DNA of 64,000 nucleotides from a virus: positions 24,951-88,950 of the IMG/VR virus record IMGVR_UViG_3300035034_000851. The stretch is one strand, 5' to 3'. Under the pieces are notes generated by a model that was not told the DNA's origin, ran no database searches, and was given only the letters and a program-made list of their open reading frames with translations. Shown in pieces: positions 1 through 64,000 of this stretch. How positions within the stretch are numbered: the stretch's first letter is position 1; each line of letters opens with the position of its first letter. The position numbers and the translations under genes are program-made.

Positions 1-2768
1 TTATAGCAGATCAATTAACTCAACATGTATCTGAAGATAATGAAGTAGTAAAAAATGCTAATATGATGATTGGAAAATTATCTAATAGAAATGAAATATT
101 ACAAGCAGAAATTGAAAATGAAGCAACTACAGATCGTAGAAAAAGAAGAAATACTGCTACAATAGCTAGTAATAGTAATAAAATAGCTAAATACAAATTG
201 GCTTCTTCAGATGGATATAGAGCTGCAGTATTAGATCAATTAGATAAAGGTAGTTACAAAGATATTTCTGTAATAGAAGCAAGTATTATTGCTCCAATAA
301 TGAATAGTAATTTACTTATTAAATCATTTATGAGAACTCTTAAAGATGGTTATGAATCTTTTAGAGCGGGTTTACATAAATTAGAAAAAGATTCTTTTAA
401 AATATTTAAAGAATTTGAAAACCATAAAGGTAATCAAAATGATGTTGCTAAATTTAATGAAGATATAATTGAAAAAACTGTTAGCCAAGATGGTGAAGAA
501 AATTATGGTTTTGTTCAAAAAATAGATAATCAAACTTATTCTAAAGATAGAAAAGAAATTCAAAATGAAATTGAAGAATATAATAAAACTAACAGTAAAC
601 GTAAAAATTTAAATAAAGAATTATATGAAAGAGGATTAAGAATACGAAGACCTAATGCTGACACTACAGTTACTAATCCTGTTACAAGTAAGCAAATAGT
701 TTTAATGAAAGGTCTTAATACTATTACACAAGACAAAAAAGAACAACTAACTGAAAATGAATATAATAGATGGTACAGTAATAACGTAGCAACTATAAAT
801 GGCAAATTAACTTTAGTAGGTAAAGAAGTTACAATGATAAATGATGTAAGATATTTAAATCCTAAATATACTAAACTTGAAGCTAATAAGCCTGCTAAAA
901 AATACTATGATTATTTGCTAGCAGTACATTATGAAAGTCAAGAAGGTTTACCTAGAAAACTATTTCATAAATTACCTCAAATAGAAAAAAATACAAAAGA
1001 TAGAAGAAGAGAACAAGGAATAGTATCTACTGCTAAACGTAAAGTCTCAACTACTCTTAGTACTTTAGAAGTAATTGATGAAGAAGATTTTGGAAATATT
1101 TCTAATAAAAAAAATGATGGGAAAAGTGTTGCACTACTTTATATCGGTGATATAGGTGCAGAGAATGTCTCATTAGATGTCATGAGTTCTGTATTAGCTT
1201 TTAGAGAAGCTTCAGAAAGATATAAAATTAATTATAAACTACAAGGATTTTCAGAAGCAACACTTGGTGTTGTTCAAAATAATAATCCGTTATCTGATAA
1301 TAATACTGGCTATAGTGAAGCTCGTAATAAAATACCAGGTTTTAATAAATATATGAAAGAATATAATGGCAACAATGTTGCTGCTGCTTTAAACAGTATT
1401 ATAGATATGCATATATATGGAAAGAAAAAAGAATTATCAACTTTAGAAGTATTTGGTCGTAAATTTAATATGAACAAATTAGCTGATACTTTAATGGGTG
1501 CTGCTAGTTTCACACAAATAGGTGGTGATCCAGTGCTAGCTGCAAGTAATAGTTTAACTGCTAATACATCTGTAAGAATGGAAGCTTTTGGTGGTAAACA
1601 TTTTGGCTTTAAACAATGGGCTAAAGCTGCTACTATTTATACTTCTAATGAAAGACAATTTTTAGTTGATTCCAGCCAAGGTGCAAAAACAGGTAAAATA
1701 TCTCAATTATTAGAATTATATGATGCTTTACAAGGTGAGTATACAGATGAATACGGTAGAAAAATGACTCATTCTAAAGTAAAAAAAGCTTTTAGTACAA
1801 GTACTTGGTTTAGTGGTATGCATAAAGGAGAGCATAGAGCTCAAACAAAAACAATGTTAGCTACGCTATTAAACATAGATATATTAGATAACAATGGTAA
1901 TAAAACTAACTTATATGAAGCATATGAAGTAGTTGATGGTGTATTAAGTATTAAGAAAGGGTACACAGGTATAGATGGTAAATCATTAATGCTAATTAAC
2001 ACAAAAGTGAAGCATAAAGTACACGCAATAGCTAGAGAAGCTCAAGGTGTTTATAATGATTTTGATAAAACTTTACTACAACGTCACTGGTTAGGTGAAA
2101 CGTTGTTAATTTATAAGAAATTTATCATTCCTGGTGTAACAAGGAGATTTAGAGGTCTCCATTTCAGTGTAGAAACTGAGGATTTTACTGAAGGATACTT
2201 TACAACTTTCTATTCTAGTTTAAGAAATGAAGGTTTAAGTATGTTTAAACAGTTGTATGAAAAAGATAGTAATTTAACTTCTCTTGAAAAAGAAAATATA
2301 AAAAAGACTCTTGGTGAAATATTAACTATGATGGTTTTTTCATTTTTATCTTTTGCATTTTTTGCTATGAGAGCTAAAATGCCACCTGAAAAAAGAAAAA
2401 TGATGACTTATCTTACTTATTTTACAACAAGATTAACTTCTGAATTAGCATTCTTTAATATGGGACTAGGTGATGTTAGAAATGCAGGATTTCCTTTAAA
2501 TATAAATCCTACTCTAAAGTCTTTTAGAACTCCATTTGCAACATATTCTTTTGTTACTAAAATGTTTAAAAGTTCTGCTGACGCATTTGCGTTAATTAGT
2601 GGTAATGGTAGGTATGAACGTGATATGAAATATACTTTACCTTTTTTAGGAAATATTGCTGATAAAGGTGATCCTAAAGTTTGGAAAGGTATTGCAAAAC
2701 TAATTGGAATGGGTGACAAATTAGGTAATATGGATGAAGCTTTAAAAATTATAAAAGGTTTTGAATAA
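1..2768 (+). CDS. C-terminal part of a giant virion/ejection protein (5' partial)
   Basis: The frame stays open from the window start into the 901-aa ORF. It is the last + gene before a convergent terminator, where crAss-like phages place their huge virion proteins. No catalytic motif recognised. Confidence 0.55.
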   Translation, partial: IADQLTQHVSEDNEVVKNANMMIGKLSNRNEILQAEIENEATTDRRKRRNTATIASNSNKIAKYKLASSDGYRAAVLDQLDKGSYKDISVIEASIIAPIMNSNLLIKSFMRTLKDGYESFRAGLHKLEKDSFKIFKEFENHKGNQNDVAKFNEDIIEKTVSQDGEENYGFVQKIDNQTYSKDRKEIQNEIEEYNKTNSKRKNLNKELYERGLRIRRPNADTTVTNPVTSKQIVLMKGLNTITQDKKEQLTENEYNRWYSNNVATINGKLTLVGKEVTMINDVRYLNPKYTKLEANKPAKKYYDYLLAVHYESQEGLPRKLFHKLPQIEKNTKDRRREQGIVSTAKRKVSTTLSTLEVIDEEDFGNISNKKNDGKSVALLYIGDIGAENVSLDVMSSVLAFREASERYKINYKLQGFSEATLGVVQNNNPLSDNNTGYSEARNKIPGFNKYMKEYNGNNVAAALNSIIDMHIYGKKKELSTLEVFGRKFNMNKLADTLMGAASFTQIGGDPVLAASNSLTANTSVRMEAFGGKHFGFKQWAKAATIYTSNERQFLVDSSQGAKTGKISQLLELYDALQGEYTDEYGRKMTHSKVKKAFSTSTWFSGMHKGEHRAQTKTMLATLLNIDILDNNGNKTNLYEAYEVVDGVLSIKKGYTGIDGKSLMLINTKVKHKVHAIAREAQGVYNDFDKTLLQRHWLGETLLIYKKFIIPGVTRRFRGLHFSVETEDFTEGYFTTFYSSLRNEGLSMFKQLYEKDSNLTSLEKENIKKTLGEILTMMVFSFLSFAFFAMRAKMPPEKRKMMTYLTYFTTRLTSELAFFNMGLGDVRNAGFPLNINPTLKSFRTPFATYSFVTKMFKSSADAFALISGNGRYERDMKYTLPFLGNIADKGDPKVWKGIAKLIGMGDKLGNMDEALKIIKGFE

Positions 2769-2779
2769 TATGTAATAAA

Positions 2780-2798
2780 GGGGAGATTTATTCTCCCC
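2780..2798. terminator. Hairpin between convergent gene blocks
   Basis: GGGGAG-atttatt-CTCCCC between the + and - blocks, with a U-run on the - strand. Confidence 0.7.
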
Positions 2799-2819
2799 AG
2801 TATTACTAACAGAATGTCA

Positions 2820-3005
2820 CTATTTTTCAAGTGCATAATCTTTAAGTTCAGGTTTAAAACTATTAGTATTATGTTCTTCTAATACTAATTCATTGTTGTC
2901 AAGAATTATTATTCTATCAATCCAACTTACTTCCTGAACTGCTTTAATTTTTTTAGTTTTATGTTTCCATACTTTAAATGGAATTTTTAAATCATGTAAT
3001 CTCAT
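2820..3005 (-). CDS. Hypothetical protein
   Basis: 61-aa ORF overlapping the SET gene stop; last gene of the - block. Confidence 0.5.
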   Translation of the reverse strand: MRLHDLKIPFKVWKHKTKKIKAVQEVSWIDRIIILDNNELVLEEHNTNSFKPELKDYALEK

Positions 3006-3309
3006 ACAAGGTATAATTTACAGTTAATTCTTCTCCTATTTCAATATTTTTAATAGGAACTAAAGTATAATAACATACACAACAGATATTCATTCCATCA
3101 TCAAAGTTGTGTTCAATTTTTTCACAATTAGGTTCATCAGAATGATTGTAGAACCCTCCAAGAGGTGTTCTAATCAATCCATTCCAAACAGTGTGTATAT
3201 GTGATGTTCCAAGTGATTTGCCAGCTTCTAAAGGCTCTACAGCAAACAATCCTAATCCCTCTATAAGGGAATTTTTTATGGTTAAATTTTTAGGTAATGG
3301 TCTATACAT
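2992..3309 (-). CDS. SET-domain protein (lysine methyltransferase fold)
   Basis: SET motifs GLGLFA, NHSDEPNC and GEELTVNY. Confidence 0.85.
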   Translation of the reverse strand: MYRPLPKNLTIKNSLIEGLGLFAVEPLEAGKSLGTSHIHTVWNGLIRTPLGGFYNHSDEPNCEKIEHNFDDGMNICCVCYYTLVPIKNIEIGEELTVNYTLYEIT

Positions 3310-3694
3310 TTTTATTATACCATTTTATAAAATCAATAACATCATTGTAAGTATTTTTTATAAATTTAGTGTTTATGTATATACCCCCATCACTAATCAT
3401 ATTGCTAGTATTATTTAAATATTCAACATAACAATCTTTACTTTTTATTTTATCAATTACTGGTATAAGCCAATCCCAAGAAATATTATAAATAAAATCA
3501 CTTAATGAACCATTATTATTTATATTTGTATAATAAGGAGGTAATATTCTATTTTTATCATTATTTTGTAAATAATTTTTACCATATTTAGGATGTGTTT
3601 TCCAACCCATAAATTCGGCAATTAATTTATTATTAGTTTTAATCATTGTATTTATTTGTATAAAAATAATATTTGTGAGATTTACCCCAAACAT
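3302..3694 (-). CDS. Conserved phage protein (NKLIAEFM...SWDWL family); real start probably at MIKTNNK
   Basis: Paralogous to 18321..18674. Confidence 0.6.
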   Translation of the reverse strand: MFGVNLTNIIFIQINTMIKTNNKLIAEFMGWKTHPKYGKNYLQNNDKNRILPPYYTNINNNGSLSDFIYNISWDWLIPVIDKIKSKDCYVEYLNNTSNMISDGGIYINTKFIKNTYNDVIDFIKWYNKNV

Positions 3695-3905
3695 TTATAG
3701 GTTTAAACATTGACAAAGTATTTCTAAGCATTAGATTAAAATCTATATGCTGGTATCTTGATCTGCCATGTACATCCATCTGAAACTTTACTTTATGTCC
3801 TTTATCTATAAATTTTTTAGCTTGAACTATCCTATAGGATAAATCATGATCTGAAATTTGAATACTAAGCTTAATTGTTTTATCTTTTTTTAATTTTTCC
3901 GCCAC
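3639..3905 (-). CDS. infC: Translation initiation factor IF3, C-terminal domain only
   Basis: KTIKLSIQISDHDLSYRIVQAKKFIDKGHKVKFQMDVHGR matches the IF3-CTD pattern. Start is probably GTG at 3905 (in-frame ATT at 3908). Confidence 0.75.
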   Translation of the reverse strand: MAEKLKKDKTIKLSIQISDHDLSYRIVQAKKFIDKGHKVKFQMDVHGRSRYQHIDFNLMLRNTLSMFKPINVWGKSHKYYFYTNKYND

Positions 3906-4069
3906 AATACTATATATTTTCTTAAAGTAAAACTTAAATCTGCAGTATCTGTATACCACAATCTAATGCATTTTTTTTCGTCTATGTCTATTCTAGGTTT
4001 TAAAACTTCTTCTATAGCCCATATTATTGTTATTGCTAAACATATCATTATTATTATCGCTTGTACCAT
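3890..4069 (-). CDS. Small membrane protein (59 aa, not in ORF track)
   Basis: Hand translation MVQAIIMMICLAITIIWAIEEVLKPRID...; overlaps both neighbours. Confidence 0.5.
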   Translation of the reverse strand: MVQAIIIMICLAITIIWAIEEVLKPRIDIDEKKCIRLWYTDTADLSFTLRKYIVLWRKN

Positions 4070-4194
4070 GTGTCTAATTCTATTCTATTTGTTGTTAGAG
4101 TTTTATAATGCTCTAATATTTCTATTTGTCTGGGAGTTGGGTTGTTAAAAATTACATGCCCATACTTAGGATGTTTTAATTTAATTTCACTCAT
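4054..4194 (-). CDS. Hypothetical protein (46 aa, not in ORF track)
   Basis: Hand translation MSEIKLKHPKYGHVIF...WYKR; fills the gap between neighbours. Confidence 0.45.
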   Translation of the reverse strand: MSEIKLKHPKYGHVIFNNPTPRQIEILEHYKTLTTNRIELDTWYKR

Positions 4195-4558
4195 ACTTTA
4201 TTATTCTAACTTTTAATTTTTTTTCTTTAGCTATATTAATCATATGTTCAGTACCTTTAGATTTACCATCCCAAAAAGCAATTAAAGAATCAGCATTTTC
4301 TGCCATTTTTACATTTCTAAGATAACCTGCACTTTTACCATGAGTATCCCAATCAGCTCTTATAATTTCTAATTGATGTAAATTCTCTACAGCATACTTT
4401 TCACCAAGATGGTCTGCACCATTGGCACCTCCACTAATTATAGTTACAAATTTAAATTTTGATAATATTTTATCACATTTTTCTTTTAAAACTGTATAAT
4501 TATTAAATTTTCTGCTTCCTGCTATTATTACTCTAATTTCCTGTAAGTTCATCTTCAA
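4187..4558 (-). CDS. SLOG-superfamily (DUF2493/YspA-like) protein
   Basis: IIAGSR, ISGGANGAD, AGYLRN, AFWDGKSKGT motifs. Confidence 0.85.
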   Translation of the reverse strand: MKMNLQEIRVIIAGSRKFNNYTVLKEKCDKILSKFKFVTIISGGANGADHLGEKYAVENLHQLEIIRADWDTHGKSAGYLRNVKMAENADSLIAFWDGKSKGTEHMINIAKEKKLKVRIIKYE

Positions 4559-4802
4559 TAGCTAAATTTTTATATTTTTCATACATTTCATCAAAATTCT
4601 TTTTATCTTTATCTAAAGCTGATTTAATTAAATGTTTAGCTTGTTCTAAATCAAATCCAGGACCTTCTTTTAAATATAAAGATAAAACATAATTTAAATA
4701 ACTTCTAGAACTTGAATGTTCATGTATAGCTTCAAAAGCAGGTTTTAAAAATCTATTATGATATATTTTTTTAATTTCCTGTTGAGCCATGTCCTTTATC
4801 AT
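4533..4802 (-). CDS. Hypothetical protein
   Basis: ORF in the operon. Confidence 0.5.
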   Translation of the reverse strand: MIKDMAQQEIKKIYHNRFLKPAFEAIHEHSSSRSYLNYVLSLYLKEGPGFDLEQAKHLIKSALDKDKKNFDEMYEKYKNLAIEDELTGN

Positions 4803-5199
4803 CTCTAATAGTTTCAGTTAATTCCTCAACTTCATTAAATTCTATTTGTTCTATAGGTTCAATTATCATTTGAGCAATTCTTTCACCAGCTTTATAATCT
4901 CCCATACCTCTAATTACTGCAAAAGTTACTTTAATTTCACCTCTATAGTCTGAATCTATTATACCTACACTGTTTCTAAAGAACATTCCAGTGTTTCTAA
5001 CAGAACTTCTGGGATAAATTTTACCAACATACCCTTTAGGTATTTCAATAGCTATACCAGTTCCATACTCAATATAACCATATTCTTTTTCTTCTATTGT
5101 TTTTTTACTTATAGCAACTAAATCAACTGCAGCAGCTCCTTCTGAAGCATAAAAAGGTGTTCTAGCTTTTCTTTGTAATTTTTTATAATTTATTTTCAT
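4771..5199 (-). CDS. dut: Trimeric dUTPase
   Basis: AAVDL, PRSS, GIIDSDYRGE, RIAQ and RDDKGHGSTG motifs. Confidence 0.95.
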   Translation of the reverse strand: MKINYKKLQRKARTPFYASEGAAAVDLVAISKKTIEEKEYGYIEYGTGIAIEIPKGYVGKIYPRSSVRNTGMFFRNSVGIIDSDYRGEIKVTFAVIRGMGDYKAGERIAQMIIEPIEQIEFNEVEELTETIRDDKGHGSTGN

Positions 5200-5842
5200 T
5201 TATGTTATATTTTTAAACATTAAATAATTATTCCAAGATTCTTTTTTAAGCTTTTTAAATGTATTATTACTTATTTCTACATATGCTTTAAAAAAAGAAG
5301 GCTTTATTTCACTTCTTATTCTAGCATCTTCTTGTGATTCAGCTTTCACAAAACCACAAAGAGTACCGCTATCATTAGGACCTCCATCCATCATTTGTAA
5401 TATTTTATATATTTTCATTTAATTAATTAAAGTTTGTTCAATTTCTGCAAAATATTCATATTCATCATCTTTTTCTATATCTTCATTAAATTTAGCCATC
5501 TCTTGTTCAAGTAACTCTGCTTCTTTTAAAGTATATCTAGATGCTATATGATAATTATATTTACCTTCTTTATTTCTTTTTTTTAATTTTTTAAAAATTA
5601 CTATTGAATGTTCCATTATTTATTTGTGTGTTTTTTTTATTTTTAATTCTTACATCTTTATCTAATCGTTTTAAATAATTTCTAGCATTACCTTTATCAT
5701 AAAATCCATAAATAGATTTCCATATATTTCTATTAAGATTAATCATTTTTTCAATAATATATTGATTTTCTTTAAAAAAAGTGTTAGGATTATCATTATA
5801 AATTAATCTCCAATTATTTTTTTGACATATTAAATATTTCAT
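5200..5842 (-). CDS. Three small hypothetical proteins (5200-5418, 5419-5616, 5591-5842)
   Basis: Abutting ORFs with ATG starts. Confidence 0.5.
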
Positions 5843-6537
5843 TCATTTGTATGTTTTTCGTGGTGATCTATATAAATATTTATTTTAGAATTCATTATAA
5901 GTAATAATTCTTCAAAACTAATAGGTCTATATTCACCAAATAATCTGTTAATATTGTCAACTCCTACATCCATAGTTTTATGCATACTGTAAAAGTCATT
6001 AACTTGTTTTTCTATACCTTGAGATTTAGATTCAGTATCTAATGAAGCATGTGAATGCCCATATAGCATCCAACTACCATGATGAGATTTATTCCAAACT
6101 CTCATAGCATAGTGATTCAATACAATCTTCTGTGAACCTTTCCAAGGGTCTCTGTTAGGATTTGTACCTTCTAACGGATACTTTTCAGTAAACTCTAAAC
6201 CAGGGCTTATACCTTTGTTAAAAAGCTTTAAACTTTCTTCAAAGTTTTTAGTTATTAAATGATCATGATTACCCAAAATTAAGTGTATGTTATTACACTT
6301 AATTTTAGATATGTAGTATTTTAAATCATTAAAATCTCTACCAAAATATACATCACCTAAGATATATAATTCATCCTTTATTTTTACATATTCATTAATT
6401 TTATCAATAATATGCCTAGACATTTCTAGTTCATCAGCAAAATCTCTTAAAGATTCTGGATCAGCATGAGACCAATTAGTTTGGTGCTTAACTATGTTTC
6501 TTTGATTTAAGTGTAAATCACTTGTGAACCATTTCAT
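5839..6537 (-). CDS. Calcineurin-like metallophosphoesterase
   Basis: Intact SDLH, LGD, GNHD and GHSH motifs. Confidence 0.9.
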   Translation of the reverse strand: MKWFTSDLHLNQRNIVKHQTNWSHADPESLRDFADELEMSRHIIDKINEYVKIKDELYILGDVYFGRDFNDLKYYISKIKCNNIHLILGNHDHLITKNFEESLKLFNKGISPGLEFTEKYPLEGTNPNRDPWKGSQKIVLNHYAMRVWNKSHHGSWMLYGHSHASLDTESKSQGIEKQVNDFYSMHKTMDVGVDNINRLFGEYRPISFEELLLIMNSKINIYIDHHEKHTNE

Positions 6538-6808
6538 CTTCTTTAAATATTCTATCTATTTCTTTTTCCCAAATATGTATTTTATCACTATCAGCATACA
6601 CTCTACTGGTAAAAAATTTCTGTTTTATTTGAGCATAAGTAAAATCTGGATTTTCTTTAATCTCTTCTGTAAACTCTTTATCCAAATAATCTATTACTTT
6701 TTGATTGTTTAAATCTAATCCACGATGTCTGCCTTCTATATAATTTTTGTATTTTTCGTTAAATTCTATTCTATTCATAATATTTTTTATTGAAAATTTT
6801 TTCTCCAA
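6518..6808 (-). CDS. Conserved hypothetical protein
   Basis: QIKQKF..SRVY pattern seen in small phage proteins. Confidence 0.5.
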   Translation of the reverse strand: MEKKFSIKNIMNRIEFNEKYKNYIEGRHRGLDLNNQKVIDYLDKEFTEEIKENPDFTYAQIKQKFFTSRVYADSDKIHIWEKEIDRIFKEDEMVHK

Positions 6809-7230
6809 TTTTTATAATCAGGAACACTTAGTATTCCTAAGTTATGAACTAAATTATTATGTTGTTTTTTTAACATAATTTCTAAACGAATATTTTGTTT
6901 TAAACTAACTTCTAACAACACTAAATAATTAATCATGTCTCCTATTTTTTCATCAACAGTTTCTTCTTTTGGAAGTTTACCTGATTTTGTATCTTCTACA
7001 ATATCCATTATAGATACTAAATGTTTAGTAGCCATACCCCATAAAGCTTTTTCTCTTGTTTCTTTATTGGTAATAGAAGCTACATTAAAATTATGTAATC
7101 TATCTCCATTCCTAACATACTCTTTAGCTTTTACACCTAAAATATTTTTTGTTTGTACCAATCTTTCTTCTAATACATTAGTAAAAAATTGTTCAGATAC
7201 TTTGTGAATATTATTTATTTCTTTGTCCAT
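6787..7230 (-). CDS. Nucleotide-modification-associated / all-alpha NTP-PPase-like protein (DUF1599-like)
   Basis: KAKEY...DRLHNF...KH...DEKIGDMINY pattern. Confidence 0.6.
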   Translation of the reverse strand: MDKEINNIHKVSEQFFTNVLEERLVQTKNILGVKAKEYVRNGDRLHNFNVASITNKETREKALWGMATKHLVSIMDIVEDTKSGKLPKEETVDEKIGDMINYLVLLEVSLKQNIRLEIMLKKQHNNLVHNLGILSVPDYKNWRKNFQ

Positions 7231-7444
7231 ATTGTTTAATTTTAAATTTTAATTGATTTTTGTATATTTCTAAATCTTTTCCTTTTAAAGAATTGTAATT
7301 TAAAGTTAATTGTACTTGTAAATCAGCCATTTCTTTTATAAATTCTTTTTTTCTAGCTTTTTTATCTCTAGGTTTTGTTTTAAGTTGAATAGCTGCAGCT
7401 ATTAATTCTGCAGCTTCTTCAACTAATTTATTTCTAATCTTCAT
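7211..7444 (-). CDS. MazG-like pyrophosphohydrolase
   Basis: KLVEEAAEL...EMAD motif. Confidence 0.55.
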   Translation of the reverse strand: MKIRNKLVEEAAELIAAAIQLKTKPRDKKARKKEFIKEMADLQVQLTLNYNSLKGKDLEIYKNQLKFKIKQYGQRNK

Positions 7445-7625
7445 TGTCTCTAGTTATAACAGATTTGTGTCGAGGTAATGGCAAAGAACTTGGCTTAAAA
7501 ACTGTTGTCATTAATACACCAAATTTCTTTAAGTCTCTTTCTCTAATATCTTGCAATATTAAACCTATTAATTTTCCAGATTGATCATAAAAATCATCTA
7601 TTACTTTTTCTCTTTTATTACTCAT
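7434..7625 (-). CDS. Hypothetical protein
   Basis: ORF in the operon. Confidence 0.4.
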   Translation of the reverse strand: MSNKREKVIDDFYDQSGKLIGLILQDIRERDLKKFGVLMTTVFKPSSLPLPRHKSVITRDNED

Positions 7626-8150
7626 TTAAATTTTTAATATTTTTTCTATTTTTACAGAATTTTTATCTGTAGAATTTCCAACACTATAGAAATTTAATGT
7701 ACCATTTTCTTTATTTTTCCAATCTAATAAAGGATAATGAGATAAAACTACATTAGGTTTGTCATTAAATTCTATAAAATACATATCAAAAGTTTCATTA
7801 AATAAATCTTTAGCTTCTACAGAAAAATCAGTAACATGTTTAGTTAATCCAAGTCTTTTATCTTCAATAATAACTTTACTAAAAACACTACTTTTATATG
7901 TCCAATAATAGTTAAGTAAAATCATATTTTCTCTAATTACTATATCATTATTTCCAAATAAAAAATATATATTATTACAATTAATATCTTCTCTAACTTT
8001 TCCTATTTTTCTTAATTCCATTTCCCAATTACCCATAAAAAATAAAACATCATTTTCTTTATATAATTGATTTAATTCTTTAATAGTAAGTTCTATATTT
8101 TGTTTAAAATCAAAAAATCCTATGTTATAATTATTTTCATTAAACTTCAT
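7626..8150 (-). CDS. Degenerate metallophosphoesterase paralogue
   Basis: Aligns with 5839..6537 (DVLFFMGN, IYFLFGNND, VVLSHYPLLDW) but lacks the metal-binding residues. Confidence 0.6.
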   Translation of the reverse strand: MKFNENNYNIGFFDFKQNIELTIKELNQLYKENDVLFFMGNWEMELRKIGKVREDINCNNIYFLFGNNDIVIRENMILLNYYWTYKSSVFSKVIIEDKRLGLTKHVTDFSVEAKDLFNETFDMYFIEFNDKPNVVLSHYPLLDWKNKENGTLNFYSVGNSTDKNSVKIEKILKI

Positions 8151-9453
8151 CTTCTTTAAAATTTATAAAATATTTTTGTTTTTTTCTTATTGAAGATATT
8201 AAATTATAAGTGTTATTTAGATATTTATAAAATATAGGAGAATTATCACCATTTTCTATTCTTAATACTAACCCTTTAGTTAAAGATTTTTTATCTAAAT
8301 TTGACTTTTTTTCTGACAAATTTGACAATATTTTATCTAAAGTAAGAACTGTTCCATAATTAACTAATTTTATATCTTTATACACTTGTTCATTTTCAAA
8401 ATTAGTTTTAAAATAAGACAAACCTATTTCAGGGACATGACTTACATTTAATTTAGAACATCTTTTTTTAACTTGGCTCCATGATAAATCAATAACTTTT
8501 CCATTTTCTAAAGTATTTGTTATTCTATGTATAAATACATCATAAGTACCAGGTTTGTAACTATAAGTAAAAGGTATGTTATCTCCATAACAATTTTTTA
8601 AAGTAGATACAGCTCCTGAACCTAATATATGTTTAAACAAAGATACGTTAAAATTAGGTACAAAACTATTTTTTTCATTTTTAAAACCAACAGCAGTGTA
8701 ATATATAGTTTCTCCTTTGTTTAATTTGTATTTAAATAATTTAGATGCATCATAGGAAGTTCCAAATTTAGAACTAAACATTAAAAATTTATTACCATAA
8801 ACAAATTTGTAATCTCGTATTTTATTAGAAAATAAAGTTTTAAGTTTATTTATAAAATTATCTTTTTGATCAACTTTTAAAAAACCACATCTTCCTGAAT
8901 ATCCTTCAAGCATTTCTGTTATTACAACAGGATTACTATTTGCCAATCCTTTAAAATCTGAAAACATTGGCTTAATTATAATATCTCTTTTAAATTGTTT
9001 ATTTAATTTAGTTAAAGGATTATCAAGAGTTGTTTTAAAACTTTCATCTATTCCTATTGTAATTGTTATATAATTAAAAGAAAAACCTTTAGTATTATTA
9101 TTTAAACAACTAATATTTTTTAATAAAATGTAATTTTCTAAAACATTAAAAGGTAAAAACAAAGCTGAAGTTAATACACCTCGTATTAATTTAGGTTTTA
9201 CTACGCCAGATTTAGACATAATACCATGTTTCATAATATTTTTATTTAAAGTATTATCTTTAAATAAGTTTAGTTCTTTTAAAAGCAATGGGTCTAATAT
9301 AGTTCCTGTAGGAAATAATAACCCTCTAGTATATAATTGAATTTCATTTGAAACAACAACTACATCATTATTAATTCTAGATACTTTAATATATTTAGAA
9401 TCAACAATTTCTTTTAAATTAGTTATTTGTACTACTGTAAATTGTCCTACCAT
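8140..9453 (-). CDS. RNA ligase-like protein (DRB0094/Rnl2 type) with degenerate active site
   Basis: N-terminal OB-like region (LIRGVLTSALFLP), VITEMLEGYSG at motif I, HVPE, KGLVLR. Confidence 0.7.
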   Translation of the reverse strand: MVGQFTVVQITNLKEIVDSKYIKVSRINNDVVVVSNEIQLYTRGLLFPTGTILDPLLLKELNLFKDNTLNKNIMKHGIMSKSGVVKPKLIRGVLTSALFLPFNVLENYILLKNISCLNNNTKGFSFNYITITIGIDESFKTTLDNPLTKLNKQFKRDIIIKPMFSDFKGLANSNPVVITEMLEGYSGRCGFLKVDQKDNFINKLKTLFSNKIRDYKFVYGNKFLMFSSKFGTSYDASKLFKYKLNKGETIYYTAVGFKNEKNSFVPNFNVSLFKHILGSGAVSTLKNCYGDNIPFTYSYKPGTYDVFIHRITNTLENGKVIDLSWSQVKKRCSKLNVSHVPEIGLSYFKTNFENEQVYKDIKLVNYGTVLTLDKILSNLSEKKSNLDKKSLTKGLVLRIENGDNSPIFYKYLNNTYNLISSIRKKQKYFINFKEDEV

Positions 9454-9600
9454 AATTCTTCATCTTTTTCCATTAATCCAACAGCTAAATCTAAATCTTC
9501 AATACATTCATAACAACCTATTTCAGGATCTAAAATTTTTGTATTATGTATTCCACATTTTCTTGTTATTTTCTCATTTTTTGACATATTTTTATTAAAA

Positions 9601-9623
9601 AAAGGGAGCTATTAACTCCCTTT
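9601..9623 (-). terminator. Rho-independent terminator after RNR
   Basis: AAAGGGAG-ctattaa-CTCCCTTT hairpin followed by a U-run on the - strand. Confidence 0.75.
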
Positions 9624-9634
9624 GTATTTTTAAA

Positions 9635-12169
9635 TTAACATTTACTTGATAAACATTCTAAACATTTTTGACAACCTTCTTCAAATATTAAAGCTTCAGA
9701 GCCACAATTTGAACAAGATGCTCCATTTACTTTAGCACCATTCTCAGTATATTTTTTTAATATTCTACTAATAGCTTTACTAAAACCAGTTAAATCTTTT
9801 GAATTTCTATCTAATATTGTTTGAATAAACTTTGAAGACATACCATGTCTAAGAGCACCTGATATTAATCTAGATATAACTTCTTCTTCTTCAGAATTAA
9901 GTTCTACAGATGTAAATATACCATTGTCTCCAACAAAATTGTATTCTCCTCTTTTTATTTTCTTTATTTGTATTTTACTATCTTTAATATTTAAATTAGG
10001 AGAGCAAAATATTTCGTAAGGTTTATCTTTATATAAACCAATTATGACTGTATAAGGAACTCCTTTTACAGTAGTTTTATAAACTTCTCCTTTTAATATT
10101 TTAGGTCTTTTAGAAGCATCATGAATATCAAAATTATCTTCAGTTTCTTTATTTATGTACTCTAAAACTCCATTTTTAGAAGTATCTCTATATATTGTTA
10201 CACCTTTTAATTTAGTTTGATACGCAAGTAAATAAATATCTTTTATTTCTTCTTTAGTAGTATTTTTATGTAAATTTAAAGTTGATGATATAGAGTGTGT
10301 TGTATATTTTTGTATAATAGACTGTACAGTAATTCTGTCAGTATACGGAATATTATTTGCACAAGAATTAAACCAAGGAGAAGCTTTAAATATTTCTTCT
10401 ATATCTTGAGAAGAATTTATATCTAATTGATCATTAAATTTTTTACCTATATTTATTAGAGCCCATTCTTTTAATTGAGGGTGTATAACAGGATAATTAA
10501 CCCATTTAACACCATGTTCATCTATACTATCAAATTTAAGAGATTTATCATCTGGATTAATCTTTCTTTTTCTATTATAATAAGGTGAAAATAAAGGCTC
10601 TACTCCTGAAGTTATTTGTGCCATTAAAGAAATAGTACCTGTAGGTGCTACTGTACTCCAAGACACATTTCTTCTACCATATTTACACATTTGATAAACT
10701 AATCTAGGATATTGCTCTAAAAGATTTTGATAAAAAGAATTTAAACCTTCTACTGGTTCACCATTTTTATCAAATTTATATTCTAAATTTTTATCCCAAC
10801 CAACAAAAGGTCCTTTAATTTTAGCTAGTTCTATAGTAGCTTCTAATTCTCCTTGTAATTTTTGAGAAAAAACTTCATCAATTATTGAAAAAGATTCTTT
10901 ACTTCCATAAGTTACTCCAACAGCAGCTAACATATCTCCTAATCCTGTGATACCACTTCCAGTTCTTCTACCAGATTTAGTTACATTAAGTATATTTTTC
11001 CATAAATTTAATTCAGTAGCTTTAACTTCATCAGATTCTGGATCATTTTTTATTTTATTGAGTATTTTTTCAATAGATTTTATTTCTAAATCTACAATAG
11101 TATCATTTATTATTTGTACTCTTCTAGAAATATAATGTATTTTGTCATAATCAATGTATGCACGATCTGTATAAGGATTTGTTACTGCTTTTAATAAATT
11201 TTGAGCTATTAATCTGCAAGCATCATAAGCTTGCATAAAAATTTCACCACAAGGATTTGTAGTTACTCCTTTATATTGAGGATAAACACTATCTGGAGAA
11301 TAATCATGATGTATATCTTCAAATAATTGTCCAGGATCTGCACATGTCCAAGCTGATTCAGCTACAGCATCATATATTTCATTAGCTTTTACTTTTTTAG
11401 TAAAAACACCATTTTCATGCTTTACAATTTCATTGTATTTAGCTTCATTAGCTTTTAAACCTTCAATAGATGCATCAAAAGGAAATCTTAAAATATGATC
11501 ACCTCCATTTAAAACTGCATCCATAAATTCATTAGAAAATTTTACAGATATATTAGCTCCAGACACAGAAACATTGTCTATTTTTTTATTTATAAACTCT
11601 AAAACATCAAGATGATTACAATGAATTGATAACATCAATGCACCTCTTCTACCTTTTTGAGCTACTTCATTTGTAGAATTAGAAAATCTATTCATAAAAC
11701 TTGTAGCTCCTGTTGAACTTTTAGCTGAATTACTAGTTAAAGATCCATCGAATCTTAGAGTTGATATATCTAAACCAACTCCACCTCTTCTTTTCATCAA
11801 TTGAACTAATTGTTCATCTTTTTGCATAATACCTCCATAAGAATCTTCTGGTTGTCCTATTACAAAACAATTTGATAAAGATCCTATTTTGTCAGTACCT
11901 AAATTAGATAAAATAGAACCTTGAGGTAATATTTTTAAACTATTAAAATACCCAAATAATTCATCAAACCAATCTCTTCTAGTAAAAACTCTACTTTTTC
12001 TAGCATCTGGAGCTAACATTATCATACTTTCTATGTATTCTGGAAGTATAGCATCTGTTATTCTTGTAAACATATCTTCTAATGAATCTTCACCTTTGTC
12101 TAAATACTTACTTCTAATAGCGTCTGCAGCTAAAGTGTCTCCATTAAATCTTTTTAATAATTTATCCAT
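9635..12169 (-). CDS. nrdJ: Class II (adenosylcobalamin-dependent) ribonucleotide reductase
   Basis: SLSNCF, TNPCGE and APTGTIS motifs, C-terminal Zn-ribbon cysteines; no small subunit gene nearby. Confidence 0.92.
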   Translation of the reverse strand: MDKLLKRFNGDTLAADAIRSKYLDKGEDSLEDMFTRITDAILPEYIESMIMLAPDARKSRVFTRRDWFDELFGYFNSLKILPQGSILSNLGTDKIGSLSNCFVIGQPEDSYGGIMQKDEQLVQLMKRRGGVGLDISTLRFDGSLTSNSAKSSTGATSFMNRFSNSTNEVAQKGRRGALMLSIHCNHLDVLEFINKKIDNVSVSGANISVKFSNEFMDAVLNGGDHILRFPFDASIEGLKANEAKYNEIVKHENGVFTKKVKANEIYDAVAESAWTCADPGQLFEDIHHDYSPDSVYPQYKGVTTNPCGEIFMQAYDACRLIAQNLLKAVTNPYTDRAYIDYDKIHYISRRVQIINDTIVDLEIKSIEKILNKIKNDPESDEVKATELNLWKNILNVTKSGRRTGSGITGLGDMLAAVGVTYGSKESFSIIDEVFSQKLQGELEATIELAKIKGPFVGWDKNLEYKFDKNGEPVEGLNSFYQNLLEQYPRLVYQMCKYGRRNVSWSTVAPTGTISLMAQITSGVEPLFSPYYNRKRKINPDDKSLKFDSIDEHGVKWVNYPVIHPQLKEWALINIGKKFNDQLDINSSQDIEEIFKASPWFNSCANNIPYTDRITVQSIIQKYTTHSISSTLNLHKNTTKEEIKDIYLLAYQTKLKGVTIYRDTSKNGVLEYINKETEDNFDIHDASKRPKILKGEVYKTTVKGVPYTVIIGLYKDKPYEIFCSPNLNIKDSKIQIKKIKRGEYNFVGDNGIFTSVELNSEEEEVISRLISGALRHGMSSKFIQTILDRNSKDLTGFSKAISRILKKYTENGAKVNGASCSNCGSEALIFEEGCQKCLECLSSKC

Positions 12170-12279
12170 ATGTATATTCTGTTATTTTTTTTACTTTTTC
12201 GCCTAATACTGAATAATTAGGATTATTTTTTACTAAATATTTAATTATTGAGCTAAACCTTGATTTAGCTCTATTTTTA

Positions 12280-12909
12280 TTACTCTCTGTCATTATCGTT
12301 ATAAAATCTTAATGTTTCTTTTTCAAAATCAATCTTACTTAGTAATTCTTTGTTTTTATATTCGTTTATAAAATCTAATTTATACTTTTCACCCATAGTT
12401 TTTTTAGCAAACATATTTTTTTCAACTATTCCAATTGTTAATTTGTTTACATATAACTCTTTTAATTTATCACTTATTTTACTATATTGACTATCTACAA
12501 AATTTCTATAGTCTTGTTTATATTCTTCACTAATTTTAAATACATGTACAATTAAATTACCTCCTCCGTCTAAATCATAATAATCTATCCAAGATTTGAT
12601 GTCTTTAAATACACCTTCTACTTCTAAAAAATTAAAATTATAATCTTTAGGTGCAAATAGCATATATAAATAATAATCTTTTTTATTGTACCATTTAAAA
12701 TCTTGTCCTTCAATACCAAAATCATCTATATATGAATTAATAAATCCATACTTTTTTAAAAAATCTAATTTTAAAGCTTTACCTGATGAACTATTTAATA
12801 ACACAGTAGGTGTTAAAAAATGTGTAGTACTGTTAGTAATCTTACTTATTCCAAGCTTTTTACATAAGTTGGACAATATCTCCTCCTTCGATGTGTTCTT
12901 TTGTGTCAT
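12280..12909 (-). CDS. Conserved crAss-like hypothetical protein
   Basis: 209-aa ORF downstream of the exonuclease. Confidence 0.55.
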   Translation of the reverse strand: MTQKNTSKEEILSNLCKKLGISKITNSTTHFLTPTVLLNSSSGKALKLDFLKKYGFINSYIDDFGIEGQDFKWYNKKDYYLYMLFAPKDYNFNFLEVEGVFKDIKSWIDYYDLDGGGNLIVHVFKISEEYKQDYRNFVDSQYSKISDKLKELYVNKLTIGIVEKNMFAKKTMGEKYKLDFINEYKNKELLSKIDFEKETLRFYNDNDRE

Positions 12910-13825
12910 TCCATATTTCGTTTTTACTATAAAATTTTAATAATTCTAAAGCTTCTTTCCATCCTTTATAATTTTCATCTCCATTTTCTCCTACATCTAA
13001 TATTCTTCCGCTACATTCAAAAATTCTAGGTCTATCATTAAATGCTGTACTTACAACTATAAATCTAAAAGGTAATATAACATAATCAGGATATTTAAAT
13101 CTTAAAGCTTCTGAATAAAAAGAAGCTTGAAAATCATATCTAAATTTCCATAATGAATTTTTAAAAGAAGATACAGAAAATCCTGTAGTTTTTAAATCCC
13201 AAGGTTGAATTATTTTATTTTTTTTATCTATAGTAATAACATCTAATAAACTTTTTAGATTTATACCATCTTTATCCCAATATATTTCTTCTTGAAATAC
13301 ATTAGTTTTATGTTTAGGTAAATTAAATAATAATTTATTAATTATAGGATCTTCATTTAATTTGTTAGTTAATTCACAAGCTTTTTGATAATCTTTATTA
13401 GATACAATAATTTTACCTTCTGAATTTTTTAAAAAATGGAAATAATGACTAAAACTGTGAATGTATTTTAATTTAACAATGTCACTTTGTTTTGCTCTAT
13501 ATTTCATTTTTTTACAAATGTTTAAAATCTCTATATCAAAATCTAAAACAGGTACAGTTTTATAACTAATGTATATTTCATCCCAAATACTTTTAACAGT
13601 ATCTGAAGGATTTTCCTTATCATTAATAAAATAAGTTGAATCAAAGTCTTCTGGAGTCAGAAGTAGACAATCTACCAATGACCCCATATTTAGACTTTTA
13701 GTTGACTTATTATCTCTATTTTTGTATAATAAAGGGTGAACTAATATTTGTTTTAAATTACTTTGAGATTCTGCGGGAAATTCTCTATAATTACTCATAT
13801 TGAAATTCAATAGGTAAAGAAACAT
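12860..13825 (-). CDS. PD-(D/E)XK exonuclease (RecE/ExoVIII C-terminal, DUF3799-like)
   Basis: GSLVDCLL, KSLLD...DLKTT and YDFQASFY motifs. Confidence 0.85.
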   Translation of the reverse strand: MFLYLLNFNMSNYREFPAESQSNLKQILVHPLLYKNRDNKSTKSLNMGSLVDCLLLTPEDFDSTYFINDKENPSDTVKSIWDEIYISYKTVPVLDFDIEILNICKKMKYRAKQSDIVKLKYIHSFSHYFHFLKNSEGKIIVSNKDYQKACELTNKLNEDPIINKLLFNLPKHKTNVFQEEIYWDKDGINLKSLLDVITIDKKNKIIQPWDLKTTGFSVSSFKNSLWKFRYDFQASFYSEALRFKYPDYVILPFRFIVVSTAFNDRPRIFECSGRILDVGENGDENYKGWKEALELLKFYSKNEIWNDTKEHIEGGDIVQLM

Positions 13826-15395
13826 TTTCCCTGTCTCTGTTTATTTCAGCATACATATTTTCATATCTATCATTATTAAACACTGTTCTTCTATAATTTA
13901 TATATGAAGATAACTTATCATATATTTCAGTATTTACATCTTTTATTGGAGAAATAACATCTAATAAAGTTATCTTTTCTCTTTGTTTAAGAATCTTATC
14001 TTGATTATTTTCAGCATAAGTTAAAAGACTAGAACATATTAACATCCAATGAACCATTACTGAATAATGAATTGTAGATTGATGTAATCTAAATTCTACT
14101 GTTTTAGAGTTACTAAACATTAATGGTAATAAGTTTACGTGATAGTATCTAGAATTAAAATTCCATTTTCTAGCACCTTCTTTAGGATGTTTACGAGTTT
14201 CAAAGTTATAAGTATCATCTTCTGGAGTTCCATCTGCTAAAAATTGAAAAACTTTTTTAAATTCTTCATTTATAACAGTATTTTTGTCTGCGTTTTCTTT
14301 AAACATTCTATTAGTGTTTAAAGCTAATCCAGATAAAGGTTGACAATGATCTTTAACACGACCATTTTGTCCTCTTTTATTTGCAAAATATTGTACATCT
14401 CTTTTATAAGGAGGCACTATTTCAAACATTTCATTTTGAAGTCTGTAACAAAGAGTATATAAAGATAAAATTGATTTTTTAGTACAAGGATATTTACCAA
14501 AGTGAATATGTAAAGAACATTGTTCATCAGTTTCACATCTTTTATTCATCTCAGAAAAAACAGATCTTAGAGTAGCAACACCTTTTATACCTTCTAAAGG
14601 TACAGTGGTGTATTCTACTCCTCCTATAGATCCATCTCTTAAAGGTACTAAACCATTTTTATGCAAAATAGGTTCTGGTACATGACCTAAAGAAGTTTCT
14701 ATTTCTAAACCAAAAGATTTGTTACCTATGATTTTTAATAAATCTTTATCAAGTTTATTACCTTCGTGTTTTGCAATTTTATATCCTTTTTTTATAGAAT
14801 TACCTAAAGCATTATTATCTGCTATATTGTAAGGTAATAAATCAAAATCATATCTAGCTCTTCCTTTTTTGGACATTGATTTTATTTCATAAGGTGATAA
14901 AGAACTTTTACAGTAATAATTACCATCTGATAAAGATTCTATAAAACCAAGTTCTAAACATAAAGCAACTGAAACACAATACAGTGGATTTTTATCACTG
15001 TCATCTAAAAATGTATTAGAAATTATTTTCTTCATAACAAATTTCTTTCTGTGCTCTTTTTCTCCTCGTTTATTTATAAAAACAGATTGACCGTAAGATA
15101 ATTTTACAGTTTTTTCTGTAGGCTCATAATATCCTACAACAGCTATATTATTAACATCTGTATTTAATATACCAAAAACTAATCCTCTCTTAGTTCTTTG
15201 CCATAATTTATTAGTATGATTATAATAGATTTTACCAGAATTAATTCTGTAATAGCTACCATTTGTCATTTTAAAACAAGATTCATCAATAATATAATGT
15301 TCTCCATTTATTAATCTTGTATTTTCTGCATTTGCGTCTATTAATTCCATTTTGGAATCAAAAGCTTTTATTGTTTCTAGTTTGTTATTTGGCAT
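13791..15395 (-). CDS. Putative amidoligase (glutamine-synthetase-like fold)
   Basis: FGLEIET, RDGS, EYTT, CSLHIH, RYYHVN and TVEFR motifs. Confidence 0.85.
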   Translation of the reverse strand: MPNNKLETIKAFDSKMELIDANAENTRLINGEHYIIDESCFKMTNGSYYRINSGKIYYNHTNKLWQRTKRGLVFGILNTDVNNIAVVGYYEPTEKTVKLSYGQSVFINKRGEKEHRKKFVMKKIISNTFLDDSDKNPLYCVSVALCLELGFIESLSDGNYYCKSSLSPYEIKSMSKKGRARYDFDLLPYNIADNNALGNSIKKGYKIAKHEGNKLDKDLLKIIGNKSFGLEIETSLGHVPEPILHKNGLVPLRDGSIGGVEYTTVPLEGIKGVATLRSVFSEMNKRCETDEQCSLHIHFGKYPCTKKSILSLYTLCYRLQNEMFEIVPPYKRDVQYFANKRGQNGRVKDHCQPLSGLALNTNRMFKENADKNTVINEEFKKVFQFLADGTPEDDTYNFETRKHPKEGARKWNFNSRYYHVNLLPLMFSNSKTVEFRLHQSTIHYSVMVHWMLICSSLLTYAENNQDKILKQREKITLLDVISPIKDVNTEIYDKLSSYINYRRTVFNNDRYENMYAEINRDRENVSLPIEFQYE

Positions 15396-17148
15396 TTGTA
15401 GTTGTTAATTTGTAAAATTCTTCCAATTCTATTAAAAATTCTAAATCTTCGTTATCCATGCTAACTATGTTTTTTGAATACATATTAAACACAAATTCAA
15501 ATATTACTTTGTATATAAATTTTACATCTTCATCTTCTTTTAAATTCATAAAATTACGCAATAAAAGTAAAGCATCTTCAAAATAATCACTTATTTTGTC
15601 TTCAAACTCTTCTAAATCTTTCATTACATCAAAATTATTACCTTTATCAAAAGAATCTAAGATATTAGGTTGATTTCTTTTTTCTAATTCTTCTCTTTTA
15701 TTTAATAATTCTTTTAATACTCCATTTTTTACAACATAAATAAAAGGACTAAAATCATTATAATACTCAAAATCATGTCCACTATCTTTTTCAAAATATA
15801 CATTATTTATAGCACTAAAATTCTTTTTATTATTTCCTTTTAATTTATTTAAAGTTAAAACAGGATGAGTTGGTGAAAATTCACTTATTTGGTAACCTAA
15901 ACAAGTATTTCCAGCTTTTTTTAATACTTTACATCTAGCTTTAGCTTTTATAAAATCTTCAAAATTTTTAAAAGCAACTCCATTTACAAACCATAATTTA
16001 ACAGCATTGAATCTTTTATTTCCATCTACTTTATTCCAAGCATTTTCCATATCTTCTTCTGTGTTAATATTACTATGTAAATCTTTTCTAGTTACTTTAC
16101 TTAAAACAAAACCTCCTTGTAATAATACTCCATTTCTAAAAAATCTAAATTTTTGAAAATATATAGTACTTCCATTGTAAAATTTATCTTTACTTTCTGT
16201 TACAAATAAATTTATATTAACAGATTTATTACTTTTATTCTTTCTATTAGAATATTCTAATCTATCTTGATAATTAGTAACTGAGGTACTACGGCTAGAG
16301 TTATGAGAAACAGGACAAGGGGCTGAAGGATTTAAATCTGCAGTTCTAGATATTATTTGACTACTTTCTATATGTCCTCCTACAAAAGAAATAAGTTCAT
16401 TGTTTTTGAAACTTATAACTTCATCTTCTTCTGCACCTATCATTTGTAAAGATTTAGCTATTGAAGATATGTAAACTCCTGTAATTTTACCTCTACTGTT
16501 AAGTTTTTGGTAATAATACAAAGGTCTTTCTTCATAACCACCACCTCCGCCTTTGAAAGCGTATAAATGGTTGGACTTTGTAACATCTTTAAATAATAAA
16601 GCTGCACCTCCTTCATACTCACTTAAAACTTTAAAAGTTTTGTCTTTATATAAACAAGCAAGTAATCCATGTGAATCTACATCAATATTAATAATACTAA
16701 TGTTTCTGTCTTTACATAATTGTATCCAATTTCTTAAAGTACCATTATGAGCACCTACAAAACCAGCTTCACCTTCTTGATTTTTTAATAGAAAAGGATG
16801 AGCATTTGCAGAAGTTTTTTGCCAACCTACACTTGATTTTCTTGCGTGCATTATACAAGTAAAATCTTCTTTACTTATAGTAGGAAAAGGTTTATCAACA
16901 AAAAAGTCTTTAAAATAAGAATTATTATAAACTCCATAAAATACTTCTTTATTTGAATAAATACCACAAGAATCTCCTCCTCTAGTATCATTCATAATTC
17001 CTAATATTTTTAAAGCATTTTTATCAGGTGTAACTTCTCCACAATAACCAATTAATCCACAATAAAGTGTATTAAAATTGATTTTATTATTTGCTATACC
17101 TATGGCATAACTTATTATTAATAGTAATAAATATATGAATATTATCAT
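15385..17148 (-). CDS. Class II (Ntn) glutamine amidotransferase with N-terminal hydrophobic leader
   Basis: CGLIG, RGGDSCG, HARKSS, NAHPF, HNGT and VDS motifs. Confidence 0.88.
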   Translation of the reverse strand: MIIFIYLLLLIISYAIGIANNKINFNTLYCGLIGYCGEVTPDKNALKILGIMNDTRGGDSCGIYSNKEVFYGVYNNSYFKDFFVDKPFPTISKEDFTCIMHARKSSVGWQKTSANAHPFLLKNQEGEAGFVGAHNGTLRNWIQLCKDRNISIINIDVDSHGLLACLYKDKTFKVLSEYEGGAALLFKDVTKSNHLYAFKGGGGGYEERPLYYYQKLNSRGKITGVYISSIAKSLQMIGAEEDEVISFKNNELISFVGGHIESSQIISRTADLNPSAPCPVSHNSSRSTSVTNYQDRLEYSNRKNKSNKSVNINLFVTESKDKFYNGSTIYFQKFRFFRNGVLLQGGFVLSKVTRKDLHSNINTEEDMENAWNKVDGNKRFNAVKLWFVNGVAFKNFEDFIKAKARCKVLKKAGNTCLGYQISEFSPTHPVLTLNKLKGNNKKNFSAINNVYFEKDSGHDFEYYNDFSPFIYVVKNGVLKELLNKREELEKRNQPNILDSFDKGNNFDVMKDLEEFEDKISDYFEDALLLLRNFMNLKEDEDVKFIYKVIFEFVFNMYSKNIVSMDNEDLEFLIELEEFYKLTTTNAK

Positions 17149-17969
17149 TTGTTTTCTTGTATTATTTTATTAAGTTCTTGAATATATTTTTCTGATGTAA
17201 TCTCACCAAATGAAGGTGCAGAATTAACTTCAATAATTCTCCAATCTCCTTCTTTATTAGTTCTAACATCAAATGCTCCTAAATCTAATCCAACAGCATC
17301 TAAAGCATTTACACAATCTTCTACAATTGCATCCCAAGTATCTGGTTTTTTAAATAAAGGGTTAGTTTCCAACATCCATGCACAATTTAAATTGTTAAAA
17401 AACCATCTTTCTTCTGCATCTTGTTTTCTTAATTTTCTATTTGTATAAAAACATCCATTTTTACTAACGTGTAATCTATACTCCCTAGCTCCATTAAAAT
17501 ATAATTCAAATAAATATCTAGATAAATCTTTACCATTTAACCAAGTATTGAATTCTTCTATGTTATCTATTTTTGTATTAGCATTACCTCTTGATCCAAA
17601 ACGTCCTTTAGCTATGATAGGAAAAAACATATCATTTAATGTTTTTTTATCATCATTTAATACTCCATTTTTTAAAAAAGTTTTAGAAGTTAAATCAAAT
17701 CTATACCAAAAACAATGAGATACTTTAGCTAAATCAAAGCATTTCTTCATTTTAAGCTTATCAGAGCTATTCTTAATACCATCTACTGAATTTATTTCTA
17801 AATTATAAGGTCTAATGCCATTTAATTGAGTTATACTTCCTAAACGTAATAGAATCCTTTTACCAAATGTTCTTAATAATGGATTTCTTCTTAATATACC
17901 ATGAGAAGGATGTCTTGTCCTAACATGTAATAAGGTTTTTTTCTTTATTTTTTTATCTGTAGTCCGCAT
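17145..17969 (-). CDS. ATP-grasp ligase (RimK-like)
   Basis: PIIAKGRFGSRG, REYRLHV, GAFD and IIEVNSAP motifs. Confidence 0.88.
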   Translation of the reverse strand: MRTTDKKIKKKTLLHVRTRHPSHGILRRNPLLRTFGKRILLRLGSITQLNGIRPYNLEINSVDGIKNSSDKLKMKKCFDLAKVSHCFWYRFDLTSKTFLKNGVLNDDKKTLNDMFFPIIAKGRFGSRGNANTKIDNIEEFNTWLNGKDLSRYLFELYFNGAREYRLHVSKNGCFYTNRKLRKQDAEERWFFNNLNCAWMLETNPLFKKPDTWDAIVEDCVNALDAVGLDLGAFDVRTNKEGDWRIIEVNSAPSFGEITSEKYIQELNKIIQENK

Positions 17970-18324
17970 AATTTCCTGTTTTGATAATTTCTACTCCTTC
18001 ATCTTCATTAAAATATACAGAAGCTTCTATATCTTCTCCATCATCTAAAGTAATTTCTGTTGGAACTCTCTTATACCAAGAACCATCGTGATCTTGGGGA
18101 TTATAACTTTCTAATCTATCTACCATAGGCATTTGTGCTGGTGTAACTTCATACACTTCAACTCTAATAGGTGATAGTTCTATATTAGGATGTACAAACG
18201 GAATTCCATTTGCTGACATTTGATATTTATCTTTAGTCCAACCTAATCCTATTTTAACTGACTCTCCTAAAACTCCGTTATTATTATAACCTTCTCTTAA
18301 TGTTCCGTAAACTGCTACTTTCAT
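17953..18324 (-). CDS. Gamma-glutamylcyclotransferase (AIG2-like)
   Basis: VAVYGTLR, EVYEV, DRLE and Y.R motifs. Confidence 0.9.
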   Translation of the reverse strand: MKVAVYGTLREGYNNNGVLGESVKIGLGWTKDKYQMSANGIPFVHPNIELSPIRVEVYEVTPAQMPMVDRLESYNPQDHDGSWYKRVPTEITLDDGEDIEASVYFNEDEGVEIIKTGNYADYR

Positions 18325-18674
18325 ATTTTATTTTTCTTATTATATTTATTAATAAATTGTAACACTGATTTATAAGTGTTGTTAAGTTTGTCATCTCCTT
18401 TATGTTGAGCTTCAATTATTATTGTACTTTTATTAGAAATAGTAGTACAATCTGAACTAATAGTAATTTTGTAATTTAAGCTTTCTATTTTACCTAACAA
18501 TGGCATCAACCAATCCCAAGAAGTATTAAATTTTAATTTGTGTTCATTTCCTAAATTTACAAATCCATAACTAGTATGTCTTATAATACTAATAGGTAAT
18601 CTATAATACACATTATCTAATGTTTTTAAAAAAAATATAGCAATTAATTTATTATTTTGTTTAATTTTATCCAT
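18321..18674 (-). CDS. Conserved phage protein, paralogue of 3302..3694
   Basis: NNKLIA...SWDWLMP. Confidence 0.6.
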   Translation of the reverse strand: MDKIKQNNKLIAIFFLKTLDNVYYRLPISIIRHTSYGFVNLGNEHKLKFNTSWDWLMPLLGKIESLNYKITISSDCTTISNKSTIIIEAQHKGDDKLNNTYKSVLQFINKYNKKNKI

Positions 18675-19408
18675 TACACTTGTTCTTTTAATTCTATTGA
18701 TTGTAAAACTTGCTCTGCAGAAATTATTATTCCATCATAAAACTGTTCTATGCTTAATTCTACTTGGTCGTATGCCCAAGATATTAATTCGTCACTTGCT
18801 AACCAAAAATTAGACAAACTTCTATATTCAAATCCATAAGGTGTTATTCTAAAACAACCTGGAGTACCATAGTATTCTCTTCTTAATTCATCATCATCTA
18901 ATTCAAAAGATGGTACAGCTAAATTGTAATCAAATATTTTAATTACTCTTTCTAAATCATCTTCTGTCATTTTAGTTGGCATTCCAACGTGAATATGTCC
19001 TCCTGCAAATCTTGTATTAGTTTTTTTAGGATTCTTAATTACTAGATCATAAACATTAAAATATTCAGAACAACCAAATTCATAACCTCCTTCAAAATTC
19101 TTTAAATCTTCACTTGAAAATTCAGCAGAAGCTTGAAAAGAAAAATCTATGTTTTCTGGTACACTTCTTCTTATTAAATCTAATCCTTGATAAATGTTTG
19201 CAATAAAATCTTCTTTGCAATCTGAAGGAGGAATATTAAATTCAACCATTACATTATCTCTTAGTACTCCAAAGCCATTACCAAATTTCTTTGGATTATC
19301 CTTATTATGTTCTAAAAAGAATGCTGATGCTGGTACAAAATTGCCGTTGCTTGTGTTTTTAAGGAAAAATTCTGGATCTGTTCCTATAGTAAAATTGTGT
19401 TTTTTCAT
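18674..19408 (-). CDS. phiEco32-like COOH-NH2 ligase type 2
   Basis: GTDPEFF, DNVMVEFNIPP, FGC, RFAGGHIH, RR.YYG and EYRSLSNFW motifs. Confidence 0.9.
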   Translation of the reverse strand: MKKHNFTIGTDPEFFLKNTSNGNFVPASAFFLEHNKDNPKKFGNGFGVLRDNVMVEFNIPPSDCKEDFIANIYQGLDLIRRSVPENIDFSFQASAEFSSEDLKNFEGGYEFGCSEYFNVYDLVIKNPKKTNTRFAGGHIHVGMPTKMTEDDLERVIKIFDYNLAVPSFELDDDELRREYYGTPGCFRITPYGFEYRSLSNFWLASDELISWAYDQVELSIEQFYDGIIISAEQVLQSIELKEQV

Positions 19409-19409
19409 A

Positions 19410-20300
19410 TTATTTCTTGTAAGTTTTAATTATTAAATTTTTAATATCTTGATTAACTCTGTTTAATGGTAATGTTTTTAAAAAATTTTCAATTTCTTCA
19501 TTTGTAGCTATTTGTTGAGTTTCTTTTATAGTTAAAATTTGTTCGTCATAAGAACATCCTCCACAATTTTGTGGTGTGCAACTACGACAATATTTCTTTT
19601 TAAATGTTATTTCTGAATGATCTGCACTAAATATTCTATATGTAACCTTAAAACTTTTTACATTATCTATAGTAGAAAATTTAATGATATTTTCTGGTTT
19701 TACATCAAGTATTACATTAGGAGCAAAGTCCACAGATTCAAATAAATTTCTTCTAAACTTTTGATAAGGAGTATTTAATTTAGTTAAAAAAGCTTTATTT
19801 TTCTTTTTAACTGTACTTATATAATCTTTAAAATTAATATAATTTATAAAAGAAGTACTAAAAAGATCATAACCAGTTCTTCTAAAAAAAGAATTAGAAA
19901 TAAAAAGTTTATCCCACAAATTAATAGAATCATCTAATTTAAGAAATTCTTTATAATGACAACTTCCAATGCAATAAAAAGGTATTCTAAAAATAGCCCA
20001 AATTATGTTTATTAAACAAAATGGTATAATTTCTAAATCTATTTCAACTCTTAATTTATGTTTAACTTTAAGTTTATCATTAAAATATTCTACTCCTTCT
20101 GGAAATAATTCTTTAATAATGTCTTCATAAAATTTAAGATACTTTTCTTTAAAAGTATAAGCACTTGATGTTATAATTATTTTTTTTAAATTTGGATGAA
20201 TAAATTCTCTAGTTCTTCTTAATCCATCACAACACATATCATCATTTATTATTCTAATTAATGCATTATCCTTGTCGTATATTTCTGCTAATGTTTTCAT
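19410..20300 (-). CDS. Hypothetical protein with C-terminal CxxC-CxxC
   Basis: CRSC...CGGC near the C terminus. Confidence 0.55.
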   Translation of the reverse strand: MKTLAEIYDKDNALIRIINDDMCCDGLRRTREFIHPNLKKIIITSSAYTFKEKYLKFYEDIIKELFPEGVEYFNDKLKVKHKLRVEIDLEIIPFCLINIIWAIFRIPFYCIGSCHYKEFLKLDDSINLWDKLFISNSFFRRTGYDLFSTSFINYINFKDYISTVKKKNKAFLTKLNTPYQKFRRNLFESVDFAPNVILDVKPENIIKFSTIDNVKSFKVTYRIFSADHSEITFKKKYCRSCTPQNCGGCSYDEQILTIKETQQIATNEEIENFLKTLPLNRVNQDIKNLIIKTYKK

Positions 20301-21282
20301 GTAAAAATTTTATTAAACTTTTTTTTCCGTAAACTTGTATAAAATCTGAAGGGTCTTTTGGTAAATCTCCTGATTTATTTTGTGGTAATTCAATTGAAGT
20401 TAAATCATATTCTTCTTTTATTTTTGTAGAATAAATTTTACCAGCTTCATCATTGTCATAAAATACTATAATATGTTTAAATCTCTTTTTTAACAAATTT
20501 ATAGCATTATTAGATACTAAACTACTTTCTGATTTACAAGCTACTGAACTATAACCACATTCATGTAATGTCATTACATCTTTTCTACTTTTAGTTAAAA
20601 TAAGTATTTCACCTTTTTCTGGGAGTTGTTCCCAACATTCTAAAATACCTCCTACCATATTAGATCTCCATTTAAAAAACTTTGCAGCTCTAGGTCTATA
20701 CAATTTAAAATCTTCTTGTTTTTCTGCATAAACATACATTGGATCATGTTGTTTATATTCATAATAAAAATCACCTCTTATCCAAGCTCTGTGACAAGCT
20801 CTTACTCTAAATTTAATTAAAGTAGGTAAAGTTATATGGTATTGAAACCAATATCTTAAATCTATTTCATTGAATTTTTGAGTTACTATTGCTATTCTTG
20901 CTTTACCTATTTCATTTTTTTTAATTTCTTGTGTCATTCTTGGTTTTTTTGATACAAAACTGTGTTTTTTAATTGTACTATAATCATCTAAAGATTTAGG
21001 TCTGTGTAAGCCTAAATTAAAATCTTTTGCTATAGTATTGCAAACATCTTTAAATGAATCCAATTCTAATGCTTTTTGTGCTACATAAAAACAATCCATA
21101 TGTGTTTTTTCAGACGCCCAATCAATAAATATTAAATTTCCATTGTTATAATCAAAATAAGCTCTACCATTAGTGTCATTTCTCCAAGGATTTTTACAAT
21201 TAGTGTTAAAAGAAATTTTACCTGGAAAATACCGTTCCATTATATCTTCCTGTGAGATTTTGTTCAGTATCAATGTTTTCAT
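20266..21282 (-). CDS. DNA primase (crAss-type, TOPRIM)
   Basis: TKSRKD, YDNDEAG and KDPSD motifs. Confidence 0.88.
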   Translation of the reverse strand: MKTLILNKISQEDIMERYFPGKISFNTNCKNPWRNDTNGRAYFDYNNGNLIFIDWASEKTHMDCFYVAQKALELDSFKDVCNTIAKDFNLGLHRPKSLDDYSTIKKHSFVSKKPRMTQEIKKNEIGKARIAIVTQKFNEIDLRYWFQYHITLPTLIKFRVRACHRAWIRGDFYYEYKQHDPMYVYAEKQEDFKLYRPRAAKFFKWRSNMVGGILECWEQLPEKGEILILTKSRKDVMTLHECGYSSVACKSESSLVSNNAINLLKKRFKHIIVFYDNDEAGKIYSTKIKEEYDLTSIELPQNKSGDLPKDPSDFIQVYGKKSLIKFLHENISRNIRQG

Positions 21283-21526
21283 TTTTTATTTTTCTTTTTA
21301 TAAGTTCTTTTTTATAAGCAAAATAATCTAAAAAAAGTAAACTATTTTCATAAGATAATTCTTCTTCATCATAATACATAGAGTCATCATTTTCTCCTCC
21401 CCCATATTTTAAAGTTACACCCTTTTTAGCTCTTTTTTTTATTAAATTAATTATATTATTTAAATGATTGTCACTTAAATCACATAATTTAATTAAATTT
21501 CCTTCTCTTGTTTTATGTAATTTCAT
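21218..21526 (-). CDS. Hypothetical protein
   Basis: LSDNHLNN pattern. Confidence 0.5.
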   Translation of the reverse strand: MKLHKTREGNLIKLCDLSDNHLNNIINLIKKRAKKGVTLKYGGGENDDSMYYDEEELSYENSLLFLDYFAYKKELIKRKIKNENIDTEQNLTGRYNGTVFSR

Positions 21527-21540
21527 ATTTATAAAATAAA

Positions 21541-21561
21541 AAGGGGCCTATTAGACCCCTT
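21541..21561 (-). terminator. Terminator after SSB-like gene
   Basis: AAGGGG...CCCCTT hairpin. Confidence 0.65.
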
Positions 21562-21575
21562 ATATTATTGTTTAC

Positions 21576-22274
21576 TTAAAAAGGTAAATCATCAGATTCA
21601 CCAGAATCTAACATACTAGGCTCTTTTGGAGCTTCATATTTACCATATTCTACAGTAGAATGTACATTTCTCCAATTTTCCACAAGTCTTTCAAATCGCT
21701 TCATATTGTCTAAATTAGCATGACCAAAGTTTCTAGGTGAAACTTCCATATACTTACCATTCTTTACTCCTAGAACACCTTTTACTTCTCTGTCGCTAAA
21801 GTGCTCTATTGCACCTTTAAGAGAACTTACATCTCCATTACAAAGCTCTTCAAAAGGTAATACTAGTTCACCATCTCTTAGGTCAGGATTCAACCAACCA
21901 ATCATAAAAGAATAAATATCTGCTTCACCCTTACGAGCAATTCTAACATCTTTTCTATCATACCAGTCTGGTAATGAATCCACATCTGGTCCCCATGTAG
22001 TTTGGCCTAAGCCATTAATATACATAAATTTGCCACCATCTTTATCAGTTTTAACTTCTTCATCTTTTAACCAAAATGAAGTTTTTGTATTAACATCGTC
22101 ATTAGATAGTCTTATGTCTATTCTATTTTCATATGTTAATTCATTTTCTAAAGTCATACCTAATATTTCAGATAACTCCTCTTTTGTAGGATTAACTGCA
22201 TCTATCTTAAAATTACTTACACCTGTGTATAAGCCTCCTTTTTCATTTTTTGTTTTTATATTTTCCCAATTCAT
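21576..22274 (-). CDS. Single-stranded DNA-binding-like protein
   Basis: Acidic tail ending DDLPF; lies between the SSAP and primase genes. Confidence 0.6.
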   Translation of the reverse strand: MNWENIKTKNEKGGLYTGVSNFKIDAVNPTKEELSEILGMTLENELTYENRIDIRLSNDDVNTKTSFWLKDEEVKTDKDGGKFMYINGLGQTTWGPDVDSLPDWYDRKDVRIARKGEADIYSFMIGWLNPDLRDGELVLPFEELCNGDVSSLKGAIEHFSDREVKGVLGVKNGKYMEVSPRNFGHANLDNMKRFERLVENWRNVHSTVEYGKYEAPKEPSMLDSGESDDLPF

Positions 22275-22292
22275 AATTCTATCTCTTCTATA

Positions 22293-22466
22293 TTACTTTT
22301 TTTCTTCAACAATTTCAATAATTTCTCCTTCTTCATTACGGTTTACCTCAGTAGAACCTTCAACCATATGGTCAAATAATTCTTCTGTGGTATAAAGACC
22401 CAATAAAAGATCTGCACCAATTCTGTTAGCTCCTGCTGATAAGCAACGAGCCCATAACATAAATTT
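22293..22466 (-). CDS. Exon 2 of the RecT-like single-strand annealing protein
   Basis: KFMLWARCLSAGANRIGADLLLGLYTTEE...EEKK* continues the W..P..ML.AR motif begun in exon 1. Confidence 0.88.
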   Translation of the reverse strand, partial: KFMLWARCLSAGANRIGADLLLGLYTTEELFDHMVEGSTEVNRNEEGEIIEIVEEKK

Positions 22467-22532
22467 CACTTTTGTTAACGTAAAGGCTCTTTATCCTCTA
22501 CTTCTATATGTTTCCATATAGGTCAGACTATA

Positions 22533-23048
22533 TCATAATAAATTTGTTTGACGTTTTCCTTTAAGAATTTTTGATATGGTAGCTGGATTAACATCAAAGA
22601 TTTTAGCAATCTCATAATTTTTAAATCCTTCTTTTTTCATATTAAAAACTTTACATAAATCTTCTACTTTAATTTTAATATTGTGATGATTATTACCTCT
22701 GCACATATTAGTTAAACCCATTTTATGAGCATGTAAAATATTTTCTTTATGTGTACACCATTCTAAATTATCTAACACATTATTAATTTTATTACCATCT
22801 TTATGATTTACAACTGGTAAATCTAATGGATTTTTTAAAAATGTTTGAGCTACTAATCTATGTAGCTTTTTTGTAGACACTTTATTATTTAGTCTTAACT
22901 GTATGTCAATGTATCCATGATTAGGGTTTGTACATGTAGATTTAAATATATCTTTTGGTACCCCTTTTCTTTTTAAACTTTTGACACGTCCTAAGTTGCT
23001 AATTTCATAGCAACCTTCATACCCCTTTAATTTTTTAAATTTTTCCAT
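22533..23048 (-). CDS. NUMOD4-HNH homing endonuclease with C-terminal HTH
   Basis: YEISNLGRVKS, LHRLVA, VNHKDGNKINN and NLEW motifs. ATG at 23048 lies just downstream of an internal promoter. Confidence 0.92.
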   Translation of the reverse strand: MEKFKKLKGYEGCYEISNLGRVKSLKRKGVPKDIFKSTCTNPNHGYIDIQLRLNNKVSTKKLHRLVAQTFLKNPLDLPVVNHKDGNKINNVLDNLEWCTHKENILHAHKMGLTNMCRGNNHHNIKIKVEDLCKVFNMKKEGFKNYEIAKIFDVNPATISKILKGKRQTNLL

Positions 23049-23052
23049 ACTA

Positions 23053-23060
23053 CAAAGGTA
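23053..23060 (-). promoter_or_regulatory. Bacteroidota sigma-A -7 element driving the HNH gene
   Basis: TACCTTTG (TAnnTTTG) with an upstream TTTG. Confidence 0.75.
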
Positions 23061-23343
23061 CGGCAATTAAATGATATAAACAAATTTATTTTGGATTTTC
23101 GTGGGTATATTATATTCTGCGGACTGCAGTTTCAATACCTAGTCGTTGAACCTTGAAAGAACTTTTAGCTCTAACCTTGGCTGCTGATTGGCTTATAAAA
23201 TATAAAAAGAAAGTGTACTCACACTACCATTTGATTAATTAGGTATTGACCCTCTGCGGTGGAATCTAACACACCAATGCTTTCTTTTTAATATTTTACT
23301 TAGCTTTCCAGACAATTTATCCAATTTATCCTGCCCAAATTTT

Positions 23344-23787
23344 AGGCATTTTCTTCCAATTGTCTTTTCCAGTTAGTCCCATGCCTTCTGCATCTTTCCA
23401 ACTGAATGTGGTAAATTCTTCCATATCTCCACGAACAAAACGAATTTTTGTTCTAATGTCAATAGGCTTTTTTGTAGAGTCTTTGTATTCAGATACAGTT
23501 CCGTCTTCATAAACGTATACTCCATCTTCTACAGTTTGAAATTGTATTCCTCCCTTTCGTAACAGTGCTCCTGTTGCTTTAGCTGATAAACTAAGTTTAC
23601 CTTGTATTGGAATTATATAGTGAAAGCTTTGCATTGTTGCAAAACCTAACTCTTCTCCCATTTGCTTAATTGCAAACGCATCTGATACTGTCTTAACGTG
23701 TGTTGGTAATTTTTTTGAATCAATAAGTTTCTGCAAAAAAACTTCAACTTCGCTATTCTCCTCTTTAGTAATTATTTCCTTCTTCAT
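23344..23787 (-). CDS. Exon 1 of the RecT-like single-strand annealing protein
   Basis: GEELGF..MQS...IQGK and FSWKDAE.MGL..KDNWKKMP patterns. Confidence 0.8.
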
Positions 23788-24873
23788 CTAATCCTTCTCC
23801 TCTATATTACTGGGTGAGTCTAATTCTTTAAAAGTGTTTGTTTCACCATCAAAGTATAGACCCTTTTTTAAGTTTGGACGACCTAATCTGTTTTTTAATA
23901 TTTTTAAACATCTATAGTTGTCCTTTAATTTTACTATGTCATGTCCTAAGTGTTTTCTTATTTCATAACGATCAGGGGCAAACAAACCTAACACTACTAA
24001 AGCGTCACGTTGTGTTAATTTGTTATCTGCTAGACCATCTAAACTTGGTTCTAACTTAGATTCAATACTTTGTCCTTGATTAGTAAACTGCATTTTTTCT
24101 TTATCTGCAGATTGCTGCTGTACATTTACTACAGCGTATTTAAAATGTTTAGTAATTTGTTTTCTAGAGTAATCTGCTGACCACTTAGTTATAGTTTGAT
24201 GTTTATTCATCATTTGACCTGTTACTCCATCTTTTTCTTCTTGAAGAAGACTAATATGATCTGTAATTACTATTACAAATTCATTTAAATCATTAGGTGT
24301 ATAATGAGAATATATCTTTTCATCTTTTCCTTGTATATTTAAAGTTTTGTAATGATGAGTTCCATTCTTTTCAGAATAGTCTCTTACATATTTATAAATA
24401 CCTGTTGGATTAGATATACTATCTTCCACTACTAAATATTTTTCTAGATCTTGAAAGTATTCTCTACATTCATATATTTTATTTAATACATCTTGACTAA
24501 TAACTTTATTAGTATAGGTTTGTAAATCTAAAACACTGTATGAAAGATTATGTTTTACTTTCAATCTATTTGATATTAAACCTAAAGTAAATTCTTCTTT
24601 AGATTCCTCTAAAGCAAAATAAAGTATTTTAAGTTTTAAATTTTTATCGCTATATTTTTTTATATATTTATAAGGTTCTAATACAAATAATGATTTGGTT
24701 AATTGTGTTTTACCAACACCACTACTTGCAGTAACTATATAATAAACTCCTTTAATTATTCCTGGTATATGTTTGTTTAAAGTTGGAAAATTCTCAAATG
24801 GAATAGTATTAACTAAACCTTTTTTAAAATTATCCCAATTACTTTTTATTTTTTCAAAAGTATTATCAAACAT
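23788..24873 (-). CDS. DnaB-like replicative helicase
   Basis: Walker A ASSGVGKT, ALEES, DHISLL, VQQQ and LKNR motifs. Confidence 0.92.
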   Translation of the reverse strand: MFDNTFEKIKSNWDNFKKGLVNTIPFENFPTLNKHIPGIIKGVYYIVTASSGVGKTQLTKSLFVLEPYKYIKKYSDKNLKLKILYFALEESKEEFTLGLISNRLKVKHNLSYSVLDLQTYTNKVISQDVLNKIYECREYFQDLEKYLVVEDSISNPTGIYKYVRDYSEKNGTHHYKTLNIQGKDEKIYSHYTPNDLNEFVIVITDHISLLQEEKDGVTGQMMNKHQTITKWSADYSRKQITKHFKYAVVNVQQQSADKEKMQFTNQGQSIESKLEPSLDGLADNKLTQRDALVVLGLFAPDRYEIRKHLGHDIVKLKDNYRCLKILKNRLGRPNLKKGLYFDGETNTFKELDSPSNIEEKD

Positions 24874-25343
24874 TACATTCCTACTTCAAAGTCGTCTAAT
24901 GTATCTTCATTATTCTCTAAAATGTTTTCACATTCACTAGCTAATGTTGACATATTATTCTTATAAATAAAATAATGTGCGGTTTGTATAAAAGCATACT
25001 GTGATCTTGCTTTATTTTCTACATAGTTTTTAGTTGCTTTTATTATTAAATCAGTTTCATATTCTGGGTATTCTATTATAAATTTTCTCATCTTTTTAAG
25101 ACAAGATTGCTTATCACCTCGAACTGGCATTCCACCAGATCTTATTCCTTTAGGGAATATCTCCCTATAATCATTTATCCACTCTAAAACGTTATCTTGT
25201 TTTTTCGGTGCTTGTTTTATTTTTTGTAATGCTTGGTTTGTAAAATTTAATTCTGTTTCGTTGTGAATAAATCCTCTGTTTACTAATTGTTTCATAATCC
25301 CTATGGATTGTAACAATTTTATTGTATCATCAGTTTTATTCAA
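24873..25343 (-). CDS. Conserved crAss-like protein upstream of the helicase (possible loader/initiator)
   Basis: YREIFP...VRGDK..C..KM pattern and position. Confidence 0.5.
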   Translation of the reverse strand: MNKTDDTIKLLQSIGIMKQLVNRGFIHNETELNFTNQALQKIKQAPKKQDNVLEWINDYREIFPKGIRSGGMPVRGDKQSCLKKMRKFIIEYPEYETDLIIKATKNYVENKARSQYAFIQTAHYFIYKNNMSTLASECENILENNEDTLDDFEVGM

Positions 25344-25443
25344 TTTATTTTTATTTATTTATTTATTAAAATGGTATATTAGGATTCAATCCTTTTAAAT
25401 CATCTATACTAATAATTGATGCTTTATTAGAAACTTTATTTAA

Positions 25444-27878
25444 TTATTCTTTTAAAGGTTCTACTGGAAAACTATTACTATGTGAATTTGGTTGCACTGC
25501 ATAATCAGTACTATCCATTTTTCCATTAAAACTATTATTCATTGGCCTGTCTTCTGGTTTTGGCATATTGTTATAAAGATTAGCAGCTTGTTGTCGAAAT
25601 TGTCTATTTAATTTTTCATGTTCATTAATATACCCAGCCCAATTTCTTGAATGCTTTCTTCCTGCTCTTGCTGAACCAACAGCAGTTCTAGGCATTTCAG
25701 AAAAATCAGGTTCTTCATAAGGAAGTTTAACAAGATTTTCTTCTGATTCTACTTCTTCATCTTCAATTGAAGGTATTGGTTTAGGAAAACATTCATCTAT
25801 TGCTTCATTCGCTTGATCTTGTTTAATTGTGTCAAGTAAATGAGGTATTTTAACTTTTTCAGCTTCAGAAACTTTATCTTTAGAAGTAGATCTTTTATTT
25901 ATAATATTATCTAATGAAAAATCATCTTTTATATTACTTACAGGTAATTCTTCTCTTCCATAATAATTTGGATTTTCAAAGTATACTCTTTTTAGTTTAA
26001 TACCTGCTAATTTTTCTAATACTTCTAAATCATATCCTTTAAAATCTCCTAAGCTAGAACTTAAATTACTATCCTTATACATCATACTAACCCAACCATG
26101 TAATTTATATTTACAATGGAAAAAAGCTATTTGACTTATTTCTGGACAAGTTACAAATCTTAAACAATTAGGTTCATTACATAAAGTTAATAATGCTAAA
26201 GCTAATTCTGAATCTGTTACATTTTCAAAATAATTATTAACTAAAGATTTTATGTCATTAAAACTTCTATTTTTATTAGCTCCACACTGTAAACCATCAT
26301 TTTCTACTTTATAAGTTTCTGGAGTTTGTTTAAAAAAATAATCTTCTAAAAATGCGTACACGTTACTTGTGTTTAATTCTTCGTTACAGTATAATTTCAT
26401 AATTGTTCAATATTAGATTCTCTTAATTTTGCATAATCAAGTACAAATAACTTTATTGTATTTCCTGAATTTGGATTAATTGCTTCTGTTTGATTTAATG
26501 AAAAATTATTCATTAATTCAACGAAATAATCTGTATAAGAATAATTATTAATATTCATACTTACTAATAATATGTTTTTTCGGTCAGAATCAGCCATTTC
26601 TTTAAAAATATAATGCAATATTTGCTTTTTATAATTAAAATGTGAATTATCTATTTTTGCTATTATAAAATTTATTCCATTAGTTTCTGAAATACCACAA
26701 CTCATAACAGATTCATAATAATTTAAAGTTCGTGTTTCACCATTTATGCTTACATAACATTCATCCTCATTCATACTTAAATCTACAGATATTTCTTCAA
26801 GTTCTTCTTCTAAAGTTAAAGGTGCTTCAACTACAGGTTCTTCTCTTTTTACATTAAATAATTTTTTAGAATATTGTACTTTTGCTCCAGTATCATTTCT
26901 TAAAATATATTTAGTTTCATTTTCTTCAATTGATTCATATTCTTTATCAATAGTCAATTTAAAGTTTTTTACTTCTTTACAGATAATTTTTATCATTATT
27001 TTTTTGTTTTTAATTTTGTTAGCATTTCTATGCTAGTTTTTGAACTTTTTTCTAAAGATTTTTTTGTTAAAACCATCATACTTAAACAATTGTCTTTTTC
27101 AACTGAATCAAGAGCATCAGGACTGCTGTTTATATATTTTCCTGGAAGTCTACAATAATCTATAAAATCTAAACTTAATAATGTATTATAATTAGGTTTA
27201 CTTGCATTTTGAAAAATTATAATCATACCATGCTGAAACATAGAAAAAAATAATTCTTTTAATGTTACATTTGATATTAAATTTTTATTTGCATAAAGAT
27301 TGTTAATTATTAAACTACTACAACTACTAAAAGGAGCTATACTAAAACTAAATAAAGGTTCTCCTTTATTATTATAAACAGCGTATTGGTTTTCATTTTG
27401 ATTATAATAATAAATTTTTTCGTCAATTTCTCGTGTTATTCTATATGTTCCAAACATTTTTTTAAATCATTAAGTTGTTAATATTCTTCCAAGAATAATT
27501 ACCATTACCTGTTGCTGTCCAACTTTCATTTTGAATGTAATGAGTTATTAATAAATTTTCACCTCTAGGTTTTTGCTTTATAAAAACTATTTTATCTTGA
27601 GCATGACACCATATGGGAAATATATTATCACTTTTATGTAAAGTTTTTAACATATTTGCAACATTTTTTTTAGTATATTTAGGGTAATAAGTTTTAATTA
27701 TAGCATATAAATCTTGAAAGGTTCTTCTTGCTACTTTACACTGTGTCACAGAACATTCTTCATCGTGAAAAGTTTCTACAAATTTACCTGGAATACTATT
27801 TCTAGTAGCTGTGAATCCTAATCTAAGAAATTCAGTAGCATACATTTGTTTTTCTATTTTACAGTATATTTTATCCAT
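25444..27878 (-). CDS. Four hypothetical proteins (25444-26400, 26397-26996, 26996-27457, 27462-27878)
   Basis: Abutting ORFs; the first and last share an ET...QC...R.F.D...Y domain. Confidence 0.6.
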
Positions 27879-27881
27879 TAT

Positions 27882-29083
27882 TTATTTAAGTGTGCGTATT
27901 AATGTTTCTAAATTTTCAACAATATCTTCGTGACGTCTAAAAGTTATTAAATCATATAATTGTTTAATACTTACTGTAGGTTTATTAATTTTAATCCAAC
28001 AATTTAATGCTTCTACTTTTTTAAATTTAATATTTTCAGGATTAGGTATATGATTTTTATTGGATCTTACATTTAATGTTTTAGTAAAATCAATAAGATT
28101 AGTGTAATGAAAAATATCTCCATCAAATATATCATAACCATCTTGTGTTACTAATATTGGTTGTGTGATATTTTCTACTAAATTTAAACTTAAACTACCA
28201 AAAGAGTTACAAACTCTTATTTGTATTTCATTAGATTTATCTTCTATAAAAAAACCTTGAATAACATAATTTACATCATTACATGATTTTATATCATCAC
28301 CTGTAGTAAATATTTGACCATCAGACAATCTTTTAACTGAATGAATTGTATTATAATTTTCAGAAGGTATAAATACATGAGTTACAGAAGTTGTACACCC
28401 CCATTTTTTACCATCACTTTTAGAATCATATTTATGAAATACATTATTATTATTTCTTGTTGGACAATAATAAGCTAATATTTCATAATCTTTTTCAATT
28501 ATTTCTTCCCAAAATTCTGAATATTTATTAGGAGTTTGAATTAGTAATCTATTATAAAAATACATATTAGTACCTTTATGATTTTCTATAATAGTATTAA
28601 TTGGAGGACTTCCAGGATATTTTTTTATTAATTTATATTTTTTCATAATTTACTTTTTACTATATCTTTAAGACCTTTTTTAAAAGCTATAGAATTATTT
28701 TTACCACCCATATTAAATACATCATTTAAAGATAAACAAGGTTTATTCATTAATATATAATTTTCAGCTTTTTCTTTAGTTGAAAAATATTTTCTACTAT
28801 TTTTACCAGTCATTGAAGTACATTTTAAAAACGTAATTCTAAAAATTTTTGTATTATTAATAAGTTCAAAAACTTCTTGTTTTTCAAATACATCAACACC
28901 ATCTTCTGTTGTAAATAAAGGTTTTTCAATTATTTCTTCCCAAAATTCTTGATTATTTGAGCTATTAATTCTTACACCTCGATAATATGCTTGATTTTTA
29001 AACATACTATGATTACTAGCTTCAACAATGTATCCTAATTTAGGACTACCAGGGTATGCTTTTATTAATTTATATTTTTTCAT
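27882..29083 (-). CDS. Two tandem paralogues (27882-28646, 28643-29083)
   Basis: Both start MKKYKLIKxYPGSP and share EFWEEIIEK, T.DG.D.F and NKP..S. Confidence 0.7.
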
Positions 29084-29091
29084 TTTCTTGT

Positions 29092-31104
29092 TTATTTAGC
29101 TAACCACCAATCATCTTTTACATTGGCATCAGCTTTCATAGTTAAATCTTTACTTTTTAAAAAATAATCTCCTCCTTTTTTCATACAATCTTCTAATATA
29201 GTTTTGTATTTATTGGATAAAGATTTTTCACACTCTAAAACAAATTCATCATGAGGTATAATACATATTAATACTCTCCCTAAATGATTATTTTTCTTAA
29301 TTTCGTTAAATAACATAGCTGCAGCAGTTTTTGTTTGATGAGCTGCAGTTGTTTGAGAAGGATTATTGAGACATAATCTCATATAATCTCCTTTTAACTT
29401 AGCAAATTCAGAAACTACAGGTTTCATGTCTCTATATTTTCTATAAGCTAATACATTACCTATTTTATAATCATCTCCTTCTTCTATAGATCTAATATGT
29501 TCTTCTTTACCAGCATTATATTGTTCCCAATCTAAATCAGTATACATTTCATTTTCAAATCTTAAAGCTTTAAATCTTTTATAAGAAGATAAATGAAGTC
29601 TAAAACCTCCTGCAGAAGTTATGTAACCAACTCTTATTGCTTCAGCATATGTTTCATCACCTTTTTTGTATATACCTGCGTGAAGTTCTTTAAAAAGCTT
29701 TTCAAGTTTTTCAGCTTCTTCTAAAGGTATACCTTGATTTACATGTATAGTGTAAGCTGAACCTCCATAAGCAAATGCAAATCTAGGAGCTTTACTATAT
29801 TTTCTTTCCTTACTAAATTTTTCCATGATAATATTGTCAGGTAAATCTTTTAATTCAGGAAAAATCATTCTAGCAAAAGCACAATGTAAATCTAAATCTT
29901 TCCATATAGATTCTAACATAGCATTATCTCTGGTAAGATCTGCTGTAACAACATTTTCTTGACCAGCATAATCAGCACATATAATATCATAACCTTCTTT
30001 GGCTTTAATACATGCTCTCATTTCTTCAGTTGCAGGTAAAGTAAGACTACTAAAAGTTTTACTTCTAGTTGATATTCTAGCAGTATCTAACATTTGATTA
30101 TAAGAACTATAACCTCTTCCATCAATTAATTGATCTAATAAATTTTGACCATAAGAATTAACTTGTTGTTTAGCATCTTGATAATCTTTCCAAATTGTTA
30201 GAAATTCATGTTTAGATTTATTAATAACATCTTTGTTAATAGATTTTTTATTATCTTTATCTAATACATTAATTCCCATTTCTTCAAAAACTGGAACCAT
30301 TTGTATTGGAGATGATAATGAAACTCCTAATTTAACAATATTAAAAATATTATGTTGTTGAACATGAAATTTACTAGACAAATTATCTAAAATGTAATTC
30401 TTTACTATTTGTTCAGATTTTTTTAATTTTTTTAAATCTATTTTAATTTTAACTTTTAATCTATCTGCATCTATTGGTGCCCCACATTGTTCAACATAAG
30501 TTATAGCTAATACATAGTTTTTATGAACATTATAAGTTACACTCATACCTTTAGCATCAATTATTTTATTTTGAACAGTATGCAATTCAATTAACTTATC
30601 TACATCATTAAAACAATATTGTATTGATTCTTTAGTAGATAATTTAATTACATTAATAGTTTTTTGGTCTTGCTTATCATATTTAATATGCAATACTCTT
30701 TCCATTACAGATCCAAAATCATTTCCTTGGATAAAAGAAGGAATTCCGTTAGTTAATAATTTACTTTGTAAAAAAGTATCACCAACTTTATCAGGATAAT
30801 AACCATACTTATAACAAAAACCTAAATCAAAATTAGCATTATGATATATTTGTTCTCTATTTTTTAAATACGGTATAACATCAGAAAAAGTATAAGCATT
30901 TTCAGATGTATAAAAATCTATAATGTAATTATCTTCTCCTGTTCCTATTTGAATGCAAAACATATCTTCTGTTTTCCAATCTAATCCTGTAGTTTCACTA
31001 TCTACAGCTATTGTAGATTTTAAATTTAAATCTTCTAATGCACAGTAATTATAATCCCCAATCTTTTTAAAAAATTGAGGATTTTTAGTTACTATATAGT
31101 TCAT
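29092..31104 (-). CDS. polA: Family A DNA polymerase with 3'-5' exonuclease
   Basis: Exonuclease motifs DSETTG, HNANFD, YCFND; motif A DYAGQE, motif B R...K...F...YG, motif C HDE. Confidence 0.95.
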   Translation of the reverse strand: MNYIVTKNPQFFKKIGDYNYCALEDLNLKSTIAVDSETTGLDWKTEDMFCIQIGTGEDNYIIDFYTSENAYTFSDVIPYLKNREQIYHNANFDLGFCYKYGYYPDKVGDTFLQSKLLTNGIPSFIQGNDFGSVMERVLHIKYDKQDQKTINVIKLSTKESIQYCFNDVDKLIELHTVQNKIIDAKGMSVTYNVHKNYVLAITYVEQCGAPIDADRLKVKIKIDLKKLKKSEQIVKNYILDNLSSKFHVQQHNIFNIVKLGVSLSSPIQMVPVFEEMGINVLDKDNKKSINKDVINKSKHEFLTIWKDYQDAKQQVNSYGQNLLDQLIDGRGYSSYNQMLDTARISTRSKTFSSLTLPATEEMRACIKAKEGYDIICADYAGQENVVTADLTRDNAMLESIWKDLDLHCAFARMIFPELKDLPDNIIMEKFSKERKYSKAPRFAFAYGGSAYTIHVNQGIPLEEAEKLEKLFKELHAGIYKKGDETYAEAIRVGYITSAGGFRLHLSSYKRFKALRFENEMYTDLDWEQYNAGKEEHIRSIEEGDDYKIGNVLAYRKYRDMKPVVSEFAKLKGDYMRLCLNNPSQTTAAHQTKTAAAMLFNEIKKNNHLGRVLICIIPHDEFVLECEKSLSNKYKTILEDCMKKGGDYFLKSKDLTMKADANVKDDWWLAK

Positions 31105-31712
31105 TAAATAAGACTATTAACCAGATTATTTACTTCTAAAGCAAATTCACTGTTAGGAACCATTTCAGGATGACCTTGTATTGCTAATATTTTAGTTTTA
31201 TTATAAAATACTATTTCAGGATCTACAGGAGGTTTTTCCATACCTGCTGGAACTCCTTCTGCATAAGTACTACCTGTTATTTTACAATAAGCTTTAATTT
31301 CATAATCTTTTTCATTAAGATTAAAAGGATATTGCATTTGATGATGGGTACTAGTTACTTCATAATCTTTACCTTCTGGTGTAGAAACTTTGTGCATATA
31401 AGGATGATTCATATGTTGTACAAGTTTTCCACCTGACAACACACATCCCAATTGAGACCCTCTACATATACCCATAGTTAAAACATCAGGATTTTCTTGT
31501 TTTATTTTATTCCAAGAATTTATTTCACTAGCATCTCTTACAGGATTGTTTCCTGTATGTGGATGAGAATCTTCTTCATAAAGTTCAGGACTTACATCCT
31601 CTCCTCCTGTTAAAATTATAAGATCTGCTGATTTTGAATCATTAGTTAGTTCAAAATCTTTTAAAAATTCAGCATAATTTACTGCATTTCCTATTACATA
31701 TACTTTTTTCAT
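31104..31712 (-). CDS. Class I glutamine amidotransferase / peptidase C26
   Basis: GGEDV.P, GICRG, STHHQ and QGHPE motifs. Confidence 0.9.
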   Translation of the reverse strand: MKKVYVIGNAVNYAEFLKDFELTNDSKSADLIILTGGEDVSPELYEEDSHPHTGNNPVRDASEINSWNKIKQENPDVLTMGICRGSQLGCVLSGGKLVQHMNHPYMHKVSTPEGKDYEVTSTHHQMQYPFNLNEKDYEIKAYCKITGSTYAEGVPAGMEKPPVDPEIVFYNKTKILAIQGHPEMVPNSEFALEVNNLVNSLI

Positions 31713-32320
31713 ATTGCTTTTGGTTTAAATTTAGATTCTTTTCTTGCAAAATAACCTGTCACACTATCTTTATCTTTACTAAAAAATTCTTTAGAAGTTT
31801 GAATTACTATTCCTTTTGATTTATTATTGAGGCTATCTATACCATGTCCTGAAGAATAATAGATTTTATCTTTATTATTATTGAATGCTTCTGAAAATTT
31901 AATCATAGTTTCTATTCTACGATTATCATTTACAAATTCTTTAATAAAAGAAACAGAATAACAATCTCCATGGCTTTCCCATAAAAATCTAATTATTGTT
32001 AGAATTGCAAGAGTTTTTTTTTTAGAATTTAAAGTACCTTTAGGTAATAAAGAACTACCCATAATTAAATAATATTTCTTTTTTTCTTTTTTGTATTCTA
32101 AATCTTTAAAAATTAATTTCATTTTTCTTAAATATTCTAAGAATTCTTTTCTTGTAATATCAGAATGTTTGTGTAATTCAATTTTTAAATAGTTTGAGTT
32201 TAAATTTAAAAATGAAAAACAAGACTCTGCACCATATTTTGGTGCATTTTTATGAGTCTTGTAATATATTTTATTGTTAAAACTTCTATTAGAAAAAACT
32301 TTATTTTTAGTTATCTTCAT
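31709..32320 (-). CDS. Hypothetical protein
   Basis: ORF translationally coupled to the GATase. Confidence 0.55.
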   Translation of the reverse strand: MKITKNKVFSNRSFNNKIYYKTHKNAPKYGAESCFSFLNLNSNYLKIELHKHSDITRKEFLEYLRKMKLIFKDLEYKKEKKKYYLIMGSSLLPKGTLNSKKKTLAILTIIRFLWESHGDCYSVSFIKEFVNDNRRIETMIKFSEAFNNNKDKIYYSSGHGIDSLNNKSKGIVIQTSKEFFSKDKDSVTGYFARKESKFKPKAI

Positions 32321-32325
32321 TTTTA

Positions 32326-32862
32326 TTAGTCATATTGTTTCCAGTTGTGTTTGTTCATAAATCTTTTTTCTATTGGTTTCCAAGTATTTTCTGGTCTCCA
32401 ACTTCCTCTACCGTAAGCAAATCTAGCTTTATACCAACTGCCATATTTTACATATTTTAAATGTAAATAATATATGCTAGCGTGCAAACAGTTTTCTCTA
32501 GTTGTATCACTTAAATTAAGTTTTTTAAACATACTTTTACGAGTTGGTTCCCATATTTGCATATCACCATAACTAAATGCACCACAATCCCATACTTTTT
32601 GAGTATATTCTAAGTTATTAGGGTTAGGCCATCCAGATTCGTTTAATCCTATTTGATATACTACGGCATTACATACATTGTATTTTGCACAGTATTTGTC
32701 AATTAAATTAAATATGTTTTCTTTTTCTTCTATGTAAGTATCTTCTTCACATAGGATTTCTATAACTACAGGTTTTTCCACAACCTTTGTAGGTGTTATA
32801 CAAAATCCACTAATTGTTATTAGTGTTAGTATAGCTATTACTTTAAAATTAATTATATTCAT
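32326..32862 (-). CDS. SLT-like lytic transglycosylase with N-terminal signal/anchor
   Basis: Catalytic ES (LNESG), YGDMQI and AY motifs; hydrophobic N terminus. Confidence 0.65.
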   Translation of the reverse strand: MNIINFKVIAILTLITISGFCITPTKVVEKPVVIEILCEEDTYIEEKENIFNLIDKYCAKYNVCNAVVYQIGLNESGWPNPNNLEYTQKVWDCGAFSYGDMQIWEPTRKSMFKKLNLSDTTRENCLHASIYYLHLKYVKYGSWYKARFAYGRGSWRPENTWKPIEKRFMNKHNWKQYD

Positions 32863-32877
32863 AATATTAAATAATAG

Positions 32878-32967
32878 CAGTCAATATAAGAATCGAACTT
32901 ATTACTCAGGATTTGGGTGAACTTAATCACTTAAAGTCTAGAACTCTACCAATGAGTTTAATTGACC
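32878..32967 (-). ncRNA. tRNA-like element with aberrant anticodon arm
   Basis: Acceptor GGTCAAT/ATTGACT, D-arm AACTC-ATTGGTA-GAGTT, T-arm ATAAG-TTCGATT-CTTAT. Confidence 0.7.
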
Positions 32968-32974
32968 AAAATAA

Positions 32975-32992
32975 AGGGGAAATTAATCCCCT
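32975..32992 (-). terminator. Terminator hairpin
   Basis: AGGGGA-aattaa-TCCCCT with a U-run on the - strand. Confidence 0.65.
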
Positions 32993-33014
32993 ATATTATA
33001 ATTTATAAAAATGT

Positions 33015-33323
33015 TTAATCACAGTATGCTTGTGCAAATGCAGAAAACTCTCTTCCAGGATTTTTAGGGTTTATATTTATCTGCATAGATTCATTTTCTC
33101 TATTATCCCTATTTTCTAAATGAGTCACAGCTCTACCTGTTACAATCATTCTTGCTTTTTCTTTTTTAAAGACATCATTTTTATGACATTGTGCAAGACC
33201 AATAGTCATTTTAGTATTATCTTTAGGGTTAACTATTCCTCCTAAAGTTATTTGATTTTTACCTCTTTTACCATAAAAGAAATACACTTTTTCTTGATTT
33301 ACTACTTGTTCTTTTTTTCTCAT
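33015..33323 (-). CDS. Small protein with G.A.C...D.F.K...R.I..GRA motif
   Basis: IGLAQCHKNDVFKKEKARMIVTGRA. Confidence 0.6.
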   Translation of the reverse strand: MRKKEQVVNQEKVYFFYGKRGKNQITLGGIVNPKDNTKMTIGLAQCHKNDVFKKEKARMIVTGRAVTHLENRDNRENESMQININPKNPGREFSAFAQAYCD

Positions 33324-35262
33324 TATCTAAATTTGTTATAAACGTGAATTAAACTTACTTGAACTTTTTTGTAAAAAATTTTAAATCCATTTTTAGTTAT
33401 TTTTTTAACTTTTATGAATTTATTAACCATTAAATAGGTTTTTTTTCTACCTCTAGTCATTTTTCTGTTTCCAGAATTAGGCATCTTAGCTTGACCCATC
33501 ATTGATTTTCTTGTGGCTCTGTTAGGAATTCCAGTTGAAAATACTTTTAAATTTCCATTTTCTTCAGAAGTTCTTGGACAATTTTCATCTAAAAAATAAT
33601 TTTGAAGATATGTACTTTTTATAGGAGGGTTAAACTTAGCTGCATTAGGATTTCCAGGCTTAGGAGCTTTTACTTTTCTAGCAATTTTTACTTTTTTAAA
33701 CTTAGATTTGTTTTCAAAATATAATGATCTTTTTTTCATACTATCTTTTGTTTAAATTATTTATTGATTGCATTTGATAATTATTCTCCCAATTTCTGAG
33801 TCTTCTTTGAAAAGAATATATTGAGATGTGACTCCCTCTATATTCTCTTTCAACTCTACCATGTTCTAAATCTCCACCAGTAAAACACTGTTGAACTAAA
33901 GCATTAGGTAGCTTAGGATAATTACTAAATCTTTTTTTAAGATCTAAAGACCATTTAATGTCTTCAATTGATATTACTCTCATATTGCTTCTACTGTTGC
34001 TTCTTTAGTTAAAATAACTTCTTCGCCTGTTATAGCATTAAAAAATAGAGTTCTATCTTCTTGGACTTCTTTTCTACACAAGATTCTTTTACCTTGCTGG
34101 CAATATTGATATTGACCAGGCTTCCAATAGAATCTTCTGTGATAGTTACCAAATTGTTTCCAAACTCTTTTAAGGTGATTTTCAAATATAATTAAATACA
34201 TGTTGTTTACCTACTATACTAGGATTTTAATTAACGTATAGAATAATTACTCTTACAGTTTAAGGTACTGTAATAGAGTCATACCAACCTTCCCACTCAC
34301 ATACCTTGTATGGAGTATAGGGATATTTTAATAAATGTTATTATGATAGTAATCATTCATAATAACAGATTGAACATTTTTTAAACATTCTACAGCTGCA
34401 AAAGCTTTTACCAGTTTAAGAGGTAATTTTTTAGGAAAATCAAATTTAATTGTAAATTCTCTTCCTTGCCTACTATGAAAAACAAAAGTAGATTCGCCAT
34501 CATTTGCTTTTTTAAAACCTAATTCCATTTTAGGTATAATACAAGATTTTACTTCAAAATGATTTTTTAAAAGTGTATCATAATGGCCTGCATAAAAGTT
34601 AACAATACCTTTATGACTTGTTATAACATTTTTTTTATTTTTTTCTATTTTGTTCATTAAACATTTTGTTTATATAGAAATTATAACCTAAATGATAATC
34701 TTCATCTATTATTAATTTCTTTTTACTTTTATTTCTTTTACAATCCTCAAATCCTAAATTAAATTGAGTAAGTTTACTACTTATTATTAATCCTTGATAT
34801 ATTAAGACAAAAATAATAATTATAAAAAACATTACTAAAAATTGTAAATTCTCGTAATTTTTAACAATAAAACTTATTGTTAATATAAATGTTAATATTG
34901 ATAACAATACTAAAAATATTTTTGATCTTAATTTAAAACGGTAATACATTTTCTACTTCTTTTAAACATTTTACTGCACACATTCCTTTAAAAACGTCCA
35001 TTCTTAGAGTATTTATCTCTTCCAATTGAATATTAATTTCTCTATTATTTGTACAAAAATAAAAACCTCTTATAGGTTTCTGGTTTTTAACTGATTTTTC
35101 TACATAATCATCATGATCAATTATAAAATCATCTATCCCATTATTTTCAAACAAATCATTTACTTCTTTTAAATATTCACCTTCTTTTCCTTCTATTTTA
35201 CTATACATAGCGAACACACATGGAATCGAACCATAATCTTTTTTAAAAAATGCTTTTACCAT
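33323..35262 (-). CDS. Six small hypothetical proteins (33323-33739 highly basic, 33741-33983, 33980-34201, 34328-34657, 34635-34949 two-TM, 34933-35262)
   Basis: Co-oriented, mostly abutting ORFs. Confidence 0.55.
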
Positions 35263-35367
35263 TAAGCTATGTGTGTTCTTGAGAATTAGGTTCTCACGGC
35301 TTTGATCCTACCTTAAAAAGGTGCTCCAAATCTTGAGTAATACTCAAAATTAATAATCTTTACTATT

Positions 35368-36096
35368 TTAATCTTTTTTTTCATATTCTAGTAGTAATTC
35401 AATTGATCTCATAGTATATGTATCAAACAAAATTTCAGGATGCCATTGTACAGACACTATAGGATAACCTATATATTCCATTGCTTCTATTCTACCAGAA
35501 TCAATTTTACCTAGAGCTGCTGTTACAACTGCTTTTTCAGTGTCACAAACTTTAACACATTGATGATGTCTAGAATTAACATCCATAATGTGATTAACTC
35601 TTTCATCTTTTATTAATATGTATTCTCCTTTTTTAGCACCAGAAGCATGAGTATTAAAGAAATTCTTTAATTCCACTTTTTCTATAACTGCTCCAAATAC
35701 ATATTCAGACAAAGGTTCTATCTTATCTTGAATAAGCTTCATACCAAAATGAGCAGCTAATTCTTGATGACCTCTACAAATGCCAAATATAGGCGTTTTA
35801 CTCTCAACATATAATGGTAATACATTTCTAGTAAAAAAGTCTCTCTGTGGATCTAAACGACCTACTAATGAAGATAATTCTTCATCATAAAGTGCAGGAT
35901 CTACGTCAGCTCCACCAGGTAATATTAAAATGTCTAAGTCTTTAATAAAATCATTAGTATGATGTATTAATACTAAATTTAATGTTTTTTCGGCTCTTCT
36001 TGCTATTTCTTCACAAAATCTTACATAAGCAATTCCCATGCCTACATGACTTCTTACAGTCATATTTGTTACTAATCCAATTTTTAATTTGTTCAT
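35368..36096 (-). CDS. Second class I glutamine amidotransferase / peptidase C26 (PuuD-like)
   Basis: PGGADV.P, GICRG, VNSRHHQ and VQWHPE motifs. Confidence 0.9.
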   Translation of the reverse strand: MNKLKIGLVTNMTVRSHVGMGIAYVRFCEEIARRAEKTLNLVLIHHTNDFIKDLDILILPGGADVDPALYDEELSSLVGRLDPQRDFFTRNVLPLYVESKTPIFGICRGHQELAAHFGMKLIQDKIEPLSEYVFGAVIEKVELKNFFNTHASGAKKGEYILIKDERVNHIMDVNSRHHQCVKVCDTEKAVVTAALGKIDSGRIEAMEYIGYPIVSVQWHPEILFDTYTMRSIELLLEYEKKD

Positions 36097-36259
36097 TTCT
36101 TGTTAATTTTTATTAGGTCTCTTTTGGATACTACTCCATTTTTTATTAAATTCTTTGTAATTTTATTCAATCTGAATAAATAAAACAATTTTAATTTTAA
36201 TCTCATTGATATTTTAAAAGTATACTACTGCATATTTCTACACAGTAGTATTTACTTAA

Positions 36260-36541
36260 TTACCTTGTTGTAGGGTATTTCTTTTTAAAAGGCTTTTTTG
36301 GTTCAAACTTATCTACTATTTGTTTAGTAAATTTGTTACCACAATGATTTGTTAAATAGTCTATTTTTCCAAGACTACTATTACCTAGATCATTTTTTCT
36401 ACCTCTAGCACTATTAGATAGTACTCTTACAATTTGATTGCCATCTTTTGCAGATACAATTCTTACATCATTTTTAGTTGATAGTGATCTAATCACTTCA
36501 TCTGGAGATGAATATCTCTTTTTACGTGTTACTTTGTTCAT
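36260..36541 (-). CDS. Conserved crAss-like small protein
   Basis: DLGNSSLGKIDYL pattern. Confidence 0.55.
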   Translation of the reverse strand: MNKVTRKKRYSSPDEVIRSLSTKNDVRIVSAKDGNQIVRVLSNSARGRKNDLGNSSLGKIDYLTNHCGNKFTKQIVDKFEPKKPFKKKYPTTR

Positions 36542-36555
36542 TGTTTTTTCTTGTT

Positions 36556-37302
36556 TTAATACCTTAAATTTGATTTATTTTTTTTAATTCTATCAGTTAT
36601 AATATTGAACCATACTATGCAATTTACAAATTGAAAGAATGCCCATATAAACAAAAATGTTGCTCTTTCTTCTAAATTTATATTAGGTAAATCCATAAAT
36701 ATTTGAAAAAAATGTTCTGATTCCCATACAATATATATTTTAATTAAATAAAATATACTATAACATATTATAGAAGTTATTAACATATTTAGACTTATTC
36801 TTTGATATTTAGCTAAAATCATCTTCTTTATGTGTGTTAATTATTCTTATTACTGTAATTACAAATAATATAAATCCAGAAATACTATATACAAATCCTC
36901 TATAGTTCCAGTGATAATGGTGACCTTCTGATCCTCCAAAACCACCTTTTCCACATCTTTCACTTAAATCTAATAAATGTAAAGTATTAAAATTGTTATA
37001 CCAAAATTCAGTGTCAGTAAAAAGTGACATTAACATCATACTTACAGATAATAATATTACTTGTAATATTAATTTATTATATCCTTTTAATTTCATAATT
37101 ATTTCTTATAATGTTTAATTATTATGTAAAAAATGACTAACAACATTAAAGGCCACGCTATTAACGTGGAAAATAACATTTTATCAATGTCTTTACCATC
37201 ATCTTTATTCCAAAATTCAATTCCATGCTTTTCAGTTAATGAAACTAATTTGAAATTAATCAATACTCCTATTAAAAAGTATATTATTAAATATAATATC
37301 AT
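36556..37302 (-). CDS. Three small two-TM membrane proteins (36556-36822, 36809-37096, 37099-37302)
   Basis: Two hydrophobic segments in each. Confidence 0.6.
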
Positions 37303-37452
37303 ATTAAAATCTTGTTACAGTTCCTGGATTCATTTTTCTTTGTGAACTATTAAATCCATCTAAATTACCACTACAAATCAGTTCTACTCTATTAGTAGTT
37401 TTAACATTTGTAGGTTGTTTTACTTTAATTCTTGGTCTTTTATTTTTCATAA

Positions 37453-38340
37453 TTACTTAAATTTTTTTTTTAAATCTGTTAGTATTTCTCTTGCTCCTAT
37501 TAAATAAGATGTAGTGTCTAGGTAAGTAGGACAATTAGTATGTTTTAATTCTGTTTTTATATTTGATATTCTTTCATCAAATATAGCGTTAATTTCTTCT
37601 ACAGTATAAGTTTTAACTGTTACTTTTGCTATAGGAGCTGGTGGTGGTTTTGATGTTTTACTTAATGGAGGTTTAGGTTTTATATGTATTTTTCTATAAT
37701 TCATAATTTATAAATTTTCTTTAATCCAATTGTTTATATTAGTAATTAAAAACTTTTTTTTAGTTCCATTTGTATTTGGATTTCCATTTCCAACAACATA
37801 TTGAACACTTTTTGTTTTTAGTCTAAAATCATTAAATCCTTTTTTAAGAAAGATTTCAACTTCACTTTTACTATACATTTTTTCTTTAATCAAGTGTATT
37901 ATTACTTCATTGTTAGGTGTTAATTTTAATCTCCAATCAGGTTTATCTAATCCTGTAGGGTTATCATCATCGTAGTCACACCAATCAAGATATTCTAAGT
38001 TAACCTCATTAATACCGCCTTGTCTAGAATATTCTTCTACAAATGATTGTGGTATTTGGTTTACTCCAATAAGCTTCTTATCTGTTGTTGCTACAATTTT
38101 TCTACTACCATCAGAGTTTTTGGGTGTATTTGTGTCGCGAAGGTGAGCCTTAAATTTTTGTATAGAGTTTGTCACACTCCAATAGTACCAATCCTCATCT
38201 TTAATCTCTTCATCTGATGTGAAATAGAGATGACAAGCTTTACTGTCTCCATAAGGATATAACAATAAACTAGGACCGTATCTATGAATAGCTCCGCTCT
38301 TTGCAGGTAACATTATTACCTGTACTGTTTCTAATTGCAT
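37453..38340 (-). CDS. Two hypothetical proteins (37453-37704, 37708-38340)
   Basis: The second has the HLYFTSDEEIK..DW...KIVATTD pattern of a Bacteroidota phage family. Confidence 0.6.
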
Positions 38341-38554
38341 TTTGATTTTGTTTTAAGGTTTATTGAAAATTCCTACTACTACTCTATAAAGTAGCACAAT
38401 AGGTGCAAAAATTATATGAGATGCAGAGTGTTCATTCCAATCATGTTGGTCACTTACACGACAACCATACGCTATCCATATTATTCCTGTTAATGTAATT
38501 TCTAATATTGTCATAATTTTTAATTTTTTTAAAAGCAGGATTATACTCTCCTGC

Positions 38555-38688
38555 TAGGAGTTTTACTGTATTCTCAGTGATGTATTAGCACCATCTATAT
38601 TTCTATAAATGGTCACAAGATAATTAGTACATGACTCGGATTACTTAATTCATCCTCCATTCTGTCTATCTCTTGTTGTAAACTCCTA
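38555..38688 (-). ncRNA. Candidate end-paired structured RNA
   Basis: TAGGAGTTTTAC / GTAAACTCCTA pair the ends; internal hairpins; no ORF. Confidence 0.45.
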
Positions 38689-38840
38689 AGTGTATTCTAA
38701 CTACTTCTCAATGTTTTATTATAGTGTTAAATCTATTCAAACATACTATTGTTTCATCTAAGTAACGTCATTTAACAGATTAGTTACTATATCTCTATCC
38801 AACATATTACCATACAGTTGGTACACTTGATAAATTTGTA

Positions 38841-38910
38841 TGTAATAACACTAAGCTTAGACTGTAGTTTCTATTAAACCTGCTTACCTCCAGGTGCTTG
38901 TGTTATTACA
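38841..38910 (-). ncRNA. Candidate end-paired structured RNA
   Basis: Perfect 11-bp terminal stem TGTAATAACAC/GTGTTATTACA. Confidence 0.5.
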
Positions 38911-39005
38911 ATTTATATTCTATCTTTATTTAGTGACATTGACCACGGTTTTATCCATTTTCAGGACCGAGGTTAATCACAACGTCATAGGTTTAACGTA
39001 TTTCT

Positions 39006-39251
39006 TTACCAATTTGGTTCATCATACATACACAAATTATAACCTATTTGTGCAGTTATAAAAACTTCTTCTCTAAAAAACCAATGTTCTTTATTACCTG
39101 AACAATCATTTTCTAATTCTATCCAATACAAACCATTTTTAGTTCCATAATCAGATATTGTTCCACAATTACACTCTGGTGTTGGTGTAATATTTTCTTT
39201 GTTACATCCTAAAAATGTAAGAAATGTTAGTATTAATAGTAATTTTTTCAT
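39006..39251 (-). CDS. Small lipoprotein
   Basis: Signal peptide and lipobox MKKLLLILTFLTFLG-C; cysteine-rich mature part. Confidence 0.7.
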   Translation of the reverse strand: MKKLLLILTFLTFLGCNKENITPTPECNCGTISDYGTKNGLYWIELENDCSGNKEHWFFREEVFITAQIGYNLCMYDEPNW

Positions 39252-39270
39252 TTGTATTTAATTTTTTAAA

Positions 39271-39403
39271 AAACTATTCACTTCAGGATCTTCACCTGCC
39301 TTTTAAGATTCTACGTGATATTAATTTATCGTAGTTCTTTTAATATATACTTGTACTTCTCAGTTAAGAGTCAGTACGAGCTTTCTTACTTTGTGAATAG
39401 TTT
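39271..39403 (-). ncRNA. Candidate multi-arm RNA closed by an 11-bp stem
   Basis: AAACTATTCAC/GTGAATAGTTT enclosing three hairpins. Confidence 0.55.
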
Positions 39404-39407
39404 GTGT

Positions 39408-39512
39408 TATTAATAGTTTCGGGTCTTTCAAGGTTTCTGTTAATTCCGTAGAACCTAATGTGAGCTAAACCCTTAGCTTGTCCACATTTTTACAGCTTCA
39501 CTACTATTAATA
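39408..39512 (-). ncRNA. Candidate multi-arm RNA closed by a 10-bp stem
   Basis: TATTAATAGT/ACTATTAATA enclosing two hairpins; possible pseudoknot. Confidence 0.55.
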
Positions 39513-39560
39513 TAAAGATAACAACGTTCCAAATTTCCGCAAAGGATGTGTTTCAATTAT

Positions 39561-40221
39561 CTATTTCTTGTTTGTTGTAAAATGATTAGCTCCACCTGTG
39601 TTAGGAGTATAAATTGTTGTGTTTAACCATTTTTTAAGAGGTTTACTCATTTTACTTTTTAATACAATTATTCTATCAATTGATTTAATTGCTAAAATAA
39701 AAAATAAACCCCCCCAAGAACTTATACTTATCAAAAAAAATCCAAGTAAAATTTCTACTGTAAGTTTATCTTTTTCAATTAAAATTTCACTTATAGATGC
39801 ATATAAAAACATAATAAGATACCCTATAAAATATATAATAAGAAAATTCATATTCTTTTTAATTCAATAAAAGTTTTATAAAGTAAAAAAGAGAATACAA
39901 AAACTTCAAATAAAGCTATATAACTTTGTAATGTTCCCCACCATATTATTGTAGCATAACCTAATAATATTAAAATTAATGTTAAGCCTAATAATGTAAA
40001 TAATAATAATTTTTTCATATTGATTTCTGTTAATAAGTTAAATAAATAAAAGATAAAATAAGCAAAGCTATAGATACCCAAAATATCATACTACACGTAA
40101 ACCAATTATTGGTCATCACTAACTCATTTTCAAATAAATCATATGCAGTAAACATTACTACTATAATTAAAACGGCTGATAATCCTATTATTAAATAAGG
40201 ATCTAAATCTAAATAATTCAT
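39561..40221 (-). CDS. Three small membrane proteins
   Basis: Hydrophobic ORFs 39561-39851, 39848-40081 and 40030-40272 (internal ATG starts more likely). Confidence 0.55.
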
Positions 40222-40263
40222 AATATTTCTTTTTTCTTGTTTTTTGATTAATAAAAATAAAAT

Positions 40264-40362
40264 AAAACACACTGAAAGAACCCTCTACCTTGTAGATTAT
40301 ACTTTATTGAATTTATCATTATAGATAAAACGTGGTACTACTGCAGTAATACAGTGTGTTTT
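40264..40362 (-). ncRNA. Candidate multi-arm RNA closed by an 11-bp stem
   Basis: AAAACACACTG/CAGTGTGTTTT enclosing three hairpins. Confidence 0.55.
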
Positions 40363-40373
40363 TGGTTAAAATA

Positions 40374-40457
40374 AAAAATGCAGTGGACTTGAACCACTAT
40401 TAATAGGGATCTTTAAAAGAATATCCGTATTAACCTCGCCCATGAAAGAGACATTTT
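40374..40457 (-). ncRNA. tRNA-like element with an elongated stem replacing the anticodon arm
   Basis: T-arm AGTGG-TTCAAGT-CCACT, acceptor AAAATGT/GCATTTT. Confidence 0.6.
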
Positions 40458-40623
40458 ATTATTTCACTGTTTTCTATTCCTTCTACATCAGCACACTTTT
40501 CCCTTTTTTGGTTGTGTGCCATCTATCTTACGGATGGTTTTATGTAGATCTAGCTTCTATTTGTTTAAGGATATTCAGCTATTCCCTTCTTTTAACGTCT
40601 TTTGTCTGACTATGATTTTTGAT

Positions 40624-40917
40624 TTACATACACAAAATTTGTTCATATAAGTCAACATTAAAATCAGAATTCATTTCCTTTATTGTACCATTATCAAAAT
40701 CTTTAGCTTCTATTGGAGTATAATGTTCAGTTTTTTCAACTATTGCTTTTATGATTTGACCTTTAGGTAATTGACCTAAACTTTCATACAATTGTATAAT
40801 ACTGACAATACTATCTCCAGATTCATCGTGATTACTGATTAATGTTTTACCATCTGATGATGTAATTAATACTGCAAATGTTTTCATATTATTTTTTGTT
40901 TTTTCTTCGTTATTCAT
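40624..40917 (-). CDS. Hypothetical protein
   Basis: ORF directly downstream of tmRNA. Confidence 0.55.
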   Translation of the reverse strand: MNNEEKTKNNMKTFAVLITSSDGKTLISNHDESGDSIVSIIQLYESLGQLPKGQIIKAIVEKTEHYTPIEAKDFDNGTIKEMNSDFNVDLYEQILCM

Positions 40918-40951
40918 AATGTTAAATTGTTAAAATGTTAAATTATTATTG

Positions 40952-41321
40952 TGGAGGTGCTGGGAGTCGAACCCAGGTCCAAAATGTTAATCATAAATAA
41001 ATTGTTACAAGTTTTGTTTTTGTTTGTATTCTTTAAACTAGAATATTAGGCTGTACTACTTAGTACAAGCTCCACCTTTAGCTTTACAGTTTTATCTCTG
41101 TTTTTGGTAATTTAGTTACCAGCTTAAATCAGCCATACTATGCTGCTATTTCTAGCTTAACAGTAGGGAACATCTGTAATACTCCTTGAGCATCAACAGT
41201 TGTATTTGATATTTGTTTGTCGTTTATGACTTGAAACATATTATTTAATGCATTGATAGTTTCATTTTTGCATACTTGTTCGTCTAATCATAGCCATTCT
41301 GTCAAAAGCCAGAACACCCCC
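40952..41321 (-). ncRNA. ssrA: tmRNA
   Basis: 5' GGGGGTGTTCTGGCTTTTGAC and 3' GACCTGGGTTCGACTCCCAGCACCTCCA with G3-U70. The internal tag ORF 41221-41138 ends in ...LEIAA*. Confidence 0.93.
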
Positions 41322-41343
41322 ATATTGTTAAAGAGTTTAAAAA

Positions 41344-41420
41344 AATAAACAACTGAAGTGCAGTTCAAATGTTTTTACCCAATTATATTCAGTAATACAA
41401 ATTGGTTACAGTTGTTTATT
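41344..41420 (-). ncRNA. Candidate end-paired RNA next to tmRNA
   Basis: 12-bp terminal stem AATAAACAACTG/CAGTTGTTTATT plus an internal hairpin. Confidence 0.55.
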
Positions 41421-41524
41421 AGTATTGTTAAAGAGCTTCGTGTCCATCAGGATCATTACCTTCTGGATCAGGTACTAAATTACCAAATTCATCCCATTCA
41501 TTAGGGTCTATTTTTTTGTTTAAT

Positions 41525-42366
41525 TTATTCATTGTTTTTGTTATGTAAGTTTAAATCCCAATCAAAATCTTTTTCTTGAAAACTTTCTATATCTTCTTTT
41601 ACATTTTTAGCATAATCATCAACAGTAATGAATTCATCTTCACTAGTCTGTATAATCTGCCCATCTTCTTTAAGATCATTAAATTGCTTTATAATGTCTT
41701 TTAACTGTAAGTTTGTTAATCTTTTCATTTGATTGTTATTGTTAGATTGTTAGATTAATGAGATGCTATTTGTTCTGTCCAAATAACAGTAGCTTTAAAT
41801 ATTACTCCACAATCATTGCAAATTTTAGTTTTACCACTTGATGTAAAGTCTGATGTTGACAAATGTTGACATTTTACACTATTTTTATTTTTATCTACTA
41901 ATGATTTAGATTTGTTTGCTAATATTGCAAAATTATCTTCTTCAGTGTTAGTAATAGTATTGTCTTCTAGTAAATTTTTGTTTTGATTCATTTTAGTTTC
42001 TTGTTAGATTGTTAAAATTGTTAAAAAGCTATATAATAGTATGTGTGATAACTTAGAGAAATAGTGTTAGAATAGGCTTAGAGTGGTGGATGTTAACTCC
42101 TACCACTCTCTAAACTCTTACTATGACTCATTTTGTGGCATAAAACCATCATTCCACTTACCTTTGTACATATACTTAAAGCCTGTGGAATTAGTTACTA
42201 CCATTACGTCCCAACCTTGCACATCTTTAACTATTAATTCTATTGAAACTATATTTTCAAAGCTTGTACGAGGTTTAGAAAATATCATAGTGTTTAAACC
42301 TATATAATATTCTAATTGAATAGGAATTTGTGACTTTATGCCATCTATTTTGTTAATTATTTCCAT
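41525..42366 (-). CDS. Three small early proteins (41525-41728, 41755-41991, 42121-42366)
   Basis: ATG ORFs preceded by TAACAAT-rich leaders. Confidence 0.55.
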
Positions 42367-42457
42367 TTTATTTCTTTTAAATTGTTAATCTACCTGAGTT
42401 ATTATCAGTATTAATATTATAAACCAAATTATCATCATCATATCTTTATTTCTTTAG

Positions 42458-42498
42458 CTACTTATTAAGGAATCGAACCTTATCTAACCATTTAAGTA
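42458..42498 (-). ncRNA. Miniature tRNA-like RNA without an anticodon arm
   Basis: TACTTA-AATGGTTAGA-TAAGG-TTCGATT-CCTTA-A-TAAGTA-G. Confidence 0.55.
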
Positions 42499-42534
42499 TT
42501 TTTAATCTAATTCTTATTGCAATTTAAAGAGAAA

Positions 42535-42553
42535 AAGGGGCGTTAGCCCCCTT
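42535..42553 (-). terminator. Terminator after the first early gene
   Basis: GGGGC-gtta-GCCCC with a U-run on the - strand. Confidence 0.75.
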
Positions 42554-42557
42554 ATCT

Positions 42558-42938
42558 TTAGCCTTCATTGCCTGCAATAGCAGCATCAGCCATTAGCATT
42601 GCTTTAATGCTTTCTTGTTGCTTCTCATAACCACCAGCAGCTAGGACAGCTTTTCTGTCTTCACGCTCTTGCTCATTAACAGCAAGGTGAATAACTCTAT
42701 CATTGGCAGTTAGCCAGTTGACACGATGAAGCTTCTCATCATAGTCAATAGAATCACCTACCTCTAGTTTGTCATCAAATGTTGTGATCCATCCAACTGC
42801 TTTATCTTTCAGTTGAATTGTCTTGTCACCTCTCTTTACCACTCCTCCTACTTGAGCAACCTGTGCTGAGTGTAGAACAACTCCGTTTGTTTTAGCTGGA
42901 TCAGCAGTACTGACCTCTTTAACTATATATGTATGCAT
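42558..42938 (-). CDS. First gene of the leftward block, hypothetical
   Basis: 126-aa ORF, visibly GC-richer than its neighbours, with its own terminator. Confidence 0.7.
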   Translation of the reverse strand: MHTYIVKEVSTADPAKTNGVVLHSAQVAQVGGVVKRGDKTIQLKDKAVGWITTFDDKLEVGDSIDYDEKLHRVNWLTANDRVIHLAVNEQEREDRKAVLAAGGYEKQQESIKAMLMADAAIAGNEG

Positions 42939-43093
42939 TCTGTTTCTATGATATTACCCATTAGGGGGCTTTACCGTCAGATTTAAGATGGGGGGTTGTT
43001 GTTTTGGCTCCTCTAACCACCTGAACTCTTTCTAAATTTTTTTTTATAATTTTTTTTCTGAGTACTAAATTAGCATTTACGCTATATATGTAC

Positions 43094-43101
43094 TACCTTT
43101 G
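43094..43101 (+). promoter_or_regulatory. Bacteroidota -7 promoter element at the start of the rightward block
   Basis: TACCTTTG, 6 nt before an ATG at 43108. Confidence 0.7.
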
Positions 43102-43246
43102 TAGTAAATGAAAAATAAATTAGAATGGTGGGAAAAAATAAAGGTTAAAACTAATATTATAAAAACTAATATGGAGATGTTAGATGAAATACTTAAAGAC
43201 ACACCAGATGAAGAAGTACTAAAAAACTTAAAGTGGAAAAAATAAT

Positions 43247-43447
43247 ATGAAAAAAATACAAACAGAAATAAGCCTAGAAGAAATGGAAAGGTATAAAAGA
43301 AATCCTGAAAGATTTAAAGGAGAAGAAATAGAAGTATTAACTACTTGTTTAGAATTTAATGTAATGGTTCCAATAGGAATGAATTGCAATAATCCTAAAT
43401 GTGTTAATTGTAGGAACTTTGAAGAAGTAAATTATGCTAATAAATAA
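43247..43447 (+). CDS. Small Cys-rich protein
   Basis: C...CNNPKCVNC. Confidence 0.5.
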   Translation: MKKIQTEISLEEMERYKRNPERFKGEEIEVLTTCLEFNVMVPIGMNCNNPKCVNCRNFEEVNYANK

Positions 43448-43694
43448 TGTAAATGCAGAGTATGTAAATACTCCTGAAAGATTTAAATCTCAAAGAAAAG
43501 TTAATGATAAAATTGAAAAATTTTTATTAGAACAAGCACTTGAAATTGAAAAAAAAATAAAAGTAAAAAGTAATGATAAGTAAAAAAGAATTTTTTGAGA
43601 TATACCAAGAGTTTCCATTAAATGTTATACTAGATGATATGAGTGAAGATGAAATAGAAGCTTTATATAACAAAGTAAAAGATGAGTTTGAATA

Positions 43695-44132
43695 ATGGCA
43701 AATAAAAACAGAGACAAAGGGCATAGGTATGAAAGAATGTGGGCTAATGTGTTTAAAGACTTAGGTTGGGATAAATGTATTACTGCAAGGCAAGGTAGTA
43801 GGATAGCTGATGATTCAGGTATAGACCTTATAAACATACCTTATAATATGCAATTAAAATGTGGGTATCCTAGAGGCATTAACTATAAAGATATATTTGA
43901 TAAGATAGATGCTTGCAAAGAAAAGAACTTTACAGAAGATGATAGTATACAAAAATACCCTACTGTAATAGCACATAAGAAGACTTCTAAAACTAATGAA
44001 CACTTTGTTGTAATGAAGGCAGATGATTGGATAAAGCTAATACAGAGAGTAGAAGACATTAAAGAAAAAGATATTACATCTAATGTAAAGATATTAAATG
44101 ATTTAGAGAATATAATGAAAAAATATACATAA
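43695..44132 (+). CDS. Holliday junction resolvase (PD-(D/E)XK, Hjc-like)
   Basis: KGHRYER, DDSGID and QLK motifs. Confidence 0.8.
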   Translation: MANKNRDKGHRYERMWANVFKDLGWDKCITARQGSRIADDSGIDLINIPYNMQLKCGYPRGINYKDIFDKIDACKEKNFTEDDSIQKYPTVIAHKKTSKTNEHFVVMKADDWIKLIQRVEDIKEKDITSNVKILNDLENIMKKYT

Positions 44133-44170
44133 AACTTTAAAATAAATTAGGATATTAATAAAAATAGTTG

Positions 44171-44178
44171 TATATTTG
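44171..44178 (+). promoter_or_regulatory. Bacteroidota -7 promoter element
   Basis: TATATTTG directly upstream of a structured non-coding region. Confidence 0.65.
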
Positions 44179-44180
44179 TA

Positions 44181-44440
44181 GTGTATCATTCAGTTATGAA
44201 TACCACCTCTAGGTAACCAATAAGAGGTTAGAAGTTGGATTGTAGATTCAAATAGAATCAGAGTTTTCTCCAATAGATACACAAGGGTTAAAACGAGTTA
44301 GTAGTGTTGGATAGATTAGACACCATAAAGGTCTGGGGAGTTCACCCCATATTGTTATCCAGAGGCTCAATCACTGCTACTAACGAAGTTTAAACTTGAA
44401 ATAGCAACTAAGGTAAAACTTACAAGGGGAAAAGCTATGC
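44181..44440 (+). ncRNA. Candidate multi-domain ncRNA or structured leader (about 260 nt)
   Basis: GTGTATC/GATACAC and GTTAGTAG/CTACTAAC closing stems with nested hairpins; no ORF. Confidence 0.55.
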
Positions 44441-44474
44441 TTATTTCACAGTAAGTATAAAAGACAAAGAAATT

Positions 44475-45018
44475 ATGTATACACTCTTATTTATAAACTT
44501 ATTGTTATTGGTTCTATTAGAAGTTACTTTAGAAGTAATATATGGTGACAAACATGATCTAATATCAAATTTAAGGTTAACTGGTACTGTTATGATTGCT
44601 AGTATAATGGGACTATTAATAAATAGTTATTTAGGAGTTCCTATATACTTTTTTTTAAGAGTAGCTATATTTGATTTAGCTTTCTCAAAGATAAAAATGA
44701 AAGAATGGTTTTATTTAGGTAGTAATAAAACTGATTTAGAATTTAAAAAACTACCCGTAGCTGCTAATCTATTTGTTAGAATAACTTCTTTAATAATAGC
44801 AGTTACATTAACTTATATAACATACACATATGAATTTATTTAAAAATTACTCAGTACTTAGACCATTAAAAAGCTTATTTGCTATAACAGGTGCTATTAT
44901 ATCTTTTACTCTTATTAATGGATCAGGACTTAAAGTAGCATTATGTACAATAGTACTTACACTTTTAGGTTGGACTGCTGCACACTTCTATTACAGGAAA
45001 ACAGGATACAGTTCTTAA
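44475..45018 (+). CDS. Two membrane proteins (44475-44843, 44830-45018)
   Basis: Hydrophobic ORFs followed by a terminator. Confidence 0.6.
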
Positions 45019-45040
45019 AGAATCGCTTAGGACCATAATT

Positions 45041-45066
45041 AGGAGAGTTTACACTCTCCTTTTTTT
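45041..45066 (+). terminator. Rho-independent terminator
   Basis: AGGAGAG-tttaca-CTCTCCT followed by T6. Confidence 0.85.
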
Positions 45067-45130
45067 ATGCCTAATTTTATCTACACAAAAAAAATTATAA
45101 ATACTACTTGGTTGTTATGATAATTTGTCG

Positions 45131-45138
45131 TACCTTTG
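45131..45138 (+). promoter_or_regulatory. Bacteroidota -7 promoter element heading the late operon
   Basis: TACCTTTG just after a terminator, before ATG 45146. Confidence 0.75.
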
Positions 45139-45145
45139 TATTACA

Positions 45146-46922
45146 ATGAAGATAGAGATAAAAAAAGAAATTTTTGATTACATAGAAAGTGTTTCAAATT
45201 TAAATACAGTAGCGGATCACACTTATATTGAATACCCTTTTGGTTTTATTAAACACTATGGTGGTGCTATAAGTATGTATAAACTTGATGGTAGTCCTAT
45301 TGAAGGGGAGGAAGATGATATAAAAGTAATTTTAATATGATAGCTAGAAGAAGTAAAGAACTAAATTTAAAGCAATTTTACAAAGAATTTTTAAGACACA
45401 CCTCAAATAGTTTCCCAGCTCATAGAAGAATCACAGATATGGAGTTAGAGATCTTAACAGAGTTTTGGATACTAGAGGGTGACTTAATAAGAAAGGATAG
45501 ATTTTCTACTACAGCTAAAAGAGCAGTAAGAGAAGAATTTGGTTTTAAAAATTATTCTAACCTAGAAAATTATATTACTAAATTAATAGAAAAAGGTTAT
45601 TTAATAAAAGTTAATAAAAAGATTTCTATTAAACCTGCTATTAACTTAGCTAAAGATAAATTAAGAGATCATAAAAAAATTACACTAGTATATGAGTTCA
45701 ATATTGTATAATGGATCTAAAAGTATTAGCAGAAGAAAATAATGTATCAGAGTTCTTACTTAAAAATGTTTACAACCACTTCTTCAAATATATTAAAGAA
45801 GAAATGTCAAACAATGAAGGTAACACAATACATATACAAGAGCTTGGTAAAATAAAAGTTAATCCACGGATAATAAAACATATTATATCAGCACATATTA
45901 AAACAGCTAAAAGTTTAAAGAACAAAGGTAAAGATAATATTAAGATTAAAGAAAAAATTAAAATTCTTTGGAAAATTAGAAATAACACATGGAACACTAT
46001 AAAACATTAAACACATTAGTAGATGTCTGGAAAAAAGACAAAGAAGGGAATGAATATTGTGCTCATGAGAGTGTAACACTAAAAAAGAATTTTGATATAA
46101 GGTTTGTTTTCCCTGAAGAGGTACTAAAACAAGGGGGAAAACCTTATAAAACTAAATGCTTAATATATGATGACATTAGAAAAGAAAGTAGCTTAATAAA
46201 AATGAGTTTTAAAAAGCTAATAGAATTAAAAGAAAGTTTAACAATAGTAGTACCAATGGGATATAAAAGATAATGAAAAAAGTAAGAGTATTTGTAGAGG
46301 GCGTAACAGAAACGTTAGTCAGCACTCTACTAAATGGAATGACTGTAGAAACAGTGCAAGAGAGAGAACTAATAGATAGTTATTTAGTAGAATCAAATAA
46401 TTTATTAAGAGAATTTAATATAATTTATTCTACAAGGTTTAAGGAAGAATTAAGTGTTAATTTACCAGTATATCATAAGGGTTTACCTTTTGAAGAAGTA
46501 CTAGATGAGTTTATTCAGAAGTTAGATGAGTTTTACCCTTATGTAGAATCACTACCTGAATTAGCATCTATTGTAACTAATATGCTAAAATTAACTGCTT
46601 TAACTAAGTACAAATACGACAGATTATAATGAAAGGTATAACATTAACCAATATAAAAGATTTTGTTAGTGGTAATATTAGAATGTTTGGTGATAGATTT
46701 AATTTATTAGAAGAACATGTCAAAGAGCAGATTATATATAGAGACAAAATTTGTGCCAGTACTTGTGGTGTTGCAGGAAAGTGTGTTCAATGTGGATGCA
46801 GTTACCCTGGTAAGCTATATGTATATAAGAGCTGCAATGAAGGTAAGAGGTTTCCAGACATTATGGAGACAAAAGAATGGTTTAAGTTTAAAGAAGACAA
46901 TAACATAATAATTGAAGATTAA
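45146..46922 (+). CDS. Six small late-region proteins, including winged-helix-like (45337-45711), HU/IHF-like (45711-46010) and Zn-binding (46629-46922)
   Basis: TIHIQELGKIKV resembles HU; C..C....C..CGC cluster in the last; ORFs are coupled. Confidence 0.55.
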
Positions 46923-47370
46923 TATGAAAAACAAAACAACAAATGAGGATATGGCTACAGCCATGGTTAAAAAGACAGAAGAAGTTTATGTAATGGATGA
47001 GTACAAAGATAAAATTGGAAAAACCATTAAAGATTTACTAATAATTAAAAGATATGATATGCCAGATGAAGATGACAATGGATTGTTAGCTCCTGAATCA
47101 GGACTAATCACAGATTCAGAAGGTGTAGATAGAGAGGACAGCTACAAACCTATGTATCAAAACAAAGGTATAGTAATAGCAAAAGGACCACAATGTGTAG
47201 AAGTAGAAGTAGGGGATATTGTTCATTGGAGCTTAGATAATTATCCAAGAAGTACAATTTATTTTGATAAGACAGATTCTAGTGCATGGACTGATAACAA
47301 TAAAAAGTTTTCTCCCTATGTACTAACTTATGAGTCTTACGGAGTAGACTATGTAGAACCAGCAGAATAA
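46912..47370 (+). CDS. GroES-like co-chaperonin
   Basis: KGIVIAKGPQCVEVEVGDIV; immediately upstream of groEL. Confidence 0.7.
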   Translation: MKINMKNKTTNEDMATAMVKKTEEVYVMDEYKDKIGKTIKDLLIIKRYDMPDEDDNGLLAPESGLITDSEGVDREDSYKPMYQNKGIVIAKGPQCVEVEVGDIVHWSLDNYPRSTIYFDKTDSSAWTDNNKKFSPYVLTYESYGVDYVEPAE

Positions 47371-47372
47371 TT

Positions 47373-48893
47373 ATGGTTATATTTGGAAAAGAATTACAAG
47401 ATTCACTAAAAGACGGCGTTAACATTATATGTGACGCCGTAAAAGTGACGTTAGGACCTAAAGGTAGGAATGTAATTATATATAAAGAAGATGTTAATGG
47501 TAATCCTAAAGCTATTATAACAAAAGATGGTGTATCAGTAGCTAAAGAGATATGGTCTGAAGATGCAATAGAAAATATTGCTATTAGAGTTATACAAGAA
47601 GTAGCTACTAAATCAAATGACTTAGTAGGTGATGGAACAACTACAGCTACAGTAATAGCTCAATCTATTTACAATCTAGGTGCAGAAAGAATTGCTAATG
47701 GAGCAGATCCTTTAACAATTAAAAAAGAAATGGAGGATGATCTAGTTGTTATTATAGAATCCTTAAAAGAACAAACTTTAAAAGTAAACTCTAAGAATTT
47801 AATAGATATTTCTACTATTTCTTGTAATGGTGATGAAAAACTAGGAGAATTAATAGCAGGAGTATTTAATACTGTAGGAAAAAATGGTGTAGTAACTGTT
47901 GAAGAAGCTACTGGTATAGAAACAGAAGTAGAATTTGTAAAAGGTATGGAAATAGACAGAGGTTATGAGTCTATACACTTTTTAACTCCTGGAGCTGATT
48001 CAAAAGTAGTTGAATATGAAAATCCTTTAGTATATTGTACTAATTTACCTATGAAATCCTCTGCAGATGTATTACCTTTAATGCAACAAGCTATGGAAGC
48101 TAATAAACCTTTACTTATAGTTAACGCTAAAGTAACTGGTGAAGCTTTATCTTGGTTAGCACATAACAATGTTAATGGTAGGATTAAATGTTGTGTTATA
48201 ACTCCAGAAGGATATGCACAAGGTAGATTAGAAAGCTTAAAAGATATATGTGCTATTACAGGTGGAAGTGTTGTTACAGATACTTTAAAACCAACCGAAC
48301 CTTTTGGTACTATTGAAAAAGTAATTATATCTCAAAGAAAAACTACTTTTATAGGTAAAGAAAATAAAGCAGAAGACAGAATTCAAGGTCTATTAAACAT
48401 AAAAGATGAATTGCCTACTGAGTACGAACAAAGTAGAGTGGATGAAAGAATTGCTAAATTAAAAGGCAAAGTAGCTATTATAAAAGTAGGTGCTACCACA
48501 GAAATTGAATTAAAAGAAAAGAAAGACAGAGTAGATGATGCAGTCGCAGCAACTAGAGCAGCCTTAGAACAAGGTGTACTTCCAGGTGGAGGTGTTGCTT
48601 TATTAATAGCTGGACAACACTGTAAATTATTGTCTGTAGCAGCTAGTATACCTTTTAAACAAATATGCATTAATGCAAGTGTTCAAGAAAAAGATATATT
48701 AGTAATTGAAGAAGCAATACTAAATCATGATACTGATTCTATTTTTAATGCAAAGACTATGGAGATGGAGAAAAGGAGCAAAACTAAAATATTAGATCCT
48801 GCTAAAGTAACAATAATTGCAGTTGAAAATGCAGTTTCAGTTGTGGCTACTTTGCTTACAACTAAAGTAATGGTAAAAACTAAATATGTATAA
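47373..48893 (+). CDS. groEL: Chaperonin GroEL
   Basis: TLGPKGRNV, ITKDGVSVAKEI, GDGTTTA and KDRVDDA motifs. Confidence 0.97.
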   Translation: MVIFGKELQDSLKDGVNIICDAVKVTLGPKGRNVIIYKEDVNGNPKAIITKDGVSVAKEIWSEDAIENIAIRVIQEVATKSNDLVGDGTTTATVIAQSIYNLGAERIANGADPLTIKKEMEDDLVVIIESLKEQTLKVNSKNLIDISTISCNGDEKLGELIAGVFNTVGKNGVVTVEEATGIETEVEFVKGMEIDRGYESIHFLTPGADSKVVEYENPLVYCTNLPMKSSADVLPLMQQAMEANKPLLIVNAKVTGEALSWLAHNNVNGRIKCCVITPEGYAQGRLESLKDICAITGGSVVTDTLKPTEPFGTIEKVIISQRKTTFIGKENKAEDRIQGLLNIKDELPTEYEQSRVDERIAKLKGKVAIIKVGATTEIELKEKKDRVDDAVAATRAALEQGVLPGGGVALLIAGQHCKLLSVAASIPFKQICINASVQEKDILVIEEAILNHDTDSIFNAKTMEMEKRSKTKILDPAKVTIIAVENAVSVVATLLTTKVMVKTKYV

Positions 48894-49326
48894 ATTAAGT
48901 AAAAGATCTTTTGGCAATTTAAAAACTTGTCATGAAGATTTACAAAAAATATTTGCGTTAGCAATCCAGTTAACTCCTGTTGATTTTATTATCACAGAGG
49001 GGCACAGAAGCATTGCAAGGCAAAATGAGTTGTTTAAAAAAGGTGCATCTAAAATAGATGGATATAAAAAACTAGGTAAGCATAATCTTTCGCCTTCTAT
49101 GGCTGTGGACATATGTGCCTATGTGAAGGGAAATAAAAAATTGGCTTTTGACCCTGCACATTTAGCTGCTTTAGGAGGTTCTATTTTAGCATCAGCTACA
49201 ATATTATTGTCAGAAGGAGAAATAACACACCAAGTAAGGTGGGGAGCCAATTGGGATATGGACGGAGAGATATTAACAGATCAAAGATTTGATGATATGC
49301 CTCATTTTGAATTAAGAAAAGTATAA
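48886..49326 (+). CDS. Endolysin, peptidase M15 (L-Ala-D-Glu type)
   Basis: EGHRS..RQ, H......AVD, WGANW and DMPHFE motifs. Confidence 0.9.
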   Translation: MYKLSKRSFGNLKTCHEDLQKIFALAIQLTPVDFIITEGHRSIARQNELFKKGASKIDGYKKLGKHNLSPSMAVDICAYVKGNKKLAFDPAHLAALGGSILASATILLSEGEITHQVRWGANWDMDGEILTDQRFDDMPHFELRKV

Positions 49327-49778
49327 TGGGACCAATATTAACAGCAGCACTAAACCTTGTAAAAGGTAAAGGAGATGGGTCTTTAATTGAAAAAATTGGA
49401 GATGCCGTAGATAAAAATTTTACTTCTAAAAGAGAAATTGAAGAGAAGTACATGGAGATATTATTAGAAGAGAAAAAGCTTGAACAAGAATTAATGCTAG
49501 GTCAGATAAGTATTAATAAAGTTGAAGCATCGCACCCTTCTATATTTGTAGCAGGTTGGAGGCCAGCAATAGGCTGGGTATGTGCATCCGTTTTTGCAAT
49601 TAACTTTATATTTATACCTGTCTATTGTACTTTAGTAGAAACTCTAAGTCTAAATGCAGTATGTCCAGAAACTTTGGATATGAGCCAAATGATGCCAGTA
49701 GTATTAGGTATGTTAGGTATAGGAGGTATGAGAACTTATGAAAAATATAAAAAAGTAGATACACGAAATACTAAATAA
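49326..49778 (+). CDS. 3TM holin-like protein
   Basis: FVAGWRPAIGW...GMLGIGGMRTYEK. Confidence 0.85.
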   Translation: MGPILTAALNLVKGKGDGSLIEKIGDAVDKNFTSKREIEEKYMEILLEEKKLEQELMLGQISINKVEASHPSIFVAGWRPAIGWVCASVFAINFIFIPVYCTLVETLSLNAVCPETLDMSQMMPVVLGMLGIGGMRTYEKYKKVDTRNTK

Positions 49779-50318
49779 ATGAATATTTTTGATCTAATAA
49801 ATAATGAACCAATTATAACAATTGAAGGTTTACATATTCCTGAATTTACAGTTCTATGGAAATTAGACAAAAAAGCAGATAAATTAAAAGCTTCTGGTGC
49901 CATTAAATACGTGTATCATATGGCATCACCAGCTTCTATTTATGCAAAGTCTTCACCAGAAGATAGACCTCTTTTAGTTAGAGAAGATTGTATAGTTAAT
50001 GATTGGTTTCCTGAAAAAGAAATCCAATTAGCTATTGACAAAGTAAAAATTTTAGAAGAAACTGAAGCAATGAGATTTTTAGCTTCTGCTGAATATGCTC
50101 TTAAAAAATTAGAAGAGTTTAATTATTCTGTAGATTTTAAAGCTTTAGACGATAAAGGTAAACCTATTTATAACGTAAGAGATGTTGTAAATACTATTAA
50201 AGAAGCAGGTAAATTATTTGAATCATTAGATTCTTTAAAAGATCTTGTTACTAAACAAAAAGCTACTACAGCTAAAAGAAAAGGTAATGTAAAACCTTCA
50301 ACTATACTACATGACTAA
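49779..50318 (+). CDS. Conserved crAss-like protein upstream of TerL (possible small terminase)
   Basis: Position and helical character. Confidence 0.5.
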   Translation: MNIFDLINNEPIITIEGLHIPEFTVLWKLDKKADKLKASGAIKYVYHMASPASIYAKSSPEDRPLLVREDCIVNDWFPEKEIQLAIDKVKILEETEAMRFLASAEYALKKLEEFNYSVDFKALDDKGKPIYNVRDVVNTIKEAGKLFESLDSLKDLVTKQKATTAKRKGNVKPSTILHD

Positions 50319-52479
50319 ATACGATCCAAAAATAGCAGAGGTTATAACAGATATTAAATCAACTATACCTGAAGAGGTAAAAGATTTAGTGTCTGATTTA
50401 TCTTTTAGAAATCCAGTTTCTAATTTAAATAGAGATTATCTTTTGTTTAAAGATAGTAGTGTGTTTACACCTGCTGCTAATGAATTTGATTTAAATGAAA
50501 GTAAAGGTAACACTTGTTACACTACGGCTATACCTGGAAGCTCTCAATATTATAAATATTGGCAAGAGCAAAAAGATAGATGTTTAAATGGTTTTACAAT
50601 TGGAGGAGTTTATATTACAGGAGAACATTACTTTTATTTAAACTTTTGTAGAATAGAAAAAACAGTTACAAAACCAGATGGAAGGGAAACTAAGGAATTA
50701 GGATTCCCTAATTTTGTTTCTATGGACTATTACTATTTCTTAGAATTAGAACTTTGTGAAAACCCTGTAAAATTTGGAAAATCTAGTAAAGATAAAAAAG
50801 GAATTATACTAGCAAAAGCTAGACGTAAAGGATTCTCATTTAAAAATGCTGCAGGTGCTGTATGGATATACACATTCTTCTCTAAATCTAGAGTTGTAAT
50901 TGCAGCTGAAATTGAAGACAAAGCTATTAACACATTTAACATGGCTAAGAATATGTGTAACTTCTTAAATGAATACACAGAATTTAGACACTCTAAACTA
51001 AAAGATACTCAAACATTTATTAGGTCTGGTTGGATGGAAAAAATTAATGGACAAGATGTTGAAAAGGGATTCTTATCTGAAATAAAAATTCTTACTCTTA
51101 AAGATAATCCAGATAAATCCGCAGGTCTATCTTGTACTAGATTTATATTTGAGGAGGGTGGTCTTATTAACATGCTAAAAAAAGCTTACAGATTTGCTGA
51201 ACCTACTTTAAGAGATGGTGAAACGTGGATTGGTATACCTATTATATTTGGTACAGGTGGTGACATGGAGGGATCTACACAAGATTTTGCAGAGATGCAT
51301 AACTCACCTTCAGATTATGGTTTAGCAGAGTATGATAACATATACGAAGAAAATGAAACACAAAGTAAGTCAGGTTTATTTGTAGATGAAATGTGGTTTA
51401 GACCAGGTGCATCTTATGTAGATGAAAATGGTAAATTACATGTTTCAATGGATAAAAATGGAAACTCTTTTAGATGGGTAGCTGAATTGTCTTTGGATAA
51501 AGAACGTAAAGTAGCTTCTAAGGGATCTAAAGAAGATTATGATGTATCCATTACTCAAAAGTGTAAAACTCCAACAGAAGCTTTCCTAAAGCCTGAAGGA
51601 AACGTATTTCCAGTTGCTTTACTTAAAAGAGTTAAGAGCAGGTTAAAAATGAACAACAGATATAAAAATATAGGAGTTCCTGGAAAGTTAGAAAGAACTA
51701 GAGATCCACAGAGACCTATTAAATTTATACCTGACAGATCGTTAGAACCTATATATTCTTATCCTCACAAAAAATCAAACAATGCTGAAAGTGCTGTAAT
51801 GATTTATCAAAGTCCGCCAGAAACTGATTATCCTTCTGAAATGTATAAGATAGGGTATGACCCTGTTAAGTTTGATGTAGATAATAAATCTGCATATAAA
51901 TCTTTAGCATCATTAATAGTGTATAAAGGTTATCAAAAATTTGATCACGGTTATGATGAAATAGTAGCAGAATATACAGGTAGATATGAATCTACAGATG
52001 ATATAAATGAGGTTGCTATGATGTTATCTATGTATTATGGTAATGCTAAAATAATGCATGAGAATGAAATAGGTAAAGATGTTATGGCTTATTTTCATAG
52101 AAAAGGTAAAGTACATTTATTAGAACATCAACCTGATTCAGCAATGGGTAAGGTTATAAAGAATTCTAAAGTATCTCGTGTGTATGGTGCTCCTATGAAT
52201 GACAAGATGAAAGGTGCTTGTGAAAAATGGTGTTACAATTGGTTAATGATAGAAAGAGGTATAAGTGAGGAAGGGGAAACTATATTTAATTTAGACCTTA
52301 TACCTTCACTTGGACTAATAGAAGAACTTATGGCATACAGCAGATCTGGTAACTTTGATAGAGTGATGGCTTTATTCCAGTTAATGCTAGTGATTGAAGA
52401 ATATAAAGAAGAAGAGTTTAAAGAAAAAAATGTAAATACGATTGCTAGCCAATTACTTAATAGATTAGAAAATAAATAA
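50311..52479 (+). CDS. terL: Terminase large subunit
   Basis: crAss-type KARRKGFS Walker A, FEEGG, GTGG, GYDP and NFDRV motifs. Confidence 0.93.
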   Translation: MTKYDPKIAEVITDIKSTIPEEVKDLVSDLSFRNPVSNLNRDYLLFKDSSVFTPAANEFDLNESKGNTCYTTAIPGSSQYYKYWQEQKDRCLNGFTIGGVYITGEHYFYLNFCRIEKTVTKPDGRETKELGFPNFVSMDYYYFLELELCENPVKFGKSSKDKKGIILAKARRKGFSFKNAAGAVWIYTFFSKSRVVIAAEIEDKAINTFNMAKNMCNFLNEYTEFRHSKLKDTQTFIRSGWMEKINGQDVEKGFLSEIKILTLKDNPDKSAGLSCTRFIFEEGGLINMLKKAYRFAEPTLRDGETWIGIPIIFGTGGDMEGSTQDFAEMHNSPSDYGLAEYDNIYEENETQSKSGLFVDEMWFRPGASYVDENGKLHVSMDKNGNSFRWVAELSLDKERKVASKGSKEDYDVSITQKCKTPTEAFLKPEGNVFPVALLKRVKSRLKMNNRYKNIGVPGKLERTRDPQRPIKFIPDRSLEPIYSYPHKKSNNAESAVMIYQSPPETDYPSEMYKIGYDPVKFDVDNKSAYKSLASLIVYKGYQKFDHGYDEIVAEYTGRYESTDDINEVAMMLSMYYGNAKIMHENEIGKDVMAYFHRKGKVHLLEHQPDSAMGKVIKNSKVSRVYGAPMNDKMKGACEKWCYNWLMIERGISEEGETIFNLDLIPSLGLIEELMAYSRSGNFDRVMALFQLMLVIEEYKEEEFKEKNVNTIASQLLNRLENK

Positions 52480-52480
52480 A

Positions 52481-54895
52481 ATGGAAAATAAAAAAGTTGT
52501 TTATAAAAACAGAGTGTCAAAATCTCAAAAAACAAAAGAATGGCATATTGCCAAAGCTAGAGAAATTAGTACAGATAGTAACTATTCCTCAAACTACAAA
52601 AAGAACAAAATAAATTATGATGCTGTAAATGGTATACTTAATCAAGAAAATTTTGAACACATTACAAAACCTCATGGATTTTCAAGTGGAGACTTAGCAG
52701 ATGAAATGCATAATTTTCCTATACTTACTTCTCATTTTAAATATTTAGAAGGAGAGATGTTAAAACGTCCAGATAACACTAGAATATTTACTACAAATCC
52801 TGAAGCAGTTCAAGAAAATAATAAAAAGAAAGGTGAGTTAACTTCTATGTATGTAGTTAATGAAATTAAAAAAGCTAGAATGGAAGAAGCTCTTAAAAGT
52901 AATCCAGATTTGCAAGAAAAAGAAATTGCTAAAATGGAACAAGAGGTTATGTCCCCAGAAGAAATTGCGGATTATATGAGAGACTACAGAGACTCATATG
53001 AAACAATGGCTCAAGAAATTTACAATCATCTTAAAGAAGATCAATTCTTAAAAGAAAAAGATAGAACAGCTTGGAAGCATGGATTAACTTCAGCTTTTGA
53101 AATATACTATACTGGTATTGTTAATAAAAAACCAATAGGTAAAGTTGTTAATCCTTTAAGATTTTCTTGTGATATGGATTCAGATTTAATGTTTATTCAC
53201 GAAGGTGAATGGGCTACTACATATGATTACATGAGTCCATCTAGAGTTGTATCTATGTTTCCTAACTTAACTAAATCTGAAATAGATAGAATTTATGAAG
53301 GAAGCAGTAGAGGTGGTGGAGCTAGAACTAGAATAGATGACAAATGGGAAATAGAATCTGATGTAGATCAAAATGACTGGTTCTCTTTAGATACTGATGG
53401 TAGTCCAGCTACTACTAGTAATAAATCTAAAGTTATGCATCATGTTTGGAGAGATTGGTACAAAGTAGGCTTTTTAACTTACATGGATGAAGACGAAGGT
53501 ATTCAAGTTATGCGTGTGCCAGAAGGTTACAGTGTAAATGAAGAAAGAGGAGATTTAAGTATTAAGTGGGAATGGTATCCAGAGATTAGACAAATAACTG
53601 AAATTAATGATGATATTTGGACAGATTGGGGAGCAGTAGATAAATTTTATGATAATGAGGATGATCCTTATGATTGCCCATTACCTTACACAGGTGTTAT
53701 ACATAATAATTTAAATTCACAACCAGTAGGTCCAGTAGATTTAATGTTACCTTTTCAATACTTTGCTAATATTGTATTTAGATTAATACAAAGAGATATA
53801 GCTTCTGATAAAGGTAAAAAACTACTAGCAAATATTAATCAAATTCCTACATCAATGGGAATAGATCTAGATAAATGGCAACATTACTTAAATGTAGATG
53901 ACATTATTTGGATAAATCCTAATGAAGAAGGTAATAGAGGTAATAATGACATGACTTCTTGGAGAAGTGTTGATATGACTGCAGCTGCATCTATAGATAA
54001 AAAAGTACAATTACTAGAATATATTGATGCTCAATGTGGTAAAGTTATTGGAATGAATGATGCTAGAACAGGTCAACAGGGTAATAGAGAATTAGTTGGA
54101 ACTACGCAACAACAAATAGTTCAGTCTAACTATACTACAGAACCTTGGTTTGCTACACATGAGTTAGGTAAAAAAGCTTTTGTAACTCAACTTTTAAATG
54201 TTGCTAAATTTGCATATCATAAATATGGTACTGAAAATTTAACTTATATACTATCTGATTTATCTAAAAAGATTATTGAATTAGATTTAGAAAAATTACC
54301 TTTAGCAAGAATAGGTGCTTATATATCTTCTTCTTCTGAAGACATGAGAATGTATAATGAGTTAAAGCAATTAGCACATGCAGCTTTACAAAATCAATCT
54401 GCTACTTTAAGTTCTATTGCTAAAATGATTAGAGGTAATGCAACTCCAGGAGAATTAATAGATACTTTAGAAGGTGGCGAAATGAAAATGCAACAAATGC
54501 AAGCTCAAGGTGCTCAAGCAGAAAGAGAAGCTAATGCTGAAAATGAAAAAAATAAATTAGAATTAGAAAACACAAAACTACAAATGGAAAAATATAAAGC
54601 AGATTTAGTAGCTGAAACAGCTCGTTATGTTGCAGAAGTTGGTTCATTTAAGTTTGCAGAAACACAAGATAGTGATGGTAATGGAATTCCAGATCAGTTA
54701 GAAGTTGATAAATTTTTAGCAGATTCCGAGATAAGAATGAAAGAGTTAGACATGAAGTCTGATGAAATTAATAAAAAATTAGGTATAGAAACAGAAAAAA
54801 ATAGATTAAAAGAAAAAGAAATAGAAAGTAAAGAAAGAACAGAAAAGTTAAAAGCTAAGACAGCTTTAAAGAATAAAGTAAGTGGAGAGAAATAA
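52481..54895 (+). CDS. Portal protein
   Basis: 804-aa ORF after TerL with crAss-like portal features and a coiled-coil C terminus. Confidence 0.88.
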   Translation: MENKKVVYKNRVSKSQKTKEWHIAKAREISTDSNYSSNYKKNKINYDAVNGILNQENFEHITKPHGFSSGDLADEMHNFPILTSHFKYLEGEMLKRPDNTRIFTTNPEAVQENNKKKGELTSMYVVNEIKKARMEEALKSNPDLQEKEIAKMEQEVMSPEEIADYMRDYRDSYETMAQEIYNHLKEDQFLKEKDRTAWKHGLTSAFEIYYTGIVNKKPIGKVVNPLRFSCDMDSDLMFIHEGEWATTYDYMSPSRVVSMFPNLTKSEIDRIYEGSSRGGGARTRIDDKWEIESDVDQNDWFSLDTDGSPATTSNKSKVMHHVWRDWYKVGFLTYMDEDEGIQVMRVPEGYSVNEERGDLSIKWEWYPEIRQITEINDDIWTDWGAVDKFYDNEDDPYDCPLPYTGVIHNNLNSQPVGPVDLMLPFQYFANIVFRLIQRDIASDKGKKLLANINQIPTSMGIDLDKWQHYLNVDDIIWINPNEEGNRGNNDMTSWRSVDMTAAASIDKKVQLLEYIDAQCGKVIGMNDARTGQQGNRELVGTTQQQIVQSNYTTEPWFATHELGKKAFVTQLLNVAKFAYHKYGTENLTYILSDLSKKIIELDLEKLPLARIGAYISSSSEDMRMYNELKQLAHAALQNQSATLSSIAKMIRGNATPGELIDTLEGGEMKMQQMQAQGAQAEREANAENEKNKLELENTKLQMEKYKADLVAETARYVAEVGSFKFAETQDSDGNGIPDQLEVDKFLADSEIRMKELDMKSDEINKKLGIETEKNRLKEKEIESKERTEKLKAKTALKNKVSGEK

Positions 54896-54983
54896 GAAAA
54901 GGCTATACAGTGGCCAATAAAACTTATAAAACACACTAAATAAATTTGTAAAAGTAAATTAAAATAATTATAATTGTATTAAA

Positions 54984-56129
54984 ATGAGTGAAAAAACAAC
55001 ATTTGAAGATGTTTTCAGTGGAGACGATAGTGAGGATTGGGAATTCTTAGATGACGAGACTTTTGAAGTTGAAGATTCTAAAAAAAAATCATCCAAAAAA
55101 GAAGTAACTGATGAGGACGAGGAAGAAGAAGAAGAGGAATTAGAAGAAGAAGAGGAAGAAGAGGATGATAAATCTGATGATGAATCTGACGAATCTGAAG
55201 AAGAGGAAGAAGAAGGAGAGGGTAATGAAAATTTGCTTTCTTATATTACTGCAAAATGGGCAGATTCAGGATTAGTAAGCATACCAGAAGGTATGGATAT
55301 TGAAAATGAAGATGATTTAGATAAAATTATAGAACATACTATACAAGAACAAGTAAGTAATTACAAGAATTCTTTGTCAAGTGATTCTAAAAGTTTTATT
55401 GAGTTCATTGAAAAAGGTGGTAGAGCAACTGACTACATACAGATTTCTTCTAAAGAAGATTATGCTAACATAGAATCCTCTGATGAAGAGGGTAAATTGG
55501 AAGCAATTAAAGAGCTTTATAAAAGAAAAGGTTTAAGTTCTAACAGAATAAACACATTAGTAACTGCATTAGAAGATAATGAAGAAATTGATGAAGAGTT
55601 TGAAGACGCAAAAAAATTCTTTAAAGACGAAAAAGAGTCTGAGTTAAAAGAAATAGAAGATACTGAAACTGCTAGAAGAGCACTTCAGCAATCTGAACAA
55701 GCTGACAGAGAAAAAACTATTAAGGATTTAATTAAAAATTCTTCTGAAATAAATGATTTTCCAATTACTACTAAAAAATCAAAAGATGAACTTACTAGTT
55801 ATATATTTGATAGAAATAACAAATATGTAGATGATAATGGTAATGCTTATATGATTACACAGTATCAATTGGATAAAGTTGAAAGACAAAAAGTTAAAGA
55901 AGTAAAATTTGAGGATATAATTTTTGATGCACTATATACTAAAAATAAAGGTAAACTTACCTCTATTAAAAAGAAAGGTGTAACAGAACATTCCAACAAA
56001 TTTAAAGAACTAAGTAAGCAATACAAACAGCAATCCACGGCGTCAAAGTTAGCCACTGGAGGAGGAAAAAACTCTAAAAAGAGTTCTAAATCTAAATCAT
56101 CATTTAATGATTGGCTTGCTTTAGATTAA
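54984..56129 (+). CDS. Acidic scaffolding-like protein
   Basis: Long E/D tract; lies between portal and MCP. Confidence 0.7.
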   Translation: MSEKTTFEDVFSGDDSEDWEFLDDETFEVEDSKKKSSKKEVTDEDEEEEEEELEEEEEEEDDKSDDESDESEEEEEEGEGNENLLSYITAKWADSGLVSIPEGMDIENEDDLDKIIEHTIQEQVSNYKNSLSSDSKSFIEFIEKGGRATDYIQISSKEDYANIESSDEEGKLEAIKELYKRKGLSSNRINTLVTALEDNEEIDEEFEDAKKFFKDEKESELKEIEDTETARRALQQSEQADREKTIKDLIKNSSEINDFPITTKKSKDELTSYIFDRNNKYVDDNGNAYMITQYQLDKVERQKVKEVKFEDIIFDALYTKNKGKLTSIKKKGVTEHSNKFKELSKQYKQQSTASKLATGGGKNSKKSSKSKSSFNDWLALD

Positions 56130-56159
56130 TAAATAAATAAATAAATAAAACAAAAAACA

Positions 56160-57608
56160 ATGGCAAATTTAAATTTAAAAGCAAAAGTACGCCACAGACC
56201 GTGGCATGCTAACGATACAGAAATGAACCACCTTGCAAAGGCAGGTTTGGTATCACCAGAAAAAGTATCTAGAAAACTTGAGCGTCAGTTCATATCTAGA
56301 TCAAATATGTATAATCCAATGCAAGCGTATGCTGATGCAAATCCTTCACGTGTGAAGAAAATGACTCAAGACGTTTACGAATGGGAACTAATGGGAGCGT
56401 CTGATAGACCTCTTGTATGTGTTCGTGATTTAGAACCAGCTAACCTTAAAAAAGGTCTTGGTAAATCACAATTTGAGATTATGTTGGATGCTAATTGGTA
56501 TAAAGTAGGTGATGTAATAGCCCCTGCTAACAAAAAGTACTTGCTAAGAGTACAAGCACCCCCAGTTAAAGTTGGTGGAGCTAAAGGTTATAAATACACA
56601 GTTATGTTTCAAGAAGATGACAAAACAATGTTTCTTCCAAACTCATACCTAAGAACAGGAGCTAAATTCTCAAAACTATTCTCTACTTATGGAGAAGGTT
56701 CTGATAGTGCAGGTTCTGTACATTTTGCAATGCCTTTTTCTCTTAGAACGCAAACTTCTAAGATTAAGAAGGAATACAAGATTACAGGTGATGCTGCGTC
56801 TAAAGGAGTGCTAGAAATTGCACTAATGGATGCTAATAACAAAGTACATGAATCTAAATGGATCAATTATGCAGATGCTGAATTTAAGGCACAGTTCGCT
56901 CGTGAGAGAGAATTCTTATTTTGGTATGGAAGAGAGTCTAATGGTACTCCTGACACTACTGGTCGTCCAGTAAGAACAGGTGCTGGTATAGAACAACTGA
57001 TGGAATCAGGTCATCTTCATTATTATAACAAATTAAGCACTAAGCTTATTCAAGAGTATCTTGAAGACATTTTTTATAATAGAGTAGGATTTAATTCACG
57101 TCACGTACAGTCTTACACAGGTGAGTACGGATCAGCTTCTCTACATAAAGCATTAGAAAGTGATGCTAGTAAGTTCCTTACAATGGATACTTCTATCATT
57201 AATGATGCTGCAGGTTCTGAATTCAATAAGAATGCTAAAGAATTTGGTCGTCAGTTTGTACGTTATAGAGGAATTAATGGTGTTGTTTTTGACATAAACC
57301 ATAATCCTTGTTATGATGATACTTCTAAACAATGGTTGGTAGACCCAGTAACAGGAAAGCCTGCAGAATCCCAGAAATTTACTTTCTTTGATCTTTCAGA
57401 CTCAACTGGTGGTGGTAACCTAGAAATACTACAAGGTGAAAAGAAGTCAGGTTATGTATCTGGTCTTACTTCTCCTTATGGTGCTAACCGTGGTGAAATG
57501 ATGAGTAATTCTGAAGATGCTTATACTATGATTGAGCAAGAGGAAGCAGGTGTTAAAATAACAGATGTTTCTAGATGTGGTCAACTTAGACTAAGTATTA
57601 GTAAATAA
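56160..57608 (+). CDS. Major capsid protein
   Basis: 482 aa, highly-expressed codon bias, crAss-like gene order, followed by a terminator. Confidence 0.9.
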   Translation: MANLNLKAKVRHRPWHANDTEMNHLAKAGLVSPEKVSRKLERQFISRSNMYNPMQAYADANPSRVKKMTQDVYEWELMGASDRPLVCVRDLEPANLKKGLGKSQFEIMLDANWYKVGDVIAPANKKYLLRVQAPPVKVGGAKGYKYTVMFQEDDKTMFLPNSYLRTGAKFSKLFSTYGEGSDSAGSVHFAMPFSLRTQTSKIKKEYKITGDAASKGVLEIALMDANNKVHESKWINYADAEFKAQFAREREFLFWYGRESNGTPDTTGRPVRTGAGIEQLMESGHLHYYNKLSTKLIQEYLEDIFYNRVGFNSRHVQSYTGEYGSASLHKALESDASKFLTMDTSIINDAAGSEFNKNAKEFGRQFVRYRGINGVVFDINHNPCYDDTSKQWLVDPVTGKPAESQKFTFFDLSDSTGGGNLEILQGEKKSGYVSGLTSPYGANRGEMMSNSEDAYTMIEQEEAGVKITDVSRCGQLRLSISK

Positions 57609-57617
57609 ATAAAAACT

Positions 57618-57650
57618 TATAGGGAGAGCATAACACTCTCCCTATATTTT
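57618..57650 (+). terminator. Terminator after MCP
   Basis: TATAGGGAGAG/CTCTCCCTATA hairpin. Confidence 0.8.
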
Positions 57651-57653
57651 AAA

Positions 57654-58475
57654 TTGATATATATATATAAAATGAGAGAAATAAAAGAAGCAACAGTAAT
57701 AGTAAGACCCGTAATTAGGAAAAAGCCTTGGGTTAATACTAAAGAATTTGATAAAAATAAATTACATAATGCTAGTACAGTATTAGTTCCAGATTATGAT
57801 TCCTATGGTTTACATACTGGATTAACTGAAGAAAGCGAATCTAAGTTTGAAAAACTATTAGGTTATCCTGAAAAGCATTTAGCTAGTGTAATTACTAATG
57901 AATATTGGACTAATTTTACCATTAAATTGAAAGATGAGCCAAATGTGTACCATAAAGCCACTCCAAGAGAGGCTCTTATAATTGAAGTACTAAAAGCACA
58001 TGGTAAAGTAGCCAATTCAATAGAAGATATTAGTCCTGATACAGACTTTTATATAGAAGATATAGAAGCTGAAGCAGAAGAAAATATTAAAAAAGTTGAA
58101 CTTAAAGAAGAAGCATTCCTTAAATTTGCTAAACTTTCATCTCAAGGTAAAAAAGACATATTAAAAATATATGGAGAAGGTGGAGATACTGTAAGTGATA
58201 CTACTATAAAACAAATGTTAGCGTCTAAATTAGAGGATAGTCCAGAAAAGTTTTTAAGTATTACTAAACTATCTAAAGAAATAGTAAAGATTAGAGCTTT
58301 CATATTTGATTTAGAAGATTATGGTGTAATTAGAAAAAGAGCAGATGTTTACTTTGATGGAGACAATAGCTTAGGAGATATTAGAATATTCTCTGAATTC
58401 CTATTACAACCAGATAAGCAATCTTCTTATATAATGTATAAAGATAGATTAGAGCATTCTAAACTAAGTAGCTAA
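57654..58475 (+). CDS. Conserved crAss-like protein downstream of MCP
   Basis: Synteny with the crAss-like capsid module. Confidence 0.65.
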   Translation: MIYIYKMREIKEATVIVRPVIRKKPWVNTKEFDKNKLHNASTVLVPDYDSYGLHTGLTEESESKFEKLLGYPEKHLASVITNEYWTNFTIKLKDEPNVYHKATPREALIIEVLKAHGKVANSIEDISPDTDFYIEDIEAEAEENIKKVELKEEAFLKFAKLSSQGKKDILKIYGEGGDTVSDTTIKQMLASKLEDSPEKFLSITKLSKEIVKIRAFIFDLEDYGVIRKRADVYFDGDNSLGDIRIFSEFLLQPDKQSSYIMYKDRLEHSKLSS

Positions 58476-58480
58476 ATTTA

Positions 58481-59251
58481 ATGACTGTAGAAGAACAACA
58501 TATTGATTTTAAAAGGAAACTTAATAAAGTTGATTCACAGAATTACAGAAATTTTAGACCTGAAGAAATAGATTTATACCTAAATGAAGGTCAAGAACTT
58601 TTTGTTAAGAAAAGAATTAACCGTAATAATACATATCAACTTGGTTTTGAAACTACTCAAAAAAGAATAGAAGACCTAAGAGATATACATATTAAGTTTG
58701 AAGGTGATACATTACAGCCTTTAACAGCTTCTATTGTTAATGCTAATGTCTACAGATTTAATTTAGAGGATTTAGGGTTAGTAAATGGTAAATTAAAATA
58801 TCTTTACAAAACTAGAGTAAGCTTTAAAGGTACTAAAGGTGAATGTACTAATGTAAGCCTAGATGGTATTGCTGCTCAAACTGATGATTTAAATGAAATA
58901 CTAAGATCAGAGTTTTATAACCCCTCATTTGAGTGGAGACAAGCTCCTTACTTATTTTCAGAAAATTTCTTGTATGTATATACAGATGGAACATTTTCAA
59001 TAACAGAGTTAGAGTTAGATTACATTAAAAGACCATTAAAAATAGCTAATCCAAATGCTATAAAAAATAATTTGGGAGCTGTTATAGGATATAATTACCC
59101 TGACGGTACTACTGCAGTACAGACAGACTGTGAATTACAGTCTATGTATGTTACTTCAGAAATAGTAGATGAATCAATTGTATTAGCAATGATGGATTTA
59201 GGGGATCAAAGAGTACAACTTGGAAATACTAAGTTGAATATAAACGAATAA
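58481..59251 (+). CDS. Head-tail adaptor / tail ring protein
   Basis: NKVDSQ...EEID.YLN..Q, FE..QKRIEDL and YIKRP patterns. Confidence 0.7.
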   Translation: MTVEEQHIDFKRKLNKVDSQNYRNFRPEEIDLYLNEGQELFVKKRINRNNTYQLGFETTQKRIEDLRDIHIKFEGDTLQPLTASIVNANVYRFNLEDLGLVNGKLKYLYKTRVSFKGTKGECTNVSLDGIAAQTDDLNEILRSEFYNPSFEWRQAPYLFSENFLYVYTDGTFSITELELDYIKRPLKIANPNAIKNNLGAVIGYNYPDGTTAVQTDCELQSMYVTSEIVDESIVLAMMDLGDQRVQLGNTKLNINE

Positions 59252-59264
59252 ATAAATAAATAAA

Positions 59265-60584
59265 ATGGAAAAAAGAGTAAGTAAATTTTTGTCACTAGTA
59301 AATAGTGGTAAAGCAGTAGTATCTAACGGTACAAGTCTTTATAATCTAACAACTGGTGCTTTTAATATAGACCCAGGACAACTTGGAATGTTTGACTATA
59401 ATACAAAAATAGCTATCTCTTCTTCTGTTCCTTCAACTACTAAAAAAGTATATTTTGTAGTAGGAGTAGATGCAGACGGAGATGGTACAACAGATAATTT
59501 AGAGGTTTCATTACCTATTGATATTAAGAGAGTGACAGGAGTGGAAAAACAAGATTACGTTGCACCTGTACCTCAAATGCAATTTATTAATTGGGCAAAA
59601 ACTAGTTGTGAAACTGACTATTGCTTAAAAGTAAATGTAGACTCTGTAGAGATTTCTGAATATTTAGGATTTAATCCTTTATATAAGACATTTACAGTTA
59701 CTACAGATTGTTGTGATGCAGATTGCGACACTTGTGGTGGTGGAGATTGTGCCCTTTTAGGAGCATCTCTTGTAGAGCAAATTAACGCAGATCCTGATAA
59801 ATTCTTTAGTGCAGCTTTAGTTACACCTGGAGACTTTACATTAGAGAATGTAGATTTAACATCTGACACAGAAGTAGACATAGTATTTAATGGAGTAACT
59901 ACTACTTCCGCAGCTGTAACAGTTTCTGATGACGCTGCTGGAGCACTTTTACTACAAAATTCTATTAGTGATGCTTTAGTTGCATCAGGTTTAGGAGGAA
60001 AAGCTACTGTAGTATTTAACGCTACTACTGACTTTACAGTATTAATTCTTAATTCAGCAGCTGCAAGTATTACGCTAGATTCTACAGGAGCTATTGCTTC
60101 TACAGATTCTGATGGATGTTCTGGAATATTGTTAACTACTAACTTTACCGCACTTTCTGATTTTTGTCAAATACCTACTAGTGTCTTAGATACTTCTGGT
60201 GTTAGTTTGACTATAACAGGACTATGTGGTTTTGATTGTAATTTAACTGTAACTGAGCCTCAAAAGCTTGTTTATGAAATGAACAACGGAGTTACCATTA
60301 AAAATAGAGAAGAAGAGTCTACAGGATTCGGAACTAACTTGCTATATAGATATACTTCATTAACTAATACTCCAGATAGTGTTATTAATAGAGATCTTTA
60401 TACAGATGCAAGTTTAAAATATGTAACGTATGCAATTGAGCATGTGGATAATCATGAAGGAGCACCTTCTGGCCATAGATTTGATAGTACACAATACACA
60501 ATATTAGCTGTTGCAACCTCGGGTGCTGGTGCAGGTTCTACTACAGAAACTGCTATAGATACACTTGTTGGTTTAATAGACTAA
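59265..60584 (+). CDS. Structural protein (capsid auxiliary or tail associated)
   Basis: Thr/Ser-rich with a Cys cluster; followed by a terminator. Confidence 0.55.
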   Translation: MEKRVSKFLSLVNSGKAVVSNGTSLYNLTTGAFNIDPGQLGMFDYNTKIAISSSVPSTTKKVYFVVGVDADGDGTTDNLEVSLPIDIKRVTGVEKQDYVAPVPQMQFINWAKTSCETDYCLKVNVDSVEISEYLGFNPLYKTFTVTTDCCDADCDTCGGGDCALLGASLVEQINADPDKFFSAALVTPGDFTLENVDLTSDTEVDIVFNGVTTTSAAVTVSDDAAGALLLQNSISDALVASGLGGKATVVFNATTDFTVLILNSAAASITLDSTGAIASTDSDGCSGILLTTNFTALSDFCQIPTSVLDTSGVSLTITGLCGFDCNLTVTEPQKLVYEMNNGVTIKNREEESTGFGTNLLYRYTSLTNTPDSVINRDLYTDASLKYVTYAIEHVDNHEGAPSGHRFDSTQYTILAVATSGAGAGSTTETAIDTLVGLID

Positions 60585-60610
60585 TTTTATATATCTTCAA
60601 TTGTTATAAT

Positions 60611-60642
60611 AGGGGTAATAGTTTATTCTGTTACCCCTTTTT
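60611..60642 (+). terminator. Rho-independent terminator
   Basis: AGGGGTAATAG/CTGTTACCCCT followed by a T-run. Confidence 0.8.
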
Positions 60643-60667
60643 ATATTAAAAAATAAAAAAAATTAAA

Positions 60668-62347
60668 ATGACAAAACAATTAATAAAAACTGTAAAAGAT
60701 TATTTTAATAAATATAGTCTTTTTACAATAAATAGTGATGGCAAAGAAACTAAAGTTAAGCTTTGTGACACAGTTATTCTTGATAAACCAAAATTTTATG
60801 GAACATTAAATCAAGTTGCTAAATTTACTTTAGGAGATACTATTGGAGATGGATTAATATATGATAACGGAACTAGTGTAACTAATGCAGGTCCAGGTAC
60901 AGGTACAGAAAACACTGCTTTTGGATTTGATTCACTTGTAGTAAATACCACAGGTTCTAATAACACTTCTGATGGTTTTGAAAGTTTAAAAGCAAATACT
61001 ACAGGTAGTAATAATACTGCTTATGGTCGTCAAAGTCTTCTTAGTAATACTACTGGTAGTAGTAATACAGCTAATGGAGTTTTAAGTTTAGGGAGTAATA
61101 CTAACGGAAACAATAACACAGCTAGTGGTCAAAGTAGTCTTGCTAGTAATATTTCAGGCGATAACAGTGTAGCTTTTGGATTTGAAAGTCTTAAAACAAA
61201 TATTGTAGGAGCTAATAATACTGGATTAGGTTATAAAACTCTTACTGATAATACATCGGGAGATGGCAACACTGCTATAGGAACTGAATCTTTATCCAGT
61301 AACACTATAGGAGAAAACAACACTGCAAGTGGTTATAATGCTCTTAAAGCAAACGTTAATGGAGTTAATAATACTGCTAACGGGTCTAAAAGTCTTGAAC
61401 GTAATATATCAGGAGGTAACAACACTGCTACAGGAGTTAACAGTCTTTTATCTAATACTTCAGGAGATAATAATACTTCAAATGGAATGGGTAATCTTCA
61501 GAATAATACAACAGGAATCAATAATTCCTCTTTAGGGTTTAAAAGCCTTTTTGCTAATACTACTGGAAATAGTAATAATGCTATTGGACGTCAAAGTCTT
61601 CTTTCAAACACAACAGGTAGTAATAATGTTTCTAATGGAACAAATAGTCTTCTTTATAATACTACAGGAGATAATAATACTGCTGTGGGGCGTTCTAGTC
61701 TTCAAAATAATATTACTGCAGATGGTAATACAGCTATTGGTTATAGTAGTCTTTTAAGCAATACCACAGGAACTAGTAACACCGCAACAGGAACTTCTAG
61801 TCTTTTAAATAACACTACAGCAGATGATAATACAGCTTATGGATTTAATAGCCTTGCAGAAAATACTACAGGAACTCAAAATACAGCATCAGGAGTTAGT
61901 AGTCTTTTGAGTAACACTACTGCGGATAAAAATTCTGCTTATGGATTTGAGAGTCTTACAGCAAACACTACAGGAGAAGAAAATCAGGCTTCAGGTTGGA
62001 GAAGTCTTTTAACTAATACTACAGGAAATAAAAATACAGCAAACGGAGCTTTAAGTCTTGCTTACAATACAACAGGAAGTGAAAACACCGCTATAGGTTA
62101 TGGTTCTTTACCTAATAATACAACAGGAAGTAATAACATTGCTATAGGTAAATTTTCTCAAAGTGGAGACTTTGATGGTTCAGTTGTAATAGGTCATACT
62201 GCAGTAGCAACAGCAGATAATCAATTTGTAATAGGCAGTTCTTCAGTTAATGCAGGAGCTATAACTACAGAAACAATTACTGCAACTAAAACTTGGACAG
62301 TAAAAATAAACGGAGATGATTATAAAATAGCTTGCATACCAGTATAA
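60668..62347 (+). CDS. Beta-roll repeat fibre protein (YadA-head-like 14-aa repeats)
   Basis: About 30 copies of NTTGxxNTAxGxxSL. Confidence 0.75.
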   Translation: MTKQLIKTVKDYFNKYSLFTINSDGKETKVKLCDTVILDKPKFYGTLNQVAKFTLGDTIGDGLIYDNGTSVTNAGPGTGTENTAFGFDSLVVNTTGSNNTSDGFESLKANTTGSNNTAYGRQSLLSNTTGSSNTANGVLSLGSNTNGNNNTASGQSSLASNISGDNSVAFGFESLKTNIVGANNTGLGYKTLTDNTSGDGNTAIGTESLSSNTIGENNTASGYNALKANVNGVNNTANGSKSLERNISGGNNTATGVNSLLSNTSGDNNTSNGMGNLQNNTTGINNSSLGFKSLFANTTGNSNNAIGRQSLLSNTTGSNNVSNGTNSLLYNTTGDNNTAVGRSSLQNNITADGNTAIGYSSLLSNTTGTSNTATGTSSLLNNTTADDNTAYGFNSLAENTTGTQNTASGVSSLLSNTTADKNSAYGFESLTANTTGEENQASGWRSLLTNTTGNKNTANGALSLAYNTTGSENTAIGYGSLPNNTTGSNNIAIGKFSQSGDFDGSVVIGHTAVATADNQFVIGSSSVNAGAITTETITATKTWTVKINGDDYKIACIPV

Positions 62348-62364
62348 AATAAATTAAAAAAATT

Positions 62365-62739
62365 ATGGATGAATACGATATAGTAACACAGAAACAGATT
62401 AAAAAAATAGAAAATTTAATTTGTAAAGAACGTGTTAAACTTAAAAATTTTAAAAGTACGCTAGACACTACAGCATCTACTTCTGTATTAGACCTTACTA
62501 ATGTATTAGGCATCTATTATACAGGCCCATCAGGAGCAGCTAAAAGTTTAACAACGTATACAACAACAGGAACAACTTTAGGAGCTTTTACACAAGTGTT
62601 AATTAATACTACTAGTGAACCCACAGTAGATGGTTCTTCATCTCCAATTTCAGGAGCAAGTTGGACTACAGGTGTAGATATGTATATGGTAGTTACTTAT
62701 AATGGAACCAGAGTAGAATACTTCTTTTTAGAAATATGA
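62365..62739 (+). CDS. Tail fibre-associated protein
   Basis: Thr-rich beta protein in the fibre cluster. Confidence 0.5.
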   Translation: MDEYDIVTQKQIKKIENLICKERVKLKNFKSTLDTTASTSVLDLTNVLGIYYTGPSGAAKSLTTYTTTGTTLGAFTQVLINTTSEPTVDGSSSPISGASWTTGVDMYMVVTYNGTRVEYFFLEI

Positions 62740-63590
62740 ATTTAACATTATTACATAAACTACGAGTAAGCGGTGCAGCAGGTCTATTTTTAGACACTTA
62801 CGCAGGAGCAGCAGCAGCCTACTCTTTGCAAAAAATAAAGGCTACTACTACGAATGTAATCAAAGCAAGGCGAAGTAGTGATGATGCAGAACTAGACTTT
62901 ACAGCAGCAGAAATAACGGACGGCACACTTACCACTTGGACGGGTGCAGGTGATGGATTTGTGACAATATGGTACGACCAAAGCGAGGATAACCACATTA
63001 TAAATGCAACATCTGGGGAGCAGCCTAAAATAGTTGATAGCGGTTCTGTTGTACTTGAAAATGGTAAGCCTGCTTTGGATTTTGGGGGGAGTAGTGAGCT
63101 TAATAAAGCTACAGTTTCAATAAGCAGTAACGACTATTCTTTTTTTGGAGTGGCTAATACTTCAGGTAATGGTACTAAGACATTATTTAGAAATAGAGAA
63201 CTTGGTACTTTTGGATCTTTTGAAGGTGTAGGGTTTTTAGAACTAAACCATAGTAGTATACAAAACACATTTATTGATGATGGTAGCGGTAACGCTTTAC
63301 AAGCGTCATCAAATTCTTTAACATATTCTCAGCAAATAATAACTACTTTGTACACTTTATCTACGGCAGCATTATATTCAAATGGTAGTCAAATAGGTTC
63401 TTCAAATCAGGGGTCTGGGTCAACTCCATTAACTGGTCCAATAGCATTACCCTACTTAAATGTAGGAGGTAAAATATTTAGCAGACCTTGGCAGTCTACG
63501 GTGCAAGAAATAATCCTTTATAATTCCAACCAAACAGCAAACAAAGCAGGCATAGAGTCTAACATTAACGGAAGATATACAATTTATTAA
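62736..63590 (+). CDS. Lectin/LamG-like receptor-binding or fibre protein
   Basis: AAAAYSL, RRSSDDAELDF, FVTIWYDQS, QPKIV and EIILY patterns. Confidence 0.65.
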   Translation: MNLTLLHKLRVSGAAGLFLDTYAGAAAAYSLQKIKATTTNVIKARRSSDDAELDFTAAEITDGTLTTWTGAGDGFVTIWYDQSEDNHIINATSGEQPKIVDSGSVVLENGKPALDFGGSSELNKATVSISSNDYSFFGVANTSGNGTKTLFRNRELGTFGSFEGVGFLELNHSSIQNTFIDDGSGNALQASSNSLTYSQQIITTLYTLSTAALYSNGSQIGSSNQGSGSTPLTGPIALPYLNVGGKIFSRPWQSTVQEIILYNSNQTANKAGIESNINGRYTIY

Positions 63591-63814
63591 TGATAGGCTA
63601 CACATACATAACAGAAGAGCTAGCCATAACTGCACGCAAACAATGTGCTGACTATTACGGACTACCCAAGACACCTACAAGTACTACACTCTATAAGGTC
63701 AATTACTCAGAGGCTAGTCTTGATACTCCAAAGTTTTGGTATATAAAGTTTGATGAAAGCATAAGAGTAGTTTTAGGGCAGCCAAAAGAATTTAATATCA
63801 CCACAGAAATATAA
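63590..63814 (+). CDS. Small fibre-associated protein
   Basis: Coupled to the upstream gene. Confidence 0.5.
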   Translation: MIGYTYITEELAITARKQCADYYGLPKTPTSTTLYKVNYSEASLDTPKFWYIKFDESIRVVLGQPKEFNITTEI

Positions 63815-63828
63815 TAAAATAAAAAAAC

Positions 63829-64000
63829 ATGCTAAATTTAAAATTAACAAACTTTGTATTAGAAGGATTAGTGTCTAATGGAGACTGGCTTTCTATAGAC
63901 TCTGGTTTAGGAGAAGAAATTACTAAAGTAAATATAAAAGCTTTAGAAAAATGTAATAGCTGTTCTGGAGCAGACAGTGTAATAAATACTTTTGAATTAG
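63829..64000 (+). CDS. Hypothetical protein (3' partial)
   Basis: ATG at 63829, frame open to the window end. Confidence 0.5.
   Translation, partial: MLNLKLTNFVLEGLVSNGDWLSIDSGLGEEITKVNIKALEKCNSCSGADSVINTFEL

What the first reader, a model, noticed from the sequence alone, without database searches (positions are those of the whole stretch)
38520..42500. Battery of end-paired structured RNAs around tmRNA in the early region: candidate undescribed phage RNA system
Seen: the gaps between small early genes are filled with discrete 70-135 nt units whose 5' and 3' ends pair in 10-12 bp stems around several hairpins. They lie at 38555-38688, 38841-38910, 39271-39403, 39408-39512, 40264-40362 and 41344-41420, with a smaller junction at 40482-40548. 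Units sit 4-22 nt from each other or from tmRNA and tRNA-like elements, as in a tRNA operon, and share architecture but not sequence. Inference: these are processed stable RNAs made early in infection, acting as decoys, sponges or antitoxins against host nucleases or defence proteins, or as ribosome-binding RNAs.
Basis: partly seen in the sequence, partly recalled or inferred. Interest (0 to 1): 0.85.

Follow-up and report, generated by a model that had tools for sequence, protein, structure and literature searches.

The report
Conserved folded RNAs in phage early region
The gene-free gaps around the ribosome-rescue RNA of this salt-lake relative of the crAss phages encode at least four conserved folded RNAs missing from the standard RNA catalogue, two of which many uncultured phages carry among their tRNA genes, and what they do is unknown.

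Summary
The window is a phi14:2-like crAss-type phage. Five of the seven listed units belong to four conserved RNA families, none matched in Rfam.

- 39271-39403: a ~95-nt RNA with 41 copies, all 11 end-stem pairs covarying. It often abuts tRNAs.
- 39408-39512: a pseudoknot-like RNA with 22 stand-alone copies, 13 abutting tRNAs. Its two motifs also sit inside phage tmRNAs.
- 40482-40548: the junction of a ~150-nt RNA shared with phi14:2.
- 38841-38910 and 38555-38688: respectively the variable tip and a domain of one ~470-nt modular RNA.
- 40264-40362 and 41344-41420: no homologue found, and folding like controls.

The two small RNA cores also occur grafted into a tRNA-shaped element, into the large RNA and into tmRNA. 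In phi14:2 the corresponding intergenic stretches give abundant, persistent early RNAs of unknown function.

Most likely these are stable RNAs released like tRNAs that act in trans on a host factor, perhaps the ribosome. That function is inferred. The 39408-39512 family was noted earlier by this scan on other DNA.

The parts
38531..38999 (-). Large modular RNA of about 470 nt.
Evidence: The conserved 20-mer occurs in 12 viral loci, and in all 12 the context matches that of the window. The downstream two-arm domain follows in most of them. On 14 copies the arms are 90% paired, with 8 of 25 pairs compensatory against 2.0 in shuffles. Tip and arm inserts vary from 0 to about 100 nt. The terminator-like hairpin was read from the sequence and is not listed on the minus strand by the scan.
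39270..39404 (-). End-paired RNA with a core of about 95 nt. It has an 11-bp end stem, two hairpins and conserved junctions. The window's copy carries an extra 39-nt hairpin.
   Evidence: Covariance model R1 scores it 92.5 bits. R1 found 41 matches (35 distinct) in 83 sources: 96.5% of cells paired against 71.9% in shuffles, 18 of 23 pairs compensatory, and all 11 end-stem pairs covarying. A U-G pair in 30 of 35 copies fixes the strand. The extra hairpin is seen.
39407..39513 (-). End-paired, probably pseudoknotted RNA. It carries two conserved motifs, a 13-nt one next to the 5' strand of the end stem and a 19-nt one next to the 3' strand.
   Evidence: The 18-mer occurs in 29 viral loci. 22 copies are stand-alone with 5-11 bp perfectly complementary ends, and 13 of the 22 abut a tRNA. 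The end stem is 82% paired against 65% in shuffles, with 9 of 10 pairs compensatory, on an unfitted MAFFT alignment. Folding energy alone is unremarkable (z -1.4, -1.1).
40455..40613 (-).
   Evidence: This was the only blastn match of the whole 4.3-kb region to GenBank phages: phi14:2, 72.5% identity. A 14-nt indel and a 12-residue protein match argue against coding. Seven copies show 8 of 23 pairs compensatory, including two in the junction's closing stem.
40375..40457 (-). tRNA-shaped element: acceptor stem, D-arm with GG, T-arm with a T-loop-like heptaloop, and a long stem in place of the anticodon arm. A T run follows.
   Evidence: RNAfold gives a cloverleaf-like fold in three copies (window, L022, L143). 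The acceptor stem differs in sequence yet still pairs in L143, and the L143 copy carries the 39270-39404 core in the long stem. nhmmer links the window and L022 copies at E 2e-7. The T-arm plus T run scores as terminator-like. There is no Rfam tRNA or ARAGORN call.
40264..40362 (-). End-paired stretch in front of three small membrane-protein ORFs. Its status is open.
   Evidence: 11-bp end stem; z -3.3 and -3.5, about one sd beyond controls. No homologue in 1.16 Mb of related loci. A T run follows the stem.
40949..41321 (-). tmRNA gene, one-piece form.
   Evidence: ARAGORN gives the tag VDAQGVLQMFPTVKLEIAA*. Rfam RF00023 scores 55.5 bits against a cut-off of 47.
41344..41420 (-). End-paired stretch 22 nt upstream of the tmRNA. 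Its status is open; it may be a long-stem terminator.
   Evidence: 12-bp end stem flanked by an A run and a T run. z -3.0 and -2.4, within the control range. No homologue found. Copies of TTTAACAAT lie on both sides.
42458..42498 (-). Mini tRNA-like element with an acceptor-like stem, a GG linker and a T-arm, but no anticodon arm.
Evidence: Read from the sequence. No Rfam or ARAGORN call. No homologue by nhmmer for the enclosing gap 42367-42557. A similar element in L022 was seen by eye only.
40926..42025 (-). Five copies of TTTAACAAT in intergenic positions, directly upstream of ORFs, of the tmRNA and of 41344-41420. They are candidate promoter or processing signals.
   Evidence: 12 matches in the window against 4.9 expected; 0 of 100 shuffles reach 12. 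Five of the 12 lie here on the minus strand. The motif also precedes the 40455-40613-type RNA in L015.

Best explanation
The non-coding gaps at 38.5-42.5 kb are genes for stable, folded, non-coding RNAs. These RNAs belong to conserved, uncatalogued phage families of the kind that phages keep in tRNA gene islands.

Four families are present:
- a large modular RNA of about 470 nt (38531-38999);
- a ~95-nt end-paired RNA (39270-39404);
- a ~105-nt end-paired, probably pseudoknotted RNA related to a segment of phage tmRNAs (39407-39513);
- a ~150-nt junction RNA (40455-40613), followed by a tRNA-shaped element.

Proposed working, with each step marked:
1. They are transcribed with the early genes and the tmRNA. 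This is inferred from phi14:2.
2. They are released from the precursor by the host's tRNA-processing enzymes, which cut at the flanking tRNAs, tmRNA and tRNA-shaped elements. This is inferred from the 0-9 nt spacing to tRNAs in other phages.
3. The long end stems shield the ends from exonucleases, so the RNAs accumulate. This is inferred.
4. The conserved cores of the two small RNAs are self-contained modules. Phages present them on different carriers: their own end stem, the arm of a tRNA-shaped RNA, an arm of the large RNA, or tmRNA. This is shown by sequence.
5. The modules act in trans on a conserved host component, most likely the translation apparatus. This is inference from the tmRNA link and from the lack of any conserved neighbouring protein gene.

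Two listed stretches, 40264-40362 and 41344-41420, are not shown to belong. They may be terminators or leaders.
For: RNA, not protein or chance:
- The ~95-nt family has 41 matches (35 distinct): 96.5% paired against 71.9% in shuffles, 18 of 23 pairs compensatory, and under 51% paired when partners are slid.
- The ~105-nt family's end stem is 82% paired against 65%, with 9 of 10 pairs compensatory, on an alignment not fitted to the structure.
- The junction RNA has 8 of 23 pairs compensatory in 7 copies.
- The arms of the large RNA are 90% paired with 8 of 25 pairs compensatory.
- Hairpin tips take inserts of 0 to about 100 nt.

Strand: a U-G pair in 30 of 35 copies would be an A-C mismatch on the other strand.

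tRNA-island setting:
- 8 of 41 copies of the ~95-nt RNA lie 0-9 nt from an ARAGORN tRNA.
- 13 of 22 stand-alone copies of the ~105-nt RNA do so, some inside arrays of 19-23 tRNAs.

Modules on carriers:
- The ~95-nt core sits inside the tRNA-shaped element of L143 and inside an arm of the large-RNA domain in L066.
- The ~105-nt core sits inside that arm in L135.
- Its two motifs flank a stem inside the phi14:2 tmRNA. The 18-mer also lies beside a tag-like reading frame in L130.

Phage-specific:
- One match in one genome of each of 185,579 prokaryote species, on a 7.5-kb MAG contig.
- No protein family recurs next to the ~95-nt RNA (at most 4 of 31 loci).

Expression by analogy: in phi14:2 two long intergenic regions between g004 and g006 are transcribed above most genes, from the earliest time point and without later decline. 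That interval holds the phi14:2 tmRNA with the module.
Against: - No RNA data exist for this phage. No RNA run holding the stretch was listed, so transcription, ends and stability are inferred.
- phi14:2 shares only the junction RNA and the tmRNA-embedded module. Fuzzy motif searches found neither the large RNA nor the ~95-nt RNA in the two stretches of phi14:2 searched, 1-9000 and 90000-100418. The reported phi14:2 RNAs are therefore analogues, not proven homologues, for most of the window's RNAs.
- Processing by RNase P or Z was not tested. Several end stems are followed by T runs, so simple termination could set the 3' ends instead.
- Only 8 of 41 copies of the ~95-nt RNA abut a called tRNA.
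- The copies of that family were mostly collected with a 16-nt pattern. The invariance of that hairpin is therefore partly by construction, and two pattern-independent copies differ there.
- The pair counts were made on an alignment fitted to the model.
- No partner is known, so the link to translation rests on module sharing with tmRNA alone.
- Folding of 39408-39512 and 41344-41420 is no better than controls.
Confidence: 0.6

Rival explanations
1. The units are decoys or sponges for host defence nucleases that cut tRNA, tmRNA or rRNA. tRNA-shaped and tmRNA-like folds would draw the nuclease away from the real targets, or titrate a sensor. This overlaps the best explanation in everything but the target.
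For: - Three tRNA-shaped elements lack a decoding arm (earlier notes).
- The modules live in tRNA arrays.
- They are phage-only.
- Expression would be early by analogy.
- From my own knowledge, not a call: phage tRNA arrays are held to counter anticodon nucleases.
Against: - No module resembles an anticodon stem-loop. The conserved hexaloop of the ~95-nt RNA fits no canonical 7-nt anticodon loop when read from the sequence.
- No defence or anti-defence protein is linked.
- Very high sequence conservation across otherwise unrelated phages fits a conserved housekeeping target better than fast-evolving defence proteins.
Confidence: 0.15
2. They are parts of large RNA-only assemblies like ROOL and GOLLD. 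The ~470-nt RNA, perhaps with the smaller ones, would multimerise into a particle, and the grafted modules would be structural building blocks.
For: - ROOL and GOLLD are phage RNAs 'often near tRNA islands', abundant, of unknown function and without known protein partners. tRNAs sometimes lie inside GOLLD (passages read).
- The window's large RNA is modular, with variable peripheral arms and no conserved neighbouring protein.
- An earlier scan note, e1-6100381, proposes self-pairing tip loops for a tRNA-array and tmRNA RNA. It may be the same family, which I did not check.
Against: - No Rfam ROOL or GOLLD match, even at E up to 10.
- The RNA is shorter than the 'exceeding 800 nucleotides' that the passage gives for many GOLLD members. 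Its being shorter than ROOL too is recalled, not from a call.
- Multimerisation cannot be tested here. I did not find a self-complementary loop conserved independently of my search pattern.
Confidence: 0.12
3. They are cis-acting elements of the early transcripts and have no trans function. On this view they are terminators, processing punctuation between small ORFs, or 5' leaders controlling the adjacent small genes.
For: - T runs follow several end stems.
- The tRNA-shaped element's T-arm plus T run scores as terminator-like.
- 40264-40362 sits in front of a small-ORF operon, and 41344-41420 sits between an ORF and the tmRNA. These two have no homologues.
- The mini tRNA-like element lies between two ORFs.
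Against: - The two small families occur between tRNA genes with no ORF nearby. They also occur as inserts inside other RNAs. The neighbouring gene differs from phage to phage.
- Conserved junctions and loops far exceed what a terminator needs.
- This explanation remains the likeliest for 40264-40362 and 41344-41420 alone.
Confidence: 0.1
4. The conserved blocks act as DNA, for example as promoters for the virion RNA polymerase, a replication origin or a packaging site. On this view the apparent RNA folds are incidental.
For: - Some blocks are conserved in sequence with little covariation: the 3' block of the junction RNA and the 33-nt block of the large RNA.
- The phi14:2 virion polymerase needed denatured DNA in vitro, and no early promoter motif was found, so structured DNA signals are conceivable.
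- TTTAACAAT is enriched here.
Against: - There are compensatory changes in every helix tested.
- The U-G pair is strand-specific.
- The elements occur inside tRNA arrays and tmRNA genes of unrelated phages.
- The corresponding regions of phi14:2 give abundant RNA.
Confidence: 0.03

Closest known systems
Long non-coding RNAs of Cellulophaga phage phi14:2 (Drobysheva et al., bioRxiv 10.1101/2020.03.07.982082; passages read)
   Same: - Same phage group (Crassvirales, Akihdevirus-like).
- Same genome neighbourhood, next to the homologue of the window's 210-aa gene.
- Long intergenic stretches with spurious small ORFs that were later removed from RefSeq.
- phi14:2 shares the ~150-nt junction RNA, a tmRNA and the module of 39407-39513 inside that tmRNA.
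   Different: - The paper reports only abundance and timing and leaves the function open. It gives no structures or families in the passages I read.
- The large RNA and the ~95-nt RNA of the window were not found in the two phi14:2 stretches searched.
Phage T4 RNAC and RNAD (species 1 and 2 small stable RNAs of the tRNA region; Uzan and Miller 2010, PMC3014915, passage read)
   Same: They are small non-tRNA RNAs transcribed from a phage tRNA region, with biological roles unknown. This is the same kind of setting as the homologues of 39270-39404 and 39407-39513 in other phages.
   Different: - No sequence similarity: representative copies of both families find nothing in 50,697 GenBank phage records at E up to 0.01. 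That T4 is among those records is assumed, not checked.
- In this window the RNAs sit by a tmRNA and tRNA-shaped elements, not in a true tRNA array.
- The structure of the T4 RNAs was not compared.
ROOL and GOLLD large ornate phage RNAs (Kretsch et al., bioRxiv 10.1101/2024.12.08.627333; passages read)
   Same: They are encoded by phages, often near tRNA islands. They are abundant, have no known protein partner and no known function, and have variable peripheral parts. tRNAs are sometimes embedded in GOLLD.
   Different: - No match to their Rfam models.
- The window's largest RNA is about 470 nt.
- Oligomeric cages are neither shown nor testable here.
Pseudoknot region and helix-2 junction of tmRNA (Rfam RF00023)
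   Same: The two conserved motifs of 39407-39513 occur in the phi14:2 tmRNA on either side of a stem (4284-4302 and 4367-4379). The second motif aligns with the conserved block of the Rfam consensus just before the 3' strand of helix 2. The 13-nt motif also occurs in the tmRNA of L056.
   Different: - The stand-alone RNA has no tRNA-like domain and no tag reading frame.
- Its ends lie in the stem that is a capped hairpin in tmRNA, a circular-permutation-like relation.
- The window's own tmRNA lacks the 19-nt motif.
Bacterial and phage Y RNAs (YrlA) with Ro60/Rsr
   Same: They are end-paired RNAs with a tRNA-like module. They are found in phage tRNA arrays, and earlier notes of this scan found them grafted into tRNA-shaped genes.
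   Different: - No Y RNA family among the matches of an Rfam scan at E up to 10. That Y RNAs stand in Rfam as RF02553 is taken from earlier notes.
- No TROVE (Ro60) gene in the 88,950-bp record, which is 88% complete.
tRNA-like structures used as processing signals or carriers (MALAT1-mascRNA; engineered tRNA scaffolds for aptamers). Recalled from memory, no call.
   Same: A tRNA-shaped element follows a structured RNA directly in the window and L022. In L143 it carries a foreign RNA module where the anticodon arm should be.
   Different: Those examples are eukaryotic or man-made. Cleavage by RNase P is not shown here.

Membership tests
tmRNA (RF00023), for 40949-41321 | Match to the covariance model above its gathering score; tRNA-like ends; tag reading frame ending in a stop. 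| tested here: met
   55.5 bits against a cut-off of 47. ARAGORN gives the tag VDAQGVLQMFPTVKLEIAA*.
Any Rfam 15 family, for the seven listed units | A cmscan match at or near a family's gathering score. | tested here: not met
   At E up to 10 over 30-46 kb, the only matches overlapping a listed unit are two chance-level ones at 40231-40295: 22.4 and 17 bits against cut-offs of 40 and 50. Homologue-bearing loci gave only tRNA, tmRNA, a group I intron and weak chance-level matches to tRNA-Sec and plastid cis-regulatory families.
tRNA (RF00005 / ARAGORN), for 40375-40457 and 42458-42498 | Cloverleaf with an anticodon arm that has a 7-nt loop; detection by tRNA finders. | tested here: not met
   There is no ARAGORN or Rfam call. 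An acceptor stem, a D-arm with GG and a T-arm are present, but the anticodon arm is replaced by a long stem or is absent. They are tRNA-shaped, not tRNAs.
ROOL / GOLLD | Match to the Rfam models. | tested here: not met
   No match at E up to 10.
ROOL / GOLLD | Phage-encoded, near tRNA islands, no conserved protein partner. | tested here: met
   The feature is described in the passages.
ROOL / GOLLD | Homo-oligomeric cage. | not testable with these tools
   This needs biochemistry or cryo-EM.
T4 RNAC/RNAD-type small stable RNAs of phage tRNA regions | Non-tRNA RNA gene lying among phage tRNA genes. | tested here: met
   This holds for the families, not for the window's own copies. 13 of 22 copies and 8 of 41 copies lie within 10 nt of a tRNA.
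T4 RNAC/RNAD-type small stable RNAs of phage tRNA regions | Sequence relationship to the T4 RNAs. | tested here: not met
   blastn of a representative of each family against 50,697 phage records found no match at E up to 0.01. That T4 is among those records is assumed, not checked.
T4 RNAC/RNAD-type small stable RNAs of phage tRNA regions | Stable, discrete RNA species in infected cells. | not testable with these tools
   No RNA holder was listed for the stretch. There is only the analogy to phi14:2.
Y RNA / YrlA with Ro60 | Ro-binding stem module (Rfam model) and a TROVE-domain protein gene in the genome. | tested here: not met
   No Y RNA family among the matches. No PF05731 match in the record, and the control genomes do respond.
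Intrinsic terminator, for 40264-40362 and 41344-41420 | Short G+C-rich hairpin followed directly by a T run. | tested here: inconclusive
   The consensus scan does not list them: its loop limit is 3-8 nt and their loops are about 50-75 nt. Both have an A run before the end stem and a T run after it.

The most novel reading that the evidence does not exclude
Phages of aquatic Bacteroidota-type hosts own a toolkit of small, autonomous RNA modules, the cores of 39270-39404 and 39407-39513. They mount these modules on whatever carrier the host will process and stabilise: a bare end stem between tRNAs, the anticodon position of a tRNA-shaped RNA, an arm of a large ornate RNA, or tmRNA. This would be a natural counterpart of the engineered tRNA scaffold for aptamers. 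The carried modules would dock onto the host ribosome, or another conserved part of the translation apparatus, to redirect it early in infection.
Probability: 0.3. Interest if true: 0.9.

Novelty: new variant of a known kind. Interest (0 to 1): 0.74.

Why it matters
Phage tRNA islands are known to hold enigmatic RNAs whose functions remain unknown: T4 RNAC and RNAD, ROOL and GOLLD. This window adds four further families with clear comparative support.

Two points make the problem more tractable.
- The same RNA cores are reused on different carriers (end stem, tRNA-shaped RNA, large RNA, tmRNA). That marks them as self-contained functional modules and points to the translation machinery as a place to look.
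- A cultured phage-host pair, phi14:2 and Cellulophaga baltica, carries the junction RNA and the tmRNA-embedded module. It already has RNA-seq data showing abundant, persistent early non-coding RNA. Ends, partners and knock-out phenotypes can therefore be tested directly.

The work also gives an identity to part of the unexplained phi14:2 RNA. A tmRNA gene, not annotated in the records I saw, lies in the interval that the authors described as long non-coding RNA.

Tried and rejected
Coding explanation for 40456-40613. The plus-strand ORF (55 aa; annotated as gp131 in phi14:2 and later removed from RefSeq) aligns over only 12 residues. The DNA alignment has a 14-nt indel. Rejected.

Known RNA families. 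Rfam scans at gathering threshold and at E up to 10, 1 or 0.1 on the window and 13 loci gave only tmRNA, tRNA, one group I intron and chance-level hits. I compared hammerhead, k-turn, T-loop and anticodon-loop readings of the conserved hairpins by eye and dropped them, because the defining nucleotides do not fit. A 9-nt identity of the 39407-39513 motif to 23S rRNA, recalled from memory, was dropped as expected by chance.

Y RNA idea. No Y RNA family matched and there is no TROVE gene.

Partner protein. Clustering of 1,066 ORFs from 66 loci plus the window found no family in more than 4 of 31 loci carrying the ~95-nt RNA. Two families recur next to the ~105-nt RNA, in 7 and 6 of 18 loci. By their motifs I read them as QueC-like and thioredoxin-like, and they look like shared ancestry of related phages. 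Pfam and PHROGs on 30 window ORFs gave no RNA-binding or RNA-processing hit.

Homologues of 40264-40362, 41344-41420 and the gaps 41992-42120 and 42367-42557. blastn and nhmmer against up to 1.16 Mb of related loci found nothing.

Sequencing runs. No RNA holder was listed. Contigs of four DNA runs laid on the region gave near-identical fragments and one diverged copy of the junction RNA. Its changes fit the stem seen in other copies, but at depth under 3. I did not use it as evidence.

Host tmRNA comparison.

Closest relatives by protein. The first three loci had no tRNA, tmRNA or Rfam match.

Literature. Searches found no description of these families. The supplementary tables of the phi14:2 paper were also closed.

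Full report
WHAT THE WINDOW IS. The window is bases 24,951-88,950 of an 88,950-bp IMG/VR virus record estimated 88% complete. DNA runs that hold it are lake-water and salt-lake metagenomes. Its only nucleotide-level relative among 50,697 GenBank phage records is Cellulophaga phage phi14:2 (Crassvirales, Akihdevirus). Genes between 36 and 43 kb run on the minus strand. They are small, and they are separated by gaps of 100-490 nt. A one-piece tmRNA lies at 40949-41321.

CHECK OF THE OBSERVATION. All seven stretches fold with their ends paired. These fold with mean z -2.1, sd 1.3. Against that, 38555-38688 (-5.6), 39271-39403 (-5.2) and 38841-38910 (-4.1) stand out. 40264-40362 (-3.5) and 40482-40548 (-3.2) are marginal. 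41344-41420 (-2.4) and 39408-39512 (-1.1) are ordinary. Such end pairs are common in this A+T-rich DNA: 33 in the window against 25.2 in shuffles, with five of them in the region. Folding alone therefore supports less than half of the list. An Rfam scan at E up to 10 gave nothing but the tmRNA and two tRNA-type hits elsewhere.

THE JUNCTION RNA (40455-40613). The single blastn match of the 4.3-kb region to phi14:2 falls in a gap, not in a gene. The alignment has invariant blocks around a hairpin with a 14-nt indel. The plus-strand ORFs that overlap it share only 12 residues, and RefSeq has since removed the phi14:2 ORF. Pattern scans found further copies in IMG/VR and metagenome contigs. Two of 7 and two of 6 pattern hits were real, and the rest were chance matches in coding sequence. 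blastn added L027 and L056. Seven copies give two 5' hairpins and a three-way junction, with 8 of 23 pairs compensatory. A single-stranded 3' block of 29 nt is almost invariant.

In the window and L022 the RNA is followed after about 20 nt by a tRNA-shaped element (40375-40457). This has an acceptor stem, a D-arm with GG, a T-arm and a long stem where the anticodon arm should be.

THE ~95-NT RNA (39270-39404). blastn against loci collected through the neighbouring 210-aa protein family showed copies in L027 and L043. These copies have compensatory changes, and the window's copy has a 39-nt extra hairpin.

A 16-nt pattern from its first hairpin found 42 IMG/VR loci. A covariance model then matched 41 places in 83 sources (997,642 bases). 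These comprise 36 of the 40 non-duplicate pattern loci plus the window, L027, L043, L061 and L104.
- On the 35 distinct copies, 96.5% of cells pair against 71.9% in shuffles.
- 18 of 23 pairs have compensatory changes, and all 11 pairs of the end stem covary.
- Sliding the partners drops pairing below 51%.
- The alignment was fitted to the model, which favours it, but the margin is large.
- Perfectly complementary ends of 6-12 nt with unrelated sequences were already visible before any model.
- A U-G pair in 30 of 35 copies fixes the strand.

Because the pattern fixed the first hairpin, its invariance is partly by construction. Two copies found without the pattern differ there: L061 has a 46-nt insert and L143 has one changed loop base.

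Eight of the 41 copies lie 0-9 nt from an ARAGORN tRNA, one of them inside a 19-tRNA array. Several more have tRNA-like flanks by eye. The family is essentially phage-only. A stricter pattern found one match in one genome for each of 185,579 prokaryote species, on a 7.5-kb MAG contig. A representative copy found nothing in GenBank phages.

THE ~105-NT RNA (39407-39513). Its folding energy is unremarkable. However, a 19-nt block is identical to a block inside the phi14:2 tmRNA. The 18-mer occurs in 29 IMG/VR loci.
- In 22 of the 28 examined (phi14:2 left out) it closes a stand-alone unit. That unit has a second conserved 13-nt motif at the 5' side and 5-11 perfectly complementary end bases.
- 13 of the 22 abut a tRNA at 0-8 nt, some in arrays of 11-23 tRNAs.
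- On a plain MAFFT alignment of the 19 distinct copies, the end stem is 82% paired against 65% in shuffles, with 9 of 10 pairs compensatory. A second register scores nearly as well in copies whose stem is an AG/CU repeat.
- An internal helix between the A-rich loop and the block just before the 19-nt motif would make a pseudoknot. I read this from the sequences only.

In the other six loci, and in phi14:2, the 18-mer lies in a different context. In phi14:2 it is inside the tmRNA, and the 13-nt motif follows after a stem. That 13-nt motif aligns with the conserved block before the 3' strand of helix 2 of the Rfam tmRNA consensus. In L130 the 18-mer follows a tag-like reading frame, next to a group I intron. 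The stand-alone RNA and the tmRNA segment are thus related as if by circular permutation: the stem is open-ended in one and capped in the other.

An earlier agent of this scan reached the same description for a look-alike in another genome (e1-5826903). That is not independent evidence. It does mean that the scan has seen this family before on other DNA.

THE LARGE RNA (38531-38999). A 20-mer from the 3' block found 12 IMG/VR loci. In all 12 the context matches that of the window. The order of parts is:
1. a hairpin with covarying stem;
2. a stem with a variable middle;
4. a 33-nt invariant block with a hairpin;
5. a spacer;

On 14 copies of that domain, 90% of cells pair against 33-53% when slid. 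Eight of 25 pairs have compensatory changes against 2.0 in shuffles. The arms carry inserts, so the domain ranges from 68 to 234 nt. Its 5' strand belongs to an invariant 17-nt block. The first six bases of that block can instead pair with a conserved hexamer of the upstream block, which is present within 140 nt in 10 of 14 copies.

The whole gap is therefore best read as one modular RNA of about 470 nt.

MODULES ON DIFFERENT CARRIERS. The core of the ~95-nt RNA replaces the tip of an arm of the two-arm domain in L066. It also fills the long stem of the tRNA-shaped element in L143, whose acceptor stem differs in sequence from the window's yet still pairs. The core of the ~105-nt RNA fills the same arm of the two-arm domain in L135, and it sits in tmRNA in phi14:2. 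I take this as the most informative result. The two cores are self-contained modules that keep their sequence whatever carries them.

THE TWO UNSUPPORTED UNITS. 40264-40362 and 41344-41420 found no homologue and fold like controls. Both have an A run before the end stem and a T run after it. Both stand where a terminator or leader would be expected: between an ORF and the tmRNA, and before a small-ORF operon. The motif TTTAACAAT is enriched locally, with five of the window's 12 copies in 1.1 kb and all in gaps. It may mark promoters or processing sites.

EXPRESSION. No RNA run was listed for the stretch. For phi14:2 the authors report that two long intergenic regions, the g004-g005 and g005-g006 junctions, are transcribed above most protein genes. 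[quoted passage not shown] In the record as held, g004 is 2194-2904 and g006 is 4602-4901, and g005 is no longer listed. Whatever g005 was, both junctions lie within 2905-4601. That interval holds the phi14:2 tmRNA, 4031-4502 (ARAGORN; Rfam 46 bits against a cut-off of 47). The window's 210-aa gene is the g004 homologue. So the same neighbourhood in a cultured relative does yield abundant stable RNA, part of which is a tmRNA that is not annotated in the records I saw.

HOW IT MOST LIKELY WORKS.
- Shown: conserved folds, the strand, end stems, the position among tRNAs, module reuse, phage-only distribution, and no conserved neighbouring protein.
- Inferred: early co-transcription; release by RNase P and 3' processing at the flanking tRNA, tmRNA and tRNA-shaped structures; protection by the end stems; and action in trans on a conserved host component.

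The tmRNA link makes the ribosome or the trans-translation machinery my first guess. GOLLD is reported to bind ribosomes in pull-downs.

The rivals are as follows.
- A decoy for tRNA-targeting defences remains open.
- ROOL/GOLLD-like self-assembly remains open.
- Purely cis-acting punctuation remains open only for the two unsupported units.
- DNA-level signals are disfavoured by the covariation and by the strand-specific wobble pair.

COMPARISON AND NOVELTY. In kind these RNAs join T4 RNAC and RNAD and ROOL and GOLLD, which are non-tRNA RNAs of phage tRNA islands with unknown roles. They are not members of any of those families. They do not fit Y RNAs either. I found no description of them in the searches. 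I rate the finding a new variant of a known kind. The reuse of modules on tRNA-shaped and tmRNA carriers is the part that could prove new in principle.

Noticed in passing
L016:4031-4502 (phi14:2 genome 4031-4502): phi14:2 has a tmRNA gene (ARAGORN tag GSSVQKLAMVA*; Rfam 46 bits, one bit under the cut-off). It is not annotated in KC821624 or NC_021806 as held. It lies in the interval whose abundant RNA the phi14:2 paper calls long non-coding RNA of unknown function.
   Followed up: partly
window 40926-42025, minus strand: TTTAACAAT occurs 12 times in the window against 4.9 expected. Five copies lie in this 1.1 kb, all in gaps just upstream of ORFs, the tmRNA and 41344-41420. The motif also precedes the junction RNA in L015. 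It may be an early promoter or a processing signal.
   Followed up: partly
window 32207-32325: A stretch bounded by a 10-bp end pair folds far better than shuffles on both strands (z -6.5 and -6.8). That is stronger than any of the listed units. It lies at the junction of ORFs 31709-32320 and 32326-32862.
   Followed up: no
window 46326-46391: Another short end-paired stretch with z -4.95 on the minus strand, outside the finding.
   Followed up: no
L130:610-1010: A phage tmRNA-like gene carrying the 18-mer module. A group I intron follows it directly (Rfam RF00028, 82.8 bits, 785-1010). ARAGORN does not call a tmRNA there.
   Followed up: no
L027:3460-3817: The closest IMG/VR relative that carries several of these RNAs has a permuted tmRNA (Rfam RF04321, 60.3 bits; ARAGORN tmRNA*). 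It abuts the homologue of the window's 210-aa gene.
   Followed up: no
L079, L093, L100 (around the 16-nt pattern): A different RNA shares only the first hairpin of the ~95-nt family. It also carries short blocks resembling the first hairpin loop of the junction RNA and a block of the large RNA. This suggests a wider pool of shuffled modules.
   Followed up: no
window 32878-32967 and 35211-35276: Two tRNA-type genes. ARAGORN calls the first a 91-nt tRNA-Leu(taa) and misses the second, which Rfam scores at 42.4 bits.
   Followed up: no
L020:1-1190: A 1,647-bp metagenome contig is non-coding for its first ~1.2 kb. It holds the junction RNA, a hairpin like the first hairpin of the large RNA, and a tRNA-like T-arm. 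It looks like another dense RNA battery.
   Followed up: no
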